A stretch of DNA of 63,928 nucleotides, counting the filler, from Folioceros fuciformis (taxonomy: Eukaryota): the NCBI GenBank assembly GCA_049999805.1. It is 5 parts of 5 records of this genome, joined end to end, with 100 filler letters (N's around TTAATTAATTAA, not from the genome) between each part and the next. Parts side by side here need not be neighbours in the genome. Positions count along the whole stretch, not along the records: positions 38,777 to 59,437 come from JBNGIO010005835.1; 4 more parts are not named here. One strand, given 5' to 3'. A program made the position numbers and the translations under genes. Below are positions 1-63,928 of this stretch, piece after piece. The notes below the pieces were generated by a model that searched no databases, was not told where the DNA came from, and worked only from the letters and a program-made list of their open reading frames with translations. Within the stretch, counting starts at the first letter, position 1; every line of letters starts with the position of its first letter.

Positions 1-3000
1 TTGCCTTACATCCAAAGGACCAGTACTCTGTACGGATGAGTAAATGATGGACACATTTTTGTATGCGATTGTTAAATGGGACACGCCTGCCTGCATGGTG
101 CTGAAGTTGAACCCAAAGAAACTTGCAGCATAAATCAAAATTATAGGCTGAACATGGATTTCACGAGAAGAAACATCATTAACAGCTCCTGGAAAAGGGG
201 TGAGAGTTCCCGTTATTTTAAACAAAGGAACGTCGTCCGTAGTCACCCTTACTATGTTTCCATACATGTCCCGGTTAGTGACAAGTACTGATATGTTAGG
301 ACCTGCAAAGCTGTACATTATACTGGGACTAGTGAATGACATCTGTCTACAATCTATTTGCCCTGGTGCAACAGTCACTTGAGTTTGCAAAAAGTCATGT
401 TCCCAACCAAAGGATATGGCATAAATCCCAGCCCTCGTTGCGATGAACGACAGGCTGTATACACTCCCGAGCATGTTAGTCACTTCAACATCTGCATTGA
501 CATCGTCATGAGTAGCCCGTACAGTTACAAACTCTTGAACCAGGAGGCCATTGTCATCAAGACTGACATTATTGCCAAACTTGTCCATCAGCTGCAGCTG
601 GAAGGAGCCACTTTCTCCGGCAATAGCGTCCACGACATCACTCACTATGCAGTCTAGTGGAGAGACAGCGCCGGAAATGACAGATAGTTCAAAACCGGTA
701 AGGAAAGGCTCGTTGTCCAGCAAGACAGTCACCTGCAGCAAACGGAAAGGACTCCTTCAAGGACTTTCAGACAGGAAAATTGGGAGAAGGTCTATCCAAC
801 CTTCGAAGCTTCACTATCTGCCTCAGCGGAACGGTAAATGTTCACAAAAATGACAAGACCAGCGCACCAAACAAACGATATAGAAGTGGAATCTCAGTGC
901 CCCTTTTTTTCCTACAAACGAGCCAGTTAGAGCAGAGCACAGGTGTCACCTGGTATTCCTGGGCAATGGTGATTCCGATAATTATGCCCTCGAAGTGTTC
1001 ACCAACACCTAAAAGGCGGTAGGAAAAGTTGTAGCCCTTCTTGAATATGTTCAGGATGATTTGCTTTCCAGCTAGTTCACTGCTCCCAATCTTGTTGTCG
1101 TATGAGTCTGTGACATAAAGCTTGACCAAGGTTGCACTTCCCGCCGACACATTCCTACTTAGGGAAAGATATGAATTGGCTCCAAACGGATCAGACGGTT
1201 CGACAGTCAAAGAAACTCCCGATCCTAGTAAAGGGATCAGACCGAGAAACGATTCCTTTTCAAGCGTGAGTCGACCAAAATAGGCCTTCACAATGTACTG
1301 ACGCGCCAACCTTACATGAAATACTGCCGTATATCTCCCTGCAACTGGAGCTCCATTGGCATCCACAATTGGATTTATTTCTCCAAGCAAGGGATTTTCA
1401 TCAGTGTCGAAAAGCCCAACCATGAGCTTTTGTTCAAGGAGCCCATTACGAAACGAGCTGGCAGCTGGGTTACCTGAGCCGGCCAGAGACATCACAAGTG
1501 GGTGTTGCCATATCATATAGGATACAAATGCCGCTGAAATTGAAGTGACAACGCCACTTTGGAACACCCGTAGACGTCCTCCACAGGCATGAAAACAGGA
1601 AGATACAGGTACAAACTTTCAATGCCAAAGACTTTTATCAAGATTTACCATATGCGTCCACCAGCTCAACATCGTAAGAGACTGAGGTGCCCGCTTTCAC
1701 CGTAGAAGCATGAGCTATTATTGATGACTTGGATGTCAATGCCATTCCAGATATAACAGTCAGAGTATAAGGCATATTCATTATGGCTGTGTCTCCAAGC
1801 AAAACTGAAATAGAATATTTTCCAGGATAGGTGACGTTTATGCCAAAATCACAGTCAACAATAGCACGGGAAGTTGAACAGCGATCAGTAAACAGAACTA
1901 GAGAGGCATTGTTTGCTGCTGACATGAAGATGGTGAAGTTATTGATCACCTTATAAGATGCTTCAGAGCATCTGCAAGAAATATATCCACAACAAATGGA
2001 GACAGATCAGAAGTTATCCGGAAATTGGCTCACATATGGATCTTCAAAACCAGGTTTTGGTCCATGGCAATTACTGGTTTGTGCAACGCTGCTGTTCCAA
2101 GTAGGATTTTCACTAACCTAATGTTAAGCGTGTGTTTGCCCACCAGTACTACCGACGGAGACATCTCGTGGTCTGGTTCTAGGTTAAACTTGGCTGCATC
2201 CTCGGACTCATTCTGGAATGTGGTGAAGTTCCGCTGACCTTCTGTAATAGGTGATCCTTCCCCGGTTACGGATACGTAATAAGTCTGCACTCTGATCAGT
2301 GTGAACTGAACTGAATAGACTCCTAGACCAAGTGGCACTATTGTCGCTGGTCTTAGCAACGAAGAACCATATGAGCTTCTTATATCAACAGAGAAGGGAA
2401 TGGGATAAATCATAACAGTCTCGACCAGTCCATTTTCGTCTCGAGCTGTAATGTTGAAGCCCACCATCTTCCCCACAGGATAGATACTTTGGAATCTGTG
2501 AGAGGCATGACCACGTATTGGTGATTTCACTGGAAAACGAACCACAACCTGCGTCGGAGAGTCGAGAACAACAGGATGGAAGTTGTACCCGGAGATAAAA
2601 CAGCGTCTTGGTGAAAGCTTTCCTGCCACGTTAAACTTATATATCCTATTATTGATAAGTTGACATACCTCCTCCTCAGAGCATGAAAAGACACGAAAGG
2701 AATACGAGCCGATTGTCAACACAGAGATTGTTATTGCATAAGCGCCTCGGACAGAATCAATCGGAGCCGATGGGAAATACACATTCTGTGGAGAGACAAC
2801 TGCACGCAGCATAACACCTACGGCTGGGTGCTCCCCGTTGGTAGTGTTGGGAGCAAAAATAGTCAAACTTGCTCCTGAACCAGTGTCTCTCACGTCAACA
2901 ACGTAACCTTGCGTAGACTGCGTGCTGGAGGACTTGCACACACCAAAGTCTGCCGAGCTGATAGTGACCACGTAACACGACCAAAGCAGACCCACAAAAC

Positions 3001-3142
3001 ACAGATACACGGTGACGCCAGCCTTGGTGCTCCTTCCCGCTTCCTGAAAAAATGATGTCCACCACAACGTGTCAACCCGGGGAGACACCATGCGCCTAAC
3101 CCTCCGCAGCCTCCACCAAGTGCTCCAGCTCTTACCCTCCAT
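1..3142 (-). CDS. Spliced gene for a secreted/membrane protein with tandem filamin-type Ig-like repeats (GEX2-like); 3' end runs out of the window. Exons approx. 3142-2118, 1971-1649, 1473-950, 732-<1
   Basis: GT-AG introns at 2117-1972, 1648-1474 and 949-733 join ORFs in frame (e.g. D-A-Y-G|N-P; E-Y-Q|V-T-V). Last exon is open to position 1. Recurrent repeat motifs DENG, DAYGN, DPFG, DSYDN, DKFGN, DMYGN with beta-strand patterns and G-x-Y-x-I/V; N-terminal hydrophobic stretch VTVYLCFVGLLWSCYVVTISS. Start codon uncertain. Confidence 0.65.
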
Positions 3143-4167
3143 GCAAAAAAGCCCCCGTACCAGCCTAAAGCAACGGTTCCATCAAACAGAGAACAACCAC
3201 TCCCAGCTATCTAGTGCGACAACTTCTGCCTCCACCCTGAGTCCATCCGTCACCATTCAATGCATACCATGACGGGCAGCAAGTCACACTATCTTCTGGT
3301 GGCAAGACAAACTCCACCCCAACCGGTCGTCACACGCTTTGCGTTACGTAGCCACAGAGTAATAAACAAGGCCCAGAGTTTGATCCGACATCCTGGCATC
3401 AGGACATCACCACGTCCTGCACCATTCTGCGAACGCAGCCCACTCCAGATGCCGGAAACGCAGGGACCGGACAGAGCGACGAAAGAACACAAACTCCCTC
3501 TGCCCGCCAGCGCCAAGGGAGCACGCCACCACCTATGTTGGTTCACCAAACTGGAACCCATCCGTAGATTTCCCACAGGCAGGCTTCACCCGCCTGGTCC
3601 TCAAGACAGCATGTTGCCAGATGTGCAAGTTGCCGGATGTGCGCGTTTGGCTGCAAAATGAAGGATCAGGAACCCGTGTCTTGCAATAGCAAAAATACTC
3701 CATCTCCAAATCCGACTGCCACACCTTCTCGTCTGTGCACATCTACATATCACAGCCAAAGGCCCTTTCTCCACACCAACATCTCCCCCCCTACNNNNNN
3801 NNNNNNNNNNNNNNNNNNNNNNNNNNNNNNNNNNNNNNNNNNNNNNNNNNNNNNNNNNNNNNNNNNNNNNNNNNNNNNNNNNNNNNNNNNNNNNGACTCC
3901 CTCCGGAGACCAGCGTGCTACTCCGGGACATCATGCTCTCTGTGCATAAACGGGCTTGCTAACCATGCCATGGGTCAATAAACCTCAGGTTGAACCCAAC
4001 GAACCATGTATCAGTCAACCCAGGTTAAAGCGTGCCTACAGCAGGTGAGCAAATCCGAGATCGAAGATCCCGGTGTCCGGTTTCTCGTGGTGGGGCATCA
4101 CGTACTTTCAAGGAAACAAATATAACTAATCAAAATTTCTAATTTTACACTCCCGTTTAAAAATCTG

Positions 4168-4558
4168 ACAAGTCAGCTGATATGATAAAATAAATTGTAT
4201 GTTTTCTCACTATCATCCTTTTGAGTTCTATATGCAGCCGTCTACTCTTTGGCCAATAGGGTTGGCCACCCAAGGGAGACCTTGCTTCCTTCATCAAAGG
4301 TTGTGAAGTCGTTTCTCCAGAAAGTGAGCACAAGGACACGGCTGACCTGATCTCATCCAATTGCAGATTGTAGCGGAATATCCTATTCACGACGAACGTT
4401 CACCAACACAGCAGCCCATTGCAAAATCCAACAGGTCAGCTTATATGATAAAATAAATTGTATGTTTTCTCTCGATCATCCTTTTGAGTTCTATGTGCAG
4501 CCGTTTACTCTTTGGCCAATAGTGTTGGCCACCCAAGGGAGACCTTGCTTTCTTCATC
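4168..4558 (+). repeat. ~128-bp direct duplication (4168-4296 / 4431-4558), with a degenerate partial third copy near 5568-5642
   Basis: Shared 'atatgataaaataaattgtatgttttctc...tactctttggccaatag.gttggccacccaagggagaccttgct' with few substitutions. Confidence 0.85.
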
Positions 4559-4957
4559 TAGGGGGTAGGGGGGAAGATATCTAAGAAAACAAGATGTGGT
4601 CAAAATTGAAAGTTTTTTTAATAAATAGAACCTTTTTTAAATGAGTATACTACAAACAATATGGGAGTTAGTTGCCTAGTTTCCTTGGTAAGAGCTTTCC
4701 TTGACACAGTATCACCCAAAAAAGTAGTTGCGTTGGAGTGATAACATGAGTCCAATTTCATACTCCATCAAACATGAAGAGAATGCTTTTCTCTTTTAAC
4801 TTTTAGTCTTTCTCTCACCTATAGGTCTCATACGCGTCATAGCTAACATAATGTTAATTTTCATCTCTGCAACTTGACTGTTTTTTACTTACAAACATTA
4901 AGAATAATAATAATAATAATAAATACCATTGTAACACCGGCCAATTAGAATAACACA

Positions 4958-5188
4958 TGTTGTCTCTTACACTACGACATTGAAGTTGTCTCTCACACTT
5001 TAAGACTGAAGTTGTCTCTTACGCTTTGAGAGTCAAGTTGTCTTTTACCCTTTGAGGCTGAAGTTTGTCTCTAATACTTTTTGACTAAAGTTATTTCTCA
5101 CACTTTGAGATTAAAGTTATCTCTCACTTTGTCACTCAAGTTATCTCCCATACTTTGAGATTGAATTTTTCCCTCACACTTTGAGACA
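4958..5188 (+). repeat. Minisatellite, ~26-bp unit, about 9 degenerate copies
   Basis: Unit consensus about GTTGTCTCTCACACTTTGAGACTGAA repeated in tandem. Confidence 0.8.
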
Positions 5189-5649
5189 CCAAAAGTATGA
5201 GACTATTAATAATAGGTTCTATTTCCTTATGCTCTTGATTCACATGTCATGTTACAATGAGTTGGGTATTGTTCTAAGGCTAAACCTAAGCCGAACATTT
5301 CAAGATGCAAAATCCGCTAAAGGTTTTCACTACTTGTTTATGGTTTAGATTAGGAGAACAACATGTTTTGTCATTCTCTCCTCAACTACTAGCTCTAGAT
5401 GCAAAAGATATGATGTATAATTGAAGGGATTTAAGCCATCAGTTGATTTTAATACAAACACTTCAAGTAATTAATAATATAGATCATAATTATAATATTA
5501 TATATCAAGTATAATAAGAAAAATAAATATTTATGTTTCTTAATGTTTTCACAAGATATCTTAGAATTCGAGTTCTATACACACAAGTACAAGTCATCTA
5601 CTCTTTGGCCGATGGGTATGGCTATGGAACTTGAGACCTTCCCTCTTTA

Positions 5650-8600
5650 TGTGGCAAGGTTAATGACACACACGCAACGATGGCCAGTCCGCGTGTGAAG
5701 CCACCGGGAATGAAGCTGCCTCCAACCATAGCCGGATGAGATAGTGGGAACCGATCCAGAAGGTAGCTTGAGTGACTTTGTAACGTGACAGATAGCCGGT
5801 GAAGGATAGCTGTTAGATAAAACGTGATTAGATATTTTAAAACCTAGATTAACAAGTAACTAGACAAGGATAAGTACATAGCTTAGGAAATAACTTTAAC
5901 TTCAACGGACAGTTAACGGTCCAGCAACCAAGGCTGTTGAACAGGGGACACCAGCTTCTTGGGTTGTCCCCGTCTCCTGTATATGTATCTAAATTCTTAG
6001 CAATGAAAAGCGTCCAATCTCCAAAGCGCTGCTTATACGGTTGTAGCATTCGTGGTATCAGAGCCACTGTCCTACGAATCTCGGGTCCAGGACCCCGAAT
6101 GTGGGATCGACGGACAAGATCGCCATGGCTAGGCTAAATCGTGTGATCGGAAGGAGGCCCCAACGATCATGGGGCAATAGGCGTAGCGAAGGGGACCAAT
6201 CCCGACCAAGATTGTAGTGCCAAGGGCTCCTAGGCTAGCACCCAGGCTGATTGTGTTGGAGGATGCGAGCGCAACCTTCAGCGCCACCAGACCAACCTCG
6301 CTGGGCAGGATTGAAAGCGCCTATAGCTGGGTAATCTGGGACAATCCACAACCAGACGGTTATCTGCAGCCTCAAGAGAGGGAACACCTGCAATCGGTGC
6401 GCAGGCCAGCCAACAACATGAGCGACTACATCGTCCCTTCGGAAGTGGACCGGCGAATCTCTAGTGGGAGTGAGGAAGACCACCCCCTTGAGGGAATTGG
6501 GGACAGGGTTTGCCGATGAGCACGCCATCTCACCAGCAACTCCCTTCATGGGTGCCTCGCTCCCATCCAGGCACGAGCCGAGGAGCCCGCTGAGACGGAG
6601 GGCACGAGGAGGCGATGTCGAGAGCTCCTACACATTCTCCAAGCCCAGCTGGAAGCGGAGGTTCACCCAGCGGAATGGATAGCCGAACCCGAGCCTGCGG
6701 TTGTGCTTGCCGAATACTGCTCCAAACCTGGACTGCGAAGGCGGGGGCGACCACGGAAACGGGGTGGAATTAACCTGAACGGTATACCAACACCTGCACC
6801 CACAGGAGGTCAAGACCCACCAGAGGGGGAGTTAGCCAGAGACTTAGCTCTTCAGCAGTTCGAAGGGAAGACCCACGGGGTGGAGCGGACCTGTGAGGAG
6901 TTGCGCAACTCTTTCTCATGTCAAAGCCAGCAACTGGAGAAGGTTGAGGAGTCCATCAGCAAACTCGAAGCCCAAGTGGGGGAGGGGCAGGCCCGACTGG
7001 GGAGGCAGCTAGAGGGTGTGCTCCAGATGCTGGAGCAGTCANNNNNNNNNNNNNNNNNNNNNNNNNNNNNNNNNNNNNNNNNNNNNNNNNNNNNNNNNNN
7101 NNNNNNNNNNNNNNNNNNNNNNNNNNNNNNNNNNNNNNNNNACCCCCTAAGGCCCCTACCACCCTCACCCTGCCACAAGACTTCCAGGCCCACAGAGTCA
7201 GCTGAGGGCATGCACCACTCGACCCCTTTGTCCATAGTGGCACCCCTGGGCCAAGCTTCAGAGGGTAGAAGGGAAGCAAGGGCCACGCCAGCAGTTCCCA
7301 GCAACCGTGACTTGAGCACAATAGGCGACGAGCTAAAGAAACTTGTCGTGGAACTCCTATTTGGCGAGAAGGACAACAAGGACATCAAGGCCATGGTCAT
7401 AAGATCGCTACAGGAGCTACATGGTGAAGGAGGAGAGGAGGAGACAAGGAGGAGAGGAGGAGACAAGGAGGAGAGGAGAAAGAGAGGTCACAATGAGTCG
7501 GTGAAGGAGGAGAGGAGGAGACAAGGAGGAGAGGAGAAAGAGAGGTCACACTCTCACAATGAGTCTCAATATGCAAGGGAGCTCAAGGGGGTATTTATAC
7601 CCTCTAGAAGAGCTCCCTAGGAAGCTTCACAAGAAGCGCACAGGAAGCTGCGCAAGAAGCTTCCTACGGATTAGCTTAAGCTAATCTAAACTAATGATAC
7701 TTAACTAGACACTAATCTTATAGTAAACACATTAGTCTAAGCACATTGGGCTTTAATAACCCTACAATGGTGAGGCGTTTACAGCTGATGAGGTACGAGC
7801 ACTAGGAGAACCAATGGGGGAAATCAAGTGGGGAGGTGCAAGAGGGTGAGGAGTACCAATTCAAACCCAGGCCCCAGCTTGACAAAGAACTCCACCGCAA
7901 AATCAAGACGACCACCTTTGACGGAGGAGCCAAGGATGCTCAAAGCGTCCATGACTGGTTAGACAAGATTGATAAATACCTTGCTGCTTCTGAAAAAGAT
8001 GACTTGCAGAAGATCCAGTTTTGTGTCATGTTGCTGGAGGGGTACGCTTACTGATGGTGGCGCCAACGGGAGAAGCAAGTCGACCTCGGCATGGAGTCCC
8101 CAGTTTACTCTTGGCCAGCCTTCCAACAGATCTTTCTTGAACAGTTCCTGCCAGTGAACCACTGCAAGGACCTGTATCAGCAATTCAGGAAGATTTTCCA
8201 ACAAGGCACTATTCAAGAGTACTGTGACAAGTTCTTACAACTTACACAAGACATGCCCAGGTTGGATGAGGAACAGAAGATCGAGAAGTTCATAGATGGG
8301 TTGAAGTTCGAGATGAGGGCAGATGGAAATCAAACAAACCCAACAACCCTGGTGGAGGCCATGAAGGCGGCCATCAACTATGGCACCAACAAGTATAAGC
8401 ATCTCTCCTCGACAACCCCTCCCAAGCCCAAGTGGAGCAAGTCTGCCAACGCATTAGAAAAGAAGCCAACCTTCAAAATTCTCACGGAAGAAGAGAATGA
8501 GGATTACAAGAAGGCCTGAAAATGCTTGACTTGCACAGCGTCCGATCATGGCTCCAAGTCTTGCCCTTTCAGGAAGGACTTCATAAATTGGTTGAAGGAG

Positions 8601-8831
8601 ATAGGCAAGTCCACCAGGAGCGGCACCTCCTCAGCCCCTGTCAAGAGTGGACACGCCATAGCCAACATAGAGGTTAGTGAACCCACACTAGCAGCTGCCA
8701 TCTTCGATCAAGCATGCAAACCCGGTTTAGTCGCTGGTGCCAGGTGGCTCACGTACCTATCAAACTCAAGGTAGCTTTAGCAGGAGTTCGTGCCACATGG
8801 TTGCTTCATTCTGGGGCCAGTCACCACTATG
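5650..8831 (+). mobile_element. Degenerate Ty3/gypsy retrotransposon, 5' part (LTR ending ~6048, tRNA-iMet PBS, gag, start of protease); interrupted by a solo LTR and cut by a copia element
   Basis: PBS TGGTATCAGAGCC at 6053-6065 after ...GTAGCA. Gag-like text DWLDKIDKYL...LLEGYAY*WW, QQGTIQEYCDKF; knuckle C-x2-C-x4-H-x4-C (CLTCTASDHGSKSC) at ~8523; protease-like WLLHSGASHHYV at ~8798-8832. In-frame stops. LTR start is approximate. Confidence 0.75.
7425..7766. mobile_element. Solo LTR (342 bp) inserted in gypsy gag
   Basis: TGAAGG...CCTACA termini flanked by ATGG (7421-7424 and 7767-7770). Removing it restores the frame ...QELHGEAFTADEVRALGEPMGEIKWEVQEG... Confidence 0.8.
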
Positions 8832-9394
8832 TGTCAAAGGTCTATCAATCAAGAAAATTGGTCAAGTTTCCACAGTAGTAATGGCCCTAGGTGAGAAGGA
8901 GACTAGTAGAGAATAGTGGATGGAAGCAGAACTTAGTTAGAAATGCTAATGCGGAAGAAGATGCACCGAAGATGATCTATTAGCAAGTGAATAGGTGGAT
9001 ACAAGGGTAGGCGTTAAATAGCGGTAGCGAAGGGGTGTGTCCTTTAACTAGCCTGTCAATTAACTAACTACACTTATAACTAGGTCTAGTTTGACTAACC
9101 AACGTGATACAGAACCACGTGGTCTGCCTTATATTCTAACTCTCCCTCTCAGACACGTGCTGGTTGCTGTGAACTGAGAGCTCCTATGTACAAACGGAGA
9201 TCACCGCCGTTGACGCCAAGCTTCAAACATCTTCAAATCGGCTGTCACCAAGAGTCGGTCGTCCTCACTCTTGCAGAGTCTGTAGTCTACATAAACTCTC
9301 AAAGTAGAACACCACTCCAGAGACCAGAAGAGAAGCATGTTATCTGGTCTGAAACATCAACCCAAGTGACGGAATAAAGGTGTAGTGTAAGGTC

Positions 9395-12300
9395 CTACCA
9401 TATGAGTGACTTATCTAGTGTCATGTAAGTACTACAATCCACCAACCCAAGCCCTTCTCGGTGGTAAGAGTGTTTAAAATTGGGCAAGGACTTGGTAAGT
9501 ACATCTGCTGTGTTGTCGTCAGTAGGTATATACTGAACCTTGACGATACCTCGCTCAGCAGCATCCCTTATATAGTGATGTTGTATCTCTATATGTTTGG
9601 TGCGTGCATGAAAGACGGGGTTAGCAACCAAAGCAATCGCGGACATGTTATCACAATGCAAGATAGTTGGCCCTTCTTGCTTCATACCCAAGTCTTCGCA
9701 AAGCTTCCTTTCCCATTCAGCCTCCTTTGTAGCTTCGGTAAGAGCCTTATACTCTCATTCTGTTGAAGATAAAGAGATGGCTGCTTGTTTTCTACAAGAC
9801 CAGTTAACTACGGAGGAGCTGGCTAGGAGACAAAAGGCTGATATGCTTTTGCGGGTATCAGCGTCTGAAGCCCAATCTGCATCTACATAGCAGGTGAGTT
9901 GGAGACGCTTCTTTCCGCTGGGTTTATAGCAAAGACCATAATTGGGGGTACCCTTGAGGTACCTCATGATACGCTTGAGGGCTACCCAGTGAACCTTTCC
10001 TGGGTTCTCAGAAAACTGAGCAACTGCATTTACAGTGTTGGAGATATCAGGCCTTGTTTGATTACTCAAGAACATAAGAGTACCTACGGCCATACGATAA
10101 GGGATATTCTCCATCTCTTTCTTGTCTTCTTCAGACTGTGGACATGAAGCAGAAGAGAGCTTAACACCAAAGGCACCAGGTGTGGTAGACGCCCTTGCAT
10201 TCTCCATGTTAAAACGTTTGAGCATACCGGCTACATATCTACCCTGGTGTACGTAAATAGCGCCTGTGCTATCTCTATGTACATGCATGCCAAGGATATA
10301 CTTGACCTTTCCTAGGTCCTTCATTTCGAATTCCCTGCTGAGGTCAGCCTTAATCTTGTTGACTAAGTCTACGTTGTTCCCTGGAATGACCAGGTCATCA
10401 ACATAGAGGGCGACTAGAACAAGTGAGCTATCCTTGCGCAACACATAGATATTAGTATCAGCTTCGCTTTGGACAAATCCTATTTTCTTAAGGTAAGAGT
10501 CCATCCTCTCATACCACAAGCGTGGGCTCTGCTTGAGTCCATAGATAGAGCGGTTGAGTTTACACACCTTGTGTGGGCATGCCTTGTCTTCGTAGCCCTC
10601 AGGTTGATCCATGTAAATCTCTTCCTGTAGATGACCATAGAGAAAGGCCGTGCACACATCTAGCTGATAAATTTCTAAGTTTAGTTCAGCACATAATGCA
10701 AGGAGCATCCTCACGGATGCAGCTTTAACTACGGGTGAGTAAACCTTATCGCCTTGATAATCAACTCCCTCTTTTTGACTATACCCCTTAGCCACTAATC
10801 TCGCTTTGTAGCGGATTCTAGGCTCAACTTCCTGGAACTTTGTCTTAAGAACCCATTTGCATTTGACGGTCGATCTACCCTTGGGCAAGCTAACAAGAGA
10901 CCAGGTATTGTTTTTGATTAATGAGTTATACTCATCATCGACGGCCAGCTTCCATTTAGCTGCCTCAGGTCTTGAGTAAGCCTCCTGTAAGGTTAAAGGA
11001 TCTCCCTCTGCAGTAGCAACACTTAAGGCATAGGGGAAATCCATAGAATCACCATAGGTTAGATGAGCTTGATTAAACTCAATGTCAAATGGTAGGTCCT
11101 TCCAAAGATGTCTAGGCTGACGCACACGAGTAGGATATCTACGCTCGGGAGCAGCTGGTGGCCTAGGAGGGGATGAAGGAGTGGCGAGTGCTGGAATAAC
11201 TTCATGGGGCACCACGTGATCATAATGAACATGTTCAACATCACCTTGTTCCATAGGAAGGTCCTCCACTACAGCGTCGTGGTATATCTCCATGTCCCCC
11301 TCTCGAGCAGGAACTAATGGCGCAGGAGCAGGCTGCATGTAAGGAACATGACCAGCAGCTGGCGGCAGTGGTCCTGCTAGAGGGATAGGAGCCACAGGAG
11401 GAGTAGGAGGAACACCATCAACGGGAAAGGAAAAGGGTTGAACATGGTGGTCAAGAGTGAGGTCACCAAGGGAGCGTGGAGTGCCGGAGCCAGAGGAAGC
11501 ACCATCGGGGATGCCAGGAGCAATCTCCAAGGATGTCCGGAGGGCAGGCACTATCTTGGCTTCATCAAAGGTGCCTGTGCGCGCATAGATTAGATTCCGA
11601 GTGGCCTTGTCCACGAGCTTGTAGGCTTTGCGATCATCACCATAGCCGACAAAAACTAGCTTCCGAGCACGAGCATCAAGCTTGTCACGGTGCTGTGAAG
11701 GGACAAAGGCATAGGCAGGGCAACCAAAAACACGAAGATGTGAGAGTAGAGGCTTGCTCCCGTGCCAGCACTCGTAGGGTGTACGGCCTGAAACCGCCTT
11801 AGTAAGGACCCTATTCTTAATGTATGCCGCCGTAGACACAGCCTCAGCCCAATAGGACTTGGGCAGCTGAGACTGAGTCAGCATGGCACGAGCCATGGAC
11901 ATCAAATCGCCGTTAGCCTTCTCGGCCACGCCATTCTGCTTGGAGGTGTAAGGTACAGTGAACTGGCGCAAGACACCACGCTCCTCGCAGAAGGCACGAA
12001 ACTGAGGGTTGTTGAGCTCTCCCGCATTGTCGGATCGAATACATCGAAGTTTACGACCAGTCTGTAACTCGGCCATAGCAACAAAGGGTGAGAACACATT
12101 AAAAGAGTCACTCTTAAGGCGGATGGGAAACGCAAACGTATATCGACTGAAGTCATCAACGACAGTCATAAAGTGGTTAGCCCCACCTAAAGACGCAACA
12201 GGGAGAGGACCACAGAGGTCTACGTGGACCAAGTCAAGAGGCGCAGTGGTCCGACTAGCAGGAAGAGAAGGATAAGGAGAACTTCGCTGTTTAGCAAGCA

Positions 12301-14023
12301 CACAAGCCTCGCAAAGAGGAGGTGTTGACGAAATTCGGGGAAGCTTATCATGATACAAGTCCTGCTGAGTCGTGGCCAGGAGCCGGGCTGGATTAAGATG
12401 TCCAAGCCGACAATGCCAAAGGAGAGCGTCACCTGGGTGGGATCTCCTTGAAGGCTGGTCTCCATGTGAGGGAACCGCCAGGGAAGTAGCTGCCGGAAGC
12501 ACGGGCTGACCTGTGAAAACATACAAGTCATGACGCGGACGTCCTCTAGCAACAACCACACGAGGGTTAGAAGACCGATATAGAAGACAATCGCCTGAAC
12601 CAAACTCTAGGCGAAAGGAGCCGTCCTTGACAAGCTGTCGAACAGAGATGAGATTCTTGGCCATCTGGGGAACATGTAACACATCAGTAAGCATCATGTG
12701 GGATCCATCAGCCAGAGTGAAGGCGACGGAGCCAATCCCCGCAATGGAGAGGCCAGAATCATCTCCAAGAAGTACGAAGCGCTGAGTGTCAGCAGCCGCC
12801 TCATACGTGGTAAACATGGTCTTGTGACTACAGATGTGCGTGGACGCAGCAGAATCAAGCAGCCAGGACTGCCTGTACTCAAATGCCACAAGACACATGG
12901 TGAGAGCAATTCCAGGTTGAGAAGGATTCTTGGCCTTAGTCGAGACAGTAGCCGAGTTGGCAGTACGAGGCTCTCGCTTGGCCTCACCAGCTTGCTTCTT
13001 CCTGCACTCCCTTTCCCAATGACCGGGCGTTTGGCACCAATTGCACGTGCCTTGTCGCTTCGTGGTCTTGGAAGAGGAGCCAGCCGAGGGAGCAGGCTTG
13101 TCGGAACCTTGTGAATTGTTCCTGTGTTTAGGTTTTGTAGAATTCTTACGCTGTTGTTGACGTCCTTTGGCGACGAACATGACCCGGTCTCCTCCGTGTT
13201 TTGAAGTCCCGACATTGAACCTGGCAGCCTCCTCTTGAAGGAGAGCTCCAGCTATCTCGGACACGGTGATGTTGGGTACCATACCCGACTGCACAGCCTG
13301 ATGTGCATTTCTCACCGTTTGGTTTTGTGAGGAGACAAAGGTCTGGTAGCTAGCAGGGAGGCTAGCCAATAACTGAACAGCCGCTTCAAATTCTGTGATG
13401 GTTGTGCCTAGAGCAGCAAGCTGAGCCCGTAGATATCTAAACTTGCTAACGTGTTGAGCAACGCTATCATTATGACCCATACGCAGAGAGTAAAACTCTA
13501 GACGTACTGTGACCAACGTCATAACGTTAGTAGATTGATAGATATCAGTGATTTGCTTCCAAGCTTCTGCTGATGTGGACGCACCATCCGTGTGGTGTAA
13601 TGTAACCTCGTCAAGGCCAGAGATCAACATCTGCATGGCTTGACGATCTTGACGAACCCAAGCGTCAAGGGCAACCGGATTACCGATGGGCTTGGGAAAA
13701 GTTCCTTCAACAATTGGGAGAAGATCCCTTGTGTTGAGGGCAGTCTTCATGCGCTTAGACCACACTTCAAACTTCGTGCCGTTAAATCTATCCTTTTCCT
13801 TAAAATCAGTGTTGATGTTAACGATATTGAAGTAAGGTTGGAGGCCTACTGTTGGTTGAGGTGGAATAGGGCCGGCTGGACCGCTAGGAGGTGAGGTGGG
13901 TGGTGGACTGCCCATCGGCACGCCCAAAGGTGGTGACGGGGGTCTGGATCCTTGCCGTGATGGTGACCCAAAGGGCCCCGCACCTGGACCAAACCCGGAC
14001 CCGGAGCTAGAAGCGCCTGCCAT
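9395..14023 (-). CDS. Ty1/copia Gag-Pol polyprotein (gag, CCHC, protease, GAG-pre-integrase, integrase, RT, RNase H) with one in-frame TGA at 9755-9757
   Basis: CNWCQTPGHWEREC; WLLDSAAS; LWHCRLGH...CEAC; VHVDLCGP, RSDNAGE, QNGVAE; KARLVAKG, LYVDD; DADWA, STE*EY, CDN, RTKHI, ADVLTK, in copia domain order. Confidence 0.95.
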
Positions 14024-14182
14024 CTTTCGTGAACTTGTCTTCAACTCGTAAGCCGACAATATGTTGTGACACAAGGCCGAGAGTACGAGTTAAGAACAAA
14101 GCACGAATTACATATAATAAGATTATTACTCCTTAACTCTTAGAGTCCAACCAACATAGTTCCTCCCTTGATACAAGTGAGC

Positions 14183-14380
14183 CTAAGGGAGTGGAGAAGG
14201 TTCAATAGGTTGCTCGCTAACTTCAGTAGAGGGATCTCTCACTTCAGCACTTTTGGGGCTTGACTCAAGGCCTTGAAACTCTTGAAGTTGAGTTGCCAAG
14301 TAAAGGAGGTCTTCGTTGGCGTTGGCCACTGATTGCCAAAGAGTGAGTAGTCTATCACGTCGAGCCGGGGGATCAAGTGA
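14183..14380 (-). CDS. 3' end of a putative accessory ORF upstream of copia A gag (runs into gap)
   Basis: Open frame SLDPPARRDRLLTLWQSVANANEDLLYLATQLQEFQGLESSPKSAEVRDPSTEVSEQPIEPSPLP* ending ~160 nt before the gag ATG; short, so could be chance. Confidence 0.4.
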   Translation of the reverse strand, partial: SLDPPARRDRLLTLWQSVANANEDLLYLATQLQEFQGLESSPKSAEVRDPSTEVSEQPIEPSPLP

Positions 14381-14480
14381 NNNNNNNNNNNNNNNNNNNN
14401 NNNNNNNNNNNNNNNNNNNNNNNNTTAATTAATTAANNNNNNNNNNNNNNNNNNNNNNNNNNNNNNNNNNNNNNNNNNNN

Positions 14481-16240
14481 GTCACTCTCCATCATTTGTT
14501 TAATCAATGTTCATTATACAAAAACTCGCTTCCGCGATTTATAGCATACAAAAGTCTGATATGATGGAGGAAGTGTGAGCAAAAGGTGAGCCACAGCGTC
14601 CTCCTCTGAAATAGTTGAATTCAGTTGAGCAAGTCGAGATCGAAGTTGTCGAAACTTGCTAGTGTGGGCAGCCACACTATCCCCTTCGCGCATTTTCAAG
14701 GTATAAAATTCATGCTGAATTGTACATTTAGTCATCATTGTCTTAACAGCATATGTGTTGACAAGCTGATTCCAAATCTGGTGTGCCTTTGTAAGATATT
14801 CCACATCTGGAATCAAGACTTCGTCAAGCCAGTAACCAAAATGGCAACCGCAATCTCATTTATTGTGTTCCATTTGTCTAAATCAGCCAGTATGACTTGT
14901 GGGGAGGCCGTTCCAGCAGCAGGGAGCAAAGGCTCCTTATAGCTACCGTCAACAACAGTCCACACTCCTCGTGCACGCAAGGTAGTCTGCATTCGAACTC
15001 TCCATACTTCGAACTTGGTGCCGTTAAACCTGTCTTGGCCTTTCAAATCTGTTGTAAATGATGGAGCTGTAGACATACTGACTATTTGTTGATGCTGTGC
15101 AGGGGGTATAAGTGGAGAAAGAAGAGATGGTGGGCTAGAGGAAGGACTACCCAACTTACGTTGACGACGAAGGTAAGGAGACAAGGGGAAATTCAACAGG
15201 TCTCTTGTAGACATACAAAAATAAGGCTGATAAAGGCAGTTAAGGTTGAGAAAGCATGTTTAGGGTTTGATTGAACTTTCAGCAGAAAAAGTTTAACTTA
15301 AACTACTGACTTCTTTTCTAGAGCACGATTGGAGTCAGGTGAAGCGGTTAATAACTGCCTGTGAAACGTCAGCGGAAGCAAAAAGGCCAAAAGGCCATAG
15401 AATTCATAGGGCATTTGAATGCAATGATGCCTACACTAGAAAAGATCACAAATGTTAGTTCACTCTGATCGCCCCTCATCAGAGGGCCGCAGGATCATGT
15501 TTAAAATCTGTAATTGTCTAGAGATTTTACTAATTTCAAATGAAAATTGAGAAATAATTTTATGAATTTTAAAATCTGTGCAATCCAGACGTTTAGAGAA
15601 TGCCTCTTGTCGCTGAACAACGGCATTCACAGTACCTTCTATAACTTGTACCTCTGATTCAGAATGTGAAGGATCAATTGCAGATGTGCTTGCAGGCTCA
15701 GTACATGGTGACGGTGCAGAAGTTGGCCTCTTAACAAATGGCTTATTTGAGCATGGAGCCTTTTTAAACAAACGTCCACAATTGCAGCATGGGAGAGTAG
15801 TGCCAATTGTAGCAGGTCTGTAATATAAATTATCACGGCCTTTGTTGCGCGGATCATTTTCAGGAATTAGAAAGTCACGCTCTGACTTGGTTTCTGCATC
15901 GGTCCAAGGGATGCTGGTTGGAATGCCCGAGTGTAGATTGAAGAAGGCTGGTCTAGAGAAGGTCTTAGAAAATCCTCCTCGGCCACCAAGTCCACAATTT
16001 GATCTGTTTCTCGGCATTGCAACCTATAGCATCATCAGCAGCATTTCCGCTCTGATACCATAAGAAAAATAAGAAATGCTAGAAAAGTGTCAAGGCAGCT
16101 TGACATTATGTGTGTGAGAGAGCCAGCAAGCTTGAAATCATAAAATGGATTCAGTTATTGAAATAAACAAAAGTGTAATTTATATAGTCTAAACCTAATA
16201 CGCCTAGGTTAAACATATATACTAAAACGTATATTTTTCA
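14481..16240 (-). mobile_element. Ty1/copia 5' fragment (copia B): short LTR ~16061-16240, PBS 16049-16060, accessory ORF, frameshifted gag; inserted into Athila-like element 1
   Basis: GCTCTGATACCA (PBS reverse complement); gag text DRFNGTKFEVWRVRM, FYTLKMREGDSVAAH, LLTLPPSY. Confidence 0.85.
15460..16017 (-). CDS. Accessory ORF (185 aa) between PBS and gag of copia B; unknown function
   Basis: ATG 32 nt from PBS edge; intact ORF; basic N-terminus MPRNRS, CCNC motif, C-terminal heptad-like helix. Confidence 0.6.
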   Translation of the reverse strand: MPRNRSNCGLGGRGGFSKTFSRPAFFNLHSGIPTSIPWTDAETKSERDFLIPENDPRNKGRDNLYYRPATIGTTLPCCNCGRLFKKAPCSNKPFVKRPTSAPSPCTEPASTSAIDPSHSESEVQVIEGTVNAVVQRQEAFSKRLDCTDFKIHKIISQFSFEISKISRQLQILNMILRPSDEGRSE

Positions 16241-16412
16241 TCCTTGATTTCATCAACCGGCACCCATTCACGCTCCACCTTCTTCTGGCTCCCGGGGGTC
16301 CTCCTCCCTCATTCCCCATTCCCTGAATAGGTCTTTAGAGGTAAATCTGGTGATCCCCGGCTCATCTCCAGCAAGCCCTTCAGCCCTTGGATCATAGCCC
16401 CCTTCCCTCATC

Positions 16413-19231
16413 TCACCTTCCTTCACACCTCCCTTGGCATGGAGGATTTTTTTTCTGGTCAGCAACTTCCCCTTCCACATTTGCTGTTTCAACCCCCGCC
16501 ATGTTGCAGTCCAGGGTGATCCCAAAACACTCCACCCGGTTCAAGGTATAAGGGATATCCCTCCGGTAGTCCTCCTCTTCATTTGTCCATGAGATGTGAG
16601 AAAAGGGGAATTTATCCTCCCCCTCCTCCCCTTCCAAATCAGTTGTGTCCCCCACGGACATGTACCCTTCGGTGTCCATTGGGGTCTCACCAAGGTAGAC
16701 ATCCCGGCTCCAAGTCAAACAAATCCTACCCTCCCTAGTCTTGGGATCCCATTCAGGTGGTTTGAAAGCCACCTCCTTCCTTCCCCACGATAGCCTGCAC
16801 CTTGATCCATACAGCCACGTCCTGCCCTGCAAGATGTCGTAGCCCGGCGCCTTGTGCTGAATGACCACAAAATCTAGAAGATAGGGGATGGTCCCTATGG
16901 TCGTGGTCACCCCTCTCAGCTCTCCCACCGGCTGCATTCTAGACATATCGGCCAACCTCAAGACCTTGGTTGTGTGCTCGATCTCCAATCCAAGTTTCTT
17001 GGCTGTTCCTCCGTCATAATATTCACCCCTGAACTTGTATCCAGTGGCACCCTCTTAATCACGAAGTGTGCGATCTCCACCTGCAATTCAGCCGGTCCTT
17101 GGTCCACCATGGACACCATGTTGACCGTGGGGGCCGACACCCTTGGTCCTGACTTAGGCAGCCTCTTCCTCCTCTTGGGCTGGGCCTCCTGCAACACCTT
17201 CCGGACCTGCTGTCGATACTTAGGGTTATCCTTCAAGAGCTGGCCAAAGGTGACAACAAATTGCTGGTCCATGATGGCTCCAGCCAAATCAAACGGCTTC
17301 TGGACAGCCCCATTAGTCCCTTTGGTCACTGCTGCCACCTCCCTAAGTAGCAGACTTGCAGCCACGGGTGCTGACTCCTTTGCTAGCCTATCCAGCTCCT
17401 CCTAGCTCATGTCCAGCACTTCTCCCCTCACATCTGGAGGAAATTCCAGGTTTTCCCCCCTTGCTGGAGCTGCTCCCTCTCCAGCCCTTGATTTTTCCTC
17501 TTTAGGGGTCTGCCCTTCTTGGTCTCCCTCCTCTTGACCTGATTCCTCCCCATCTGGAGTACTCTTCTCCTCCTCCTTCGATCCTGCAGCTGATTCCACT
17601 TCCTTCCCTTTCTTCTTGGCAGCCCGTTGCCTCCCTCTTCTCTTCCTACTACGGGTACATGCAGCCATGGCTGTATCTTCCCCATAATACCCCTCCTTGG
17701 TGCTGTCCAGCCCCTCCAGCCCCCTAAGGACCTTGGCCTCAGCCTCCTCCCAAACAGCCATGAGGGCATCTTCTATGTGCATGGTTGTTGCAGTCCCTTG
17801 AGGTGCTGCTTGCTGCACCCCCATCACCGCCGGCTGAGCTATTCTCACACTCTTCCTAGGGTTCTGGCAAAGCACACTGCCCGCCACGTGCCCCTGCTGT
17901 TTGCAGTCCTGGCACAACCTATCAATATCCCCATTGGCCTGCCTAGTTGCTGATGGACAGTTGTTAGCATAGTGCCCAAATCCACGACAATTGTGGCATT
18001 GGACAACCCCCCCTGGTTGCCCAGCCACTCTCCCCACCTGGTTGCTGCGACCACCCATGCCCATAGGATTTCGCAGAATCGACGGATGGGCTGTCTTGGG
18101 GTATTGCTGACCTTGGGAAAATTCCTGGATTTGGTAGGAGTCCTCCACCGGCCACTCCTCCTCCTCCCCCTCATAGGCCAGCAACTGCACCTTGGCCCCT
18201 TGGCAATGGGTCTTGGTGTGGCCTTGCTCACCACAAGTGGAACAAAACAAGTTAGCCTTACCACTAGCTGCAGCCCTCCTCCTCTCATGCTCCTTGACAG
18301 CATGGAGGTGGAACTTCTCAAATTTACTCAGCATTTCCTCCATCTTGGATTCTTGCTGTTCCACCTTCTTGGCTGTAGCCTTAGCCTCTTTCTTGACCTG
18401 CTCCACCTCCCTCTTAGCATGGGCCACCTCCTGCTTGGCCTTCTTGGCCTTCCTCTTTTTCCTTGCCATCTCCAGCTCCTTCTTCTTCCTTCTCCTCCTA
18501 GCAGCCTCATCCTCCAAGGACTCCTCATCCGAGCTGTCCTCCGCTGAAGATGTGGAGGCCCTTGCTGATCCTCCTCAAGAGTCACTGTCCTCGGAGGATG
18601 ATTCCTCCGAGGAGGATGAGTCCCTCTTCTTCTTCCCCTTCCTAGGCCTGTTCTTCCTCTTGTCCTTCTCCTTCCCTCTCTCCTTCTCCTTGGATTTCCC
18701 TTTGCCCCAAGGATGAGACTCCTCGTAATTGAGAGCTGCCCTTATAGCCCTGTCCACATCCTTTTCTGCGAACAACTTCACATGGCCCCCCATCCTCGAT
18801 CCTAGGCCCCCAGCAAACCACCTAATGGCCTGTAAATCTGAATGAGGTCCACAGCGATCCCGCAGGCTGTGGAACCTCTCCACATAGGCCTGCAAGGTCT
18901 CCTTCCTCCTCCTTCTTAAGGCCTCCAGCTTGGACAGCACGTAGCCCTCTACGTCTATCTCCCTGAATCGCTCACAAAAGGCCCTCTTCAGCAGATCAAA
19001 AGTTGCTGGAAATGTGCCGGCCTTGAGGTACTCCCTCCTATACCACTTGGCAGGCCCTCCACGCAACACACTATAGAACAATTGGATGCGTTGTGCATCC
19101 GCTGATTCCTGGTTAGCAAGGGTCAGCAGCTCAAACCTCTCCACAAATTCATCCGGGTCCTCATACCCCTTCTTCTCCCTATACACGGGGTACGGCTGCT
19201 TGGTGGACATTGAAATAGCTAGTGTCGCCAT
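16413..19231 (-). pseudogene. Gypsy gag (three zinc knuckles) plus aspartic protease; two in-frame stops and a frameshift
   Basis: YEDPDEFVERFE...LRGGPAKWY; CSTCGEQGHTKTHC, CHNCRGFGHYANNC, CQDCKQQGHVAGSVLC; LDTSSGVNIM and YDILQGRTWL. Stops at 18575 and 17402 are in frame; frameshift near 16990. Confidence 0.85.
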
Positions 19232-20304
19232 GGTGCTTGCACTCCCTCCTGCAGTTGCAGCTCCAGCCCTTGGAATTTGGCTGATGTTACAGAATCCTTC
19301 AGCTCCTACACTCCTAAGTACCTGCTAGTTGCTTGCCCCTCTCCTCCTCCTTGCTGGTGTATGGCCTGATTGCACCCGCCTCGGCCCCCTCTCTACTACT
19401 CTTTGCTCACGCTCCAATGCTTGCTGCTGCCTCCTTGCTTCAGCTTGAGTCCCCCCTTCACCGCTGGAGTTGAAATCTTCAGCACCTATACAGGGCATCC
19501 ATCAGCCTTGCCACACTCCCTTGTACAGTCCCCTATCCAAGTCTGCCCTCTCCAAGCCTTGACAGCAATATCACTCCCCGGCAACGGCGCCAAATGTGGA
19601 GTGGTTTCTTCCTCCCAAGAACCACCAAGGGGCCACACTTCCCCTTATTATCGCTGCAGTCTTGTGGTTCGCTCCCAAGGGAGTGAACTAGTGTCAAGGT
19701 CAGATAGAACTCCCTAATCTCACCCTAGCTATCAGCCGGTTCTTAGTCCTGACCACGCTACAGCAAAAAGGTCAGAATTTGTAGCCCTATCTTCAGCTCA
19801 ATATACCAATCCCATGCTCCAGCACTTCAATCATTCAACCCTTCTCTTCTTCACTTCAGTCCTTCACTCCCACTTCAGCATTTCATCTACCACTTCAGCA
19901 CTTCACTTCAACTCACTCCAGGAATTTAGGACACAACAACGTCTCGCCTTGCAGCCTTCAAGACAAAGGTATGAGGTCTAGGACTGGATAGCCTTTTTGG
20001 CTCACGGCCCTGCCACCTCACCTCAACTAGCCTGCAAAATGACCAGCCATTGCGGATCCGGCCACATGGATCTCGGCAGTCTAGGGATCCATCACGTCCC
20101 CCTAATGGCAAGGAGGATCAAGCCCTTGGTTAGTCTCACACTGGACCAACCACTGTAATCCGGTAGTCTACACACAAGGTCAAGGGAAATCAGACCGTAA
20201 GACTGCCCCCTCCTCAATGGCAGGTCTGCCCTCTTATACTGCCTTCACCTAACCCTTCATCTTTGTCTACTAGGGTTAACCTCAATCAACCACCTAACAG
20301 TCTC

Positions 20305-20570
20305 TCTCTGACCTAAGCCGCACCTAGCTCTGACCTACACCAACTTCTGACCTACACCTAGCTCTGACCTAAACCTAAGCCAAGTTTGACCTAAAACTAA
20401 ACCAAGTTTGAACCAAGTTCTGACCTACACCTAGCTCTGACCTAAGCCGCACCTAGTTCTGACCTAAACCTAAGCCAAGTTTGACCTAAAACTAAACAGA
20501 CCTAAACATAGTTAGACCTAGTTCTGATCGCAACCTAACCCAAGCCTAACTCTAACCTACCCCTGCACCT
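20305..20570 (+). repeat. Short tandem repeats (GACCTA-based) inside the Athila LTR
   Basis: Recurrent tctgacctacacctagc / gacctaaacctaagccaagttt units. Confidence 0.75.
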
Positions 20571-23500
20571 AATTGCCCGTTACCCCCTTGGGCATCGCTG
20601 GTTGCCCTCTATCCAAAATTGTCAGCCTCTCACAACTAGCAAAAATCCGGAGTGCTCCTCAACACTCTCCTCTCCTCCCTCAGATCATCCCTTTCTCTCG
20701 AATCATCCTGCAACCCTTCAAAGCCTCCACCTTCCTCTTATCGTCTACTCCCCATCCTGCTGGCCAAGGATGCCCCATGGTCCAGCCCAGTTACCTGTCT
20801 GATGCCCTTGAGGAGCAGCATTGTTCCCACCATCTGGCTCTCCACCTGCGAGTAGTACGTTTGTATTCAAACCTTCCGCCAACGAGCAGCCCGATGTGCT
20901 GCTCGTCGACGGACAGCCAAATGTTAGTTATGTCCTCTAGCTGCCCATAGGGGAGGTGCGTTGCTCTGGTCCCAATCTAGTTGTAGAAGTAGCAATGCAT
21001 GGTTCACGAGGCATTCGGTGCTACCCAGGTTGACTGCTCCAAAGGCCCACAGCAACATTGATGCCTCTTTCTCTAGAGCCACGAACCTCCTCCCAACTGC
21101 CCCGCTTGGCTCAGCCCCTTGAGAAAGGGCCACCTGCTTGGATCTCGTGCCTGGCCCTTACTCATCTGGCCAGTCCACCTTCCTTGATCCACCACAGACT
21201 CACCTGCCAGCCATCATCGCTTGGATCAGCCCGAGGCCCACTTGCGCCCTGCTTGCTAGGGGCCTGGCTAGATCCGGCGAACCAACCACCATGGTCCAAC
21301 CTGCCAAATGCGATCCAAGCAAGACTTGGAGTCTCTACCACCCGCCGACCTGGTAGATTGACCCTAGCACCTGCTTGCTTGGAGCTCCGGGCGCCTGGAC
21401 ACTAGCGCCCACCTCTGATCCGCTTAGAGGACTCGACCGCCCCAGCTTGCCTCCTGCTTGCCTCCATCCCGTTAAGCACGATTCTGCACATCTTGGCTCC
21501 ACCTACTTGCCTGGATTTCGCGGGCAACCCGCCTGCTAGCGGACCTCCTGCCTGCCGGGTTTCGTCAGCTTATCCGTGTCGCAAGGTAGCGCCATGCTCC
21601 CTGCCAGGTTGGCCTGGCCGTGATCCAGCCAGCTACCAGGTTGCGCATCCCCTACAACGGTTTCGATCCGGCCTCCCAGCCCGCCAAGCCGCCAACCGAG
21701 CTACCTACTCGGGTCGGCCATCCATGAGCACCCCCTGCCAACCATCCGTCCTTCCCCCCTGGCCCGGACTCTCCCCAGCCAGCCGCCAGGCGGCTGCCTG
21801 ACTTCGGGATCCAGCCCTGCCATGACGATCCGGCCAGGCCACGTGCCTGCCTAGGTTCGCCTACCTTGGCGATTAGGCTAGGCCGCTTGCCTACTCGCCT
21901 GGCAGCCAACCAACCGCTTGGATCTAGTCCACCTGATTTGCCCCGGCCCTGATCCCGGCACGCGCCCGCCTGCCTCAGATCCCTCCCGGCTGCTTGTATC
22001 TGCCCTGGCTTGCCTACCTTCCATGCTCTTGCCCGCATGTCGGCCACCCCCTTGCCTACCAGCCGCCAGCCTTCTTGGCCTGCCATGCCCCGATTCAGCC
22101 AGTTCGCTGACTGGCCAGGGTCCAAATAGTCGACCTGGCTACCCGGATCCACCCCGACCAGCCACAAGCAGCTGGGCCGCTGCTGGCCTCCGAATCCGGC
22201 CCGTTAGCCCGTTGAATCCTCCAGCCATCGTCCTCGCTAGCCACTGCCGGCTGTCTACCTACAGGGTCACCTGCCATCAGCTGGCAAGCTGGCTGCCTGA
22301 TGCCTGCCTGTAGCTGCCATCGCCAACCAGCCTACCTAATCTCCAGCAGCCAGGCCTGGCCTGGATCTCGCTCTGGTTGGCCGCCTACTGGTCCAGGCTT
22401 CTCAGTTGCTACCTCCAACCAGGCCGCCTACCTGGCTTAGCTACTCCCCAGCTTGCATGCAGCCCACAAGCCTGGCTGCCTAGCACCTGCCTCCAGCCGT
22501 GACCGGCCGGCCAGCCCGGTTGGTCGAGCAGCCAAGCCAAACTGCTCCGTCGACCTGCTTCGGCCTAGCCCGGCCGGATCCCGCCATCCACCAGGCGGCT
22601 GTCTGGCGATCCAGCTAGGCGACCACCGCCGGGTGTCCGGGCTGCTGGGTGCCTGCCCGCCCTCAGCAGTCGGGACGTTGCTAACTCGGCCGTCCTCCGG
22701 ATCCAGCTAGGTCCCGTCGAGCCTGGCTTCCGCCACGGCCAGGCTGCCAGGCTGCCTGTCTGCTGCCAGCCGGATCCGCTTGCCAGCCCGACCGCTCTGG
22801 GCTGCTGCCTGCATGCTGACTGGCCGGCCTTCCCGTCGCCAACAATCTTTCCCTTGGCCAGGCGGTGCTGCTTGGCTGACTGGTCGGATCCGCCTAACAG
22901 CCAGGCGGCCAAGCTGACTGTCCTGCTGGATCCCATTGCAGCTGGTCTGCCAGCCTTCCCAGCCCGGATCCACGCCTAGCCTGGATTCGACCCTGATTCG
23001 CTAACACCGGCCCGGCCAGCCGATCAGCCAAGCCTCCCCGGATCTGCGAGCCTGCCCCGCCCCGCTCAACTCCGGCAACAGGCCAAGAGCCCTACACACC
23101 TGGAGCACCAACTGCTCCCACACTGGCGGCCTCTCATCCAGGGATGCCAGCCCGGTCTCTGCCTGGGATCGCTCCAACGTCCTCTCGTCTCTAAAGTTCT
23201 ACCCTCCCTTCACCACGGCTTCTCGTTGGGGGAGCGACATAGTCTCCCTGCACACACCCACAATGTGACTTTCGGCCTCCGGCAGGCACGAGTTGAGTTG
23301 ACGTAGAAGCCACAGTTGAGGGCTGTTGCCTTCCGGATGGCCAGCTATAGAGGATCGTAACTCGGATCCCCCCACCCATACGAGCATAGCAGCGCTGCTG
23401 TTCTGCCATGCTACTCATCAGTCCGCCGTGTTTCGGCTAGCCATCCTCGTGCACTGCCTGCCCGCTCCATGAAACCCCACTCGCCTCTTACTCACAGATC

Positions 23501-23716
23501 TAGGACTCCACACACACATCTGAACACCCTCGCCAAGGGGACCTAGACCCGTGGCCTACCTACCACACATCCCACCAAACCCCTAGCGACTCACCGTTAA
23601 TCTAACCTCTAATCTAACCTAATCTTCTAACCAATCCTCTACGAAATTCAATTAGAAACCCAAAAAAACAAACTTTGCCATTTTCCAGGGGGTCTGTTCG
23701 CCATATGGACTCCACA

Positions 23717-25057
23717 ACTATACAGAAATCTTCTCTCCCGTAGTCAGGGCCACCTCAGTCCACACACTCTTTGCAATAGCAGCACAAAGGGACTACACCA
23801 TGGAACACATGGACGTGAAAACTACCTTCCTGAACGGGACTCTGGAAGAAACAATTTCCATGAGTTAGCCAGAAGGGTTTGTGGACCCCAAGCAACTAGG
23901 AAAGGTGTGCAGACTAATCAAGACCATCTATGGACTGAAGCAGTCCCCATGAGCTTGGTACAAACGCATCGACGCATACCTCAAGCAGTCAGGATTTCTG
24001 CAGTCAAAATCTGACTCAAATGTGTACAAGCTGGAGGAGAAAAATGGAGTGGTCTTCCTAGCTCTCTATGTGGACGACGCAATCCTCATCGCCAGCAACC
24101 GAAATATAATGGCCAAGGTCAAGACCATACTTACCTTGGAGTTTTCTATGACCGACTTGGGTAAGCTCACGTGGTTTCTTGGCATAGAAATCCTGCAAGA
24201 CATGGGACACCACACAGTGTTCATACACCAGGCTCAGTATATAAGCCAATTGCTAGCTAGGTATAGGATGGTGGATAGCAAACCTGCTGCAACACCCATG
24301 GCCGTTGGCGAGAAACTGAGCACTGAGCAGTCACCTAATCAGAAGCAGAGAGGAGGAGATGGAAAGGGTTCCATATCGGTCAGCAGTATGCTCGCTAATC
24401 TATTGCAGGAACTGAACAAAACCAGACCTGTTGTATGCAATGGGAGTCACCTCCCAATTCCTAACCTGCTGTGGACCTGCACATTGGACTGTCGTGCAAA
24501 GGGTGATGAGATACCTGAAAGGCACTCCAAGACTTGGCCTGTTGTACAAGCAGAGGCCCAAGAACCTGCTGCTGACGAGCTTCTGTGACGCAGACTGGGC
24601 AGCCGATGCTGACACTCGCAAGTCAATATCGGCCAATTGCCTGCTGCTGGGAGCACATGAATATGATGCTACAGTCATTTCTTGGTACTCCAAGATACAG
24701 CAGGTCGTGGCCCTCTCATCTATTGAAGCAGAGTACGCTTCTATAGCTACTGTTGCTCAAGACATAGTCTACGCAAGGGAGCTGCTCTCCTCTTTAGGTG
24801 AAACCCAGAATGCACCTACTCTGCTCTTGTGTGACAATCAGTCAGTAATAGCATTAGCGCAAAACCCTATTATGCATGCAAGAACTAAGCATATCGAGGT
24901 GAAGCACCATTTTATTAGACAGGTGATTAGCAATGGGCAAGCAACCTTGCAATATGTGCCAACCAACGACAATGTGTCGGACCTGCTAACCAAAGCCTCA
25001 GCAAAGGACAAGCATGACAAATTCTGCACGGCTCTGGGTCTAGTAGAAGGAAATTAG
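23717..25057 (+). pseudogene. Ty1/copia RT-RNase H 3' portion (copia D) with stops and a frameshift
   Basis: [45 protein letters not shown]; nearly identical to 63149-63694 over the shared segment. Confidence 0.9.
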
Positions 25058-25199
25058 TGTCAAAAAAAAAAAAAAAACAAAAAAAAAAAAAAAACACTCC
25101 CACAAGGTCAGCACATGCACAATCTTCATGCAGGCCTTCAGACCTCCAGGACTAGCTGCCCTTGAAGCGGCGAGTTGGCATTATAATGGAGCACCTGTA

Positions 25200-25580
25200 C
25201 TAGGGTTCTGCGCAAGGCAGGAGCGGGTCAGCACAGAGAATGGACAACCAGCAGTGAGAAAGAATCTCACAGAAGCCTGTGGCCTCACCGTAGTGAATGA
25301 TGAGATGCCCTTCTTCTGCAAAGTCCGACCCGGCGTACAAGAAGCGGTCCATGCATTTTGGAAGCATTCTGAATAACGCATCTGGTGCCAGGTGAGGAAA
25401 TCCCTGCAACGGCCTCCAGCGAGCGTGGGCTGTCTCCAGTTCAGCCTCAGCGCTGTGCAATTCTGCGAACTCAATGCACAAGGAGCAGGTCTTCTGCTGA
25501 CGAAGCGCAAGAAAAATCAGCACGCCAGCCAGCAACAACACGCAAGCAACCAGAACCTAGCCATCGGCGACGGAATCCAT
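25200..25580 (-). pseudogene. Putative antisense accessory ORF in the 3' region of copia D, with N-terminal hydrophobic segment
   Basis: ATG at 25580: MDSVADG*VLVACVLLLAGVLIFLALRQQK... one internal TAG; TATATATA at ~25676-25683 lies upstream on this strand. Confidence 0.35.
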
Positions 25581-25929
25581 GACAGCGGCCGTAAGGGGGA
25601 AGCTAAACCTAGCGGCAAGTCGGAGTAATGAAAAATCAAACGAAGATCTGGCTAAGTGGGAGTAGGAAAAATGCATATATATAGGTAGCATTTAAGAAGC
25701 CAGCCTTAATTAATTAATTAATTATGCATTAGGGCGAAACGCCGGGATATGAAATGCTCCAGCGTTTCATAGGAGTCACGACCTGATAGAGGGTCGTAAC
25801 CTAACTAACCGTCACCACCGTTCACGACACTGTGAACTGGCGCACACTTCTTGGCTTAAGGCTAATCCCGGCCACGAACAATCTAATCAATTCTTTTCTG
25901 CAATCGTGCAATCTACCGATCCTAGTCTG

Positions 25930-26138
25930 TAATTTTCCAAGTACAACTCGACTAGCGCACTAAACACATTGACATAAAGCATCACTTTATCAGGTAGGTG
26001 ATTAGTGATGGAAATGCAATCTTGCAGTATTGTGCTACAGGGAAGAAAGTAGTAGATATCTTGACAAAAGCTCTTTCTAAGGATAAGCATGACAAGTTTT
26101 GCAAGGCCATAGGCCTTATAGAAATGCCTGACACATAG
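25930..26138 (+). pseudogene. Copia RNase H C-terminal fragment
   Basis: TKHIDIKHHFIR*VISDG...VDILTKALSKDKH. Confidence 0.75.
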
Positions 26139-26274
26139 AAATTCTTGTAACCCACTAGGCAGTGTCAACTAGACAACCTAAACTTGCATGCTTCCATCCT
26201 TGAAACCGGCGCTGAGGCATCACTGCAGAACATTTGTACCAAGGCTCTGCATACAGATGATTACACAGCGCAGA

Positions 26275-27314
26275 TCAAGACAACAGGTACTCTGGAATCA
26301 ATGGGAGCTCAAGCGTAGTATACTCAACATAGCGCAAGATCAACCGGCCTTCCTTCGAGAAATCGCTGATCCTCATCACCCAGATATCGTAATTCTCCCC
26401 TCCGAACCTGTCCTTTTCCTTAAACATGTCACTGCCTATGTTATAGGACAGTTTGGGTGTCGTATCGTCGTCACCCATGTTTGTAGGATTTTACAGACAC
26501 TGATGTGTGAAGTTGTAACCTGTGCTGTGCAGGTTAATCACAATAGAGTATCTAGGAACAGATGTTAGGAGACAAATGATACCTGGTTGTTGAAGACATC
26601 AGCAATCACAGAACATAAATAGGGTTAGAAACTTTGCGTTGTGCTGCTGTCAAATTGTTTTCTAATTTTAAATGCCTCATCTTCCACTTATTTTTTTGCG
26701 TAGGTGGAGTTTGGTGGGCAACAATTGGGTGCATTAAACCTGTGACTTCTGTTTGTCTTATTTATATGCCTGCGTAAGACTCTAGAATGAGGGGAATTAG
26801 CAAGCAAATGTGATTTTGACAAAGTCAACAATTTGAAATTCAGGTGAGAGATTTGTTCTTTCAGACTTTGAATACCAACACTAGAATCAGTAAGGCGTCG
26901 AATGACTCTGCCATGATTTCTTTTTATGTGGTTTTGGTATGATTCAAGCCTGGTTAGTAATTAAGAAATCCATGTGTCTGATGCAACATGTGTTGTGAGA
27001 AGTTCCCTATGATTAGAGTTACCACCAGAAGAGCGCTGCAATCGCACCACTTGTGGAATCGATTGTCTGGGAAAGTAAGGAGAAAAAGTCAAATATCTTT
27101 GACCAGGGTAGAGAGTCTCCACTATTGTATTGAAGGCCTCTTGTAGGTTTCTGCAGAGATCTGGCGAATCTTGATTGCGCAACAGCCATATCACAATGTG
27201 TTGATGGATGTACTCCACAAGATTGTGCCTGTTTTGATTTTGATTTTGCTACCTCCTGTTGTTGTTTGCACGCTCAACAGGAACACGCTAGACATTGTTT
27301 CCATTGATAGCCAT
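26275..27314 (-). mobile_element. Decayed copia 5' fragment (copia E): gag start plus upstream ORF remnant
   Basis: Gag N-terminus FKEKDRFGGENYDIWVMRI (start 26478); upstream frame from ATG 27314 to 26961 with two TAG stops. Confidence 0.55.
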
Positions 27315-27879
27315 TTACGGCTAAATTGGTAGAAGCTTGTAAAATGCAAATTATATGCATTTCTGTAAGCTTTTTTCCATAATTTTCAGGAATGTGTATG
27401 CAAGATCTGGTGGTTGTTCTAGTGTACCTCTGCCAGAATTGCCTAAGGCAATCTAACTAGAGATGCACTGGAACAAGATCCAGGTTTAGCACATCTCCTT
27501 ATATAAAGAAAATTTCTACAAAAATCTTTATATGTTCTTTTCTTTTCTCAAAAGGAAACCTAATTTCCTTTTGAAAGAAAGCAAAAGAAACATGATTGTG
27601 CATGAAATTAAATGCACAATCTAATGTACGCTCATATGAATGTAGCCTACATCAGATGTTCTAATACCATAAGAAATTACATGTAGATGTAGATTTATTA
27701 TGAAAATAACATTGTATATATTCAAAAAAAAGAGAGTTAAGAGAACATTGAAACTTGTACTTAATTGTTCATGAATGGGTGTGACTATTACTAACAGTCG
27801 TAACCCTAGCGAAGAGGTAAGACATATTAAACCTATACACACAATATGAAACTGGATATAATATAAACCTAATCTCATT

Positions 27880-28205
27880 ATGCCAACATCAATACTCCTT
27901 CACTCCCACTTGCAAGCTCCATCTTGAAGTGAGTTGCATCTACGGCCCCACAACAATTGATAAAACCTTGTTTCTCTTTAGACCCATCCTTCACCACTCT
28001 TAGTTCTTCTCCTTCATGCCACCGTAGATGATGTGTAGCTCATCGAATGAAGGCCACAATAAACCTATTCGTCACGTCGCATGCCATGCTTTGACCAACA
28101 TCAAACATTTCACCAATTGACAAAAGAGAGTCGAAGATTGTAAGCTTTCTTAGAGCAATAACCACTTGTTTATGAACTGGGATATTCCTTTTAGCCACAA
28201 TGTTA
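27880..28205 (-). pseudogene. PIF/Harbinger (HARBI1-like DDE) transposase remnant
   Basis: IPVHKQVVIALRKL...SIGEMFDVGQS (helix-turn-helix region) then LRW...GFINCCGAVDATHF with the first catalytic Asp; internal stop. Confidence 0.8.
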
Positions 28206-28437
28206 AAGCCTATCACATTCACAAATTGCAAGTCTTGCCAAACTAAACTACAACTATATTCAAAAGTTGATCATGAGAATCTCAAGAAGCCAGAAAATCT
28301 CCACTCATCTTCCCTTACCAGCATGCTAAACAAAGGCCACATATTAGTGATACGAGGTTTGATGTAATAGATACCCCTTTGTACCCCATGAAAGAACCCT
28401 CTTGGCAACTTGTTTGGGTCATCCAGCATCCCAAGTA

Positions 28438-28605
28438 TAGCATATAAATCATCACATGCACAAACAAGGTCTTCCATCTAGCATGTAACTCATCATATGC
28501 ACAACCAAGGTCTTCCATCTAGCATGTAACTTATGACATGCACAAACAAGGTCTTTTCACTAGCATGTAACTCATGGCATGCACAAACAAGGTCTCCCAT
28601 AGCAT
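28438..28605 (+). repeat. ~41-bp tandem repeat, about 4 copies
   Basis: tagcatgtaactcatcatatgcacaaacaaggtcttccatc units. Confidence 0.85.
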
Positions 28606-31600
28606 CTTCAAAAAAAACAATTCTTCTCCTTGGAATTACGAGGCTTGCATGATGTTAGCATTGTTAGATTAAAAAATATCCAATTGCTCCATAAACTTAA
28701 ACACATTTTCCATGCATCCAATAATACTCAAACACACCATAGATCGAAATATTACTTATGGAACCATAATTATAATAAAAATAAAAAACCAAAACCACCT
28801 CATGTCCTTGGCACCATCCACAAAGCGCTGCACCCCTACAAAAGAACCCCAAGCGCTGCTCCCAACATAACTTGAACCCCCGTCCTTGCAAAAGCCCAAA
28901 TGGGCCGCGTGTGGTTTGTGGAGTTACTTAAAATACATATGGACCATGGAACTTTAATGGACAATCCGAAACAACCCTTATATCAACCGATGACACTATC
29001 AAAAGTGAGAAAGTCCGGGTTGTAGTTCAGGAGACATGTGGACAACGCAACTCCGGCCCAGATCGGGATCCTCCTTTAACAGTGATTTTACATTGGACCG
29101 CGGTGGTTGAACCGCGCTGTCTCTGCCCACGGGTGCTCGTCAACGGCTGTTCTCTAGGTTTCTTCCGAGCTACGCTAAGGCAGGCGATCGTTGCACACGC
29201 ATACAGTACTGTGCTTTCTACGGGTGATTACATTCTTTGGTCAAATTCCCTAATCACTGGTAATATTTTGCAATACGTCCACTCGATCCTGGCAGCCGGA
29301 TCTCAAGCTCGCTCTGAAGCACAAGAAGGAGCGAAGTGGTGCAGAGTCGGTCATGTCGACTCCTCGAACACCTACATCCATCCTAAAATGGGATGTGACA
29401 CACCCAGCCCACGAGTGGCGGGCTGCAAGAGACCGTGAGGAGGAGGTTTCGTTACAAAAACAGAACTTATATTAGTGGTCCATCTATTCCGACAAAGACA
29501 GGGTGAACAACGCAACGAAGGGCGCCAAACACGGTAGGAGAGCCAAGGAGGTTTGCGGCTTGGGTCCTTGGATCAGATCCTGATTTAATCTTTAAGGAAG
29601 TGTATGTTCGAGGAGCAGCACCGTATCCGTAGGCGTCACCTCCTCCTTCTCCAACGTACTTCCTTCCAGACCTGGGATGCCCGGCACACGTTCGACCTGA
29701 ATGACATAAACTGTAAGTTTGTGAATCATCCCGTCCTGCCCATGGCAGAATGCATTCCGTGGCATGCCCTTGGACTCGTGGACCGCTTGCCAACCAGCCA
29801 TGACATCGCTGCACCTGACTTGGAGCCCGGCACTCGGGACTTGGGACTGAACGTAGTACGTACTTGTTGCTACCGATTCTGTGATTTCGATCATTCGACC
29901 CAACTGGGCTATGCTGTTTAGGGTTTCCAGCGTCTTGCAGTTTTTGTTTGAAGTCGCACCACAGGACACGGCAGACAGATTGAAGCGAGCTTCTCCGATC
30001 ACGGAATCTGCAAGCTGCATTGCGAATGAGAGAGACATCACCCGGCAACGCCATTCGACCTCTTAAGCTCTCTGGCAACGATAACCTCCTGTATGCGACG
30101 GTAGGTGAGGAGGCCTTACCAGCTACTGAACTGCCAGCGATGCAGCGTCTTGCCGAGCCGGCCTCGAATGTCAGATCATTTTCCTGAAGGCTTCTGCTCG
30201 CTCTAGCGTTTCTACTATCGCTGCTGTATGGCTCTCAGCTCAGCGCTCTCCCGTCCTTTCGTAAGCCTCCCTCCTTGGTGACAGACCTTTGCACTCTTAG
30301 ACCTTTGAGGTGAAAGTGAACCCTTTCCGCTCTGCAATTCCAATAAGCTCTCATGATCATTCCAACGGTTGGACAGGTGCTGGTCTAGCTGCCTTGGCAT
30401 CCCTGGCTGTTCTGACCACAATGTGTGTTTCTCTGTAAGAGGAATGCGTGATTGGGAACATTCTGCTCACCGTGGCCGATTTCAGCAAACCAACTGGGAA
30501 CCACTCATTAGGAATTTTGTGATGAAGAAAAGGGCATACCACTGTTCAACATGCATGCCTTGTCTTAGGATACATGTAATTCTTCAGGTGGAGGATCCGA
30601 AAGGATCAACCTTGCCTTTCCGCAAAGAAATCGGAGAAGACGGTGTGTTGCACATGTTCTCAAATAAACCTGCAATTGCTCGTCTCCCAACAGATTGTTC
30701 TTGGTCTTTCCTCAGTGACTTCCTCTCCGCGATTATTGTCTCCATGTAATATCTTCCTTAAACGTTTTAGATGTTGTGTTCACCAGTAATGTTTTACTGT
30801 TATAGAGTGTAGCATTGCACTTAATGATTCTCTCATCAATGAAGTTCGTTTAATACTGTACATACTTATCTGGGAGATGAGAAGGCGAGCCCTCCTTAGC
30901 ACGAGGTAATGTAGGTCCATCTCTTCACATGTCTGTGGTGCATTTACAGTCACAAATGTTGTTCCAAGGGATGCGATGCAACAGTCTGAAAGCCCGTTCC
31001 TGGTTGTACTTGTTCGAGGACGAGGCACCCGTCCCACGACCACACATTGCTGGCCTTCCCATGCGCAGGGCCTGCAAAACATGTGTTGGAATGTGGGCCA
31101 TCCAGCGGGAGTCGTTCGAGTTTGATGCTATGAAAAGAAGCATGTCACGGGCGATCTGAATAGTGATGGCGATAGCGACCATGTCAAGCAAGCGACAGTG
31201 ACGCTCATAAACTTCCTCAAGCAAGCGCCACACCAGCCTGGAGTCATGAACCTCCTGTAGCCAGGAACTCGCAAATTGGATGGATCCGTCGCAACACCTG
31301 CTTCATCCTCCAGTCGTTAACTAGGAAACTTGGAAATCAGAGTAGTTAAACGCCAGTGACTTTACAGCCCATGCTTGCGATGTACGGTGGCGTGCTTTAG
31401 ATCTCGCCCCTGCCTTTCCCTGAATGAATGCCAGAACATCCTACAGGGATGAGAAGGGGAACAGGATATAGTGACTGTCACAGAGATCCCCCGCTTTCTC
31501 GGTCCCCCAGGCGCTCGTCGAACCACAGCTTGGGCATAATTAGCATTGCGAGTCGCGCAGGAACGCTGTAGCAACGCGATTCCCGGGTGCTGCAAAGCAG

Positions 31601-31734
31601 GGAGCAGCACGTGTCGGTGCAGCCATGGTTCATCCTCTCCTCCCGCCATAGTCGGCGCCAGCGGTTGGCGTCTATACAGGCGATCTTAGACCTCAGATCT
31701 CACGACCGGGAGGTGCCCATTCCCCGACTCGGCC

Positions 31735-32817
31735 ATGGCCAGCGGCAACGGGAACGGGAACCAGGACAAGGACAAGGACAAGGACAAGGTGCCTATCCCG
31801 GTAGTGGATCCGGGCCCGGAGAGCCTGCCCCCGGGCCTGCAGCAGCTCCTGTCGGACCTGGGATCGGATTCGTGGGCGATGGAGGAGCTACCGGACCTGA
31901 GGAGCGAGCAGCTAGGGGATTTTTTCCGGGTCCAACCGGCCAGGCTCAGGACGAGGACGCAGTGGCAGGTGCGCATGCAGGTGCTGAAGGCGGTGGGCGA
32001 CTGTCGCACACTGAAGCATGTCGTGCTGCAGGATCTGGACGTGGGCGCCGAGCGGGAGGAGGAGGTGGAGGTGCTCCTGGGCGGGCTCCAGTGCAATCCC
32101 GTGCTGGAAAGGCTGGAGCTCCGGGGATCCCCAGGCCTCGGGACAGAGGCGGCCTGCGAGAGGGTGGGCGGGATCCTGCGCGCCGCCCAGACATTGCAGG
32201 AGCTGTGGCTGGTGGGCGTCGGGATGGAGTCCGCAGGGCTTGCAGCGATATCGCGCGCGGTGCCGGGGTCCCGGCTCAGAAGCCTGCACCTGTCGTGGAG
32301 CGGGGTGCGGAACGCAGCAGGGGCGCAGAGCGTGGCGCACATTCTCACCAGCACCGCGCTGCGGGAGGTGAGGATCCACGGTTTGGGGCTGGACGTGGCG
32401 GAGGCCCGAGCGATCGCCCACGCCGTTCCCAGCCCGCCCATGGACCTGCAGACGCAAATTCAGGACTCCCTGGAAGTCCTGTTGCCAGGCCTGGCGCACC
32501 AGCTGCTGGGCCGGCGCACCTCCCCGATCAAGATCCAGGTGCCCTCTACCCCCTGCGTTTTCCACCAAATTCCTGTCGGCTTCCCAAAGCTCACACCTCT
32601 CTCCGTCTTCCTCATGGCCGTCGTCGAGCGTCTAAGACCCAGGGCGCCAGCGCGCCGCAAGGGCCATTCCCCGCCTCCTTGGAACGAGACGTCTCAGCAT
32701 TCTGAAGAATGTGACCCGGATCCATCCTCCACTTGCTGTCGCTCCACCTGGCATCCTCCTCACACGCTTGACAAGTCAGCCCTAGATATACACGTCACTC
32801 TCCCAGGTGGAAATTAG
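31735..32817 (+). CDS. RNI-type leucine-rich-repeat protein (TORNADO1/Roco-like N-terminus), apparently truncated or chimeric after ~32430
   Basis: ~28-aa repeats CRTLKHVVL, NPVLERLEL, AQTLQELWL, SRLRSLHL, TALREVRI; GC-rich coding-like sequence; LRR pattern ends abruptly. Confidence 0.6.
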   Translation: MASGNGNGNQDKDKDKDKVPIPVVDPGPESLPPGLQQLLSDLGSDSWAMEELPDLRSEQLGDFFRVQPARLRTRTQWQVRMQVLKAVGDCRTLKHVVLQDLDVGAEREEEVEVLLGGLQCNPVLERLELRGSPGLGTEAACERVGGILRAAQTLQELWLVGVGMESAGLAAISRAVPGSRLRSLHLSWSGVRNAAGAQSVAHILTSTALREVRIHGLGLDVAEARAIAHAVPSPPMDLQTQIQDSLEVLLPGLAHQLLGRRTSPIKIQVPSTPCVFHQIPVGFPKLTPLSVFLMAVVERLRPRAPARRKGHSPPPWNETSQHSEECDPDPSSTCCRSTWHPPHTLDKSALDIHVTLPGGN

Positions 32818-35800
32818 GCAAAGCCGCACTTTTCTCACCTGTGTAATATTATGTACCTATTAAATTTCAGAAACATTCTATCCATTCAAACAAATGACAA
32901 GGGCAATGAACATTCTTGCAAACCCAACGAACGTTTTGGTAAATTTGTGAATCTTAATAAGCATGTCTTGAAAAATATGATTTCTTATTACAACTATATA
33001 AAAGGAGTTTTATTAGTCTGTCCAAAGATATTACATGGAATTTGAGTTTCTTCCACAAGTTTTTTTTTTAAATTTTGTATACAATATTTATTCTAAATTT
33101 ACGTATTAAAATTCTGGATACTTTTTCGAGAATGGAAAATGCTCTAAGATTCTCAAGTACTTCATACATTGTTCGTTTTTCTCACTGTAGAGAGAATATC
33201 CTTAAGTTCATGGAAAGTTCGAAAGTGTTAAGAAAAAATTTCCTTATAAGTTCAAAGGATGGTGCATTTCTTTATGTTACATGATTATACATCATCAATC
33301 TTTCCTTTTCATCTATATATTGTTTTATTTGCAACTAATTATATATATAGGATACATAACTTAAATGCTTCAAAATATACTCTAGAATGAAGAGTATGTG
33401 CATCTTCATCTTCATGCATCAAGCTACTAAGTTTTGCAAACCAGAGTATTCAAACATGCAGATCTCAAAGATGTAGATCCAAACGATGGTATTTGCAAAG
33501 GACATGCACAATCCATGCATGTTTTTAAGTGTTTTGCTTCTAAGTCTGCCCTTACGTTCTTGCATAGAACTACCAAACATAGCCTACATTGAACATTTTT
33601 GTGGTGAATTGCTGTACCTCCCTGGTGATATAGTACTACAACAAGTCATTGTAAACCTTGTGACGAGTGTTGTAGCAAAGTCCTTGGAAGCATTTCCCAA
33701 TGAACTTCCTATCTTCTTAGCATCTAGGGGCCCATATAAGATGAGGGCACTTGCTACATGTTTTTCTACAGTGAAAAGCCAAGAACAATGTCATATGTGT
33801 CTTGTCCATGTTGCTGGGGAGCTTTTAATCAATAGATGTCCTACTAGGCGAGATGCTCGATACACTGTAGTTGATTGTACTGTGGAATACAGCCCAGATC
33901 TGCCATTCCCTGACAGCTGTTCTACTATGTATAGTGAAGGATTGAATAGTTAGTAATGAAACAATAATCTTGGAGATGATGTCTTAATGTAGTGTGACAT
34001 GCTACGAGCCTACAACAGAGATAACACATATTTGATGTATAACAACATGTTTGCATCAGAAAGAATTATGAGCAAATGACAGAATACAAGGTTTTCTAAG
34101 TTGGGCTTTGTGATCTCATTGGATACAATTTGCAAATACTGTTTACAGTTCTAGTCATTGTTGCATGGAGGCCTTTCTAATTGAAGTTCATCTTTGTTCT
34201 TCCTTCTTGCAGCCCTGTTTAATTTGGGTTCACCTTTTGCTTTCTTGAACAATACGAAGCATGCTCATGTGTGTCCAAGGCTATTGTGTAGGTCCTTCTG
34301 GTAGAAGGAAAAACAAGTCCTGTTGAGCATGTTATATCCGTTGCATGTTTCCATTTTCATAGAGAAGGCACGGTTGCTGGGTTTTGTTGCCTTTTCAATT
34401 CTTCTTGTGTGCCAACGGTACTCTCACCAGCCTGACACTCTATCGGTGTAACCATTCCGCATGTAACGAAACTCGTGTGCAGGCTGCAGTTCTGATTCTG
34501 ACGACATCGTAGTACTTCGTACCATGCTCTTCTCCGGCGGCCTCCAATTCGCCGCGAATGAAGAACAATGCCTCTGTAGGCAAGTAGAGGACTTCTAGAT
34601 GCTTGCTGCAGATTCGGGCCTGGCAAATCTGCCTGCTCTGGAGTGAAACCTGAGATGCATGTTCGGGAAGCGTAGGGTTTCGGTTCTTACAAAACTCACG
34701 AAGAAGGGATACCGCAAATGCCGGTCCGGATAAACGTCACAATGCAGTGATAGTGCATAACGGTGTGCATCCCACTGCCCGCTGTCGAGAGAACAACAGA
34801 TTAAGCGGAGATCCCGGTCCTGTTCGACGTGTATGACAACCCCGTTTTGCTGTCCTGATGACAGGTCGAGTCTGCCTCGCCAATTTGTTTTATCGCTGTT
34901 ACTGCCAAACAAGTAGGCAAGGCCCGTGTAATGGTCCAGCTAAGCTGGTTTCTTATTATCCCCTTCCCGTCAGTGTGAAGAAGGTTCCAGATTTTCATTT
35001 CCCAATCCCCTGGCTTGTGCGTGACAAGAGCGCGGAACCCGACGCGGCGAGAGAATCAGGCAGGCGGGATGCGGCCTTCTGCGGCGCACCGGGCGCGGGC
35101 ACCAATCGCCTGTGGCCGGACTCTGCGAGCACGAACATTGCTTTTGTGACTCGGATCGGGAATGAGACTCGAGGAAACGGGTGCCAGCAGGCCAGCAACA
35201 TCTGCCATCTGGTCTGAGTGGCGACTTCGACTGCCCTAACTCCTCCACATGCCAAGTGTCCGCTGCACCATGTGAGCTGTGTTTTCGCTGCAGGAAAGCT
35301 GGCCGCCATCGGATGTGACTCGCATCGAGAATCTGCTCGACAGGCAGGCACACCATGAGCCCCACTGCCGCTGCCCGGGGGGGCACGCGCTTGATGAGGT
35401 AACGCTTTCTATTATACTGCTGCTGTTGGACTGTTGCGGGAAAAACCGCGGGGACGTACGCCTCCACTGCTCTTGGGCATCTTGCTGATGAGATGCATTA
35501 CCAGTCGACTGCATGAGTGAAGACTACGCGTACCGCTCATTCGTGAGAAACAGTCCTGCGTCTTGCGGCCTCTCTTCTCTTCACTGTGGCCCCGTCTGTC
35601 CCAGCAGCATTTTGATTCCGAACATCTTTCCACAGTGCGGAGTGGTACGCCTCACTGACGCTCATTGCTCTTTCTACTGCAGTCTGGCCGGCGGTGGCAA
35701 AGAAAGTTACCCTCGTACCAGCGCATCACCCCAAGTTCAGCCCTAGTTGTAGGTGGCGATTGGCACCGTACCACCAAGGTGCAGAACAGCATCCATTGAG

Positions 35801-37956
35801 GACAGATGTTGCGGAACTCTTCAGATGGCTCTCGCGTTTATCATCAGAGTCCAACGACAAGGGGTACGTACATCAACTCGATAGGCATCGCTCGATTCAT
35901 CGCATCTTCTAGCATCCTTCGCAGGGGAACTTAGAAGTGATGACAACTGACAAGGAAGCCCTATCCAAACGTGAAACCCTAGCCTACTTTTCAGCAATGT
36001 GACGAATACAGCTTGACAGTTTGCAAGGAAGGCGGACCCCAGGAATGTAGCCATTCCCGGGAACGTGCACTGGTCGCTTGGCTCTTTCCCTTTCTGGTCC
36101 CTTCCCCCCTTAGTATGTATGTGTATCATCGCTGTGGCAGGTCCCATCCAATTGCTCTTTCATCAGCAGTGCCAGTGAGGGTGAGCCCTGGAAGATGAAG
36201 TCTGCCCATACAGTACCAAATCGCTCGCCTGGGCATCTTCCTATAGGGTCACGTCACGGAAGATGGTGGCAGCTTGATGGCGCACGCAAGACTCTTGTGT
36301 GTCCAGTTTGAACTTCGTAAGTTGTGGGCCTGGTGACTGAGCTCAACCTGACAAGGACAAGGCTGTCATCCAAGGTGACGCAAACGCGGTAACCCTGATC
36401 CAAGCTTGGGTGGGGCCTCCCTCCCAGGTGAAACCCCTTCCCCTCACAACGGATCACTTCTTTGCATGTAGTATGGGTATTAGCTGTCAATCTCACCTAC
36501 CAGTAGCCCAGCAATAATTCGCATTCTAATGACTTACGGGAAACTGGACTGTAAAGGACTGGCAACTTGTTCCACCCATAGCCATTCTGGTTTCCTTCAA
36601 GATAAGCTCGGAAAGACCGCTGTCTACTTGCCTCGTAGAATGGCCAATCTTGCATCTCTCAACATTGTTTGTGATTCACGTCCCTGTGTTAATCTCATGT
36701 GTGCGCTCCAAGTATTAACTTAGGTATGTACCTGTTTCGACAGAACAAAGTAGTATGCATTGGCGGACTCTTGGGGGGCATTTTTCTAGGTGAATATTTT
36801 ATGCTGGACCCTTTTGTGGGGAAATGGAATGGCTTCGGGAAAGGCAACACCACCTCCCATGCACATACATGTACATGTACTGTCAATTGGGATGAAGCCT
36901 GCTTCCAGGTACAACTTGACAGTTGGGATCGTTGGTCGATGCGCCATCTCCGCACGCCCCGCTTCAACGGCCAAGATTAGGCAGCGCCCATCCCGGTGTT
37001 GGGCCCCGGCCACCGGGGGAGGCCGGGGTGAAGAAACCGCCGGTCCGAAACCAGCGCGCCAAGCACGAGCGCTAACTTGCGCCGGCTCCACAGTCCTGTT
37101 TTTCGCTACGCGCTAACGCGCTTAAAATAAAATAGGATGGCAGGCCCGCCCCGAGGATTCGCCAGAGGGTTTCGCCTTGGGCGTAAGTTCGACACATCGG
37201 GTGGCTGTCCCCGGGAGACCGTTCTTTGACTGACCTCGCCAGCCTGCGTTGCTGACCGACCTCGTCTTTGCTCCGTTTGCGGAAGCCGCTCCAATTCGAC
37301 CTCGGGGCGTGACGAAGCGCTGAGCCTGATTCTCCACTTCTCTGATCCGGAGACTGTGGGCAGCTGAGAAGCGGAAGCTGTGTCTGTCAGATCTGGAAGG
37401 TTAGGCTCCGCCGTGGCTGCTGCTTCTGCCGCTGCTGAAGCTTGCAAGGAAGGAAGGACGGAAGTAAGGAGAAGGAAGAAAGCGCTGCATTCCCGCTGCC
37501 GGGTGCTGAGCCTGGGAGGACGATGGATGGTGAGCTCGGAAGCGGAGGCTACCCGGAGCTGGTTTGCTGAGGACGCCGTACTGTTGTCTTTGTATCCTTC
37601 ACGTGAGACAGGCCTCAGGCGGAGAGCTGTTTTCTGAGCTGCAGGTGCGATGGCGGGCCACGGGATAGAGAGCTGAGCATGAACGGTTTGGGTGATGGGT
37701 TTGCCGTCGTAGGGGGCCTCATGTCTGTAGCAGGTACGGCGGATCTGGCTTCGGAAGGAGAGGCGCAGGCCTTCAGGTCCGAAGGATGCGGTGAGGGAAC
37801 GTTGTTTGACGCCGCCGGGGAAGGGCGCAGATCGATGCGGGACGGAAATATTTCGGAAGGGTTTTAAGTTTTCACAGGAAGCTGGGAGACTGGTATTGCA
37901 GATCTGCTCTCGTTTTTGTAGAGTAGGCAGGGAGCGGTGGAGCTGGGAGGAAGAGA

Positions 37957-38676
37957 ATGGAGGCGATGGCCTGCCGGTGGCCTCTGTTCCCTGTCTTGAT
38001 AGTTTGGCTGCTGGCGATCAGTCACGGCCTTTCTGCCGTGAGCGGTACGGACTATGTTTTGGTGGGGAAAGACGCGTGGCGAACGCCTCAGAGTCGGTAT
38101 CACTTCAGGAACTGGGCCAGCAACATCATCTTCTATCCCGGCGACTCGATCAGTAACTTTCGGCTCACCTCCTTTGATCTGCCTGGCTTTGGCTGGTTTT
38201 CCAGGTTTTGGAGGGAAGAGGTTTGGTGATTTGCTTTGTTGCACGCTGTCTCAGATCTGCCATGCTTGATTTTGCAGCTTTTGTCTACGATGGGCGTGTT
38301 GACAGCGTTCAGGAAGTGGACGAGGCCGGGTTCACTGTTTGTGGATCGACGAACCCGCTCAGTACAGATGCCACAGGTGTAACGAGAGTGGATTTGGTGA
38401 ATCCTGGTAAGAATGGATCCTTGGACGTGGAGAGCGACTGTCTAGATTTGTTGCTGATGGCTTTTGTGAGGTGACATTGCATTGTTAATCTCTTGCAGGG
38501 AAGAGGTACTTCATCACAAGCAACTCTGCCAACTGCCGAGCGGGCCTTCAGCTGTCGGTCCTGGTGAATTCAAGCTCGCACATGGGGGGCAGATACACAT
38601 TCGCAGAGGGGAGTGCTCCTTCTGCTAGTCCTGACGTGGCCCCTCCAGTTGCCTCCCCTGTTCCAAAGGAGAGTGC
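37957..38676 (+). CDS. Early-nodulin-like phytocyanin (plastocyanin-like domain plus AGP-like tail); exons 37957-38152, 38278-38406, 38499->38676 (gap)
   Basis: Signal peptide; NWASNIIFYPGDSI|TFVY..DSVQEV..F..C...P|GKRYFITSNSANCRAGLQLSVLV; GT-AG phase-1 introns; conserved disulfide Cys, Cu ligands replaced; SAP/SP/AP-rich tail. Confidence 0.9.
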
Positions 38677-39229
38677 NNNNNNNNNNNNNNNNNNNNNNNN
38701 NNNNNNNNNNNNNNNNNNNNTTAATTAATTAANNNNNNNNNNNNNNNNNNNNNNNNNNNNNNNNNNNNNNNNNNNNGACCAAACCTATACCCACTCTTAC
38801 AACCAAACCCACTATTTCCTGGTCAATTAACCCAATTAGCACAAAGAAAAATAGGAAAAATGACCAGAAAATCAAGGAAAATTAGGGAAAATAAGTTGAA
38901 AAAGAAAACCAAACCATACCACTATTAACCCTTTTTCAACCAAAACAAACTACTACCCCAAACTTTGGAGGTTCACACTCCCCTTCATTCTGATCAGGCG
39001 TGGGACAACCCTTGCTATCCAGCAATCGACTAGACCTCNNNNNNNNNNNNNNNNNNNNNNNNNNNNNNNNNNNNNNNNNNNNNNNNNNNNNNNNNNNNNN
39101 NNNNNNNNNNNNNNNNNNNNNNNNNNNNNNNNNNNNNNAGGAAAAATAAGTTGAAAAAGAAAACCAAACCATACCACTATTAACCCTTTTTCAACCAAAA
39201 CAGACTACTACCCCAAACTTTGGAGGTTC

Positions 39230-42200
39230 ACACCATGCTTTCTTTTTTGCCTGTACCTCCTGCATGACGGCCAGTGATTGTTCTCTGTCTTCCATGTGTC
39301 TCACCAAGCTAACCAATCTTTCCAGTTGACTCCCTCCAACAATCATGTGGTTAGGCTCCCCTCCTTTGTGTCATTCAGTCAGCACCTGCAGGATTTGTGC
39401 CTCAGTTACCCACAACCTTTCTCTTCCATCCAGCCCCACCCGATACATGTTGTCCTCGTGACAAATGAATGGGCGTGCATAGTGCACAAAGGCATGTTGT
39501 TGTTGCTTGCAAAGATCTGAGGGACTGCTCCCCAACCCCAGGAACTCGGATATCTTACTGTAAGTAGGCCTGGTGGGTCTCCCCTTCTCATTTCCTGCCG
39601 CACTGCCATTGCTCATTCTCTTCACATTTGGTGCGGCCGCTTCCTCCTCTGGCCCTGCTGCGAACAAAGCTTCATCGGAAAAATCCTCCTCCTTATCACA
39701 AGCCTCCTCCTCCATCTTCAGCATTCACATGTTTGCTGCCTTCTTTAAGCTCTTCAGAGTCTTGGTTTGGTGGTCTGTCCCCCTATTCAGCTATTGTGTA
39801 TGCATCTTCTACATCCGCCCCACCACTTTCCACAACTGGCGTTCCTTCTTCCACTACCTCGGTAGTAACTTCTGCAATAGTGCAGTCAAATGTCACTCCA
39901 TAACAACTCACCAGGTGGGGGATGTTCCTCTGGTAGTTCCTCTCCTCATCCGACCAAGAAATGTGGGCGAATGGAAACCTCTCTTTCTCATCCTCCCATC
40001 CAACTGAGTCTTTTGCAAAGGTGTATCCATCGGTCTCCGTAGGTTTTTCTCCTGCATACGTGTCTCGACTCCAGGATAAGCACATCCTTCCTTCCTTAAC
40101 CTTGGGATCACAATCCAGAGGTTTGAAGCTTACTTCCTTCCTTCCCCACTTGAAGGTACAACACGCTCCATACATCCACTTCCGGCCAATCAACACATCA
40201 TACCTAGGAGCTTTCTGTTTGATGACCACATAGTCCATGAGGTACAGAATGGTACCAATATGGGTCAGCACTCCAGTTACCTCCCCTACAGGTGCCATCT
40301 TAGACATATCTGCGAGTCACAGCACCTTAGCCGTGCGCTGTATCTCCAGCCCTAGCTTCCGGGCTGTATCCTCCGTCATGAAGGACCACGAGAGGCGGAG
40401 ATTTACTGCGGGAGGCCAAGCAAATCTTTTTTGTTCAACTTGTGGGCAGGAAGGGCACTCGAGACCCAACTCCCCGCAGATGATGGTGCAGCTGTTGGAC
40501 TATGAGGAAAGGGGAGGAAGGAATGTACCTGGTAGACACCTACCAGATTCAGGAGGCAACTCCAATTTCTAGGTATCCGAGGACTCCGTACCCTACGAAT
40601 CTGCGGAATCCTATTGGCATGGGAATGCGAAATCAGGTGGTAAGAACAACTGGCCAGCTGAATGCTATCCAGTGCTACAACTGCCAAGGATTTGGGCATC
40701 TTGCAAGTAGTTGTCCTTCAGCAACTCATCACAGTTGTCCTTCAGCAACTTGTCAAGGGAACAGTAATTTTCAGAGGCTATATATGGACTGCAAGCAGCC
40801 AGGGCATGTGGCATGTAGTGTTCTTTGCCAGCCACTGAAGAAGCACGTGAGAATTGCTCAACCTCCAGTCACAGCAACCCAACCATCCATGGGGCAAAAT
40901 TCAGTACCAGCGATGCATGTCAAGAATGCACTCATGGCGGTGTGGGAGGACGTTGAACCCAACATGTTGAGAAGTCTGGAGGGCTTGGAGGACCTGGACA
41001 ATGGGTACTATGAGGAGAAACCTGCTATGGCTGTCCGAACGCGGAGGGAGAAACGGGATGCCAACAAAAAGGTGGATGCTTCCATGAGAGGAGGGCGGGG
41101 AAGAAAGGAAAGAAGGGCAGAATGGTAGCTCTGGACACGTCTAAAGATGAGGACGCCTCGACTTCATCAGACAGTGAAGGACAGGAGACGGAACAACCAA
41201 GGAATGGTACAACAACCCAACCAAGCGAACCAAGGGGGAATCGTACGGGTCTAGGGAATGAGGAGCAAAGCATGGGCGTTGCAGCAAATGCTAGTGGCAA
41301 GGTGCAGGAACTAGAGAGTTCAGAAACGGAGTCACGAGGTCTGGTGGAAAACCCTCAGGAGAAAAATATAAGATAGTGTTTCTGCCATATGTCAAAAAGG
41401 AGGTGATGGAGATGATCTGAGAGGAACTGGAGCAGTCCCCAACCGTTCCACCTGCACTAGTTTCTAGTCGACTTGATTCCAATACCGTTGTACCTGATTC
41501 CACTACCACTGTACCTGAAGGAGCTACCACGGTTGCTAAAGCTTGGGTTAGTGCAAGCGTTAAGAAGGGGAGAGCACAGGCAGATGAGGCCTTCAATTTG
41601 GCCAAGGCTGTCATGGACCACAAGATTATGGTAACATTGGGACAGCTTCTCCAAGACAACCCGCAATACCGCCAGCAAATTCGGAGAGCATTGAAGGCAG
41701 CCCAACCCAAGAAGAAGCGGAGACTCCCCAAGCTAAGGAAGAAGCCACTTGCTGTGAACATGGTGGCCATGGCTGATCAAGGTCTCGCGGAGTTGCAAAT
41801 AGAGATCTCGAGGTGTATAATTAAGAAGGTACCTTTGGATACTAGTTCTGGGGTCTGCTATTTCACTTTCTTGGCCGCGTTCTCCTCTTCCTTCCTTGCC
41901 TGTTCAGCGTCCTTCCTTGCGCTTGCGACCTCCTGTTTTGCCTTCACCAGCTCCTTCCCTCACGAGTGGCGCTTCCACTTCGCTTCGATTTTTGATTTTT
42001 TCTTTTTCTTTCTCCGGCTGCGCTCATCACTCGACGAATCTCCCTTAGAGCTGTTGCTGGTTTCTTCCTCTGTGGAGCTGTCCGAGGAGTCCTGGGAAGA
42101 GCTCTCTTCCTCCGTTGAATCATCGTCCAAGGACGAGGAGTACTTCTTCTTGGATTTCTTCTTGTCTCCCCGGCCCTTCCTCTCATCCTTCCTTGATTTC

Positions 42201-44825
42201 TTCCTCTCCTCCGCATTGGACTCTTCGTAGTTCACGAAAGCCCTGATCGCTTGGTCCAAATCCTTCTCAGCTTGGAGTCGTACGTGCTTCCCCATCTCTG
42301 TGCCTAGGCCCCTAGCAAACCAACGTATTGCCATGAGCTCTGACTGGGGGCCAGCACAGTTCCGCAGGCCATGGAATCTTTCCACATAGGCCTACAACAT
42401 CTCCCTTTGCTTCCTTCGCAACCTCTCAAGCTTGGACAAGATGTATCCCTCAACATCCACTCCTCGAAACCTCTCACAAAAAGTTCTCTTCAATGTTCCG
42501 AAGGTGGTTGGAAGTGTGGACGACTTGAGGTACTCCCGCTTGTACTACTTGGCTGTAGCTCCATGCAAGACTCCATAGAATAGCCGAACACGTTGCGCAT
42601 CCCCTGCCTCCTGGTTGGCAATGGTCAGCTGCTCAAAATGCTCGACAAAGTCATCCAGGATCCTCGTAACCCTTCCTTTCCCCATATAGTGGGTAAGGCT
42701 GCTTAGTGGTTACAGCTACTAGAGTAGTAGTCATAGCTACCGTGGTAGTGCTTTCAGCAATCGTAGTAGCAGATGCAACTACTGTGCCTGAACTAACTTC
42801 TACACCCACAAAATGTGTTTGGACTAACGTTGAGCGAGGCAACCTGGAATGGAGATCTACCAGTGAGCTTGGATTGGGGTACCTGGGCCCAGATACCTCC
42901 CCAAAACCCGAGAGTAGCAGATCTGACTCAAATGAAATCTGACTTCAGCTCCAGGTTGGCTCTTTGTCCCTCTTCCTCGTCTAGCAAGTGTGCTCTCCCA
43001 CTGCGACCTTCTAGCGACCCTCTGCAACCTCTCCGCTGCCTAGCATTGCCGCTGTACCAACGGTAGTTGTGCACAATCAAGCTCAGAGTCGCTAATCTTC
43101 ACCCAAGGCATCCATCAACCTATCACTACCTAGACTCTCTATTCAGGCTACTCTAGACTCTCTACTCAGGTGTTAGTTACTCCTACCTATGTTCTTGACA
43201 ACAATACATTCCCCGGCAACGGCGCCAAAATGTGGGGGAAAATATTGTACCCGAGGGTACCGCAAGGTCCACACAAGCCCTCTATGTCGTTGTAGCCGCG
43301 GGATTCAATCCCAGGGGCATGATTTGTGCCAAATAACACAGGTTTCTTCAAAAAGTCGGCTCCTACCTATGTCAGGCTTACCTACCTCTGGTTCCACTAC
43401 CTACAGGTTCAACTACCCCTACCCCCAGGTGGTCTAGCTACCACCACTCAACTCTACGCCTCCAAGCTTCGCTCAATTACTGGGGTAGGGGGCTCTACAA
43501 CTACTGACCTTTCAACTACCCATTAGGGCCTCCACAACCGGTAGTGGATTCCACTACCTCTTAGTTAGTCTAGCTACCGCGGGTCCTACTTTACGACTCT
43601 AGTCCCGACTCTACAACCATGGTAGTGGTCTCCACGATCGGTAGTGGGTTCCACTACCGTGGTGCGTCCCACCCCAAACCCTAACTAATTATTTCCGGTG
43701 CAGGCGCTACCGCGGGTTTTTGCCCAGGACCTTCTAGATTCACAGAGCTGGGCTTATTGAATGCCCCACACACATGCACGTGCTGATCCTTGGGGAATAA
43801 GACCTCGCGGATCAGCCACACCTCCTCACACACTCATGCAGCACTTCCCACACATGCAAAACACACACAAGGGCTCTGGTTCACAGTTATTCTCACAGGC
43901 CTACCCCCAAGGGTCTCAATCTCCAATTGTTTCCAAATCTTCCAGCAAATCCTTCACCACTCCTCACAATCCCATACAAGCTTCAACAATCCCCAACAGC
44001 TACTCACAAATACTTCAAAATCTTGCAAAAATTCTCCAAGATTCACATCCAATCTTTAGCACTTCTCCTCAATCATTCAGCAACTTCTTAGCCGTTTTCT
44101 CTTCAGTTCTCCAGCAGTGTTCCCAACTCTCTAGCAATCTTACAGCAACCCAGCAACCTTCCACAATCCTCCACAAATGTCCAGGGATTCCTCAGAAACT
44201 CCCTAGCAATCTCGTCCAAACTCGAATCATTTCTTGCGAAAGAGCATCGATCCAAATCCAAGGAAATGTAGGAAGGCCAATCACGTACCGGTGGGAGGCT
44301 GTCCTCGCGCTTCGCACGCAAGACCACGGCTTGGCACGTGTGCTTGGGGAGCGTCATGTGAATTCTTGGTGGAGGCCTCATAGCTAGGTTATGGATAGGA
44401 GCTAGGGGATTTAGCTAAGCTTAGCTTCCTTAACCCAAAGCAGAAGCACAAGCGTCTGCGCGTTTGGCATTTTGGAAAAGAATGCACACCCTCCTACGCT
44501 TATATAGCCAAAGGTCCACATTAGGAAACACCAAGGGCCAAGGACGGACACGATCGTCCTATGTGGTACCGAACTAAGGAACCCCAAGGGCCAAGGACCT
44601 AATTCATTGGGTGCCTGCACCTGGCCGCGAGTGCAACCACCACGCCTCCTTCGTCACAAAGGCTAGGAACCCCAAGGGCCAAGGAACTAATTGATGGGAG
44701 AGGCCTGCACCCGAGCCGCGCGTGCAACCACCGCGTGCGCATGCGCATGCGCGTGCGCGTGCGCAGGCACGCCTCTCCCACTCCGGCCGGGGGAAAGGAA
44801 ACGTTCGCTACGTCTGATTCCCGCA
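39230..44825 (-). mobile_element. Athila-like gypsy element 2: LTR ~43231-44825, PBS ~43210-43228, gag-protease with internal inversion, no RT/RNase H
   Basis: Same PBS as element 1; homologous gag (KQPYPLY..KGYEDP, AIRWFARGLG), knuckles and protease text; LTR begins TGTGGG and probably ends TTCCCGCA. Confidence 0.8.
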
Positions 44826-45413
44826 CCACCGTTTGAAACTACATCCACCCCCTTTTGTGTGATGTACTGTACGTACAATTCTTTCATCAAGCAAGGTGGT
44901 TCGAGGTTTGCTAAGGTTTGCCAAGAGCATGTTGTTACACTAACGTGGTCCTCCAATCATGGTGGATTGGCGGCACTCATTATGAGTTATGATAGAATCT
45001 TGAAACCCCGCCGCCAAAAACCGCGGCCATGGAGAGGGGAGTGGTAGATACATCTAGCAGGTCGGGTCGGGTCGATCACAAGCAAGTGGCCGTGCGCGTT
45101 TACTCCCCGGAGGCGCAACGGCCGCGCTCTTTCCACTATACAGCCTCCCGGCTCCGCACATGGGAGGGTTGAACTTTNNNNNNNNNNGTTCTCATCCATC
45201 AAGCGTCACGTTACAGTAGGGTTCCAGCGCACATCGTCGTACGCTTGCCAAGTCGTGAGGCACACATAGGCAGCCTTCTTCGTATCAACACGTTATTGCT
45301 TTATTAATCTTAATTCCAATTCCAATTCGTATCTCTATTCATTTACCATGCGTGCGAAAGAATGCATCGATGACCGTGCTTACACGCTCACGTTACAAGT
45401 GAGCTTTCCAAAA

Positions 45414-45922
45414 CTACAGTCTGCACTCTTGCATAAACCAAACCGGTATGATGTCGGATTCATGCGCACAAAACATCTTGTGAGTCTTCCTGAGCGTACT
45501 CGCCGCCACGTCGCATGCCTTGGCAATGATTTCGAGTGAGGTGGCTTGGTCATTTGAAATCCTACACACCATGTAGATCATGGCGGCGGCGATGGACGTT
45601 GGGGAGCTCGCGGGGTTGAGTTTTTCAACGGCGCTCAAAGACTCAACCACGGCTCTTGCACTCGTCTTAGGCAGTTGGAGCTTGCAGCAAAACCGCGGTG
45701 CAAAATCCCTAGGCCGCAGAGCTTTGGACGTGCGCGCTGGATTTCCTCGCATGCACGGCTTGTCATGTGCATGCACGTCGCTCGATTCCAGGAGGCCCAC
45801 CAACTTTTTGATGTCCCCCCGGACAAGAGCGTAATTGCGGGCACCCAAGAAGTTCTCGTAGATGTCTTGGGCTGACCAAGGAGCGCGTTCTTCTCGACAA
45901 GCCACAAATGTGGCAGCAGCCA
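45414..45922 (-). pseudogene. Intronless, 5'-truncated TFIIB-related sequence (cyclin-fold repeats)
   Basis: AAATFVACREE..P, DFAPRFCCKLQL, SPTSIAAAMIYM, IAKACDVAASTLRK, IIPVWF match the TFIIB core repeats; N-terminus replaced by a repeat. Confidence 0.85.
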
Positions 45923-46625
45923 CGCTCTCTTCTCTCACACACTCTCTTCTTCAACACCTCTATTCAGAACACAACAAATGGTTCAGGGAATAAGGGAAGA
46001 AATCTCTCCTTCCACTCCGCGCAGCTGGCGGATTCGTCCCCCTCACCACTCACTACGGACCACAGTCGACCGTTCAAGGAATAAGGGAAGGAGAAGCTCT
46101 CCCTCCACTCCAGCAGCTGGTGGATTCGTCCCCCTCACTTTCCATTGCAGAACACAGCTGACCATTCAGGGGATAAGGGAAGGAGATGCTCCTTCCACTC
46201 TACTCAACTTGCAGATTCATCCCCCTCACTTTCAACTGTGGAGCAAAAGTTCTCAACCACCCCTAGGAGCGTCTCGCACTCATTGCCCACCCAAACATCT
46301 CCAGTCCAGCCATGGATAGCGAGGGGATCTCAACCACAAGGAGTCTCCAACATTTGCTAATAAGAGAGGCACTAACATGCCCCTTTGTACAGAGTTTCCA
46401 AGAGCGGGAGCCACAACCCGCTATAAAGCCTAGTTCTAAAAATAGCAGGAGCCACAACCCGCTATAAAGTCTAGTTCTAAAAATAGTCAACATAAAAAAA
46501 ATATACCTTTAATGGGAGGTGGCACCAGATCAAAGATAGCATTTTGCCAAATCTTATTTAAATCAACTTTAAAAAAATATGCTGAATGGTAGGCGCCACC
46601 AGGTCAAGATAGCATCTTGACAAAT
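45923..46625 (+). repeat. Dispersed repeat copy 1 (direct repeat of 56336-57075)
   Basis: Long near-identical stretch; internal motifs ggattcgtccccctcac and ggaataagggaag recur. Confidence 0.9.
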
Positions 46626-46629
46626 CTGT

Positions 46630-47300
46630 GAGTGCAGCTGACTGCCCTTCCGCAAGGCATCAGTGCATACACACGCCTTTAGAAGGCCAGCGAATGTAAC
46701 CCACAAGACCCTATTGCTTTATTTGTCCTTACCAAGCAAGCGCCTCTTGGCTGAGTCCTTCATGTGCATAGCCAGCTATCAGGGAACTCCATTTGACCAC
46801 ACATCTTGTGTAGACAAGCTGTCGTAAACCTGGTGGGCATCTTTCAGTTCACCACATTTTGCAAACATGTCCACCAGGCAGTTGCACAAGACTAAGTTGT
46901 CCAGCTGGCCTCGTTTCACAAACCTCCGAGTGCAGCTGCCCGCCCTTCTGTATAGCACCAGTGCTCGCACAAGCCTTTAGAAGGCAATCAAAAGTAACAT
47001 CATAAGCCACAAGCAGGCCCTCTTGCTCCATCTTTCCATACAGAACCGCCTCTTGGCCTAGACCCTGCGGTGCATACCCAGCTAACAGGGCATTCCATGT
47101 CACTACATCCTTCGTGGACAAGCTGTCAAAGGCCTTGCCGCATTTTGCATACATGCTCACCACGGAATTACCAACACATCACAAACAAACCATCAGACAA
47201 GTCAGGAGGAATGCCACTCTTGCAACACATCACAGAGGCGCCTCGGGCATGAGCTAAACTTCTGCACCAATTAATGTCGCACAATCCCTAAGCACGTGGA
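46630..47300 (-). pseudogene. Degenerate PLS-class PPR fragment
   Basis: VSMYAKCG, KDVVTWNALLAGY, TFDCLLKACA, LVDMFAKCGELKDA with frameshifts and deletions. Confidence 0.85.
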
Positions 47301-48053
47301 CTCCTCGATGTAGCCATTGAAGTCTTGTAATTTGTGCAAAAGAAGAATACTCTTTTCAGCCGGAGATGGCTAAGGACGATCAGGGCCGTTGTTACGGAAG
47401 ACCTGTGTGGACTACAGAGCATTCTACAAGTCTTACTGAAGGCATGGTGGGAAGATCATAGAGCCTTCAGAGATATAGAGGAAGACTACAGAGCGTTCTA
47501 CAACTCTTACTGAACACTTGGTTTGAAGGTGAAAAAGCCTTCAGAGATGGAGAGGAATACGACTATAAACCCCGGACGAAGACACGACATGTTTTCCCAA
47601 TGTGGCAGCTTGTGTGTCTGGCGGAGTTTGTGGCAGAGTTGGTGACAAAGACGTGCTGGTGACCTGTATTGTCATGATGCAGATAGAAGGATATCTCAAG
47701 AAGGGCGTGGGCCAGGATCGCAAGCCCTTCTTGCCTGCAGTGCTATGCCAGAAGGAGGCCCTGCAACACCTACAAATGTGACATTACTGTTCACTACGGT
47801 AGGCGTTGCAAGGTTTCTTCCGAGGGCAGCTGCAAAGAGGTCACTCTGCATCTGAAAGGGCAGCTACATTCCAGGAATCAAGAGCTGATGTACTTCGAGC
47901 CACATTGTGATAAACATGTCTGGAAAGTCCGCAAGCATGATTGACGTGCTGTATGCATAGATGGTGCGGCGAGGCGCAGCTGCACCGGCGAGGGCTTTCG
48001 GTATAACGATGGGCAGCGGTGTCTTGGAACCCCAGCGTCATCGCCTGTGAGCC

Positions 48054-50537
48054 ATGTGTGCTTGGGGCACCACACGGAAGGATGCATTTTTGTTGGGCCC
48101 GTGCTCGTTGGGCCATCAAGGTTGTGGGAGTTGCAGGTCTGCCGCCTTTCTTAAATCCAGGAAGCGAGAGTTGGCAAACAGCCAAGCCGCGCGATGCACC
48201 TTTTTCCAAAGGGGGCTAGTCTGTTCCAGGGGATGTCTGGCTGGAGAGGGATCGTGCAGCGAGAGTTCTCGTCAGGAGCGCTTGTGGCGGAAATTCTTTC
48301 TGGACCCGGCAGGTTGGTGGGATAGCAGGCAACAAAAGAAGAGCTCCCGGTCGCCGGACTTCCGACACAGGAAAAGCCAGGAGGTCCTGTGGGTAAACAA
48401 CTTCTACAAGCCACATTGGGTAGATGCGCAGCTGGCCGCTTTGGATATGCGTATGGGCCGGTGTGCCACAACATCCAATTGCCCTCCCAGACCCGCAAGA
48501 TGCGAAGGGGGTGTGACGCCTGAGACCGTGATCGAATTATGTCAGCAGAGGCTGGTAGATAAAGCCGTGGAGGCCATGGGAGTTCTGGTGGGCACAGGAT
48601 GTCATGTTTCGAAGTCTCTTTTTTATGCTGTTCTCAACGAGTGTGTGGCTTACAAGGATCTGCATCTGGTTCAGCGAGTTCACGTTCTCAGCAGGAAGCA
48701 GGGGTATGAGTCGGACACGTTCTTGTGCAATCATATCCTGCGGATGTATGGCTCGCATGCCAGGCTGCAGGAAACTATGGATTTCTTCCATATGGTTGCC
48801 AAACCAGATGCCTTCACATGGTCTGCCATAATCTCCGCGCACGTTGAACGTGGACAACACAAGCGGGCCCTAGACCTGTATCGAAGGATGCGCACGTCCG
48901 GTGTGAAGCCAGATGGCCATGTGTTTGTGGCAGCTCTACAGGCTTGTGCGAGGGGAGAGGACTTGAGAACTGGGCAGCAGGTGCATGCTGACGTGTTGGC
49001 CACTATCCTTGAGCCTCATTTGGTTGTTTGGAATTGCTTGGTGGACATGTATGCAAAGTGTAGCAGGTTGGATGACGCCCGACGAGTGTTTGACGGAGTT
49101 GGTCAGAAAGATGTTGTGACTTGGAATGTTATGATAGCCGGGTACGCTCAGCAGGGCGTAGGCCAGGAAGCCTTTCGTCTTTACAGTGCAATGCAAGAGG
49201 AGGGCCTGGCTGCACCCGACAGTGTGACATTTGTGTCTCTTCTGCAAGCATGCGCAAGTGTAGGCACCCCGGCTCTGGAGAATGGGAAGCATCTTCATAC
49301 AACAGTAAGAGAACGGGGCCATGAAGCTGATCTGTTCGTTGGCAATAGTCTGGTGAACATGTATACAAAATGCGGCAGCTTGGAAGACGCTCAGACAGTG
49401 TTCGACAGGCTTGTGCAAAAAGATGTAATCACGTGGAATGCCATGATAGCTGGTTATTCCCAGCAAGGGATGGGTCAGGAAGCCTTACATCTCTACAGTG
49501 CTATGCAAAGAGATGGCACCGTTGTACCTAATACTGTGACATTTCTATGTCTTCTGCAAGCATGTGCACATATGGCAGCCCTGGATCTGGGAAGGCAGCT
49601 TCATGTTCAGATCAAAGAACAAGGGCTTCAAGGTGAAGTGTCTCTGGCTACCAGCTTGATAAACATGTATGCCAGGTCGGGGAGCATGGCTGATGCACAG
49701 CAGGTGTTTGATACGTTGTCTAAGAGAGATATTGTCACCTGGAATGCACTGATTGCTGGTTACACCTACCAAGGAGATGGTGATCGGGTCTTCAACTTGG
49801 TTCAGAAATTGGAAGAGGATGGTTTGAAGCCAGTTGCGACCACCTTCCTTAATGTACTATTAGTATGCAGTCACATAGGTCTACTGGATAAGGGACAAAA
49901 GTATTTCGAGGCTATGAGCAAACACTATTCCATCACTCCCACGGTACAACACTACGCATGCATGTTGGATCTCCTGGGCCGTGCAGGCCGATTGGATGAG
50001 GCGCTAGCTTTGGCAAGGACAATGTTGGTACCTCCCGATGCTGTGGTTTGGGCCGCCCTTTTGGGTGCTTGTCAAAAGTGGAACAATGTGGAGGTGGGAC
50101 GTCGTGCGTTTGACGAAGCAGTGAAGCTGAATCATAAAGATGCTGCGGCGTATGTTCTGATGTCAAACATATATGCCGGTGCCCAGATGTGGGAACAGGT
50201 ACGTGAGATTCAGGAGAGGAGGGTAGCACGTGGGGCATGGAAGCAGCCAGGTCAGAGCTGGTGGACAGACATGGAAGGGCTGGTGCTTAGTTTCTTGGTG
50301 AAGGATAGAACACCTCCGACAAGTGGATCTATTGTGGCGTATCGTTTTAGAATGCATGAGGATGTCACAGCAGCCAGCTACCCTCGAGATCGGATCCATA
50401 GTCAGAGTCATGAAACGGATGTAGTCGAAACGCGGGAACTCGGAAAGATGGGCAAACCAGGGAACCCACATTTTTTTCTACATGTCCGTAACGGCACGAA
50501 ACTGGAATACACAGGCTACGCCAGCGGGATAGTATAA
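48054..50537 (+). CDS. PLS-class PPR protein with E domains and WW-type PG box, N-terminal OSB-type PDF motif; DYW deaminase core absent
   Basis: Repeating LVDMYAKC / DVVTWN.MIAGY / TF.SLLQAC; E region VWAALLGAC..YVLMSNIYA; KQPGQSWW; N-terminal LWRKFFLDPAGWWDSRQQKKSSRSPDFRHRKSQEVLW..KPHWV. Intronless. Confidence 0.92.
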   Translation: MCAWGTTRKDAFLLGPCSLGHQGCGSCRSAAFLKSRKRELANSQAARCTFFQRGLVCSRGCLAGEGSCSESSRQERLWRKFFLDPAGWWDSRQQKKSSRSPDFRHRKSQEVLWVNNFYKPHWVDAQLAALDMRMGRCATTSNCPPRPARCEGGVTPETVIELCQQRLVDKAVEAMGVLVGTGCHVSKSLFYAVLNECVAYKDLHLVQRVHVLSRKQGYESDTFLCNHILRMYGSHARLQETMDFFHMVAKPDAFTWSAIISAHVERGQHKRALDLYRRMRTSGVKPDGHVFVAALQACARGEDLRTGQQVHADVLATILEPHLVVWNCLVDMYAKCSRLDDARRVFDGVGQKDVVTWNVMIAGYAQQGVGQEAFRLYSAMQEEGLAAPDSVTFVSLLQACASVGTPALENGKHLHTTVRERGHEADLFVGNSLVNMYTKCGSLEDAQTVFDRLVQKDVITWNAMIAGYSQQGMGQEALHLYSAMQRDGTVVPNTVTFLCLLQACAHMAALDLGRQLHVQIKEQGLQGEVSLATSLINMYARSGSMADAQQVFDTLSKRDIVTWNALIAGYTYQGDGDRVFNLVQKLEEDGLKPVATTFLNVLLVCSHIGLLDKGQKYFEAMSKHYSITPTVQHYACMLDLLGRAGRLDEALALARTMLVPPDAVVWAALLGACQKWNNVEVGRRAFDEAVKLNHKDAAAYVLMSNIYAGAQMWEQVREIQERRVARGAWKQPGQSWWTDMEGLVLSFLVKDRTPPTSGSIVAYRFRMHEDVTAASYPRDRIHSQSHETDVVETRELGKMGKPGNPHFFLHVRNGTKLEYTGYASGIV

Positions 50538-50943
50538 TACGAATAAAACGTGGTAAATAGGATGTTTGTGAACGTTACAAATAAACCCAAATAAAGATGA
50601 AGATGAATAATGGTAAACCTTGTTGAATGAGATGAATATTGGTAAATGGATAAGGACAAGAATGAGGAGCATGCGTCCCGCCATAGCGACCTATGAAGTG
50701 GACATTCGCGTGTGCTGGGCTGGTGCTGTATAAGCCTGAAAACCAGGAGTATAAGCGCTTGTATGTATTCAGTGTTAGCCTAAACTAACAGTATTCATGC
50801 AGCAGCTGACCTAACCTCGCATGCAGCAGCTGACCTAACCTCGTGCCTGTGGGGAGCGTGTACAGTTATCTGTGTCCGCAAGCAACTTGTGGAGACTCTT
50901 CATCAACAACTAGGGAACCTTCGGGTTTCCGCCCCCACCAACA
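50420..50943. mobile_element. LTR-like insertion overlapping the PPR 3' end
   Basis: TGTAG...CAACA termini, TATA-like motifs and an internal ~25-bp tandem duplication; no matching target-site duplication found. Confidence 0.35.
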
Positions 50944-50955
50944 CCAGATGAGTCA

Positions 50956-53900
50956 CTAGCTGCTATCCATATATCTTGTGTAGCCTTCCAGGCCCAAACC
51001 TGAAAGATGCTTGTAATGCTTATGCTTTACCAGGCCCTTAGTCAGCACATCTGCCACATTCTCATCTGTATGTACATATCCCACTTTAACAGCATCTCGT
51101 TCCACCACATCTCTAATGTAGTGGTGTTGGATTTCAATGTCTTTAGTGCGGGCGTGGAATCTGGGATTTGCTACTAGGGCTAGGACTGACATGTTGTCAC
51201 ACAATATTGAGGTAGGTCCTTCTTGTGCTTGATCCAGGTCATGTAGGAAGCTCCTCTCCCACTATGCTTCTTTAGATGCATCTGTCAGTGATTTATATTC
51301 CGCCTCTGTGGAAGACAGGGCTATGGAAGATTGTTTCTTACACGACCAATTGACTGCAGCAGAGGCGAGCAAAAAACAATAAGTGGATAAGCTCTTCCTC
51401 GAATCACTATCAGATGCCCAGTCGGCATCAGTGAAGCCTGTCAAGGTAAGCTTTTGTTTTCCGCTCCCTCTGTAGCAGAGCCCATAGCAATGAGTGCCTT
51501 TGAGATATCTGAAGATTCTCTTAACAGCTGACCAGTGCATTCTGCCAGGGTTTTCCAGGAACTGAGATACTGTGCTAACGGAATACTGAATATCTGGACG
51601 TGTCCAGTTAGCAACAAATATCAGGCTCCCAACAGCATGCCTATAAGGTACATGCTGCATATCGCGGGACTCTTCCTCAGACTGTGGGCAATGAAGACTA
51701 GTGAGTTTCATCCCTGTGGAGTAGGGTGTTGTAGCAGGCCTAGCCTCATCCAACTTAAATTTGCGCAAAATATCATTTATATATTTGTGCTGATGTATGA
51801 TGAGCAGGCCTTCGGATCTGACCCTAATAATCTGTACTCCTAGGCAATATTTCAGCTCCCCAATGTCTTTCATGTCAAACTTTGTGCTGAGCATGTGCTT
51901 TACCTCTGCTAACAAAGTCTGGCTGTTAGTTGCGAGGATCACATCATCCACATACAGGGCAAGCACGACAAAATCGGTTCCTCTGCTCAGCCTGTATACA
52001 TTGGAATCTGCTGTGCTCTGCACAAAAGAGATGCTAAGGAGGTAGACATGCATGGTAATATACCATACCCTCCTGCTCTGCTTAAGTCCATAAATGCACT
52101 TTAATAATTTTAGGACTTTCTTAGGGTTTTCTGGATCCTGATAGCCCTCTGGTTGGTACATGTACAGGTCCTCATCAAGATCCCCATACAAGAATGCAGT
52201 GCATACGTCCATTTGCTGGAGATCAAGATCAAGCTCTGCAGCGAGGGCCAACAGAACGCGAATGGACTGAGAACGGACAACAGGTGAAAAAGTTTCCTGA
52301 TAGTCCAGACCCTCCACTTGGGTAAAGCCCCTAGCCACAAGCCTGGCTTTGTATCGGGCAATTTCCCCTTTGGCATTCAGCTTCAATTTGAAAACCCATT
52401 TGCACGAGATGGCTTTACGCCCTGGTGGTAGGTCAACAAGTGTCCAAGTCTTGTTTATAAGAAGAGACTGATACTCCTCCTCCACTGCTGCCTGCCATTT
52501 GGAGCGATCAGGGCCATCAAGTGCTGCTTGGTAGGAAGAAGGTTCCTCTGCAGGAAGAATATCAACAGTGGCTCCGTATACAGCAGCAGCAGTGCGAAAA
52601 TCCATAGACGTGTAACGGGGCTCCTGCCATTGATCAGGAGGTGGCCTGTGACGTGTTGACCAACGAGGGGCAACAGGGGCAGGCTCACCAATTGGATCTG
52701 GATAGAAGCCAAGATCAGCCCGAAGATCTTCATCATCCATAGAACTGGGAACATCATCAACTGCAACAAGATCGGCAGGCCCATCAGTAGGATCCAGGTC
52801 AGTAATCTCCTCAGAAGCAGGGTCTTCAAGATCCGAGGGAGGATCGTAATGAAGGATGTCACCCTGGTCTACTGCAGGGGCAACTGGAGCATGTGCTTTA
52901 CCCCTGTTGCCCCTTGTCGGGGCAACCGAAGGATCGGGAGCTGCTGGCGCTGGAGGAACAACTGCTAGGGGTTGCGTGTCATTAGCCGGGAAGGTGACAG
53001 TATCCGGTGCCTCCTCACCAAAATCTCCCTCTGAAGATGAAGCCTGCTGGGGGTCGGTTGTAACAGGATTGATAGCCTCTAGGAAGGTAACACTCCATGC
53101 AAGGACAATGTCTGTCGTATCAGGGTCATACAGCTTATAGGCCTTCACATTTTCACTGTAGCCAATAAAGATCAGTCTACGAGCTCGATTCTCTAACTTC
53201 TTTCTCTTTTGTGCAGGGATATATGCAAAAGCCTTGGAGCCGAAAATACGCAAGTGAAGCAGACTGGGTTTTCTATGCCAGTATACTTCAAATGGTGTCT
53301 TCCCTTTAACAGAACTGGTCAGCACTCGATTCAAGATGTATGTGGCAGTGACCACTGCCTCTGCCCAGTATTCCTGAGGTAGACCTGCCTAGAGCAGCAT
53401 GCTCCTAGTCATCCCTAGCAAGGTCTGGTTTTTGCGCTCAGCTACACCATTCTGCTGTTGGGTATAAGGAACAATTAGCTGCCGCTGGATACCCTGCTCA
53501 GATAAGTACTCATCGAATTCATGGTTAACAAATTCAGTGCCATTATCGCTGCGAAGGATTTTCAGCGTACAACCGGACTGACGTTGTGCTGTGGGTAACC
53601 AGTCCTTAAAGTAACTAATGGTGTCACTTTTCAGGTGCATGGGGAAGGTCCAAGAGTACCGGCTAAAGTCATCTGTCAACGTCAGGTAATAGAGGACTCC
53701 TCCTAAGGAGGGTGTATGGATTTTTCCTGAAATATCTGCATGTACAAGCTCTAAAACTCGTGTGGCTCTATGTGCAATTTTCGGGAAAGGAAGCTCCTTC
53801 TGTTTTGCAAGAATACATGCCTCACATACGGGCAACTCTTTAAAACAGCTAGGTAAGGGTTCCCTATGACAGCCGAGGTTGGACATGTCAATCAGTTTTT

Positions 53901-56219
53901 TGCGGTTAGCATGCCCTAGGCGAGCATGCCACAAAGATGCAAGCTGACTAGCATTCATGTTGACCGTGTACGCTGCATGGCTTGTGGACGCAGGAGAACA
54001 CTTCTGCTCTAGCCTGTACAGGTCATGATCGAGGACACCTCTAAATGCGCAGATGTTAGGTGAAGATTTTCTATAGAAGCAACAGGCATCATCAACCATA
54101 CGCATCTCATACATGAAAGACAGAGAAAATGTGTTCAAGAGTTTTATGCCACACAGCACACTTGGTCATGATATTAGTGACCTGATAGGTTTTCTCAAGC
54201 TGATTCCAAATCTCAATGCCCTTGGTCAGGTACTCAACATCAGGAACAAGAAGGGTATCCAAGCCATTGATAATGACAGCAACAACAACTTCATTGTGGG
54301 CTGTCCACTTATCTATATCAACTTGGGCACCGGTTTGAGAGTTAGGCTCTGGAAAACTTCCACCCACAACACTCCAGACTCCCCTAGCTATCAGGAGAGC
54401 TTTCATGCGTACCTTCCACACATGGTACAGTTTCCCATTAAACCTATCCTTCTCTTTCAATTCTGATGTGAAAGAGGGACCTGTAGCCATGGTTTGTGTA
54501 CTTGTGACAGGTACTATTGGCAGAAAATTCCAGAAATTGGATATATTAGCAGCCTGCAGGTCCTCTTCCCCCTTCGACGAGGTAGAACTATGATCTGATG
54601 GATCTAAGACTGCACCTAGGCTGATGTCAGATGCACTATGTACACTGCCAGCTAAAGACTCGTCCAAGCTGAGGTCAGATGCACTATGTGCACTTTCGGT
54701 ATTGGACATGTGTAAACCAGCTAAGTCCCTTTCAAAACTATGGTTCAAGAGGAAAAATAGCGAGGTTAGTTATGCTTTGATGTAATTGTCCCTAGAAGAT
54801 GCTCATGTGATACTAACGATGCGTTTCCAGGGGGTTAGTTGGGGGAGACAACCTGAGAGGGGATGGATACATAGTGTATTCAATCCTACACAGGCTAGCT
54901 CCCTCATCCAACTTCCTGGCTGCGTGAAAAGGGTGTAAGTGTGAGAAGGGACACAACTTTTCAAAAAGTATCGTTTGAGTTCTTTACGTAGGGTTTCTAA
55001 TCGACTTTTCTTGGTTTTATGAACAGACATGTCAGTTGACGGACCAATCTCATGCAAAGAGACGCAACCAAGCCAAGGGTCAGCAACACAATTGTGACGC
55101 TTCAGATCAACGCCAAAAGCCACTGTTGATCCTGTACGCCGTTTCGCATCTCCAGCGCTCCCCGCCAGCGGAAGCAGGGTCACAGGAAGGAGTCTCCGCT
55201 CGCACGCAAGAACTCTGTGGAGAATCCTTGACTAAGATCCATCGCACGCATCATTCCAGCAATCTGTGAGATGTTTCTATCAATTCTGGAAATTTGTGTG
55301 TCGATGTAGACTTGCAGACGAGCAACACCGTCTCTCAAGATGTGCTGATTGAACAGGAGTTTTTCAAGGGAAGTCCCAACAGGAACCTCAACTGAAATTT
55401 GCTTTTCTGCAGCCAATTTCTCTACTTGTTTCTTGTATGAAGTAGATTTTTCTACAGCAATTGCGCCGTCTTCTGCAGATGTTTCTCCCTTCAGCCACCT
55501 AAGCGTCCTCTTGTAATTTGGATGATTGCATACTTCTCCAAGGGCTCGCAACTCCCAATCAACAATAGGACCAAATTCAGGGGTGTTAGGAGAAGAGGCT
55601 GAAAGTGTTGACTCCTCAGCACAATTGACCAGTGGTTGAGAACGAGGATCAGGCTGGTTCCTAGCAATGCACCGGGCCCGGTAGAGAGAATCTACTCCTG
55701 AGGTTCTCAACTGCTGTAGCCTAATCGCACGCGCTCTGGAACTTGCTGTGCCTGAGTTTCTAGCAACCCACTGTCGTAGCCGTACGTCGGGGTAGTTGGC
55801 CTCGTACAGATCCAAAACGCTAGCAGCAGGGACTCGACTTGAGTTTTGTAGCCTTCTCTATTGACGTCGATCTGCACGGGATCTACCCNNNNNNNNNNNN
55901 NNNNNNNNNNNNNNNNNNNNNNNNNNNNNNNNNNNNNNNNNNNNNNNNNNNNNNNNNNNNNNNNNNNNNNNNNNNNNNNNNNNNNNNNGGATCTACCCCG
56001 GCGAGGCATTATGTCTTGAGAAAAGTAGAGAGCATTTGGAGCTCTGATACCATGTAAAATATGCGGAGAGCAGTTTGGCTCGACAAAGCTTAATGTCAAA
56101 TAATGAAAAATGATTGCAAAATTGTATGTGTGTATTGTTCAAATACTAAACCCTAAAAACGGTTCACGTATGTTTAACCTAAAAAAACCTTTATACTTAA
56201 TGTTGGCTTTATTTCCAAT
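50956..56219 (-). mobile_element. Ty1/copia element (copia C): LTR 56053-~56219, PBS 56041-56052, accessory ORF, gag with internal deletion (knuckle and protease lost), integrase, RT, RNase H with TAG stops
   Basis: GCTCTGATACCA; KEKDRFNG; LWHARLGH..CEAC; RSDNGTEF; KARLVARG; LYVDD; DADWA; RTKDIEIQHHYIR. Confidence 0.92.
55180..56009 (-). CDS. Accessory ORF (~240 aa) between PBS and gag of copia C, with one TAG if the gap is closed
   Basis: GGATCTACCC occurs on both sides of the N gap; merging gives MPRRGRSRADRRQ*RRLQNSSRVPAASVLDLYEANYPD... in frame with the 211-aa ORF; C-terminal heptads. Confidence 0.6.
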
Positions 56220-57075
56220 AAGCAGCGGGTGGATTCGTCCCCCTCTCCTCAGCTACGGGCCACAATTAATCCTCACTCTTCTCCTCCTCACTCACTCACT
56301 CCTTCATCCACACTTTAGCTCCTCGTCTTCTCACGCGCTCTCTTCTCTCACACACTCTCTTCTTCAACACCTCGATTCAGAACACAGCAAATGGTTCAGG
56401 GAATAAGGGAAGAAATCTCTCCTTCCACTCCGCGCAGCTGGCGGATTCGTCCCCCTCACCACTCACTACGGACCACAGTCGACCGTTCAAGGAATAAGGG
56501 AAGGAGAAGCTCTCCCTCCACTCCAGCAGCTGGTGGATTCGTCCCCCTCACTTTCCACTGCATAACACATATGGCCGTTCAAGGAATAAGGGAAGGAGAT
56601 GCTCCTTCCACTCTGCGCAGCTTTTAGATTCGTCCCCCTCACTTTCAGCTGTGGAGCAAAAGTTCTCCACCACCCCTAGGAGCATCTCGCACTCACTGCC
56701 CACCCATGCATCTCTAATCCAGCCATGGACAGCGAAGGGGATCTCAATTGGGAGAAGTCTTCAACATTTGCTAATCATAGAGGCACCAACAGGCCCCTTT
56801 GTACAAAGTTTCCAAGAGCAGGAGCCACAACCGCTATAAAGTCTAGTTCTAAAAACAATCAACTTTAAAAAGTGTGCCCTTAATGGCAAGCGGCACCAGG
56901 TCAAGATAGCATCTAGCCAAATCTCATCTAAATCAACTTTAAAAAAGGTGCCCTTAATGGCAGGCATCTCTAGGTCAAGATAGCATCTTGCCAAATCTTA
57001 TCTAAATCAACTTTAAAAAAGGTGCCCTTAATGGCAGGCGACATCAGGTCAAGATAGCGACTTGCCAAATCTTAT
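56220..57075 (+). repeat. Dispersed repeat copy 2, ending in ~72-bp tandem units
   Basis: Matches 45923-46625; units aaatcaactttaaaaaaggtgcccttaatggcagg...ggtcaagatagcatc x3. Confidence 0.9.
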
Positions 57076-57329
57076 TTAAATACTATTTTAAGATGCAACC
57101 ACTCTTGGCCTACCTTAGCGCCACGCTTTCCTCCTATCCATTCTTTTGGCCCTCCTTCCCCTGCCACAAAATCTTCAGGCTCTCCTTTTATGCTGCTGAT
57201 TGGGCAAATCCTTCCATAAAATATCCACCTCACTCCCGCTGCTGGCTGACCTATCCTGGTTGTCCGTTCTCTGCCCACTAGGCATCCAAGGATGCTGGAG
57301 TGCCCCCTGTCACTCTGGCTGCAGTTATT

Positions 57330-58931
57330 TCTGTTCCGTTTATAGGTTCATGGCAGATTGAGCAACCCATGACACCGAGGGTAAAGATGTGTATATATAG
57401 ATATGTCAAAAAGGTTGAGGGAAACAAGCAATATGTCCTGGCTACATTAAAACGGTTACAACTACCAACTAACATTCATCTAGGGTTATGAACGGTGCCC
57501 TAGGTATATACAATGCTCTATAAGTATTAATTAAATAATCAACACCCCCTCTCATTGGATATACGGATATAACAATTAACCACCGGGTACAACAAGATAG
57601 ATGTTCGCCCAGGCACAGTCTTTCTCTCTCGCGTCGAATACACCAGCTCACGCAGCTCCGATTGACCTGTCAGCTTCTGACGATGCAAGCCTTGGCGGAT
57701 TCCAGTGCGCCTCTGAGAACGGACCACTGCCTTCACAGCGCCTCTCTGCAGCCGCCCCAGCAACAAGAGAAACACTAGGGATTCGAGCCATGAGGCACAA
57801 AATCTGCTCATGTCCTGCTGCAGATCTGCCGCCATGTCCGGTCCATCCTGATGGGGAACTTGCTTGGAGAGTGGCTGACAGAGGTGGAGCCAAATACTGG
57901 CAGAAACTGCTACGGGAAGCGAAGGCGAGGGAAGAGAAGCTGGCCAAGGAAGTCTCTGACCTAAGGAGAGCTGGTGCTTCGACCTCTAATTCTGCTCCTC
58001 GCTCCTTCAACTATGGGAAAACTAGAACTGAGAAGCTAACTGAAGGTCTTGACCAGATTGTGCTGCCAGAGGACTTCCAGGCTCGGGAGTACAAGCTTCC
58101 GACAGGGCATCTGTACCAGGGAAGAAGAGTAGTCACTGACGGTGACGGTGTTGACGACCCTGGAACGCCGGAGGTGTACATCTGCCCAACAACTAAAATC
58201 ATGATGTTTCGGCAGAATTGGTGGAGATGGGGAGGCCACGACGGGAACTTCATCTCCTTCTACGGTATGACAAAATTCGCAGCTTGTCTATGCTACTCCC
58301 ACTATTGTCGTGGTGTGACCTGCTGCAGTAAAGTTCTGACCAAATGATTCGATTATGACAACAGTATCCAGGGAGAGGATGGCTGAGGAGGCTGGTGTCA
58401 ACTGGACTGATGAAACAGACGAAGAGACCAGTGACGAAGGGCCAGACTTTGATCCCAATTTTGTTGGCCTGCAACAGGCAGACAGGAGAGGCAGATCTAA
58501 ATTCCTATCACCTTCCAGTTCTGAAGACAAGGGATCATCATAGGCTGGCACTAGTAGGTAGGACTTAGAAAGTAGCATAAGTTTCTGACCTTGATACCTA
58601 CTTATCAGCCTCACAGTAGTTTCCTCACTTACGGCTGGACTTGTCTGTGACGTGAAGTGGACTTAAGACTCCTAAAGACTCTTTGAATTGATGGTGCTTC
58701 AACCTAGGTAATGCTTTGGTAAGTATATCTGCCGCATTCTGCTCAGTTGGAATATACTCTAACCTCACCTGTTTGGTCTCAACTGCATGCCTCACAAAGT
58801 GGTGATGCACTTCTATGTGCTTAGTCCGGGCATGGTAAACTGGATTCCGAGCTAGAGCAAGGGCAGACTGGTTGTCACAATAGATAATTGTGGGACTCTA
58901 CTGCTCCTGACCCAAATCCGCTAGGAGTCGT
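57330..58931 (-). mobile_element. Ty1/copia 3' end (copia F): RNase H end, ~1.07-kb 3' region, PPT 57545-57553, 3' LTR starting at 57544 (far end approximate)
   Basis: CDNQSALALARNPVYHARTKHIEVHHHFVR..ADILTK; minus strand GAGAGGGGG followed by TGTTGA. Confidence 0.85.
57601..58347 (+). CDS. Antisense accessory ORF (248 aa), Cys/His-rich, inside the copia F 3' region
   Basis: True ATG, uninterrupted frame; CSC-x7-CPVH, charged helix, aromatic-rich segment, CLCYSHYC..CC. Confidence 0.65.
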   Translation: MFAQAQSFSLASNTPAHAAPIDLSASDDASLGGFQCASENGPLPSQRLSAAAPATRETLGIRAMRHKICSCPAADLPPCPVHPDGELAWRVADRGGAKYWQKLLREAKAREEKLAKEVSDLRRAGASTSNSAPRSFNYGKTRTEKLTEGLDQIVLPEDFQAREYKLPTGHLYQGRRVVTDGDGVDDPGTPEVYICPTTKIMMFRQNWWRWGGHDGNFISFYGMTKFAACLCYSHYCRGVTCCSKVLTK

Positions 58932-59437
58932 TGTGGAGGCAAAACCCCGGGCACTGATTGCCGACGGGTCCCACCTTTAGTGGCCACACTTATCCCACTG
59001 TCGTTGAGACATTGGGTTTCGTTCCCACGAAGGAGCGATGGGGTTCCTTGCTGCTGTGGATGGAGGGTCGGACTTGATGAACTCGATGATGGATTCGAGG
59101 GCTCCCCTCCAGCTCCGATCAGGCGTAGGACAGGCCTCGCTGTCCGGCGGTCAGCTGCACCTCTCTCGGTGCCCACAAACTCACTCCAGTCACTACAACG
59201 ACTCTAACCTCTCAGATCTGCGTCTTCCTTCACTCACTTCACTCACTCTCTCGCTCCAGCACCAACACCAGCAACTACTAGCAACCAGCAACGACACCCC
59301 TACCTTGTATACTTCCCTACGGACTCCTCCTACCCGGCAAGAGTCACTAGACTAACCCCAAACAAAAGGAAGAAGGGAACACACTCCCCTCTTGGGTATC
59401 TCCTCCCCACAACCTTACCAGACGCCATGAGACATGG
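58932..59437. mobile_element. Third Athila-like LTR end inserted in copia F RNase H
   Basis: Starts TGTGGAG exactly where the copia frame breaks; shares GG.CCACAC....CCC...TCG.TG with the LTR ends at 19595 and 43231. Confidence 0.65.
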
Positions 59438-59894
59438 NNNNNNNNNNNNNNNNNNNNNNNNNNNNNNNNNNNNNNNNNNNNTTAATTAATTAANNNNNNN
59501 NNNNNNNNNNNNNNNNNNNNNNNNNNNNNNNNNNNNNCAATCAATAAGGATGTTACTTGCTTGCCTCCCCGCAATTGTTATCACTGCTTGGTAGCTTCGT
59601 ATCATGCCCCACCTTCTTTCTTGTAATTCCTACTTGAACTTCTTGAACTTGAGGGTTTGTACTTCTACTTAACCAACTTCTAAATTCCTATTCTACCTTT
59701 GATTTGGCTAACTAACTTCCTACTCCACCTCTATTGTTTAAAAGATGGCTAGTTTGAGAACCCTACCTCCCCTTTGAGCTTGAGGGTTTGTTTCACCTAA
59801 CCAACTTCCTATTCATCTAATTCCTTAAAGGATGCCCAAATTGACAACCCTACCTCCCCACCCTCATACCTTCCTTCTACGTGCATTCTAATGC

Positions 59895-60075
59895 TCCCAA
59901 AAACTAGCCCTCTTAGAATACCTGATGTGCAAAACTAGGTCTTCCCTAAAACTAGCTCTCTTAAGATACCAGATGTGCAAAACTAGGTCCTCTTAGGATA
60001 CCAAACGTGCAAAACTAGGCCCTCTCAGGAAACCACACGTGCAAAACTAGGCCAACTTAGGAAACCACGTGCAAT
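59895..60075 (+). repeat. ~32-bp tandem repeat
   Basis: gtgcaaaactagg.cctcttaggatacca units. Confidence 0.75.
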
Positions 60076-60233
60076 GCCATCTAAGATGATTTGGGTTTGT
60101 TTGTTGACCCTTCTTTCCCTTTGTGGTGTGCATGTTACCCCGCTTCTCACCCTCCTATATCGCATAGTTTTGCCATTACCGGGTTGGGCAAGGTTGACAC
60201 ATAATACATTGTGGGTTTCAAACTAGACGTTTT

Positions 60234-60423
60234 TGATGAGCCCTGTGGAACCGCATTTTAATGAGCCTGTGGAATCGCATTTTGATGAGCCGGTGGAACC
60301 GCATTATGATGAGCCTGTGGAACCGCATTATGATGAGCATGTGAAACCGCATTTTGATGAGCCCATGGAACCCCATTCTGATGAGCATGTGCAACCACCA
60401 ACTGATGAGCTTGTGCAACCACC
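60234..60423 (+). repeat. 24-bp tandem repeat, about 8 copies
   Basis: gatgagcctgtggaaccgcattat units (DEPVEPHY if translated). Confidence 0.9.
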
Positions 60424-60827
60424 TTCTCTTAAGGTAGCCAACCTATTGAATGCGACTACTAAACCATATTCTGGTGACACAACTTGACCCACTTTGTGAT
60501 ACTGGTGAATCACTTGACAGTTTTGGAGGTTTGGTAGAGACGTCTTTGGGGTGTGGCCAAAGCTAGGGTGTGAACTTGTACGTGCGAAGAAATTATTGGA
60601 CATGACAGTTTTTAGTAGAGTGAGTTGCCCTAGGTTTCTCTGGACGTCACAAGATTGCGGTAAGATGGAGAAAATCAATGCAAGAAATCTTTATTACTAA
60701 TCATTAGAGACGGATGACAGTCATAATTGAGCGGACAAAACATCCTTCTCAGAAACGGATACACAACCCATGATTCTCGCTTTTGAAATCATGTGTAACC
60801 AAGGTGGTAATCACGCGGAGCTACAAG

Positions 60828-61145
60828 CTAGCAGTAATACACCTTCTTGTTGCACGCGCAGCCCCAACCAGTAATAGTCCCATTTCCAGAATCATTGTTA
60901 CAATCCATCAACTCCACCAACTCACATGGCTCGCAATCCTTGCATCGCTTGTCACACTTGGGAGGCATTGAAGTTGGAATCAAAAGATGATCGGACACTG
61001 GAGGATTGCAATTGTTAGGATGACACAAAATTTCATACTCCGCATAGGCAGTAGGCACGTTGCCCATGAGCACCGCAATGTAGATGCCCAGGAAGAAGAC
61101 GGCTAGACCCACGGAGGAGACAATGTTCACACTCGTGCGCGCCAT
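60828..61145 (-). CDS. EPF/EPFL-family secreted cysteine-rich peptide (105 aa), intronless
   Basis: Signal peptide from MARTSV; mature pattern S-x-P-P-x-C-x3-C-x2-C-x-P-C-(loop)-W-x-C-x-C-x2-K-x-Y; TATATA upstream near 61470. Confidence 0.85.
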   Translation of the reverse strand: MARTSVNIVSSVGLAVFFLGIYIAVLMGNVPTAYAEYEILCHPNNCNPPVSDHLLIPTSMPPKCDKRCKDCEPCELVELMDCNNDSGNGTITGWGCACNKKVYYC

Positions 61146-62329
61146 TGATTCTACAGTCAAAGAACAAAACACAATCACGTTAGACGTAACACAAGCGAAG
61201 ACATGAATCAAGATATAAAGCTTGAATACCATATCAAACCCTAAACCCAAACTACTTCATCAAAAAAACAAAAACACCACAATCAATACATGAGCAACAA
61301 GACAATCACCAGCATACAACAAAGACAAGACTTACAAGAGTAGCTACAAGACTTGCTCTCAAAGGCTTGAGAACAGAGCACAATCAACCAAGCACTTGAG
61401 AGAGGCTTGAGGAATGAGCTCAATGAACCAAGCACTTGAGACCTTGAGAAGTGAGCACAAGAGGCCAACATATATAGTCTCAACTACGGTGCTTTTACGA
61501 TGGGCTATACTTTTCAAGTCCACCTTCCATTATTTAATTGTAACACACAAATATATTTAAACTCATAGGTATTTTGAGAGATCTATTAGATTTACTATTC
61601 CATGATTGTTTCGACGTTTGAACTCCATTGTTTCTAAGCAAGATGGTCTTTTTAAACCTTAAGATTTATTTCATAAAAATATATTTAATGAATAGAAGAA
61701 GAAGAGATCCATGGAGGAAATCACATATTTATAAAAAACCTCAAGACTTTATAGAAAAAAAAGAGATGGAAGTTCCATCTACCCTGTGACAAGGNNNNNN
61801 NNNNNNNNNNNNNNNNNNNNNNNNNNNNNNNNNNNNNNTTAATTAATTAANNNNNNNNNNNNNNNNNNNNNNNNNNNNNNNNNNNNNNNNNNNNTGGAAC
61901 GGAAAAGTTTGGTAATCGGTCTAGGAAAGTCTAACTTGGTTTCTTTTGTTCATAACAGTTCAAAGGGAGGCATGTGGAAGGTAGGTTTTTGGGCATGTGC
62001 CCATGGTAGGTAGTGAGCGGTTGGTGAAGGTTTTTATGGATGTTTTTAGTTCTATTCTGGTAGGTTAAGATAAGAAGATACCTATGTAGTAGGATGTCTA
62101 CCTACATATGTAGAGAGAGTACCTACATATGTAGAGAGAGTACCTACATGGGGAAAATGGAAGATACCTACATAGGTAGGGAAGGTACTTATACAGTAGA
62201 CACCCCACCTACGGCAATGGGGTAGGCAGCCTACCTATGACAATGGGTGGGAATGGTGAGGGAGTCTACCTACGAGGGAGGGTTAGGGAACCTACCTACG
62301 AAGGGAGCAACGAAGAGTCAAGCTCGACT

Positions 62330-63694
62330 ATAAGGCACGAAAGTACGTGTTTCTGGGTTACACCGAAGGAATTAAGGGGTACAAATTGATGGACCCAAGC
62401 ACCAGAAGTATCACTCATTGCCGAAGTGTGGTGTTCGATGAGCTTTCCCTGCTCACACCCCAACCTGACCTCCTGGAGCTAGTCCATGAACAAGAAGCAT
62501 CAACAAGTGAGACTTCTGAAGGGGAAAGCAATGAGGAAACATATCAACATACAAGTACTACAACACACTATGCTCATGTGCCTGCAGTTACAATCGACCA
62601 GACAGCAAGTGTCTTTCCGGATGATGAGGATGGGGAAACCATGGGTGATACCCAAGTTGGAGCAGTTGACAGAAATTCAAGTGAATCGGAAACAGAAGGA
62701 AGCCATGCAGGCAGCCAAGATGAAGCAAATGTCACAGAACTTGAACGAGGACAATCTTCGGAAGTAGAAGTGGAATCGGCTCCAGAAGTTGAGATTCCAA
62801 GACGGAGCAGTAGGAGGCACACAGCCTCACCGACGAGTGGGTAAACCCACCGCTTACCTACAGCTCATTCCTTGTGCAGGATGACAGCGCACCTGATATT
62901 CTGGGCGAGCCCCAATCTTACAAAGAAGCCATCAGTGGACCTGAAGCAGCAAAGTGGTCAGTTGCAATTGATTCTGAGTACTAGTCATTGATAGACAACG
63001 GGACGTGGGAACTGGTGGACATACCTCCTGGCAGAAAACCAGTAACCTGCAAGTGGGTATTCAAGAAAAAGCTCGTAGCTGACGGAAGCATAGCACGGTT
63101 CAAGGCACGACTTGTGACAAGAGGGTATAGTCAGGTTGAGGGCCTGGACTATACAGAAACCTTCTCTCCCGTAGTCAGGGCCACCTCAGTCCGCACACTC
63201 TTTGCAATAGCAGCACAAAGGGACTGTTGAGTTATCGAGCTCTATATGAGCTAAACTCATGTGGTGTTAGTTATCCCAGTTGGGTTCATACTAGACTAGT
63301 TCTAGTTATTAGTGAACTTAGGATAGTGTAGATTATCCCATATTGAACCTGGAAGTTGTGTAGCCCTAAATGTACTACTTAAATGGAGACCTCGGACCTC
63401 CATAGTAAGACAGTGGTGATGTGTATTGTTTTCATGGTTGTGATCACCAATACCACCCTCTCTTCTCTCCTCTCCTCTCCTACACTTGCACGTAGATTGG
63501 AGTCGATCCTATTGACAGGGACTACGCCATGGAACACATGGACGTGAAAACTACCTTCCTAAACGGGACTCTGGAAGAAACAATTTTCATGAGTCAGCCA
63601 GAAGGGTTTGTGGACCCCAAGCAACCAGGAAAGGTGTGCAGACTAATCAAGACCATCTATGGACTGAAGCAGTCCCCACGAGCTTGGTACAAAC
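62330..63694 (+). pseudogene. Ty1/copia integrase C-terminus to RT (same family as copia D), interrupted by insertions
   Basis: [59 protein letters not shown]. Confidence 0.9.
63225..63517. mobile_element. Solo LTR (293 bp) with 5-bp TSD
   Basis: TGTTGA...TTGACA flanked by GGGAC (63220-63224, 63518-63522); the empty site is visible in the paralogue at ~23789. Confidence 0.92.
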
Positions 63695-63928
63695 TATCGC
63701 ATTATAGCAACATTGGAGATAGGCAAAAAACTAGAGATCATACGCATGCTAGCAGAAAGACAAGATTAGATTAGCTCACGCGAGCAGCACGATACATAAG
63801 GGTCAGCGGACACGTCCAGGTCTAGGGACGTGTCCCTTGACTCAACCGTCATACCCGGCAGCGGTTGGTCCTGGTGGCGGGTAGGTTTAGGTTATGATAT
63901 GCGGCTACTTAATGCCTAAGGCCCAAAC
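63695..63928. mobile_element. Further insertion (LTR-like) breaking the copia RT frame; runs off the window
   Basis: Homology to copia D stops abruptly after TGGTACAAAC. Confidence 0.45.

Follow-up and report, generated by a model that had tools for sequence, protein, structure and literature searches.

A sense open reading frame between PBS and gag in Ty1/copia retrotransposons of Folioceros fuciformis: a candidate 5' accessory gene

Ty1/copia elements are commonly portrayed as LTR retrotransposons at their plainest: a single gag-pol frame and, for SIRE, an env-like ORF on the 3' side that is often said to have a transmembrane segment. A stretch of Folioceros fuciformis DNA of 63,928 nt (the window) raises the question of whether some copia elements also carry a gene ahead of gag. 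The original prediction was that one element (element B, in the JBNGIO010005831.1 part) has an intact accessory ORF between its PBS and gag. Here we analyse this frame, ORF0-B, together with two further elements of the window, A and C (Table 1).

Anatomy of the three elements

The sense ORF between PBS and gag was confirmed: ORF0-B encodes 185 aa without internal stop, precedes gag and starts 32 nt from the PBS edge, as had been claimed; it lies on the minus strand, a point absent from the original prediction. The LTR has a TATA-like motif near 16185. Its inner edge adjoins the PBS, and its outer edge at 16241 is the point beyond which contigs of sequencing runs X1 and X2 differ from the window. 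The motif TGGTATCAGAGC, which we take to be a tRNA-iMet PBS, has three matches with at most one mismatch in the window, where 0.38 are expected and none of 100 shuffles reaches three. Between ORF0-B and gag, the spacer has stops in all three sense frames and four ATGs; some 45 nt upstream of gag it contains a telo-box-like AAACCCTAA. Telo-box-like motifs occur in the spacers of A and B but not in C, and we do not take them as evidence of an internal promoter.

Table 1. Features of elements B, A and C, by position in the window
Feature	Element	Positions	Strand	Details
5' LTR	B	16061..16241	(-)	~180 nt, starts TG, ends TA
PBS	B	16049..16060	(-)	TGGTATCAGAGC, exact match, complementary to 3' end of initiator tRNA-Met
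Short uORF	B	16024..16044	(-)	6 codons + stop; ends 6 nt before ORF0-B ATG
ORF0-B	B	15460..16017	(-)	ATG 16017, stop 15462-15460, 185 codons + stop
Spacer ORF0-B/gag	B	15215..15459	(-)	245 nt, non-coding
gag, copia type	B	14546..15214	(-)	N-terminal ~220 residues; frame break near 14825
PBS	A	56041..56052	(-)	one of 3 PBS matches
uORF	A	56009-56035	(-)	8 codons; stop overlaps ORF0-A ATG
ORF0-A	A	55180..56009	(-)	ATG 56009, reads MPRRGRS; stop 55182-55180
gag-INT-RT	A	51262..54709	(-)	copia order, degenerate, several frame breaks
Open tail	C	14193..14380	(-)	61 codons + stop at contig start; 169 nt before gag ATG
gag-pol	C	9755..14023	(-)	intact, 1422 aa: gag, zinc knuckle, protease barrel, INT, RT

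The copy of element B is a 5' fragment. It ends or diverges at 14546, where contigs of the same sample continue differently and have loose ends, and the contig itself runs into an N/TTAATTAATTAA linker (14381-14480), so that the window lacks pol, the 3' LTR and the target-site duplication of element B. Its gag is read in two frames. The first part (133 aa) matches DUF4219 (E 7.3e-6) and Retrotran_gag_2 (1.5e-4), both just below the Pfam cut-offs, and the second (102 aa) matches Retrotran_gag_2 at 3e-22, with 79.3 bits against a cut-off of 27. A one-letter length difference is seen at the break between them, in contigs making up 26.4 of a depth of 45.6 (X1) and 38.2 of 65.4 (X2).

The assignment of element B to Ty1/copia held, on the copia-type gag and on the LTR followed by a tRNA-iMet PBS. 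Its gag is related to that of A (46% over 97 aa, E 1.5e-28, BLASTP) and to that of C (39%, E 9e-16), and integrase stands before RVT_2 in both A (rve, SH3, RVT_2) and C, the B copy stopping inside gag. According to extracts of PMC6317226, the Osser and Bryco lineages use a half-tRNA-Met PBS; the PBS here is a complete tRNA-Met PBS, which argues against membership in either. In SIRE/Sirevirus the extra forward ORF stands between pol and the 3' LTR; that of B lies between PBS and gag, unlike the SIRE arrangement, and B's own interval between pol and 3' LTR falls outside the window.

In element A, ORF0-A also starts 32 nt from the PBS edge. Its ATG is followed by a 100-N gap (55889-55988), an in-frame TAG (55860-55858) and then 225 open codons, and an identical 10-mer stands on both sides of the gap. 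An overlap of the contig ends at this point would put the ATG and the 225 codons in one frame, with a TAG at codon 14, and we think it probable that ORF0-A carries this in-frame stop. The gag of A is cut after about 200 aa, with zinc knuckle and protease missing; Pfam recognises Retrotran_gag_2, DUF4219, gag_pre-integrs, rve, SH3_retrovirus and RVT_2 in the element, the gag matches scoring 38.9 and 32.9 bits. The LTR of B shows a weak, barely alignable similarity to that of A. A pair of 640-nt repeats (45.9-46.5 kb and 56.3-56.96 kb) was considered as the LTR pair of A and rejected, since they stop about 280 nt before the PBS; no direct repeat that would mark a short 3' LTR right after pol was found in 50400-56400. 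Element C has a copia-type gag (102.7 bits, Pfam), and the open tail ahead of it is possibly the C-terminus of an ORF0-C.

Coding signals and the predicted product

ORF0-B is more than a chance frame, as judged by its length, its depletion of stops and a coding-type codon-position periodicity. Firstly, the longest sense frame in the 834-nt PBS-gag interval of B has 187 codons, a length reached by 1 of 2000 dinucleotide-preserving shuffles; the 225 open codons of ORF0-A are likewise reached by 1 of 2000 such shuffles of its own interval. Secondly, the ORF0-B frame has no stop where the other five frames have 4-22 (7-15 in the other five frames at ORF0-A; none against 1-8 for the tail of C). Thirdly, GC content varies with codon position in ORF0-B (0.459/0.497/0.319, p 0.0012), in ORF0-A (p 0.033) and in the C tail (0.672/0.443/0.361, p 0.0017), and this periodicity is absent from spacer B (p 0.43), spacer A (0.30) and the LTR of B (0.37). 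Purines take 0.55-0.58 of first codon positions in the three frames, against 0.56 in the gag-pol of C and 0.43-0.47 in the spacers.

The predicted protein has the features that had been described for it, namely the N-terminus MPRNRS, a CCNC motif (residues 77-80) and a helical C-terminus, which AlphaFold2 models as a single helix over residues 122-176 (nt 15490-15654; block pLDDT up to 93). Ahead of this helix are an Arg/Gly-rich N-terminus and a Ser/Pro-rich middle, and residues 1-120 are unstructured in the model. A long C-terminal helix is also predicted for ORF0-A (163-224, low confidence), and neither model has a compact fold.

Profile and structure-database searches, which the original prediction looked to for a relative, returned no homologue of ORF0 anywhere. 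ORF0-B had no match among 1.84 billion representatives (HMMER); ORF0-A and ORF0-B had none in word-indexed protein searches at near and longer lengths, and no significant one in the ESM Atlas. The ORF0 frames gave no significant Pfam family (best E 0.08-0.18), non-significant PHROGs matches (E 0.016-0.067), no sequence relative in the PDB (best E 0.49) and none in metagenome contigs, while tblastn of the three frames (A, B and C) against the window returned self matches only. A search of 14500-16300 with Rfam gave one sub-threshold snoRNA match, within the LTR (E 0.43).

Recurrence, divergence and competing explanations

ORF0-B is not a one-off: the diverged element A has an ORF at the same 32-nt offset, with MPR and then Arg-rich residues at its start, and element C has an open tail. 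On balance, we regard ORF0 as a 5' accessory ORF that is specific to a lineage and evolves fast, and as the copia equivalent of the 5' aORF of Tekay/Retrosat-2. It would be a frame maintained by one group of Ty1/copia retrotransposons with short LTRs in a land plant. The product would be a fast-evolving protein whose Arg- or Arg/Gly-rich start is followed by a Ser/Pro-rich middle, disordered for the most part, and by a single long alpha-helix at the C-terminus. If this protein is made, it may bind RNA through its basic N-terminus and self-associate through the helix.

At the level of sequence, the likeness between the frames is slight. ORF0-A and ORF0-B share no significant BLASTP similarity (best E 3.7); a weak collinear alignment of B 37-180 with A 29-207 is marginal, being equalled by 83 of 2000 shuffles, and the tail of C matches neither ORF0-A nor ORF0-B (734 and 558 of 2000 shuffles scoring equally high). 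This lack of detectable homology between the three frames, like that of any homologue elsewhere, favours a rival explanation in which the open frames are functionless, that of B being due to recent amplification of one master in which a long frame happened to exist, and those of A and C being unrelated chance frames in an expanded 5' leader. We hold this to be unlikely, though it is the rival that best survives. Against it stand two independent 1-in-2000 frames that share both their offset and their N-terminal motif, and the three-base GC periodicity, present in all three frames and in none of the spacers or the LTR.

Contigs of the sequencing runs bear on the same rival from both sides. At 80% identity or more, 73, 80 and 214 contigs (runs X1-X3) fall on the 1.7-kb stretch; all 30 of its bins are covered, at a depth over ORF0 similar to that over gag. 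The ORF0 region therefore belongs to a multi-copy family and is not a single captured gene. One contig of 567 nt, over 15410-15976, is free of gaps and has 11-12 differences. Another, of 622 nt and about 81% alike, has 101 differences, but its only gaps within the ORF are one-letter gaps in two pairs that compensate each other; there is hence no net frameshift over 517 nt, which speaks against the functionless reading. Purifying selection on the residues, for which the original prediction had proposed to look, was not seen: all 12 ORF0 variants among those listed are non-synonymous (expected share 0.77), in a small and biased sample of 40 of the 388 variant places, and two of the 12 rest largely on X3, with its bisulfite-like excess of C>T and G>A. 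In gag, three of the six classified variants among those listed are synonymous, a count that excludes 8 X3-only rows. Among the listed variants backed by X1/X2, 10 fall in the 558-nt ORF0 and five in the 245-nt spacer, a similar density. These counts favour the functionless reading, as does the fact that both visible ORF0 copies (A and B) lie in degenerate elements. The variant sample is also affected by the low GC content of third codon positions, which offer few C/G to mutate. Run X4, guessed to be RNA, had no contig on the stretch.

ORF0 lies downstream of the PBS, and is therefore on the genomic RNA. No long cistron precedes it: ORF0 begins at a distance of 32 nt from the PBS, just behind a uORF of 6-8 codons, and both its ATGs have a purine at -3, where the gag ATGs of A and B have a pyrimidine. 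Gag-pol follows 245-470 nt beyond ORF0, behind 4-6 further ATGs and in a weak start context. Since ORF0 comes first, in the better start context, and four ATGs stand in the spacer of B, gag needs a non-standard route of expression, as the original prediction implied; internal initiation may serve for gag-pol, or gag-pol may be made from another form of the RNA that is spliced or has an internal start.

The uORF directly before ORF0 is conserved in A and B, and the frame persists while its residues evolve very fast. Both observations fit a role in cis, in which translation itself, and not the product, keeps ORF0 open; in combination with the uORF, such translation might adjust the flow of ribosomes, shield the RNA or keep translated RNA apart from packaged RNA. 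We give such a role a small probability, as the MPR-plus-Arg N-terminus and the long C-terminal helix recur and an excess of purines at first codon positions is what proteins under selection typically show. Nor is there a stable RNA structure across the interval: a shunt-type structure in the 868-nt PBS-to-gag leader was rejected (z -1.24, 3 of 20 shuffles folding equally well).

A more specific version of a protein role is a layout like that of complex retroviruses, in which a small Arg-rich, helix-tailed regulator would be encoded first on the full-length RNA and gag-pol would come from a second, spliced or internally started RNA. ORF0 would then be Rev/Tat-like, acting on the export, translation or packaging of the element's own RNA, or a silencing suppressor, whose arms race with the host would account for the runaway amino-acid divergence. 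We see this layout as a long shot.

A pyrimidine tract with AG precedes the gag ATG by 13 nt in B and by 36 nt in A, and the gag N-termini of A, B and C are long, disordered and unalignable, as might be expected if ORF0 were one or more upstream exons spliced to gag, yielding an N-terminally extended Gag. However, these AG motifs precede the first gag ATG and so stand in untranslated sequence, all frames hit stops after ORF0, and reading of the sequence finds no conserved donor at a common place in A and B, which makes this explanation very unlikely. Finally, although LTR retrotransposons do capture host sequences (extracts of PMC7264820), the idea that ORF0 is a host gene fragment transduced by one element is barely credible, as the region has many copies, equals gag in depth, recurs at the same place in two diverged lineages and has no host or other homologue in any search.

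Relation to known accessory frames

The statement in the original prediction that 5' extra ORFs are typical of Ogre-type gypsy elements proved too narrow, since Tekay chromoviruses carry well-documented 5' aORFs (PMC11728184, PMC3485330; both cited here from extracts). Carriers in this clade include Retrosat-2, RIRE3/8, Sb7 and sunflower Tekay group 2. As these extracts describe it, the Tekay aORF, like ORF0, is a sense frame between the 5' LTR/PBS and gag, an orphan without Pfam domains and of similar predicted architecture, with a basic NLS-like motif, a few alpha-helices and long disordered regions; it too changes far more rapidly than gag-pol while being retained from element to element (PMC11728184, PMC3485330). 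One extract reports NLS, alpha-coils and 92.5% disorder, with the aORF present in 500 of 523 elements (PMC11728184), and the other a Ka of 0.257 for the ORF0 of Retrosat-2 against 0.078 for ORF1 (PMC3485330). The carriers differ: Tekay elements are Ty3/gypsy, with RT before INT, a chromodomain and long LTRs, whereas those described here have a Ty1/copia backbone and an LTR of about 180 nt. The Tekay aORF is also longer, about 400 aa against 185 to about 240 aa; the likeness is one of position, orientation, orphan status, rapid divergence and predicted architecture. The ORF0 copia elements may thus work like Tekay/Retrosat-2 5' aORF carriers without belonging to them.

In Ogre, of the Tat lineage of Ty3/gypsy, a sense ORF upstream of gag is likewise characteristic of the lineage (extracts of PMC2533021 and PMC6317226). 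This ORF1 is much longer, at 1527 bp upstream of GAG (PMC2533021, in the portion available), and often has a plant mobile domain (PMC6317226, likewise), whereas no Pfam domain was found in ORF0. Unlike the carriers of ORF0, Ogre elements are giant gypsy elements; their PBS matches tRNA-Arg and their pol contains an intron. The env-like ORF of SIRE/Sirevirus resembles ORF0 in being an accessory, fast-evolving frame of a copia lineage (extracts of PMC6317226, PMC4093653 and PMC7264820), but it is longer and lies 3' of pol, where ORF0 lies 5' of gag.

Full-text literature searches, as far as the available extracts go, brought up no account of Ty1/copia elements with a conserved 5' sense ORF; Fig. 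4 and the additional files of PMC6317226 may list cases. In its extracts, this REXdb survey (Neumann et al. 2019) defines an eORF-5'F class, made up of extra ORFs in forward orientation within an element's 5' part, and reports for 582 Ty1/copia elements eORFs that fall into 45 unrelated groups, singling out only the eORF-3'F of SIRE for copia (PMC6317226). The same extracts indicate that only eORFs of at least 250 codons were scored, so that a 185-codon ORF would escape, and surveys with this limit would overlook the class to which ORF0 belongs (PMC6317226).

If ORF0 is kept across diverged copia lineages, the 5' aORF phenomenon, so far one of gypsy elements (Tekay, Ogre), would with this 5' cistron reach copia as well, either by convergent gain of small disordered basic proteins or as an old shared module. 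It would also pose a problem of expression, namely how gag-pol is translated behind an ORF of 185-240 codons.

The pre-gag reading frame and its counterparts

The original prediction of an intact ORF between the PBS and gag was confirmed in element B, a minus-strand Ty1/copia fragment at about 14546-16241, where the frame (ORF0-B) precedes a copia-type gag (see the table). The PBS motif has three matches in the window against 0.38 expected, a number reached in 0 of 100 shuffles. Within the 834-nt PBS-gag interval, the longest sense open frame spans 187 codons and was equalled in 1 of 2000 dinucleotide-preserving shuffles; over ORF0-B, the ORF frame holds no stop and the other five hold 4-22. 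GC by codon position is 0.459/0.497/0.319 (p 0.0012), with the same direction as in gag, whereas neither the spacer nor the LTR of element B has this periodicity (p 0.43 and 0.37, respectively). The copy itself is a 5′ fragment only: its gag frame is broken near 14825, where same-sample contigs differ by one letter in length; contigs part from the window sequence at 14546; and the contig carrying it ends at an N/TTAATTAATTAA linker (14381-14480). Since this linker separates the contigs, the long gag-pol at 14023-9755 belongs to another element, C. Close to its end, this otherwise intact gag-pol shifts frame, and the C-terminus of its RNase H is encoded in another frame (9395-9685; region 9395-9755, minus strand).

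Features of the copia elements and of the neighbouring gypsy element
Feature	Position	Strand	Basis or remark
5′ LTR of element B, short	16241-16061	-	outer edge: contigs of two runs depart from the window past 16241
PBS of element B, TGGTATCAGAGC	16060-16049	-	motif match
uORF of element B, 6 codons	16044-16024	-	sequence
ORF0-B, 185 aa	ATG 16017, stop 15462-15460	-	sequence
Spacer from ORF0-B to gag, 245 nt	between ORF0-B and 15214	-	4 ATGs; all three sense frames closed by stops
gag of element B, copia-type	from 15214	-	Pfam
PBS of element A, the second copia	56052-56041	-	motif match
ORF0-A	ATG 56009, then 100-N gap, then 225 open codons to 55180	-	
gag-pol of element C, intact, 1422 aa	14023-9755	-	separate contig
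gag (Retrotrans_gag) of gypsy beside B	18575-19231	-	
Triple zinc-knuckle ORF of gypsy beside B	17402-18469	-	
Putative protease-like ORF of gypsy beside B	16413-16946	-	judged by eye

The ORF is not restricted to one copy. In element A, the ATG of its counterpart, ORF0-A, has exactly the same 32-nt distance to the PBS edge as that of ORF0-B, and the N-termini read MPRRGRS and MPRNRS, respectively. The stop of an 8-codon uORF overlaps the ORF0-A ATG. The open codons of ORF0-A were equalled in 1 of 2000 shuffles and show codon-position periodicity (p 0.033); behind them come a closed 470-nt spacer with 6 ATGs and then copia gag, INT and RT. An identical 10-mer stands on either side of the gap in ORF0-A; an overlap of the contig ends at this point would place the start codon and the open codons in a single frame, broken by a TAG at codon 14. 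Because the gags of A and B are only 46% identical (across 97 aa, E 1.5e-28) and their LTRs are scarcely alignable, the two represent old, separate lineages. In element C, 61 open codons occupy the very start of the contig and end 169 nt ahead of the gag ATG; their periodicity is strong (p 0.0017), and this tail, by itself weak evidence, yet fits the A/B pattern.

Copy number and variation in sequencing contigs

Contigs from three DNA sequencing runs on a single sample (X1-X3) were aligned at 80% identity or more to a 1.7-kb stretch of element B. This stretch received 73, 80 and 214 contigs, with every identity class present and 30 of 30 bins covered, and depth over ORF0-B was comparable with that over gag; the ORF0-B region is part of a multi-copy family. 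One 567-nt contig (15410-15976) has 11-12 differences and is gap-free. In another, of 622 nt and about 81% alike (101 differences), the only gaps inside ORF0 are one-letter ones in two compensating pairs; judged by gaps, it has no net frameshift across 517 nt.

Among the 40 of 388 variant places listed, 12 fall in ORF0-B, all 12 non-synonymous (0.77 expected; 2 of these rows depend largely on X3), and in gag of B 3 of the 6 classified ones are synonymous, leaving out 8 rows specific to X3, in which C>T and G>A are over-represented in a bisulfite-like manner. These variants do not show purifying selection on ORF0-B residues, the sample being small, support-selected and skewed by low third-position GC, too much so for a proper test. 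Compared with window positions 14530-16260, X3 is strongly enriched in C>T (73 places) and G>A (110 places) differences, like bisulfite-treated DNA, and could yield the methylation state of the element B family.

From the proposed copia lineage with an accessory gene, what stands is a real extra ORF that recurs, extends across the family and is coding-like in character, on the evidence of shuffles, element A, contigs and periodicity. That ORF0 is a maintained accessory ORF is the reading we favour, with moderate confidence. A non-functional frame, with which the variants would agree and with which the shuffles and the periodicity would not, is unlikely.

Probable expression, predicted product and known systems

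Being downstream of the PBS, ORF0 must be on the genomic RNA, where it is the first long cistron and has a purine at -3. In A and B, position -3 of the gag ATG is a pyrimidine, and 4-6 other ATGs come before this start. From cistron order, start contexts and intervening ATGs, scanning ribosomes on full-length RNA should yield the product of ORF0 and hardly any Gag; since scanning would give so little, gag-pol probably requires spliced RNA, internally started RNA or internal initiation. A role of ORF0 in cis or through translation alone, set against the coding-like composition, we hold to be improbable. A shunt-type leader structure was unsupported (RNA fold z -1.24). Pyrimidine tracts and AG motifs lie 13 nt (B) and 36 nt (A) upstream of the gag ATG, and no donor common to A and B was found; that ORF0 is an upstream exon of gag is very improbable.

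ORF0-A and ORF0-B are without significant similarity by BLASTP (E 3.7); their Smith-Waterman alignment is collinear but marginal, its score being reached in 83 of 2000 shuffles, and the C tail shows no match to either. No ORF0 relatives were found among 1.84 billion representatives (searched with ORF0-B), in three word-indexed searches, or in Pfam, PHROGs, PDB, ESM Atlas and metagenome contigs. A captured host gene is scarcely credible, the multi-copy state of the ORF0 region in contigs of three runs excluding single-copy capture. In AlphaFold2 models made without alignment, ORF0-B is unstructured over residues 1-120 and forms one helix at 122-176 (block pLDDT up to 93), as anticipated for its C-terminus; ORF0-A has low confidence everywhere, its C-terminus forming a long helix (163-224). 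Both open with an Arg-rich stretch, and B also has GGRGGF, which we take to be RGG-like; the CCNC motif of ORF0-B lacks a counterpart in ORF0-A.

The carrier is Ty1/copia by gag type, PBS and domain order (the order seen in A and C). Among known systems, ORF0 comes closest to the 5′ aORF that Tekay chromoviruses carry; the ORF0 element works in the manner of those carriers, without belonging to their family. As portrayed in passages of PMC11728184, the Tekay 5′ aORF is an orphan sense ORF between 5′ LTR and gag, with an NLS, a few alpha-coils and disorder of about 92%; of 523 sunflower elements, 500 retain it, and it is common to Retrosat-2, RIRE3/8 and Sb7. PMC3485330 puts 5′ aORF Ka at three times polyprotein Ka. 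A further 5′ sense ORF of gypsy elements is ORF1 of Ogre (passages of PMC2533021, PMC6317226). For copia, the relevant passages of PMC6317226, PMC4093653 and PMC7264820 describe only the 3′ env-like ORF of SIRE. The REXdb survey has an eORF-5′F class and counts eORFs of at least 250 codons in 582 copia elements (PMC6317226), a threshold that would overlook ORF0. A full-text literature search, its reach stopping short of the REXdb lineage table and supplements, found no copia element described as having a conserved 5′ sense ORF. On the favoured reading, ORF0 is a 5′ accessory ORF, of a kind already known, in Ty1/copia.

Surroundings within the window

The window is a contig chain with four linkers of 44 N + TTAATTAATTAA + 44 N (14381-14480, 38677-38776, 59438-59537, 61795-61894) and further runs of 100 N plus one of 10 N; contigs adjoining a linker are not necessarily genomic neighbours. 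Element B sits inside or beside a Ty3/gypsy element (16260-19324, minus strand). Another Ty3/gypsy element (6053-8519, plus strand) has the same tRNA-iMet PBS (6053-6064). Its Retrotrans_gag/Ty3_capsid domain (8055-8516) is preceded by a frame of 366 codons from stop to stop (6520-7620), which contains a 100-N gap and a coiled-coil-like stretch; this frame may be a 5′ aORF of the Tekay type or a long N-terminal part of gag.

A pair of repeats, each about 640 nt long (45900-46560 and 56330-56960), brackets element A together with an intact PPR protein of 827 aa that has an E motif and is encoded on the opposite strand (48054-50537, plus strand). In their best 300 nt the repeats are about 95% alike, and they contain internal units of about 90 nt. 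A clean LTR pair of element A was rejected, the repeats ending about 280 nt short of the PBS; the arrangement may be a long tandem-repeat LTR, two elements or a misassembly. Telomere-repeat-like (telo-box) motifs, absent upstream of gag of C, occur on the minus strand about 45 nt ahead of gag of B (AAACCCTAA, 15255-15270) and, in element A, in the spacer (AAACCCTAC, 54985-55000) and the LTR (TTTAGGGTTTAG, 56140-56160).

Follow-up and report, generated by a model that had tools for sequence, protein, structure and literature searches.

An OSB-type PDF motif ahead of the PPR array of a PLS-class protein from Folioceros fuciformis, and its relatives in seed-free plants

The window analysed here, that is the whole stretch of 63,928 nucleotides (filler included) joined from five records of the Folioceros fuciformis assembly GCA_049999805.1, contains a long open reading frame, P0001, in the part derived from JBNGIO010005835.1. 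An in-frame TGA sits one codon 5' of its ATG, and the first internal in-frame methionine after M1 is M132. The features of this frame and of its surroundings are:

48054-50537, + strand: ORF P0001, intronless, 827 codons plus stop (827 aa)
48054-48278, + strand: presequence, aa 1-75, putative organellar targeting peptide
48264-48446, + strand: envelope of the PDF HMM match, aa 71-131
48279-48434, + strand: core of the PDF motif, aa 76-127, with homology to the OSB PDF motif
aa 70-137: folded PDF module in the models, helix-strand-strand-helix
48462-48518, + strand: linker from the PDF module to the PPR array, aa 137-155, pLDDT below 50 for aa 137-148
48519-50228, + strand: PLS-type PPR helical repeat array, aa 156-725, from Pfam PPR families and modelled helix pairs
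50079-50261, + strand: E motif (E1), aa 676-736, PF20431
50262-50537, + strand: E2-like remnant (KQPGQSWW..GLVLSFLVKD), homologue-less tail and stop
46579-47175: PPR fragment
51265-54165 and 9758-14089: Copia elements

The preliminary description had noted an OSB-type PDF motif at 48270-48450, which corresponds to aa 73-132 of P0001, in one intronless frame with a following PPR array on a PLS-E scaffold, and both the arrangement and the scaffold are borne out. The motif core LWRKFFLDPAGWWDSRQQKKSSRSPDFRHRKSQEVLWVNNFYKPHWVDAQL, comprising aa 76-127 (nt 48279-48434), is in frame with the PPR array, and a six-frame regex scan found it to be the only PDF copy in the window. Pfam searches with P0001 recovered PPR_2 (2.5e-65, 216.8 bits), PPR (1.3e-54, 179.1 bits), PPR_1 and PPR_3 in the array, followed by the E motif PF20431 (7.9e-14, 52.1 bits against a cut-off of 27.3); they returned no SSB domain (PF00436) in the protein, no family match in aa 1-169, and no DYW domain (PF14432) in the frame or in any frame downstream of it. 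In the full-length structural model the array forms helix pairs with pLDDT mostly above 90, and confidence falls below 50 for aa 1-67 and from aa 732 onwards; likeness to relatives stops at about aa 762-776. The presequence, with 11 R+K, 5 D+E and 13 S+T among its 75 residues, shows no similarity to the presequence of similar length (78 aa) in the relative P0077. P0001 belongs to the E subgroup of PLS-class PPR proteins, is probably of the organellar type, lacks a deaminase, and carries one PDF copy between its disordered presequence of about 70 aa and the PPR solenoid. It shares with the PLS-class editing factors (E, E+ and DYW) the intronless gene, the PLS-type array and the E motif, and differs from them in having no DYW deaminase, although the full E+DYW complement is present in fusion relatives.

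A phmmer search with aa 66-135 against 1.84 billion representative sequences recovered 599 proteins at E<=1e-3; 164 of these reached E<=1e-10, and 16 reached E<=1e-30. Proteins named OSB1, OSB2 and OSB3 by their sources are among the PDF matches, with many such rows in the profile search; P0005, named OSB3 in Chenopodium quinoa, is matched over four stretches (2.9e-44). Comparison of the window copy with these proteins showed that: 1) a motif HMM built from the phmmer matches scores it at 8e-25. 2) Fourteen columns show at least 80% conservation in PPR-borne as well as in SSB-borne motifs; it retains 13 of them and has a K to R replacement in the 14th. 3) The Pro-Asp-Phe signature is present in the form PDFRHRK. 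4) It shares with the OSB proteins the approximately 50-residue consensus LW..FF..P..WWDNR..K.NP..PDFKHK.T.EALW......P.WV. 5) The matches without PPRs combine an SSB domain (PF00436) with 1-13 copies of the motif. As judged from these comparisons of sequence, the window motif is a true homologue of the PDF motif that OSB proteins carry in repeats, as the preliminary description had proposed. The E-values, together with the column conservation, rule out a chance or low-complexity resemblance. The architectures differ: in OSB proteins the PDF copies lie C-terminal to an SSB-like OB fold, whereas P0001 is SSB-less and has a single PDF motif N-terminal to its PPR array. With the window motif as query, a word-indexed search at near lengths gave 20 candidates, none of which scored; the words PDFRH and GWWDS of this variant are rare, and the exhaustive and profile searches did yield matches. 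Pfam, run on nine fusion relatives, covered the motif by no model, and since the Pfam copy used contains no PDF model, domain surveys based on Pfam would be expected to miss the module.

Modelled alone, the PDF module reached a mean pLDDT of 85; within the full-length model it lies at 82-94, flanked by the disordered aa 1-67 and the low-confidence linker aa 137-148, with regular structure absent from the linker region until the helix at residue 156. The module is thus predicted, at high confidence, to be a separate alpha-beta-beta-alpha mini-domain on a flexible linker. Searched with this module, PDB sequences gave no match at E<=10, Foldseek against the PDB gave none at E<=1e-3 (the only rows being WW domains at E 5-8), and a wide VIA-align run gave a best Z of 4.5 and none of at least 5. 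These searches assign it no known fold, from which novelty of the fold does not follow. Clusters of phage gp49 in the ESM Atlas (best score 0.82) fell below the 0.9 threshold for a lead and were disregarded.

The combination of PDF and PPR is found in 87 of the 405 fetched proteins, which bears out the earlier suggestion that seed-free plants may often have fusions of this kind. Of the 150 best motif matches 18 are such fusions, as are 32 of the top 120 full-length PPR relatives and 27 of the 120 rows of the profile search. Their sources (Diphasiastrum, Selaginella, Sphagnum, Calypogeia, Adiantum and Pteridium transcripts) represent a liverwort, mosses, lycophytes and ferns, and no seed plant is among the named fusions of this set. 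A PDF HMM census of hornworts, lycophytes and ferns had also been envisaged: the latter two do carry PDF-PPR fusions, but hornworts are absent among the named matches. In a survey of domain order the motif is N-terminal to the PPRs in 82 of 83 fusions, the first motif starting at a median of aa 51, and an SSB-like domain occurs in none of the 83. Many fusions bear E+DYW; the relatives P0077 and P0293 (Diphasiastrum), P0235 (Calypogeia) and P0266 (Sphagnum) all contain PPR+E+DYW. A tree of the motifs needs only 4 changes between PPR and SSB contexts among 372 labelled tips, and in it the PPR-borne motifs stand apart from OSB motifs of the same species. On the strength of these sequence data the PDF+PPR fusion is not a one-off. 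The architecture to which P0001 belongs, in which 1-3 PDF copies precede a PLS-PPR array and E, DYW being present in some members and lacking in others, appears to be old, is conserved across distant lineages, and is widespread in liverworts, mosses, lycophytes and ferns. An artefact of gene models joining an OSB and a PPR gene is ruled out by the uninterrupted frame at 48054-50537, by the lack of SSB domains in the fusions, and by the same domain order in open reading frames from the transcriptome of the fern Pteridium aquilinum (P0093, P0329, P0089 and P0147). The module is dispensable in some close relatives: it is missing in P0278, P0294, P0308 and P0285, and eroded in the closest one, P0239 (52% identical). 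It also occurs in none of the nine Adiantum PPR proteins among the best full-length relatives.

The PDF/OSB plus PPR architecture was undescribed in the full texts searched, although supplementary tables could list such fusions, and the statement that no functional account of it exists held up in that literature. In passages of PMC9459714, the additional domains described in PPR proteins are RRM, LAGLIDADG, SMR, NYN, CBS and SAP, and the PDF motif is not listed; passages of PMC13386178 describe fusions with MORF, RRM and RanBP2, likewise without PDF, and the words 'OSB' and 'single-stranded' do not occur in its text. Two known systems invite comparison. In maize PPR4 an N-terminal RRM likewise places a general RNA binder ahead of a sequence-specific PPR tract (PMC9459714); however, PPR4 is a P-class splicing protein whereas P0001 is of the PLS editing type, and the RRM fold is unrelated to PDF, which is known only from ssDNA binders. 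The MORF/RIP helpers might be analogous, as accessories that improve target engagement by PLS PPRs, and the two seem to have complementary distributions: PMC13386178 gives MORFs as occurring in seed plants only, and the named PDF-PPR fusions all come from seed-free plants. The two are nevertheless unrelated in sequence and fold; the L motifs are acted on by MORFs in trans, but PDF is fused in cis.

We tentatively propose, as the likeliest reading though at somewhat below an even chance, that the PDF module is an accessory single-stranded nucleic-acid binder that helps the PPR tract to engage RNA. On RNA, PPR tracts lie with the N-terminus facing the 5' end, and hence the module would be placed on the RNA immediately 5' of the PPR footprint. 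The presequence would be removed after import, leaving the PDF module on the mature protein, where it could bind single-stranded nucleic acid without sequence specificity and thereby raise the affinity of the editing factor or hold the site unfolded for it. As P0001 has no DYW domain, the deaminase would have to be supplied in trans, and on its own the protein could be at most a specificity factor. The absence or erosion of the module in some close relatives, together with its absence from the nine Adiantum proteins, speaks against this proposal, as does the ligand preference of the OSB proteins, which favours DNA over RNA. The signs, given below, that this copy may be a decaying retrocopy count against it too.

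That preference speaks for the main alternative, possible though rather unlikely, which the preliminary description had raised for nucleoid ssDNA and transcription bubbles and in which PDF is an ssDNA tether to organellar nucleoids, transcription bubbles, or replication or recombination intermediates, which would concentrate PPR editing factors at nascent RNA or give the PPRs a DNA-related role. Passages of three reviews (PMC6963530, PMC4166229 and PMC6451138, citing Zaegel 2006) assign the ssDNA binding of OSBs to the PDF motif rather than to the OB fold, this being the sole biochemistry they report for PDF, and one of them states that AtOSB1 and AtOSB2 prefer ssDNA to dsDNA or RNA. In its favour, too, PPR-borne motifs retain the conserved residues of OSB motifs. 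Against it, our results contain no link of these PPR proteins to DNA, and the module adjoins an RNA-binding array, which makes RNA the nearest single-stranded ligand. Further, the PPR-borne motifs form clades of their own and have EFFSDPSQ where the OSB consensus has DLv.NP.k, so their specificity may have shifted from that of the OSB motifs.

It is also conceivable, although we consider it unlikely, that P0001 is a retrocopy without function or in decay, or that the protein begins at M132, the motif being idle and kept by recent descent. The missing DYW domain, the degenerate E2, the homologue-less tail with pLDDT below 50, and the TE-rich setting, in which the frame has a Copia element on one side and a PPR fragment on the other, suggest that it may be such a copy; the in-frame stop just ahead of the ATG and the erosion of the motif in P0239 point the same way. 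However, an unbroken frame of 827 codons is unexpected for a long-dead copy, the core residues of the motif are all intact, and the presequence of P0077 ahead of its motif is similar in length. Moreover, the nearest relatives P0239, P0278, P0294 and P0308 likewise stop shortly past E2, and hence the loss of DYW marks the subfamily rather than damage specific to P0001.

Finally, it is highly improbable that the module binds no nucleic acid and serves instead in contacts with OSBs, editosome parts or itself, or as an aid to import or sorting: the tetramer reported for AtOSB2 in one of the above reviews, the lack of a solved nucleic-acid-binding counterpart of the fold (the WW-domain rows being insignificant) and the targeting role proposed in the preliminary description favour it, but those reviews place the binding of ssDNA in PDF itself, its conserved positions have aromatic and basic residues (W, F, K and R), as those of proteins that bind single-stranded nucleic acids usually do, and a folded 60-residue domain behind a presequence of 20-100 residues is unlike a targeting signal.

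Many PLS-PPR-(DYW) proteins of liverworts, mosses, lycophytes and ferns have the PDF module at their N-terminus, as a conserved unit that is predicted to fold independently and is of the type that binds single-stranded nucleic acids. It adds a part to the PPR editing machinery and extends the use of the motif beyond the OSB proteins. PPR editing factors make up a gene family that ranks with the largest in plants and are used as templates for designer RNA editors, and their known accessory parts are the E and DYW domains and trans factors, among them MORF, ORRM and OZ. The module may explain how editing factors find their targets in plants without MORFs. More broadly, and with quite a small probability in our estimate, PDF could be an unrecognised cis accessory of editing in seed-free plants, either as a counterpart of the MORFs or as a link to nucleoid ssDNA, that arose by fusion to a PLS-PPR ancestor early in the history of land plants and was lost in seed plants or replaced there by trans factors.

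As to transcription of this copy, run X2, which is RNA by guess only and may be DNA, covers 46544-50617 at a depth as low as that of the DNA runs X1 and X3. Its cover includes about 1 kb of non-coding sequence upstream and ends about 80 nt past the stop codon, where the cover of X1 and X3 continues.

The PDF peptide, a module defined on the organellar ssDNA-binding (OSB) proteins of plants, lies in the same open reading frame as the PPR array, as the preliminary description had stated. The parts of the encoded protein, P0001, are the following:

48054-50537, +: P0001 ORF, uninterrupted, 827 codons, with an in-frame TGA one codon 5' of the ATG
aa 76-127 (48279-48434), +: PDF peptide, in the frame common to all downstream parts
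aa ~190-725, +: PPR families (Pfam)
aa 676-736, +: E motif (Pfam, 52.1 bits against a cut-off of 27.3)

The motif is included only if translation starts at M1, the next in-frame Met being M132. A six-frame pattern scan recovered this copy alone in the 63.9-kb window. Pfam recognized no family on aa 1-169 and no DYW deaminase in P0001, and no DYW remnant was found in other frames downstream. In composition the 75-residue presequence is basic and rich in hydroxyl residues (R+K 11, D+E 5, S+T 13); that of its relative P0077 is of similar length (78 aa) and unrelated to it.

With aa 66-135 as query, a phmmer search of 1.84 billion representative proteins returned 599 matches at E<=1e-3, of which 164 reached E<=1e-10 and 16 reached E<=1e-30; many of the 599 are matched over more than one stretch. 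The matches with source names are OSB proteins (e.g. P0005, "protein OSB3, chloroplastic/mitochondrial-like", Chenopodium quinoa), and an SSB domain (PF00436) lies N-terminal of the motif copies in 7 of the 10 non-PPR matches scanned with Pfam, with 5 passing the Pfam threshold; the remaining three contain unrelated or no families, one being a kinesin model. A profile of 23 PDF motifs, with 11 invariant columns, recovered 1714 proteins at E<=1e-5 among 7999 scored candidates, and the best 120 of these include many named OSB1, OSB2 or OSB3 from angiosperms, Cryptomeria OSB2 and green algal proteins. In a set of 89 PPR-borne and 283 SSB-borne motifs, 14 columns are at least 80% conserved in both classes; 13 are intact in P0001, and the 14th is changed from K to R. 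Judged by these sequence relationships it is a real PDF motif, and its assignment to the OSB type stands. It most resembles fern copies (KPxWVDxQLAxLD). Among the odd PDF carriers (P0002, P0061, P0026, P0335) is a 1160-aa Kingdonia protein with 13 motif stretches; Coptis kinesin and Striga "ICR2" models that bear PDF copies are probably merged gene models.

According to passages of three reviews (PMC6963530, PMC4166229, PMC6451138), the PDF motif spans ~50 aa and is named for its Pro-Asp-Phe signature, it is sufficient or responsible for ssDNA binding by OSBs with no contribution from the OB fold, and OSB1 and OSB2 favour ssDNA over dsDNA or RNA. P0001 differs from the OSBs in that it lacks the OB fold and has the reverse domain order; hence it is not an OSB, and its domain make-up marks it as a PLS-E PPR protein with an added PDF module. 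The extra PPR domains listed for Physcomitrium in a passage of PMC9459714 are RRM, LAGLIDADG, SMR, NYN, CBS and SAP, and the main text of PMC13386178, which lists fusions with MORF, RRM and RanBP2, never mentions OSB or single-stranded binding. Full-text searches, with subscription papers outside their scope, turned up no description of a PDF-PPR fusion, in agreement with the earlier remark that no functional description was known. Such proteins are already public, annotated only as PPR or hypothetical protein.

A PPR array is present in 18 of the 150 best motif matches, always after the motif. When the 120 full-length PPR proteins closest to P0001 were examined with a motif HMM, 32 proved to bear the PDF (31 newly fetched and P0003), and by precomputed Pfam lists 27 of the 120 profile matches listed are PPR proteins. 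PDF and PPR are combined in 87 of 405 fetched proteins.

Sources of the 87 PDF-PPR fusions
Diphasiastrum complanatum, isoforms included: 49
Sphagnum species: 12
without source name: 8
unnamed metagenome PPRs: 6
Calypogeia fissa: 4
Pteridium aquilinum transcriptome: 3
Adiantum capillus-veneris: 2
Selaginella moellendorffii: 2
the window (P0001): 1

The named sources are thus lycophytes, Sphagnum, Calypogeia and ferns, with no seed plant, which upholds the suggestion that fusions are common in seed-free plants. Hornworts do not occur among the named library matches. Within the 120 best full-length PPR relatives the motif is borne by 18 of 29 proteins from Diphasiastrum, 4 of 4 from Calypogeia, 3 of 3 from Sphagnum, 0 of 9 from Adiantum, 0 of 16 from Cryptomeria and 0 of 21 "Gb_" rows, which we take to be Ginkgo. 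Since N-termini are missing in gene models, absences of motif or taxon are weak evidence. In an earlier set of 391 proteins, 82 of 83 fusions have their one to three motif copies N-terminal of the array (first motif starting at median aa 51), and none of the 83 has an SSB-like domain; the exception in order, P0335 from Diphasiastrum, looks like two fused PDF-PPR gene models. Pfam detects the full editing-factor architecture of PPR, E and DYW in the fusions P0077, P0293 (Diphasiastrum), P0235 (Calypogeia) and P0266 (Sphagnum). P0093, P0329, P0089 and P0147 are Pteridium ORFs on transcriptome contigs; P0329, an ORF of 1374 aa, has its three motifs ahead of the PPRs, which places motif and array on one transcript in a fern. 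The PDF-PPR fusion is therefore a family trait. The precomputed Pfam family PF26713.1, listed on many lycophyte and fern PPR relatives and not reported by local Pfam scans, is not the PDF motif, as P0003 has three motifs and lacks it.

An AlphaFold2 model of aa 61-140 (29 aligned rows; mean pLDDT 85.3, pTM 0.71) has two helices, and between them two short strands (WWD, FRH) followed by a strand bridge at LW. The full-length model (36 aligned rows) has these segments:

aa 1-67: presequence, pLDDT ~25
aa 70-137: PDF module, pLDDT 82-94
aa 137-148: linker, pLDDT <50
aa 156-725: PPR solenoid, pLDDT mostly >90
after aa 732: C-terminal tail, pLDDT <50

Given the high pLDDT of aa 70-137 between a low-scoring presequence and linker, the module is predicted to form a unit of its own, preceded by a disordered presequence and joined to the array by a flexible linker. 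Foldseek and VIA-align returned no convincing solved counterpart of its fold, and no PDB sequence match was found.

A motif tree was built with FastTree on 63 columns from 535 motifs. These remained of 662 full-length ones (spanning HMM positions <=8 to >=57, with partial motifs excluded) once 127 with >=80% identity to a retained row had been removed. The fewest PPR/SSB changes over 372 labelled tips is 4, and PPR-borne motifs form three SSB-free clades:

clade 1: 43 motifs, Diphasiastrum, Adiantum, Calypogeia, Sphagnum, support 53
clade 2: 28 motifs, Diphasiastrum, support 97
clade 3: 14 motifs, Selaginella, ferns, the window, support 84

Motifs from the OSBs P0071 (Diphasiastrum) and P0368 (Adiantum) group with other OSB motifs. 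This topology, which sets neither root nor donor, fits one or a few old fusions as opposed to repeated recent captures, a weak inference in view of the 63 columns, fast method and taxon-biased labels.

PLS-E/DYW PPR proteins specify organellar C-to-U editing sites, and PPR tracts lie parallel to the RNA they bind, their N-terminus facing its 5' end. The analysis directly supports homology to the OSB PDF, a fixed domain order and conservation across distant land-plant lineages, and predicts with confidence that the module folds independently. If the module stays on the protein through import, and if, as its homology suggests, it binds single-stranded nucleic acid in general, we would tentatively name the RNA immediately 5' of the PPR footprint as its most likely ligand. 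The RNA-binding array directly adjoining the module argues for RNA, as do the separate clades and consensus of the PPR-borne motifs; the reported ssDNA preference of OSBs argues against it. That preference would favour binding to nucleoid ssDNA, a doubtful proposition in the face of the same adjacency and distinctness. A role of the module in protein contacts is the least likely reading, and a very improbable one.

An unlikely reading, somewhat below nucleoid binding, is that the P0001 copy is decaying or that its protein starts at M132. The closest PPR relative, P0239 (52% identical), has an eroded N-terminal PDF motif, with LW.EFFSDPTQWWDSR retained and the PDFKHK core gone, so that at the sequence level the P0001 subfamily shows decay of the module. 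No PDF motif was found in P0278, P0294, P0308 (45-46% identical to P0001) or P0285; together with P0239, these indicate that the module is not indispensable in the subfamily. As P0239, P0278, P0294 and P0308 all stop shortly after E2, the missing DYW of P0001 marks a subfamily. P0077, with both motif and DYW domain, is 47% identical to P0001 overall and 62% in the motif. The DYW domains of P0077 and P0285 end in ...GGRP, not DYW; such an end is typical of the KP-type variants of DYW, which in hornworts, lycophytes and ferns are associated with U-to-C editing, and it would put the organism of the window among plants of this kind.

The neighborhood of the ORF is rich in transposable elements, and includes a further PPR fragment:

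51265-54165, -: Copia-type LTR retrotransposon polyprotein, ~730 bp 3' of the PPR stop codon, split over at least 2 frames
9758-14089, -: Copia-type LTR retrotransposon polyprotein, single 1444-aa frame
46579-47175, -: ~200-aa fragment of a different PLS-type PPR gene, arranged head-to-head with P0001, ~880 bp upstream of its ATG

The polyproteins contain RVT_2, rve, gag_pre-integrs and Retrotran_gag_2 (Pfam). Within the PPR fragment, read-contig depth reaches thousands-fold on 46822-47143, a pile-up that marks it as a highly repeated PPR consensus stretch. Over the motif bin 48271-48431, summed read-contig depth at >=90% likeness, which is not copy number, is ~10x that of unique flanks in all three runs, and hints that the organism carries additional near-identical copies that encode the PDF. 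Four stop-free frames of 300-390 aa, at 17405-18574 (-), 6523-7620 (+), 31575-32705 (+) and 37109-38017 (-), match no Pfam family at E<=1e-5. The region at 16-24 kb of the window displays a strong negative GC skew, with GC up to 60%.

Follow-up and report, generated by a model that had tools for sequence, protein, structure and literature searches.

A putative 5' additional open reading frame upstream of gag in Ty1/copia elements of Folioceros fuciformis

Introduction

Additional ORFs are common in plant LTR retrotransposons and their function is unexplained; nearly all work on them has dealt with gypsy elements and with the SIRE 3' ORF. Among such ORFs that lie upstream of gag, those of the Tekay chromoviruses are described as encoding proteins that are mostly disordered, with few helices and a basic nuclear localisation signal, and that show no similarity between species, and in the family reported in that account the ORF is kept in 500 of 523 members (PMC11728184). 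An ORF1 upstream of gag is likewise described for the Ogre elements, for example in Mtr70 of Medicago, where it measures 1527 bp (PMC2533021). In the survey of Neumann et al. extra ORFs (eORFs) of at least 250 codons are given for 582 copia and 3372 gypsy elements (PMC6317226). The REXdb eORFs are characterised there as very heterogeneous between families and mostly without domains, and the account of them leaves undecided if fast evolution or independent acquisition lies behind this (PMC6317226). As a criterion for telling such ORFs from single events of gene capture, Vicient and Casacuberta name their presence in most copies (PMC7264820).

The eORF that the article of Neumann et al. names as typical of copia, in its treatment of that superfamily, is the eORF-3'F of SIRE only; it lies downstream of pol, whereas the ORFs considered here lie upstream of gag (PMC6317226). 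No 5' ORF with the features given below was found described in copia in the full texts searched, the additional files of PMC6317226 being outside the scope of that search. With 185 codons in one element and 239, including an in-frame TAG, in another, the present ORFs fall below the threshold of 250 codons stated in PMC6317226 and would therefore have been missed by that eORF catalogue. Short additional ORFs thus stay hidden under a length cut-off like that of 250 codons.

The window, i.e., the whole stretch of DNA that was analysed, measures 63,928 nucleotides and consists of contigs chained by N44-TTAATTAATTAA-N44 linkers. It holds two Ty1/copia elements, here called copia B and copia C, with an open frame between their primer-binding site (PBS) and gag, and a third copia with a fragment of such a frame.

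Results

Layout of the elements

Copia C is a Ty1/copia element on the minus strand of contig 38777-59437. Copia B, on contig 14481-38676, breaks off inside gag at the contig end. Their features are as follows.

56053..56832, minus strand: 3' part of the copia C 5' LTR, ending ...ACA at 56053
56041..56052, minus strand: copia C PBS, exact match to TGGTATCAGAGC, directly after the 5' LTR
56009..56035, minus strand: short uORF of copia C, MLSTFLKT, read from the sequence
55989..56009, minus strand: first 7 codons of the copia C upstream ORF, MPRRGRS
55889..55988, no strand: assembly gap of 100 N, an artefact judged by its flanks and by read contigs
55858..55860, minus strand: in-frame TAG, codon 14 of the closed copia C frame
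55183..55857, minus strand: 225-codon open frame (P0002) past the TAG, closed by a TGA at 55182-55180
55186..55371, minus strand: long C-terminal helix predicted by AlphaFold2, P0002 residues 163-224
54710..55179, minus strand: spacer of 470 nt between the copia C upstream ORF and the gag ATG, with stops in all frames
54107..54709, minus strand: copia C gag, N-terminal half only (Pfam: DUF4219 and Retrotran_gag_2)
53389..54114, minus strand: copia C GAG-pre-integrase (gag_pre-integrs) and integrase core (rve), by Pfam
51262..52740, minus strand: copia C reverse transcriptase (RVT_2), by Pfam
16049..16060, minus strand: copia B PBS, exact match to TGGTATCAGAGC
15460..16017, minus strand: copia B upstream ORF (P0001), intact, 185 codons, start MPRNRS, ATG at 16017
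14481..15214, minus strand: start of copia B gag, ATG at 15214, running to the contig end at 14481

By Pfam copia C has the order of a copia element: gag, then integrase, then reverse transcriptase (RT), with integrase upstream of RT. The Pfam matches themselves span 53392-54114 for gag_pre-integrs with rve and 51265-52740 for RVT_2. Its gag begins with an ATG at 54709, in a frame that differs from that of the upstream ORF, and matches DUF4219 (5.2e-08) and, over profile positions 1-84 of 172 only, Retrotran_gag_2 (7.7e-10); the pre-integrase domain abuts this truncated gag directly. When compared with the intact 1422-aa polyprotein that the third copia encodes at 9755-14023, copia C is without the C-terminal half of gag and without protease. 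The 5' LTR holds tandem arrays of 92 nt and 17 nt units, and a 74-nt tandem array is found at 56857-57081, upstream of the LTR part. A partial second LTR copy near 45.9-46.6 kb, the candidate 3' LTR, has about 700 nt in common with the 5' LTR and no more, and a complete 3' LTR of copia C was not found. Because gag is cut short, protease is missing and no 3' LTR is complete, copia C is a defective copy, i.e., it is dead and internally deleted.

In copia B a spacer of 245 nt containing stops separates the upstream ORF from gag, which is in another frame. The gag of copia B has one frameshift near 14820 and matches DUF4219 at 6.6e-06 with 26.2 bits, just below the 27-bit cut-off; with its frameshift, this copy is defective as well. 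In the third copia an open frame upstream of the polyprotein, at 14186-14380, runs off its contig.

The 12-mer TGGTATCAGAGC presumably pairs with the 3' end of tRNA-Met. It is found three times in the window at no more than one mismatch, and all three matches are exact (0.38 expected by chance). No tRNA gene and no Rfam family were found in the window. According to Neumann 2019 tRNA-Met is the primer of most copia elements (PMC6317226).

Short uORFs follow the PBS in both copia B and copia C, and another start lies in the AAATGCT that the two have in common. In copia C the TAA of the uORF (56011-56009) shares one base with the main ATG (TAATG), and the uORF is in frame with an ATG made at the LTR/PBS junction (56053-56051); in copia B the uORF ends 6 nt ahead of the main start. 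Several ATGs are present before and after the main start. A depletion of ATGs, considered as a sign of leaky scanning, was mild in copia C (4 vs. 10.1 expected, p = 0.025) and absent in copia B, and it was rejected as such a sign.

The assembly gap and the closed frame of copia C

The run at 55889-55988 consists of exactly 100 N and carries GGATCTACCC (plus strand) on both flanks, the 10-mer at 55879-55888 being a repeat of the 10-mer at 55989-55998. The first-pass annotation of this DNA had taken it for a false gap with a 10-bp overlap and had proposed to close it with reads. That the gap is false is borne out: a read contig of depth 4.96 in sequencing run X1 and another of depth 12.9 in X2 run straight from 55878 to 55989. 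They skip 110 letters; 10 letters can be placed on either side, and the shorter side has 56 letters. The two runs come from one sample, which possibly provided the source data of the assembly itself, and the joint is therefore read-level and not independent support.

The closed frame was derived by frame arithmetic and not from a built joined sequence. As the 21 coding bases of copia C ahead of the gap make up 7 whole codons, and the frame after the gap (GRSRADRRQ-stop-RRLQ...) repeats GRS and then carries on, the frame is kept across the gap. When closed it comprises 13 codons, the TAG at codon 14 and 225 open codons, or 239 codons in total, before the TGA. The proposal that the Arg-rich N-terminus is joined to a 211-aa ORF with one TAG thus keeps its linkage and its single TAG, while the length has to be corrected from 211 to 225 codons. 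The first in-frame Met of P0002 is found only near the end of its 225 codons.

Coding signal of the upstream frames

The longest open sense frame extends over 187 codons in the copia B leader (835 nt) and over 225 codons in the copia C leader (1179 nt). First-order Markov shuffles of the two leaders average 78 and 91 codons, respectively, and 1 of 3000 shuffles reached the observed length in each case; the antisense maxima are 75 codons in the copia B leader and 96 in that of copia C. Both upstream frames are therefore longer than chance. No tandem array was found within the copia C ORF (55180-56009) in a scan of the copia C region. A codon-usage test gave z = 2.16 for copia C and z = 0.31 for copia B; its power is low, with z from 0.9 to 5.2 among known genes and from -1.8 to 2.5 among non-coding controls. 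Recognition by a language model placed P0001 at 2666, above the mark of 2300, and P0002 at 2176, below it. The sole sequencing run marked as possible RNA matched only the LTR repeat at 56222-56290.

Comparison of copia B with copia C

The distance from the edge of the PBS to the ATG is 32 in both elements, from 56041 to 56009 in copia C and from 16049 to 16017 in copia B, with 31 nt between, as had been noticed at first reading. The starts noticed at the same time, MPRRGRS in copia C and MPRNRS in copia B, were also read in both. They share the pattern M-P-R-(R/N)-(G)-R-S with synonymous codon differences, i.e., CCT/CCG for P, CGC/AGA for the first R and TCC/TCA for S. Over the first 20 residues the net charge amounts to +4 for copia B and +6 for copia C.

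Past this start no similarity between the two elements was detected at the protein or the DNA level, in line with the earlier remark that the middles do not align, and the parts of the leader DNAs that align are limited to the PBS, AAATGCT and ATGCC. In a BLASTP comparison of the two upstream ORF proteins the best match was not significant (E = 3.7), and local alignment gave p = 0.35 for the whole proteins and p = 0.15 for the C-termini; with shuffles that preserve the hydrophobic pattern the C-termini gave p = 0.24. The C-termini had been said to look alike. The strings quoted for them are present and a heptad helix is common to both, but similarity of sequence is not borne out by these p-values (0.15 and 0.24). 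The C-terminus of copia B resembled the leader ORF of a gypsy element (p = 0.0025 and 0.006), and this candidate was discarded: the reversed sequence scores the same 41, and the similarity is therefore one of coiled-coil composition.

The gag N-termini of copia B and copia C are 54% identical, and the two are therefore related families and not independent inventions. To call copia C independent, as the first-pass annotation did, was too strong; the comparison is one of two families related by descent (n = 2). Besides the start the two have a layout in common: a basic N-terminus, a free middle and a C-terminal heptad helix.

The predicted helix

AlphaFold2, run without an alignment, produced two models that are poor overall (pLDDT 42.8 and 55.5). 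In P0001 of copia B residues 1-121 have no predicted secondary structure, and residues 122-176 (15490-15654) form a single predicted helix whose pLDDT reaches 93. The long helix predicted at residues 163-224 of P0002 from copia C has a pLDDT of 50-67. When heptad scores were compared with shuffles, the best 28-residue window of copia B was at residues 150-177 (p = 0.003) and the best window of copia C at P0003 residues 194-221 (55225-55308; p = 0.023); in both elements the best window is located within the predicted C-terminal helix. The upstream frame of the third copia at 14186-14380 gave p = 0.013.

Other copies in the read contigs

Each DNA run contains 92 to 106 contigs on a stretch of 1.7 kb around the copia C ORF, and these fall into several identity classes. 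This region is multi-copy and therefore not a one-copy transduction. Among the variants listed (40 of 232), 17 rows from X1 or X2 are in the copia C ORF and are distributed over codon positions 1:2:3 as 3:7:7, i.e., with no excess at the third position; 10 further rows found in X3 only were excluded from this count because X3 looks bisulfite-converted. Of the indel rows listed (12 of 24), the spacer has 9, the ORF 2 and the LTR 1; as the rows are not independent of each other, this distribution was set aside as evidence. Within the ORF a skip of 75 nt, a multiple of 3, is found in X1 and X2, and a skip of 94 nt, which is not a multiple of 3, in X3. There is also a +1/-1 indel pair whose members lie 6 nt apart, the -1 at 55756 being present in two contigs and the +1 in one of these. 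Deeper contigs (46 in X1, 68 in X2) join 55819 to 56030, so that the start region is skipped or replaced. As it is the contigs of higher depth that do so, the form carrying the ATG may be the minority among copies.

Searches for relatives

No homologue of P0001 or P0002 was found in a collection of 5.8 billion proteins. HMMER against 1.84 billion representatives gave one match, a bacterial repeat protein, which was matched through its repeat and was set aside as spurious. The upstream ORFs gave nothing above cut-off in Pfam, nothing significant among PDB sequences and no usable match in the ESM Atlas. Scans of metagenome contigs with P0002 and a gag alignment, and of IMG/VR with the gag alignment and P0001, revealed no relatives. 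As a control, the closest relative of the copia C RT in the protein collection is 58% identical. These blanks are not proof that the ORFs are unique, because a fast-evolving ORF would be unrecognisable at a distance where even RT reaches only 58%.

Discussion

On balance, and with confidence just above even, the stretch upstream of gag is read here as a 5' additional ORF (5'aORF, or eORF-5'F) of a group of Ty1/copia elements of this species, the product being a small basic protein that ends in an amphipathic heptad helix. It is likely that the frame is truly coding, or was so until recently, and that its start and helix are conserved. Judged from sequence, selection on the ORF and a function for it are candidates only. 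The first-pass annotation had gone further and suggested a fast-evolving selected accessory protein; start, length and helix, which are common to the two families, agree with this, whereas the lack of a third-position excess and the weak codon usage do not. The practical outcome is that the gap is an artefact, that the frame is continuous and that this copy of copia C is dead.

As a 5' additional ORF the stretch would form a first cistron of its own, beginning 31 nt past the tRNA-Met PBS, and would be translated after short uORFs, one of them beginning at the ATG of the LTR/PBS junction. Its product, of 185 aa in copia B and 239 codons including the TAG in copia C, would begin with an Arg-rich stretch (MPRxRS...), continue with a variable middle, for which no secondary structure is predicted in copia B, and end in an amphipathic heptad helix of about 55-60 residues. 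It is conceivable that this product worked for the element. The Arg-rich end may bind nucleic acid or RNA, or act as a nuclear signal, and the heptad helix may oligomerise the product. The protein could then serve as a cofactor for the RNA of the element in packaging, export, translation or evasion of silencing, comparable to what has been proposed for the Tekay 5'aORF proteins. Since a long first cistron with internal ATGs would block scanning, gag-pol would need a spliced or an internally initiated RNA.

It is tempting to speculate further that in this thinly sampled lineage of plants a copia clade has the ORF as its obligatory third gene, i.e., as a positionally fixed first cistron that combines an Arg-rich motif with a coiled coil, follows a PBS-embedded uORF and leaves gag-pol to be made from spliced RNA. 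We regard this stronger version as a long shot. If true, it would place a Rev-like or ORF1p-like accessory gene in Ty1/copia, and the look-alike 5' ORFs in the gypsy element of the same genome would have arisen by convergence.

An alternative that we consider unlikely is that no protein is selected and that what is conserved is an RNA or DNA element by the PBS, such as primer contacts, uORFs or a packaging signal, the frames being by-products of leader composition or relics. Only about 50 nt after the PBS are common to the two elements (PBS, AAATGCT, ATGCC), the short uORFs of both are found there, the variants listed show no bias in codon position among copies, the codon-usage signal is weak, no homologues turned up in the collections searched, and the start region is absent or replaced in the deeper contigs, all of which would fit such an element. 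It accounts less well for two leaders that cannot be aligned and in each of which only 1 of 3000 shuffles equals the sense frame in length, the antisense frames being unremarkable. Nor would it be expected to keep the residues MPR..RS by different codons, or to place a heptad helix at the C-terminal end in copia B, in copia C and in the fragment of the third copia.

Less probable still is that the frames are remnants of captured pieces of host genes, or of an old part of gag, that are of no use to the element. That LTR elements capture genes is documented in the account of Vicient and Casacuberta (PMC7264820). A host source could moreover not have shown up here, because the host proteome is outside the collections searched, in which the best RT relative is 58% identical. 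On the other hand the same start and the same layout in two families are unlike independent captures, the region is multi-copy, and the frames have no similarity to gag or to anything elsewhere in the window and no Pfam domain.

The TAG at codon 14 of copia C also requires an explanation. As copia C is dead, it is most simply a decay mutation and not a programmed signal; a single transition would turn the TAG into a sense codon, and in the read contigs transitions prevail among the differences between copies. That it is instead a functional leaky stop dosing the long product is very improbable: 225 codons do stay open past it, with the first in-frame Met only near their end, but copia C has other lesions, the intact ORF of copia B has no stop there, and the AGA AGG CTA that follows the TAG does not fit the leaky stop contexts of plant viruses. 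We know of no citable precedent for a stop 13 codons into a cistron.

Proteins that combine a coiled coil with a basic nucleic-acid-binding part, and that are small and encoded as a first cistron or as an accessory, are found in other elements, namely ORF1p of LINE-1 and the virion-associated protein of caulimoviruses. The likeness to these is an analogy only, as the products of copia B and copia C are without an RRM or any other Pfam domain and the order of the parts differs from that in the caulimovirus protein. Ogre ORF1 resembles the ORFs of copia B and copia C in being a separate sense ORF upstream of gag (PMC2533021). It differs in belonging to the Tat/Ogre lineage of Ty3/gypsy with a tRNA-Arg PBS and in being much larger (PMC2533021), and it often carries a plant mobile domain according to the survey of eORFs (PMC6317226), whereas the ORFs of copia B and copia C have no Pfam match.

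Among the systems described, Tekay comes closest in kind. In sunflower Tekay 13-2 and in RIRE3, RIRE8 and Retrosat-2 of rice a sense ORF is also described between the 5' LTR and gag, and the Tekay 5'aORFs are likewise reported to have few well-predicted helices, a biased composition and no Pfam match (PMC11728184). Tekay belongs to Ty3/gypsy and its products, as given in that account, are of about 400 aa, whereas copia B and copia C are Ty1/copia with 185-239 codons (PMC11728184). The Tekay ORF is present in 500 of the 523 members counted there; for copia C the region is multi-copy, with deeper contigs that skip or replace the start (PMC11728184 for Tekay). Additional ORFs at the 5' end are an already known and little-studied kind of add-on gene, and a copia 5' ORF with a conserved start, a conserved helix and a free middle would offer a compact case for asking what their function is.

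Structure of the window

Each contig is separated from the next by the same artificial sequence:

14381–14480, 38677–38776, 59438–59537 and 61795–61894: artificial linkers, N44-TTAATTAATTAA-N44, between contigs

These linkers show that the window consists of separate contigs that were artificially chained, and it follows that copia B, the minus-strand copia element of contig 14481–38676, is cut at 14481 and that it lies on a different contig from the copia element at 9755–14380. The 100-N gap at 39039–39138 is bordered on either side by a 95-nt direct repeat (38884–38978 and 39139–39233, 98% identity) and is probably another overlap-type false gap. A 41-nt tandem repeat is found at 28438–28641, as four overlapping 81-nt copies of 60–100% identity.

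Among the DNA runs of the sample that were compared with positions 54600–56300 of the window, X3 differs from this stretch nearly exclusively by C>T (51) and G>A (37) changes, a pattern different from that of X1 and X2. X3 appears to derive from bisulfite treatment of DNA from the sample that also gave X1 and X2; variant counts omit rows found in X3 alone.

Leader regions of the copia elements

In both copia C, the defective minus-strand copy on contig 38777–59437, and copia B an ATG is created by the LTR/PBS junction, and a second ATG is provided by AAATGCT, which is common to the two elements immediately past the PBS. The short uORFs that these ATGs open end 0 nt before the main ATG in copia C (TAATG overlap) and 6 nt before it in copia B; the regions concerned are 56009–56053 and 16024–16061, respectively, both on the minus strand.

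Domain profiles identified two further coding features:

9755–14380, minus strand: copia element with an uninterrupted 1422-aa gag-PR-INT-RT polyprotein
48054–50537, plus strand: PPR gene that lacks introns and encodes an E motif

The gag ATG of this third copia is at 14023, and upstream of it an open frame of 65 codons (14186–14380) reaches the contig end, contains a heptad segment (p = 0.013, shuffle test) and is separated from gag by five stops. On one side of the PPR gene is copia C's truncated pol, and on the other is an incomplete LTR copy belonging to that family, at about 45.9–46.6 kb with 87–95% identity across about 700 nt; the gene may lie within a rearranged element.

A gypsy-type element with a 5' frame

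6053–8774, plus strand: Ty3/gypsy-type element, with Retrotrans_gag and Ty3_capsid domains at 8055–8516

The tRNA-Met PBS of this element (6053–6064) is identical to that of the copia elements. In the 1.7-kb leader there is a broken 5' frame, which has an Arg-rich start, MARLNRVIGRR, at 6126 and is then interrupted by a single frameshift, a single stop codon and an N gap. By itself the longest frame of the leader is within chance (p = 0.065, shuffle test of frame length); segment 6520–7041 gives a strong heptad signal, reached by 0 of 300 shuffles. The broken frame looks like a 5'aORF, an additional sense ORF between 5' LTR/PBS and gag, of the kind found in Tekay gypsy elements.

Follow-up and report, generated by a model that had tools for sequence, protein, structure and literature searches.

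Antisense open reading frames located between pol and the 3' LTR, referred to as aORF-3R, have been described in Ty3/gypsy retrotransposons, with examples in maize Grande (gene23), rice RIRE2, Silene Retand and bean pvRetro13 (ORF2) in the available parts of the original accounts (PMC7264820, PMC11963269, PMC4093653). The GENE23 protein of Grande is nuclear, and the study that lists antisense 3' ORFs in Grande, RIRE2, Retand, pvRetro13, and Boty recommended that antisense and spliced transcripts be looked for (PMC7264820). With brtn, Boty, a fungal Ty3/gypsy element from Botrytis that is known here by its description in citing papers, likewise carries a further gene in antisense between pol and the 3' LTR (PMC7264820, PMC8365987). 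The available part of PMC4093653 describes an antisense ORF2 for 15 families of gypsy elements and env-like ORFs for 2 families of copia elements.

Among copia elements, an extra ORF occupies the same slot in SIRE, where the env-like ORF (copia eORF-3'F) was found in sense orientation in 74% of the elements and in antisense orientation in 1%, according to the available part of the REXdb survey (PMC6317226). In the table of that survey, which applied a cut-off of 250 codons for ORFs, 13 of the 16 copia rows contain no antisense 3' ORFs, and the rows for Bianca and Ikeros hold 2 small values whose column assignment is ambiguous in the available version (PMC6317226). This agrees with an earlier note on the DNA studied here, which did not regard such antisense ORFs as a standard feature of copia elements. 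Among the titles and abstract openings of the literature outside the subscription journals, none was found to describe a spliced antisense gene in a clade of plant copia elements.

HBZ of HTLV-1, a regulatory gene that a retroelement carries in antisense at its 3' end, is spliced and helix-rich, and no homology is expected between it and an antisense ORF in a copia element. Its expression from an antisense LTR promoter is cited in the available text of PMC7264820. The VANC proteins of the VANDAL DNA transposons are another example of element-encoded accessory proteins, and a coiled coil mediates the predicted dimerization of VANC21 in the available part of PMC13547354; we found no sequence or fold likeness to VANC, and the comparison is one of analogy.

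Here, we describe an antisense gene in a stretch of 63,928 nucleotides from Folioceros fuciformis, referred to as the window. It resembles the aORF-3R genes of gypsy elements in that it is an antisense gene located between pol and the 3' LTR throughout a lineage, but its host is a Ty1/copia element. The spacer between pol and the LTR is about 1.1 kb, as compared to 2.9 to 6.6 kb in the available description of Retand, and the coding region contains a predicted, conserved intron, whereas none is reported for the gypsy aORF-3R genes in the available parts of the descriptions compared. Unlike the aORF proteins of Retand and Ogre, neither the ORF nor any member of our alignments had a Pfam match to Transposase_28, SMC, or the plant mobile domain. 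The env-like ORFs of SIRE and Athila are recognized by their sense orientation and a transmembrane segment, and the SIRE elements are about 10 kb in the available descriptions, whereas the ORF studied here is antisense, has no transmembrane stretch in exon 1 (best 19-residue hydropathy 0.35), and is located in an element of 6.6 kb.

The Host Element and Its Surroundings

The antisense ORF belongs to a Ty1/copia LTR retrotransposon, of which the window contains the 3' end only. The 3' LTR of 213 bp (57332 to 57544, minus strand; TGTTG..ACA, with TG..CA ends) matches both LTRs of the sister copy L021 as well as the copy L022 at 97% to 99%. It is abutted at its start by a purine run taken as the polypurine tract (PPT, about 57545 to 57554, minus strand), which is identical in L021 and L022 and similar in diverged copies. 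Of pol, the RNase H end alone is retained (58625 to 58931, minus strand; coding match at 58628 to 58897), with 97% to 100% identity to L021 and L022 and an interruption upstream, and a spacer of about 1.1 kb separates it from the PPT. The homology to L021 breaks at about 58932, where a young high-copy repeat that starts with TG and is not part of the element has been inserted into pol (58932 to 59437). This repeat is likely an LTR, with 39 other near-whole matches at 96% to 99% identity among the 40 that were scored of 936 candidates. It was also noted that the end of the repeat adjoins 2 other copies of the antisense ORF, L038 and L043.

The sister copy L021 is a full-length element of 6.6 kb with 99% identity to the window copy, and a tblastn search placed gag, integrase, RT, and RNase H in the order typical of copia. 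Its LTRs of 213 bp differ at 8 sites and are flanked on both sides by the 5-bp target site duplication TACAC, and it carries a Met-type primer binding site (PBS) as well as a PPT, with 1 frame change and 1 stop in gag-pol. PF07727 is present in the RT relatives of the element, and the best public RT matches are at most 54% identical.

The surrounding window is repeat-rich plant DNA. The element seems to have been inserted into a sequence that is likely the LTR of another element (56054 to 57331), with internal repeats of 92 and 74 nt and a partial copy at 45923 to 46627. A frame of 225 codons on the minus strand (55183 to 55857), which starts at an N gap and is located directly behind a Met-type PBS (about 56036 to 56047) and ahead of a copia gag (54110 to 54769), has 49 matches in the genome and no Pfam match, and may represent an extra ORF at the 5' side of a different LTR family. 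Yet another copia element is represented by an open frame of 1444 codons with gag, integrase, and RT (9755 to 14089, minus strand) and no match to the antisense ORF. The window also contains a PPR gene in a single frame with an E motif (48051 to 50537, plus strand), minus-strand PPR fragments near 46780 to 47180, and a 24-nt tandem repeat in 7 copies (60218 to 60433).

Extent of the Antisense ORF and Its Predicted Intron

The ORF of 248 codons with 2 Cys patterns that the earlier note had described opposite to pol was found on the plus strand at 57601 to 58347, antisense to the RNase H end, and is located between the pol stop and the PPT, which is the position of an aORF-3R. The note placed its start about 57 nt inside the LTR boundary; the distance is right, but the ATG is located on the internal side of the LTR edge and thus outside the LTR. 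The ORF was also said to converge on the RNase H stop, which is in fact 277 nt away from the ORF stop, and to be intact, which holds for the window copy but not for L021 and L022. In these 2 copies, which are 98% to 99% identical to the window, the frame is likewise open to 58347, but the sequence has one base fewer near 57621, which brings the ATG at that place out of frame. The ATG at 57601 is thereby in frame in 1 of the 3 near-identical copies, and the next in-frame ATG is at 57790. The sister subfamilies mostly have an ATG 7 codons upstream of a PIDL motif, present in the window as PIDLS (57658 to 57672, plus strand), which may resemble a SUMO-interacting motif; that ATG is missing in the subfamily of the window. 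The start is therefore uncertain, and the form found in the window may be the accidental outcome of a private mutation.

A comparison of donor and acceptor sites across the copies points to a phase-1 GT-AG intron of 100 nt (58265 to 58364, plus strand) with a branch-point-like CTGAC at 58336 to 58340. The predicted exon 1 would then cover 221 codons and 1 nt (57601 to 58264, plus strand, with the uncertainty about its start), and the predicted exon 2 the 58 full codons of an acidic tail with 15 D/E (58365 to 58543, plus strand; stop at 58541 to 58543, 81 nt from the RNase H stop). Removal of the intron would join the tail in frame to exon 1, yielding a protein of 280 amino acids (221 + 1 + 58) from 57601 or 217 amino acids from 57790. 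A donor GT was located one base after the conserved GNFISFY in 42 of the 46 loci that could be scored, 4 further loci being unscorable, and the sequence was GTRAG in 35 of them, as compared to a background frequency of 0.25% per position. Among the 31 loci for which the start of the acidic segment was located, 23 had an AG before exon 2 and 24 a branch-like YTRAY within 40 nt of the exon-2 start (23% expected), and the AG marks the onset of the exon-2 homology in diverged copies. The 8 acceptors without AG and the 4 donors without GT were read as decay. If the frame is instead read past the donor, 39 of 46 copies encounter a stop within 27 codons, many at the shared positions 4 to 7. The window copy and near-duplicates are included in all of these donor, acceptor, branch, and stop counts.

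The predicted introns range in length from 82 to 117 nt and fall in all 3 frames (14/14/3 modulo 3). The alternative of a frameshift or a separate ORF for the acidic tail was rejected because the spacers occur in all 3 frames and several copies contain no Met at that place. The acidic frame that the earlier note had seen next to the ORF does exist (58340 to 58543), but judging from the aligned copies it is most likely exon 2 and not a separate frame. We consider it very probable that the aORF is a spliced coding gene, as predicted. The expression data consisted of a single run, which covered neither the aORF of the window nor that of L047.

The Predicted Protein

The CSC-x7-CPVH motif and the charged helix of the earlier note were both recovered in the predicted exon 1. 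The motif (CxC-x7-CxxH, 57805 to 57846, plus strand) was complete, as CxC-x6-7-CxxH, in 24 of 47 loci and partial in several more, a conservation that makes zinc binding plausible, and it likely represents one zinc site. The helix was modeled by AlphaFold2 at residues 88 to 127 (57862 to 57981, plus strand), with pLDDT values of 94 to 97 over residues 101 to 120, and is likely a coiled coil. The most conserved part of the protein is an orphan domain of 81 residues, the core, which ends with WxRWGGxxGNFISFY (58021 to 58263, plus strand; mean column identity of 54% over the 28 rows of alignment A2). The domain is strand-rich, its composition of 12 D/E and 9 K/R gives no clear basic patch, and the N-terminus of the protein was modeled at low confidence. 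The AlphaFold models had a pLDDT of 59 and a pTM of 0.27 for exon 1 and a pLDDT of 46 for the core, and the homodimer prediction score was 0.02.

No homolog was identified at E 0.01 among 998 candidates in a search with the single protein, among 7993 candidates with alignment A1, or at E 0.001 in a full HMMER scan of 1.84 billion representatives, and none of 267 pattern matches in metagenome contigs was confirmed as a homolog. The ESM Atlas gave no usable hit for the whole protein and a best value of 0.78 for the core, the Pfam hits were all below threshold, and the PDB sequence search returned coiled coils only, at E 0.5 or worse. Fold searches matched the helix-bearing model to generic coiled coils only (Z at most 4.6), and nothing was found at Z 2 for the core model with its pLDDT of 46. 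A suggested likeness to the methyl-CpG-binding domain received no support from Pfam or the PDB.

Distribution, Co-inheritance With pol, and Purifying Selection

The search for further copies that the earlier note had proposed yielded 75 matches to the aORF protein in the genome, some of which are pieces of one copy. We inspected 50 loci, 30 of which were returned by the genome search and 20 of which were taken from its list. Of the 30 returned loci, 29 had a copia pol directly downstream in the opposite orientation, the exception being L031, and nearly all inspected matches with enough flanking sequence were in an element context. These findings agree with the suggestion of an element-borne accessory gene and exclude a single-copy host gene.

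A quick pol tree was inferred from the 34 loci that offered sufficient sequence of both pol and the core, the 3 other copia elements of the window, and 30 public proteins. In this tree, 33 of the 34 carriers formed one clade with an SH-aLRT support of 100, from which the 3 other copia elements and the 30 public proteins were excluded; the remaining carrier, L074, fell outside the clade, perhaps because the adjoining pol belongs to another element. The aORF tree repeated the 11/22 split and most of the subclades in the pol tree, and the pol and core distances were correlated (rho 0.30), with none of 1000 permutations giving a value as high. A further 20 relatives in pol had given no first hit to the aORF; exon 2 only was present in 5 of them and a core relic in 1, and 14 had no clear match, of which 2 stop at the edge of a contig, 1 consists mostly of N, and 3 gave faint profile scores. 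The aORF is present clade-wide, though some relatives have lost part or all of it, and most copies carry stops or frameshifts.

The pN/pS values in 9 disjoint pairs, mostly tree neighbors and with some segments missing in some pairs, were 0.54 for the part upstream of the core, 0.32 for the core, and 0.39 for exon 2 (Fisher p 1e-11 or lower for each). For the 27 codons that follow the core, read in the frame of the ORF, the value in the 9 pairs was 1.04 (p 0.91), and the mismatch after the donor was equal at the 3 codon positions (0.36/0.35/0.36). In a pooled comparison of the window with 27 diverged copies, which are not independent, pN/pS was 0.38 for the core and 0.25 for RNase H, as compared to 1.09 and 1.44 when the core was read in the shifted frames. 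Both predicted exons are under purifying selection and the frame of the intron is not. The frame conservation among copies is that of a selected accessory gene, as had been proposed, and protein conservation in most family copies is also what characterizes an aORF-3R. Given the codon-level conservation and the 75 genome matches, the ORF is more than a product of chance. The last 27 codons, with the CLCYSHYC-x4-CC pattern that the earlier note had read as protein, have no coding signal and are most likely intron.

A Conserved Block in the Predicted Intron

The conserved look of this second Cys cluster stems from a non-coding DNA block, CCAC-N7-GTGG, inside the predicted intron (58298 to 58318). 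The mean pairwise identity of the block was 75%, as compared to 46% at third codon positions, in 25 of the 26 aligned introns, the alignment being anchored on the motif itself. The block matches once in the whole window, and an exact pattern search of the genome gave 3 matches, all of which are aORF loci, with a pattern too strict to show absence elsewhere. A similar block was observed behind pol in L093 and L088, 128 and 297 nt after RNase H, where no aORF was detected; the block may therefore predate or outlast the gene. For 7 of 21 copies, as compared to 1.8 expected, it was the intron that held the best match to the copy's own PPT, and on the basis of its sequence the block could be an old PPT or a second plus-strand primer site.

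Possible Functions of the Antisense Gene

We tentatively favor, without ranking it as probable, a conserved two-exon antisense accessory gene whose nuclear protein acts as a trans-regulator of the element. Transcription by RNA polymerase II would run from the LTR/PPT end towards pol, and excision of the 100-nt intron would link the orphan domain with the acidic tail. The intron could survive retrotransposition because the genomic RNA that is copied represents the opposite strand, on which the splice signals would not be read. The zinc motif and the orphan domain might bind nucleic acid of the element, the helix might oligomerize the protein, and the acidic tail could activate transcription or compete with chromatin factors, thereby keeping the element expressed in a regulatory or anti-silencing role. 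The lack of a homolog, the pLDDT of 46 for the core model, and the absence of a clear basic patch speak against a link of the protein to the nucleus, DNA, or silencing. The preference for a nuclear trans-regulator rests on the domain layout and the precedent of Grande, and in the favored ranking of roles it is followed by a factor acting on RNA or particles and then by an integration adaptor.

A somewhat unlikely alternative is that the same spliced gene encodes a cytoplasmic RNA chaperone, export, or packaging factor that binds a CCAC-N7-GTGG hairpin in the genomic RNA. On the genomic strand the block does form a stem of 4 bp with a 7-nt loop (alifold -3.4 versus -1.4 kcal/mol) and is kept better than synonymous sites, and a zinc motif, a coiled coil, and an acidic tail also suit RNA-handling proteins. 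However, 3 of the 4 stem pairs barely vary among the 25 copies, a compensatory change was seen in 1 of them, the outer pair is broken in 5, and the fold searches revealed no RNA-binding fold.

It is more doubtful that the spliced product acts at integration, as an adaptor for guiding or importing the integration complex via a host chromatin factor, a role proposed generally for antisense aORFs (PMC7264820). The core profile weakly matched yeast Ies6 (Ies6/YL1_C, E 0.011), but this lead failed against the Ies6 of the same genome, with an hhalign probability of 0.4% and a profile score of -0.5 that was equaled or surpassed by 166 of 500 shuffles. The Ies6 gene of this genome (INO80 subunit C) was located at L076:1132-1656, with one open frame over the conserved part.

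An orphan protein that is selected only inside a mobile element would also fit a passenger gene of the selfish kind, for instance a toxin or a drive factor that aids spread while leaving replication untouched, but we consider this improbable, as no likeness to an enzyme or toxin, no partner gene, and no transmembrane stretch was found. Very improbable is an unspliced product of 248 residues with 2 Cys/His clusters: the open frame to 58347 in the window and its 2 near-identical copies, and a donor in this subfamily (GTATGA) that is weaker than the usual GTAAG, would speak for it, but the early stops after the donor in most copies and the neutral substitution pattern of the 27 codons speak against it. 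That the aORF was captured from the host, or is a frame open by chance, and has no role for the element, as the decay of most copies might suggest, is scarcely credible and largely refuted by the codon statistics, given purifying selection across pol lineages that are about 30% diverged in protein, the lack of a host-like homolog in the 1.84 billion representatives, and the element context of nearly all inspected matches with enough flank.

A bolder version of the trans-regulator, which we regard as unlikely, is an intron-containing anti-silencing or trans-activator gene of an undescribed copia lineage, in which the protein, a new family, would bind the palindromic CCAC-N7-GTGG block located in the intron of its own gene, thereby marking and protecting its own clade only. 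If true, such a gene would be the retrotransposon counterpart of the VANC system.

Significance for Copia Retrotransposons

To our knowledge, plant copia elements are thought to need gag and pol only. Antisense 3' ORFs are already known from gypsy elements and nearly absent from the 16 copia rows of the survey in PMC6317226; what is new here is a selected antisense accessory gene in a copia clade, probably with 2 exons, that encodes an orphan protein. Exon 1 is below the cut-off of 250 codons given in the available part of the survey in PMC6317226, and such genes would therefore escape screens based on ORF length. The combination of a small orphan protein, a defined predicted exon structure, and a candidate target sequence makes the role of antisense accessory genes directly testable. 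An entire clade of copia elements has maintained a third gene by selection, and the antisense slot would let a retrotransposon retain a gene that contains an intron.
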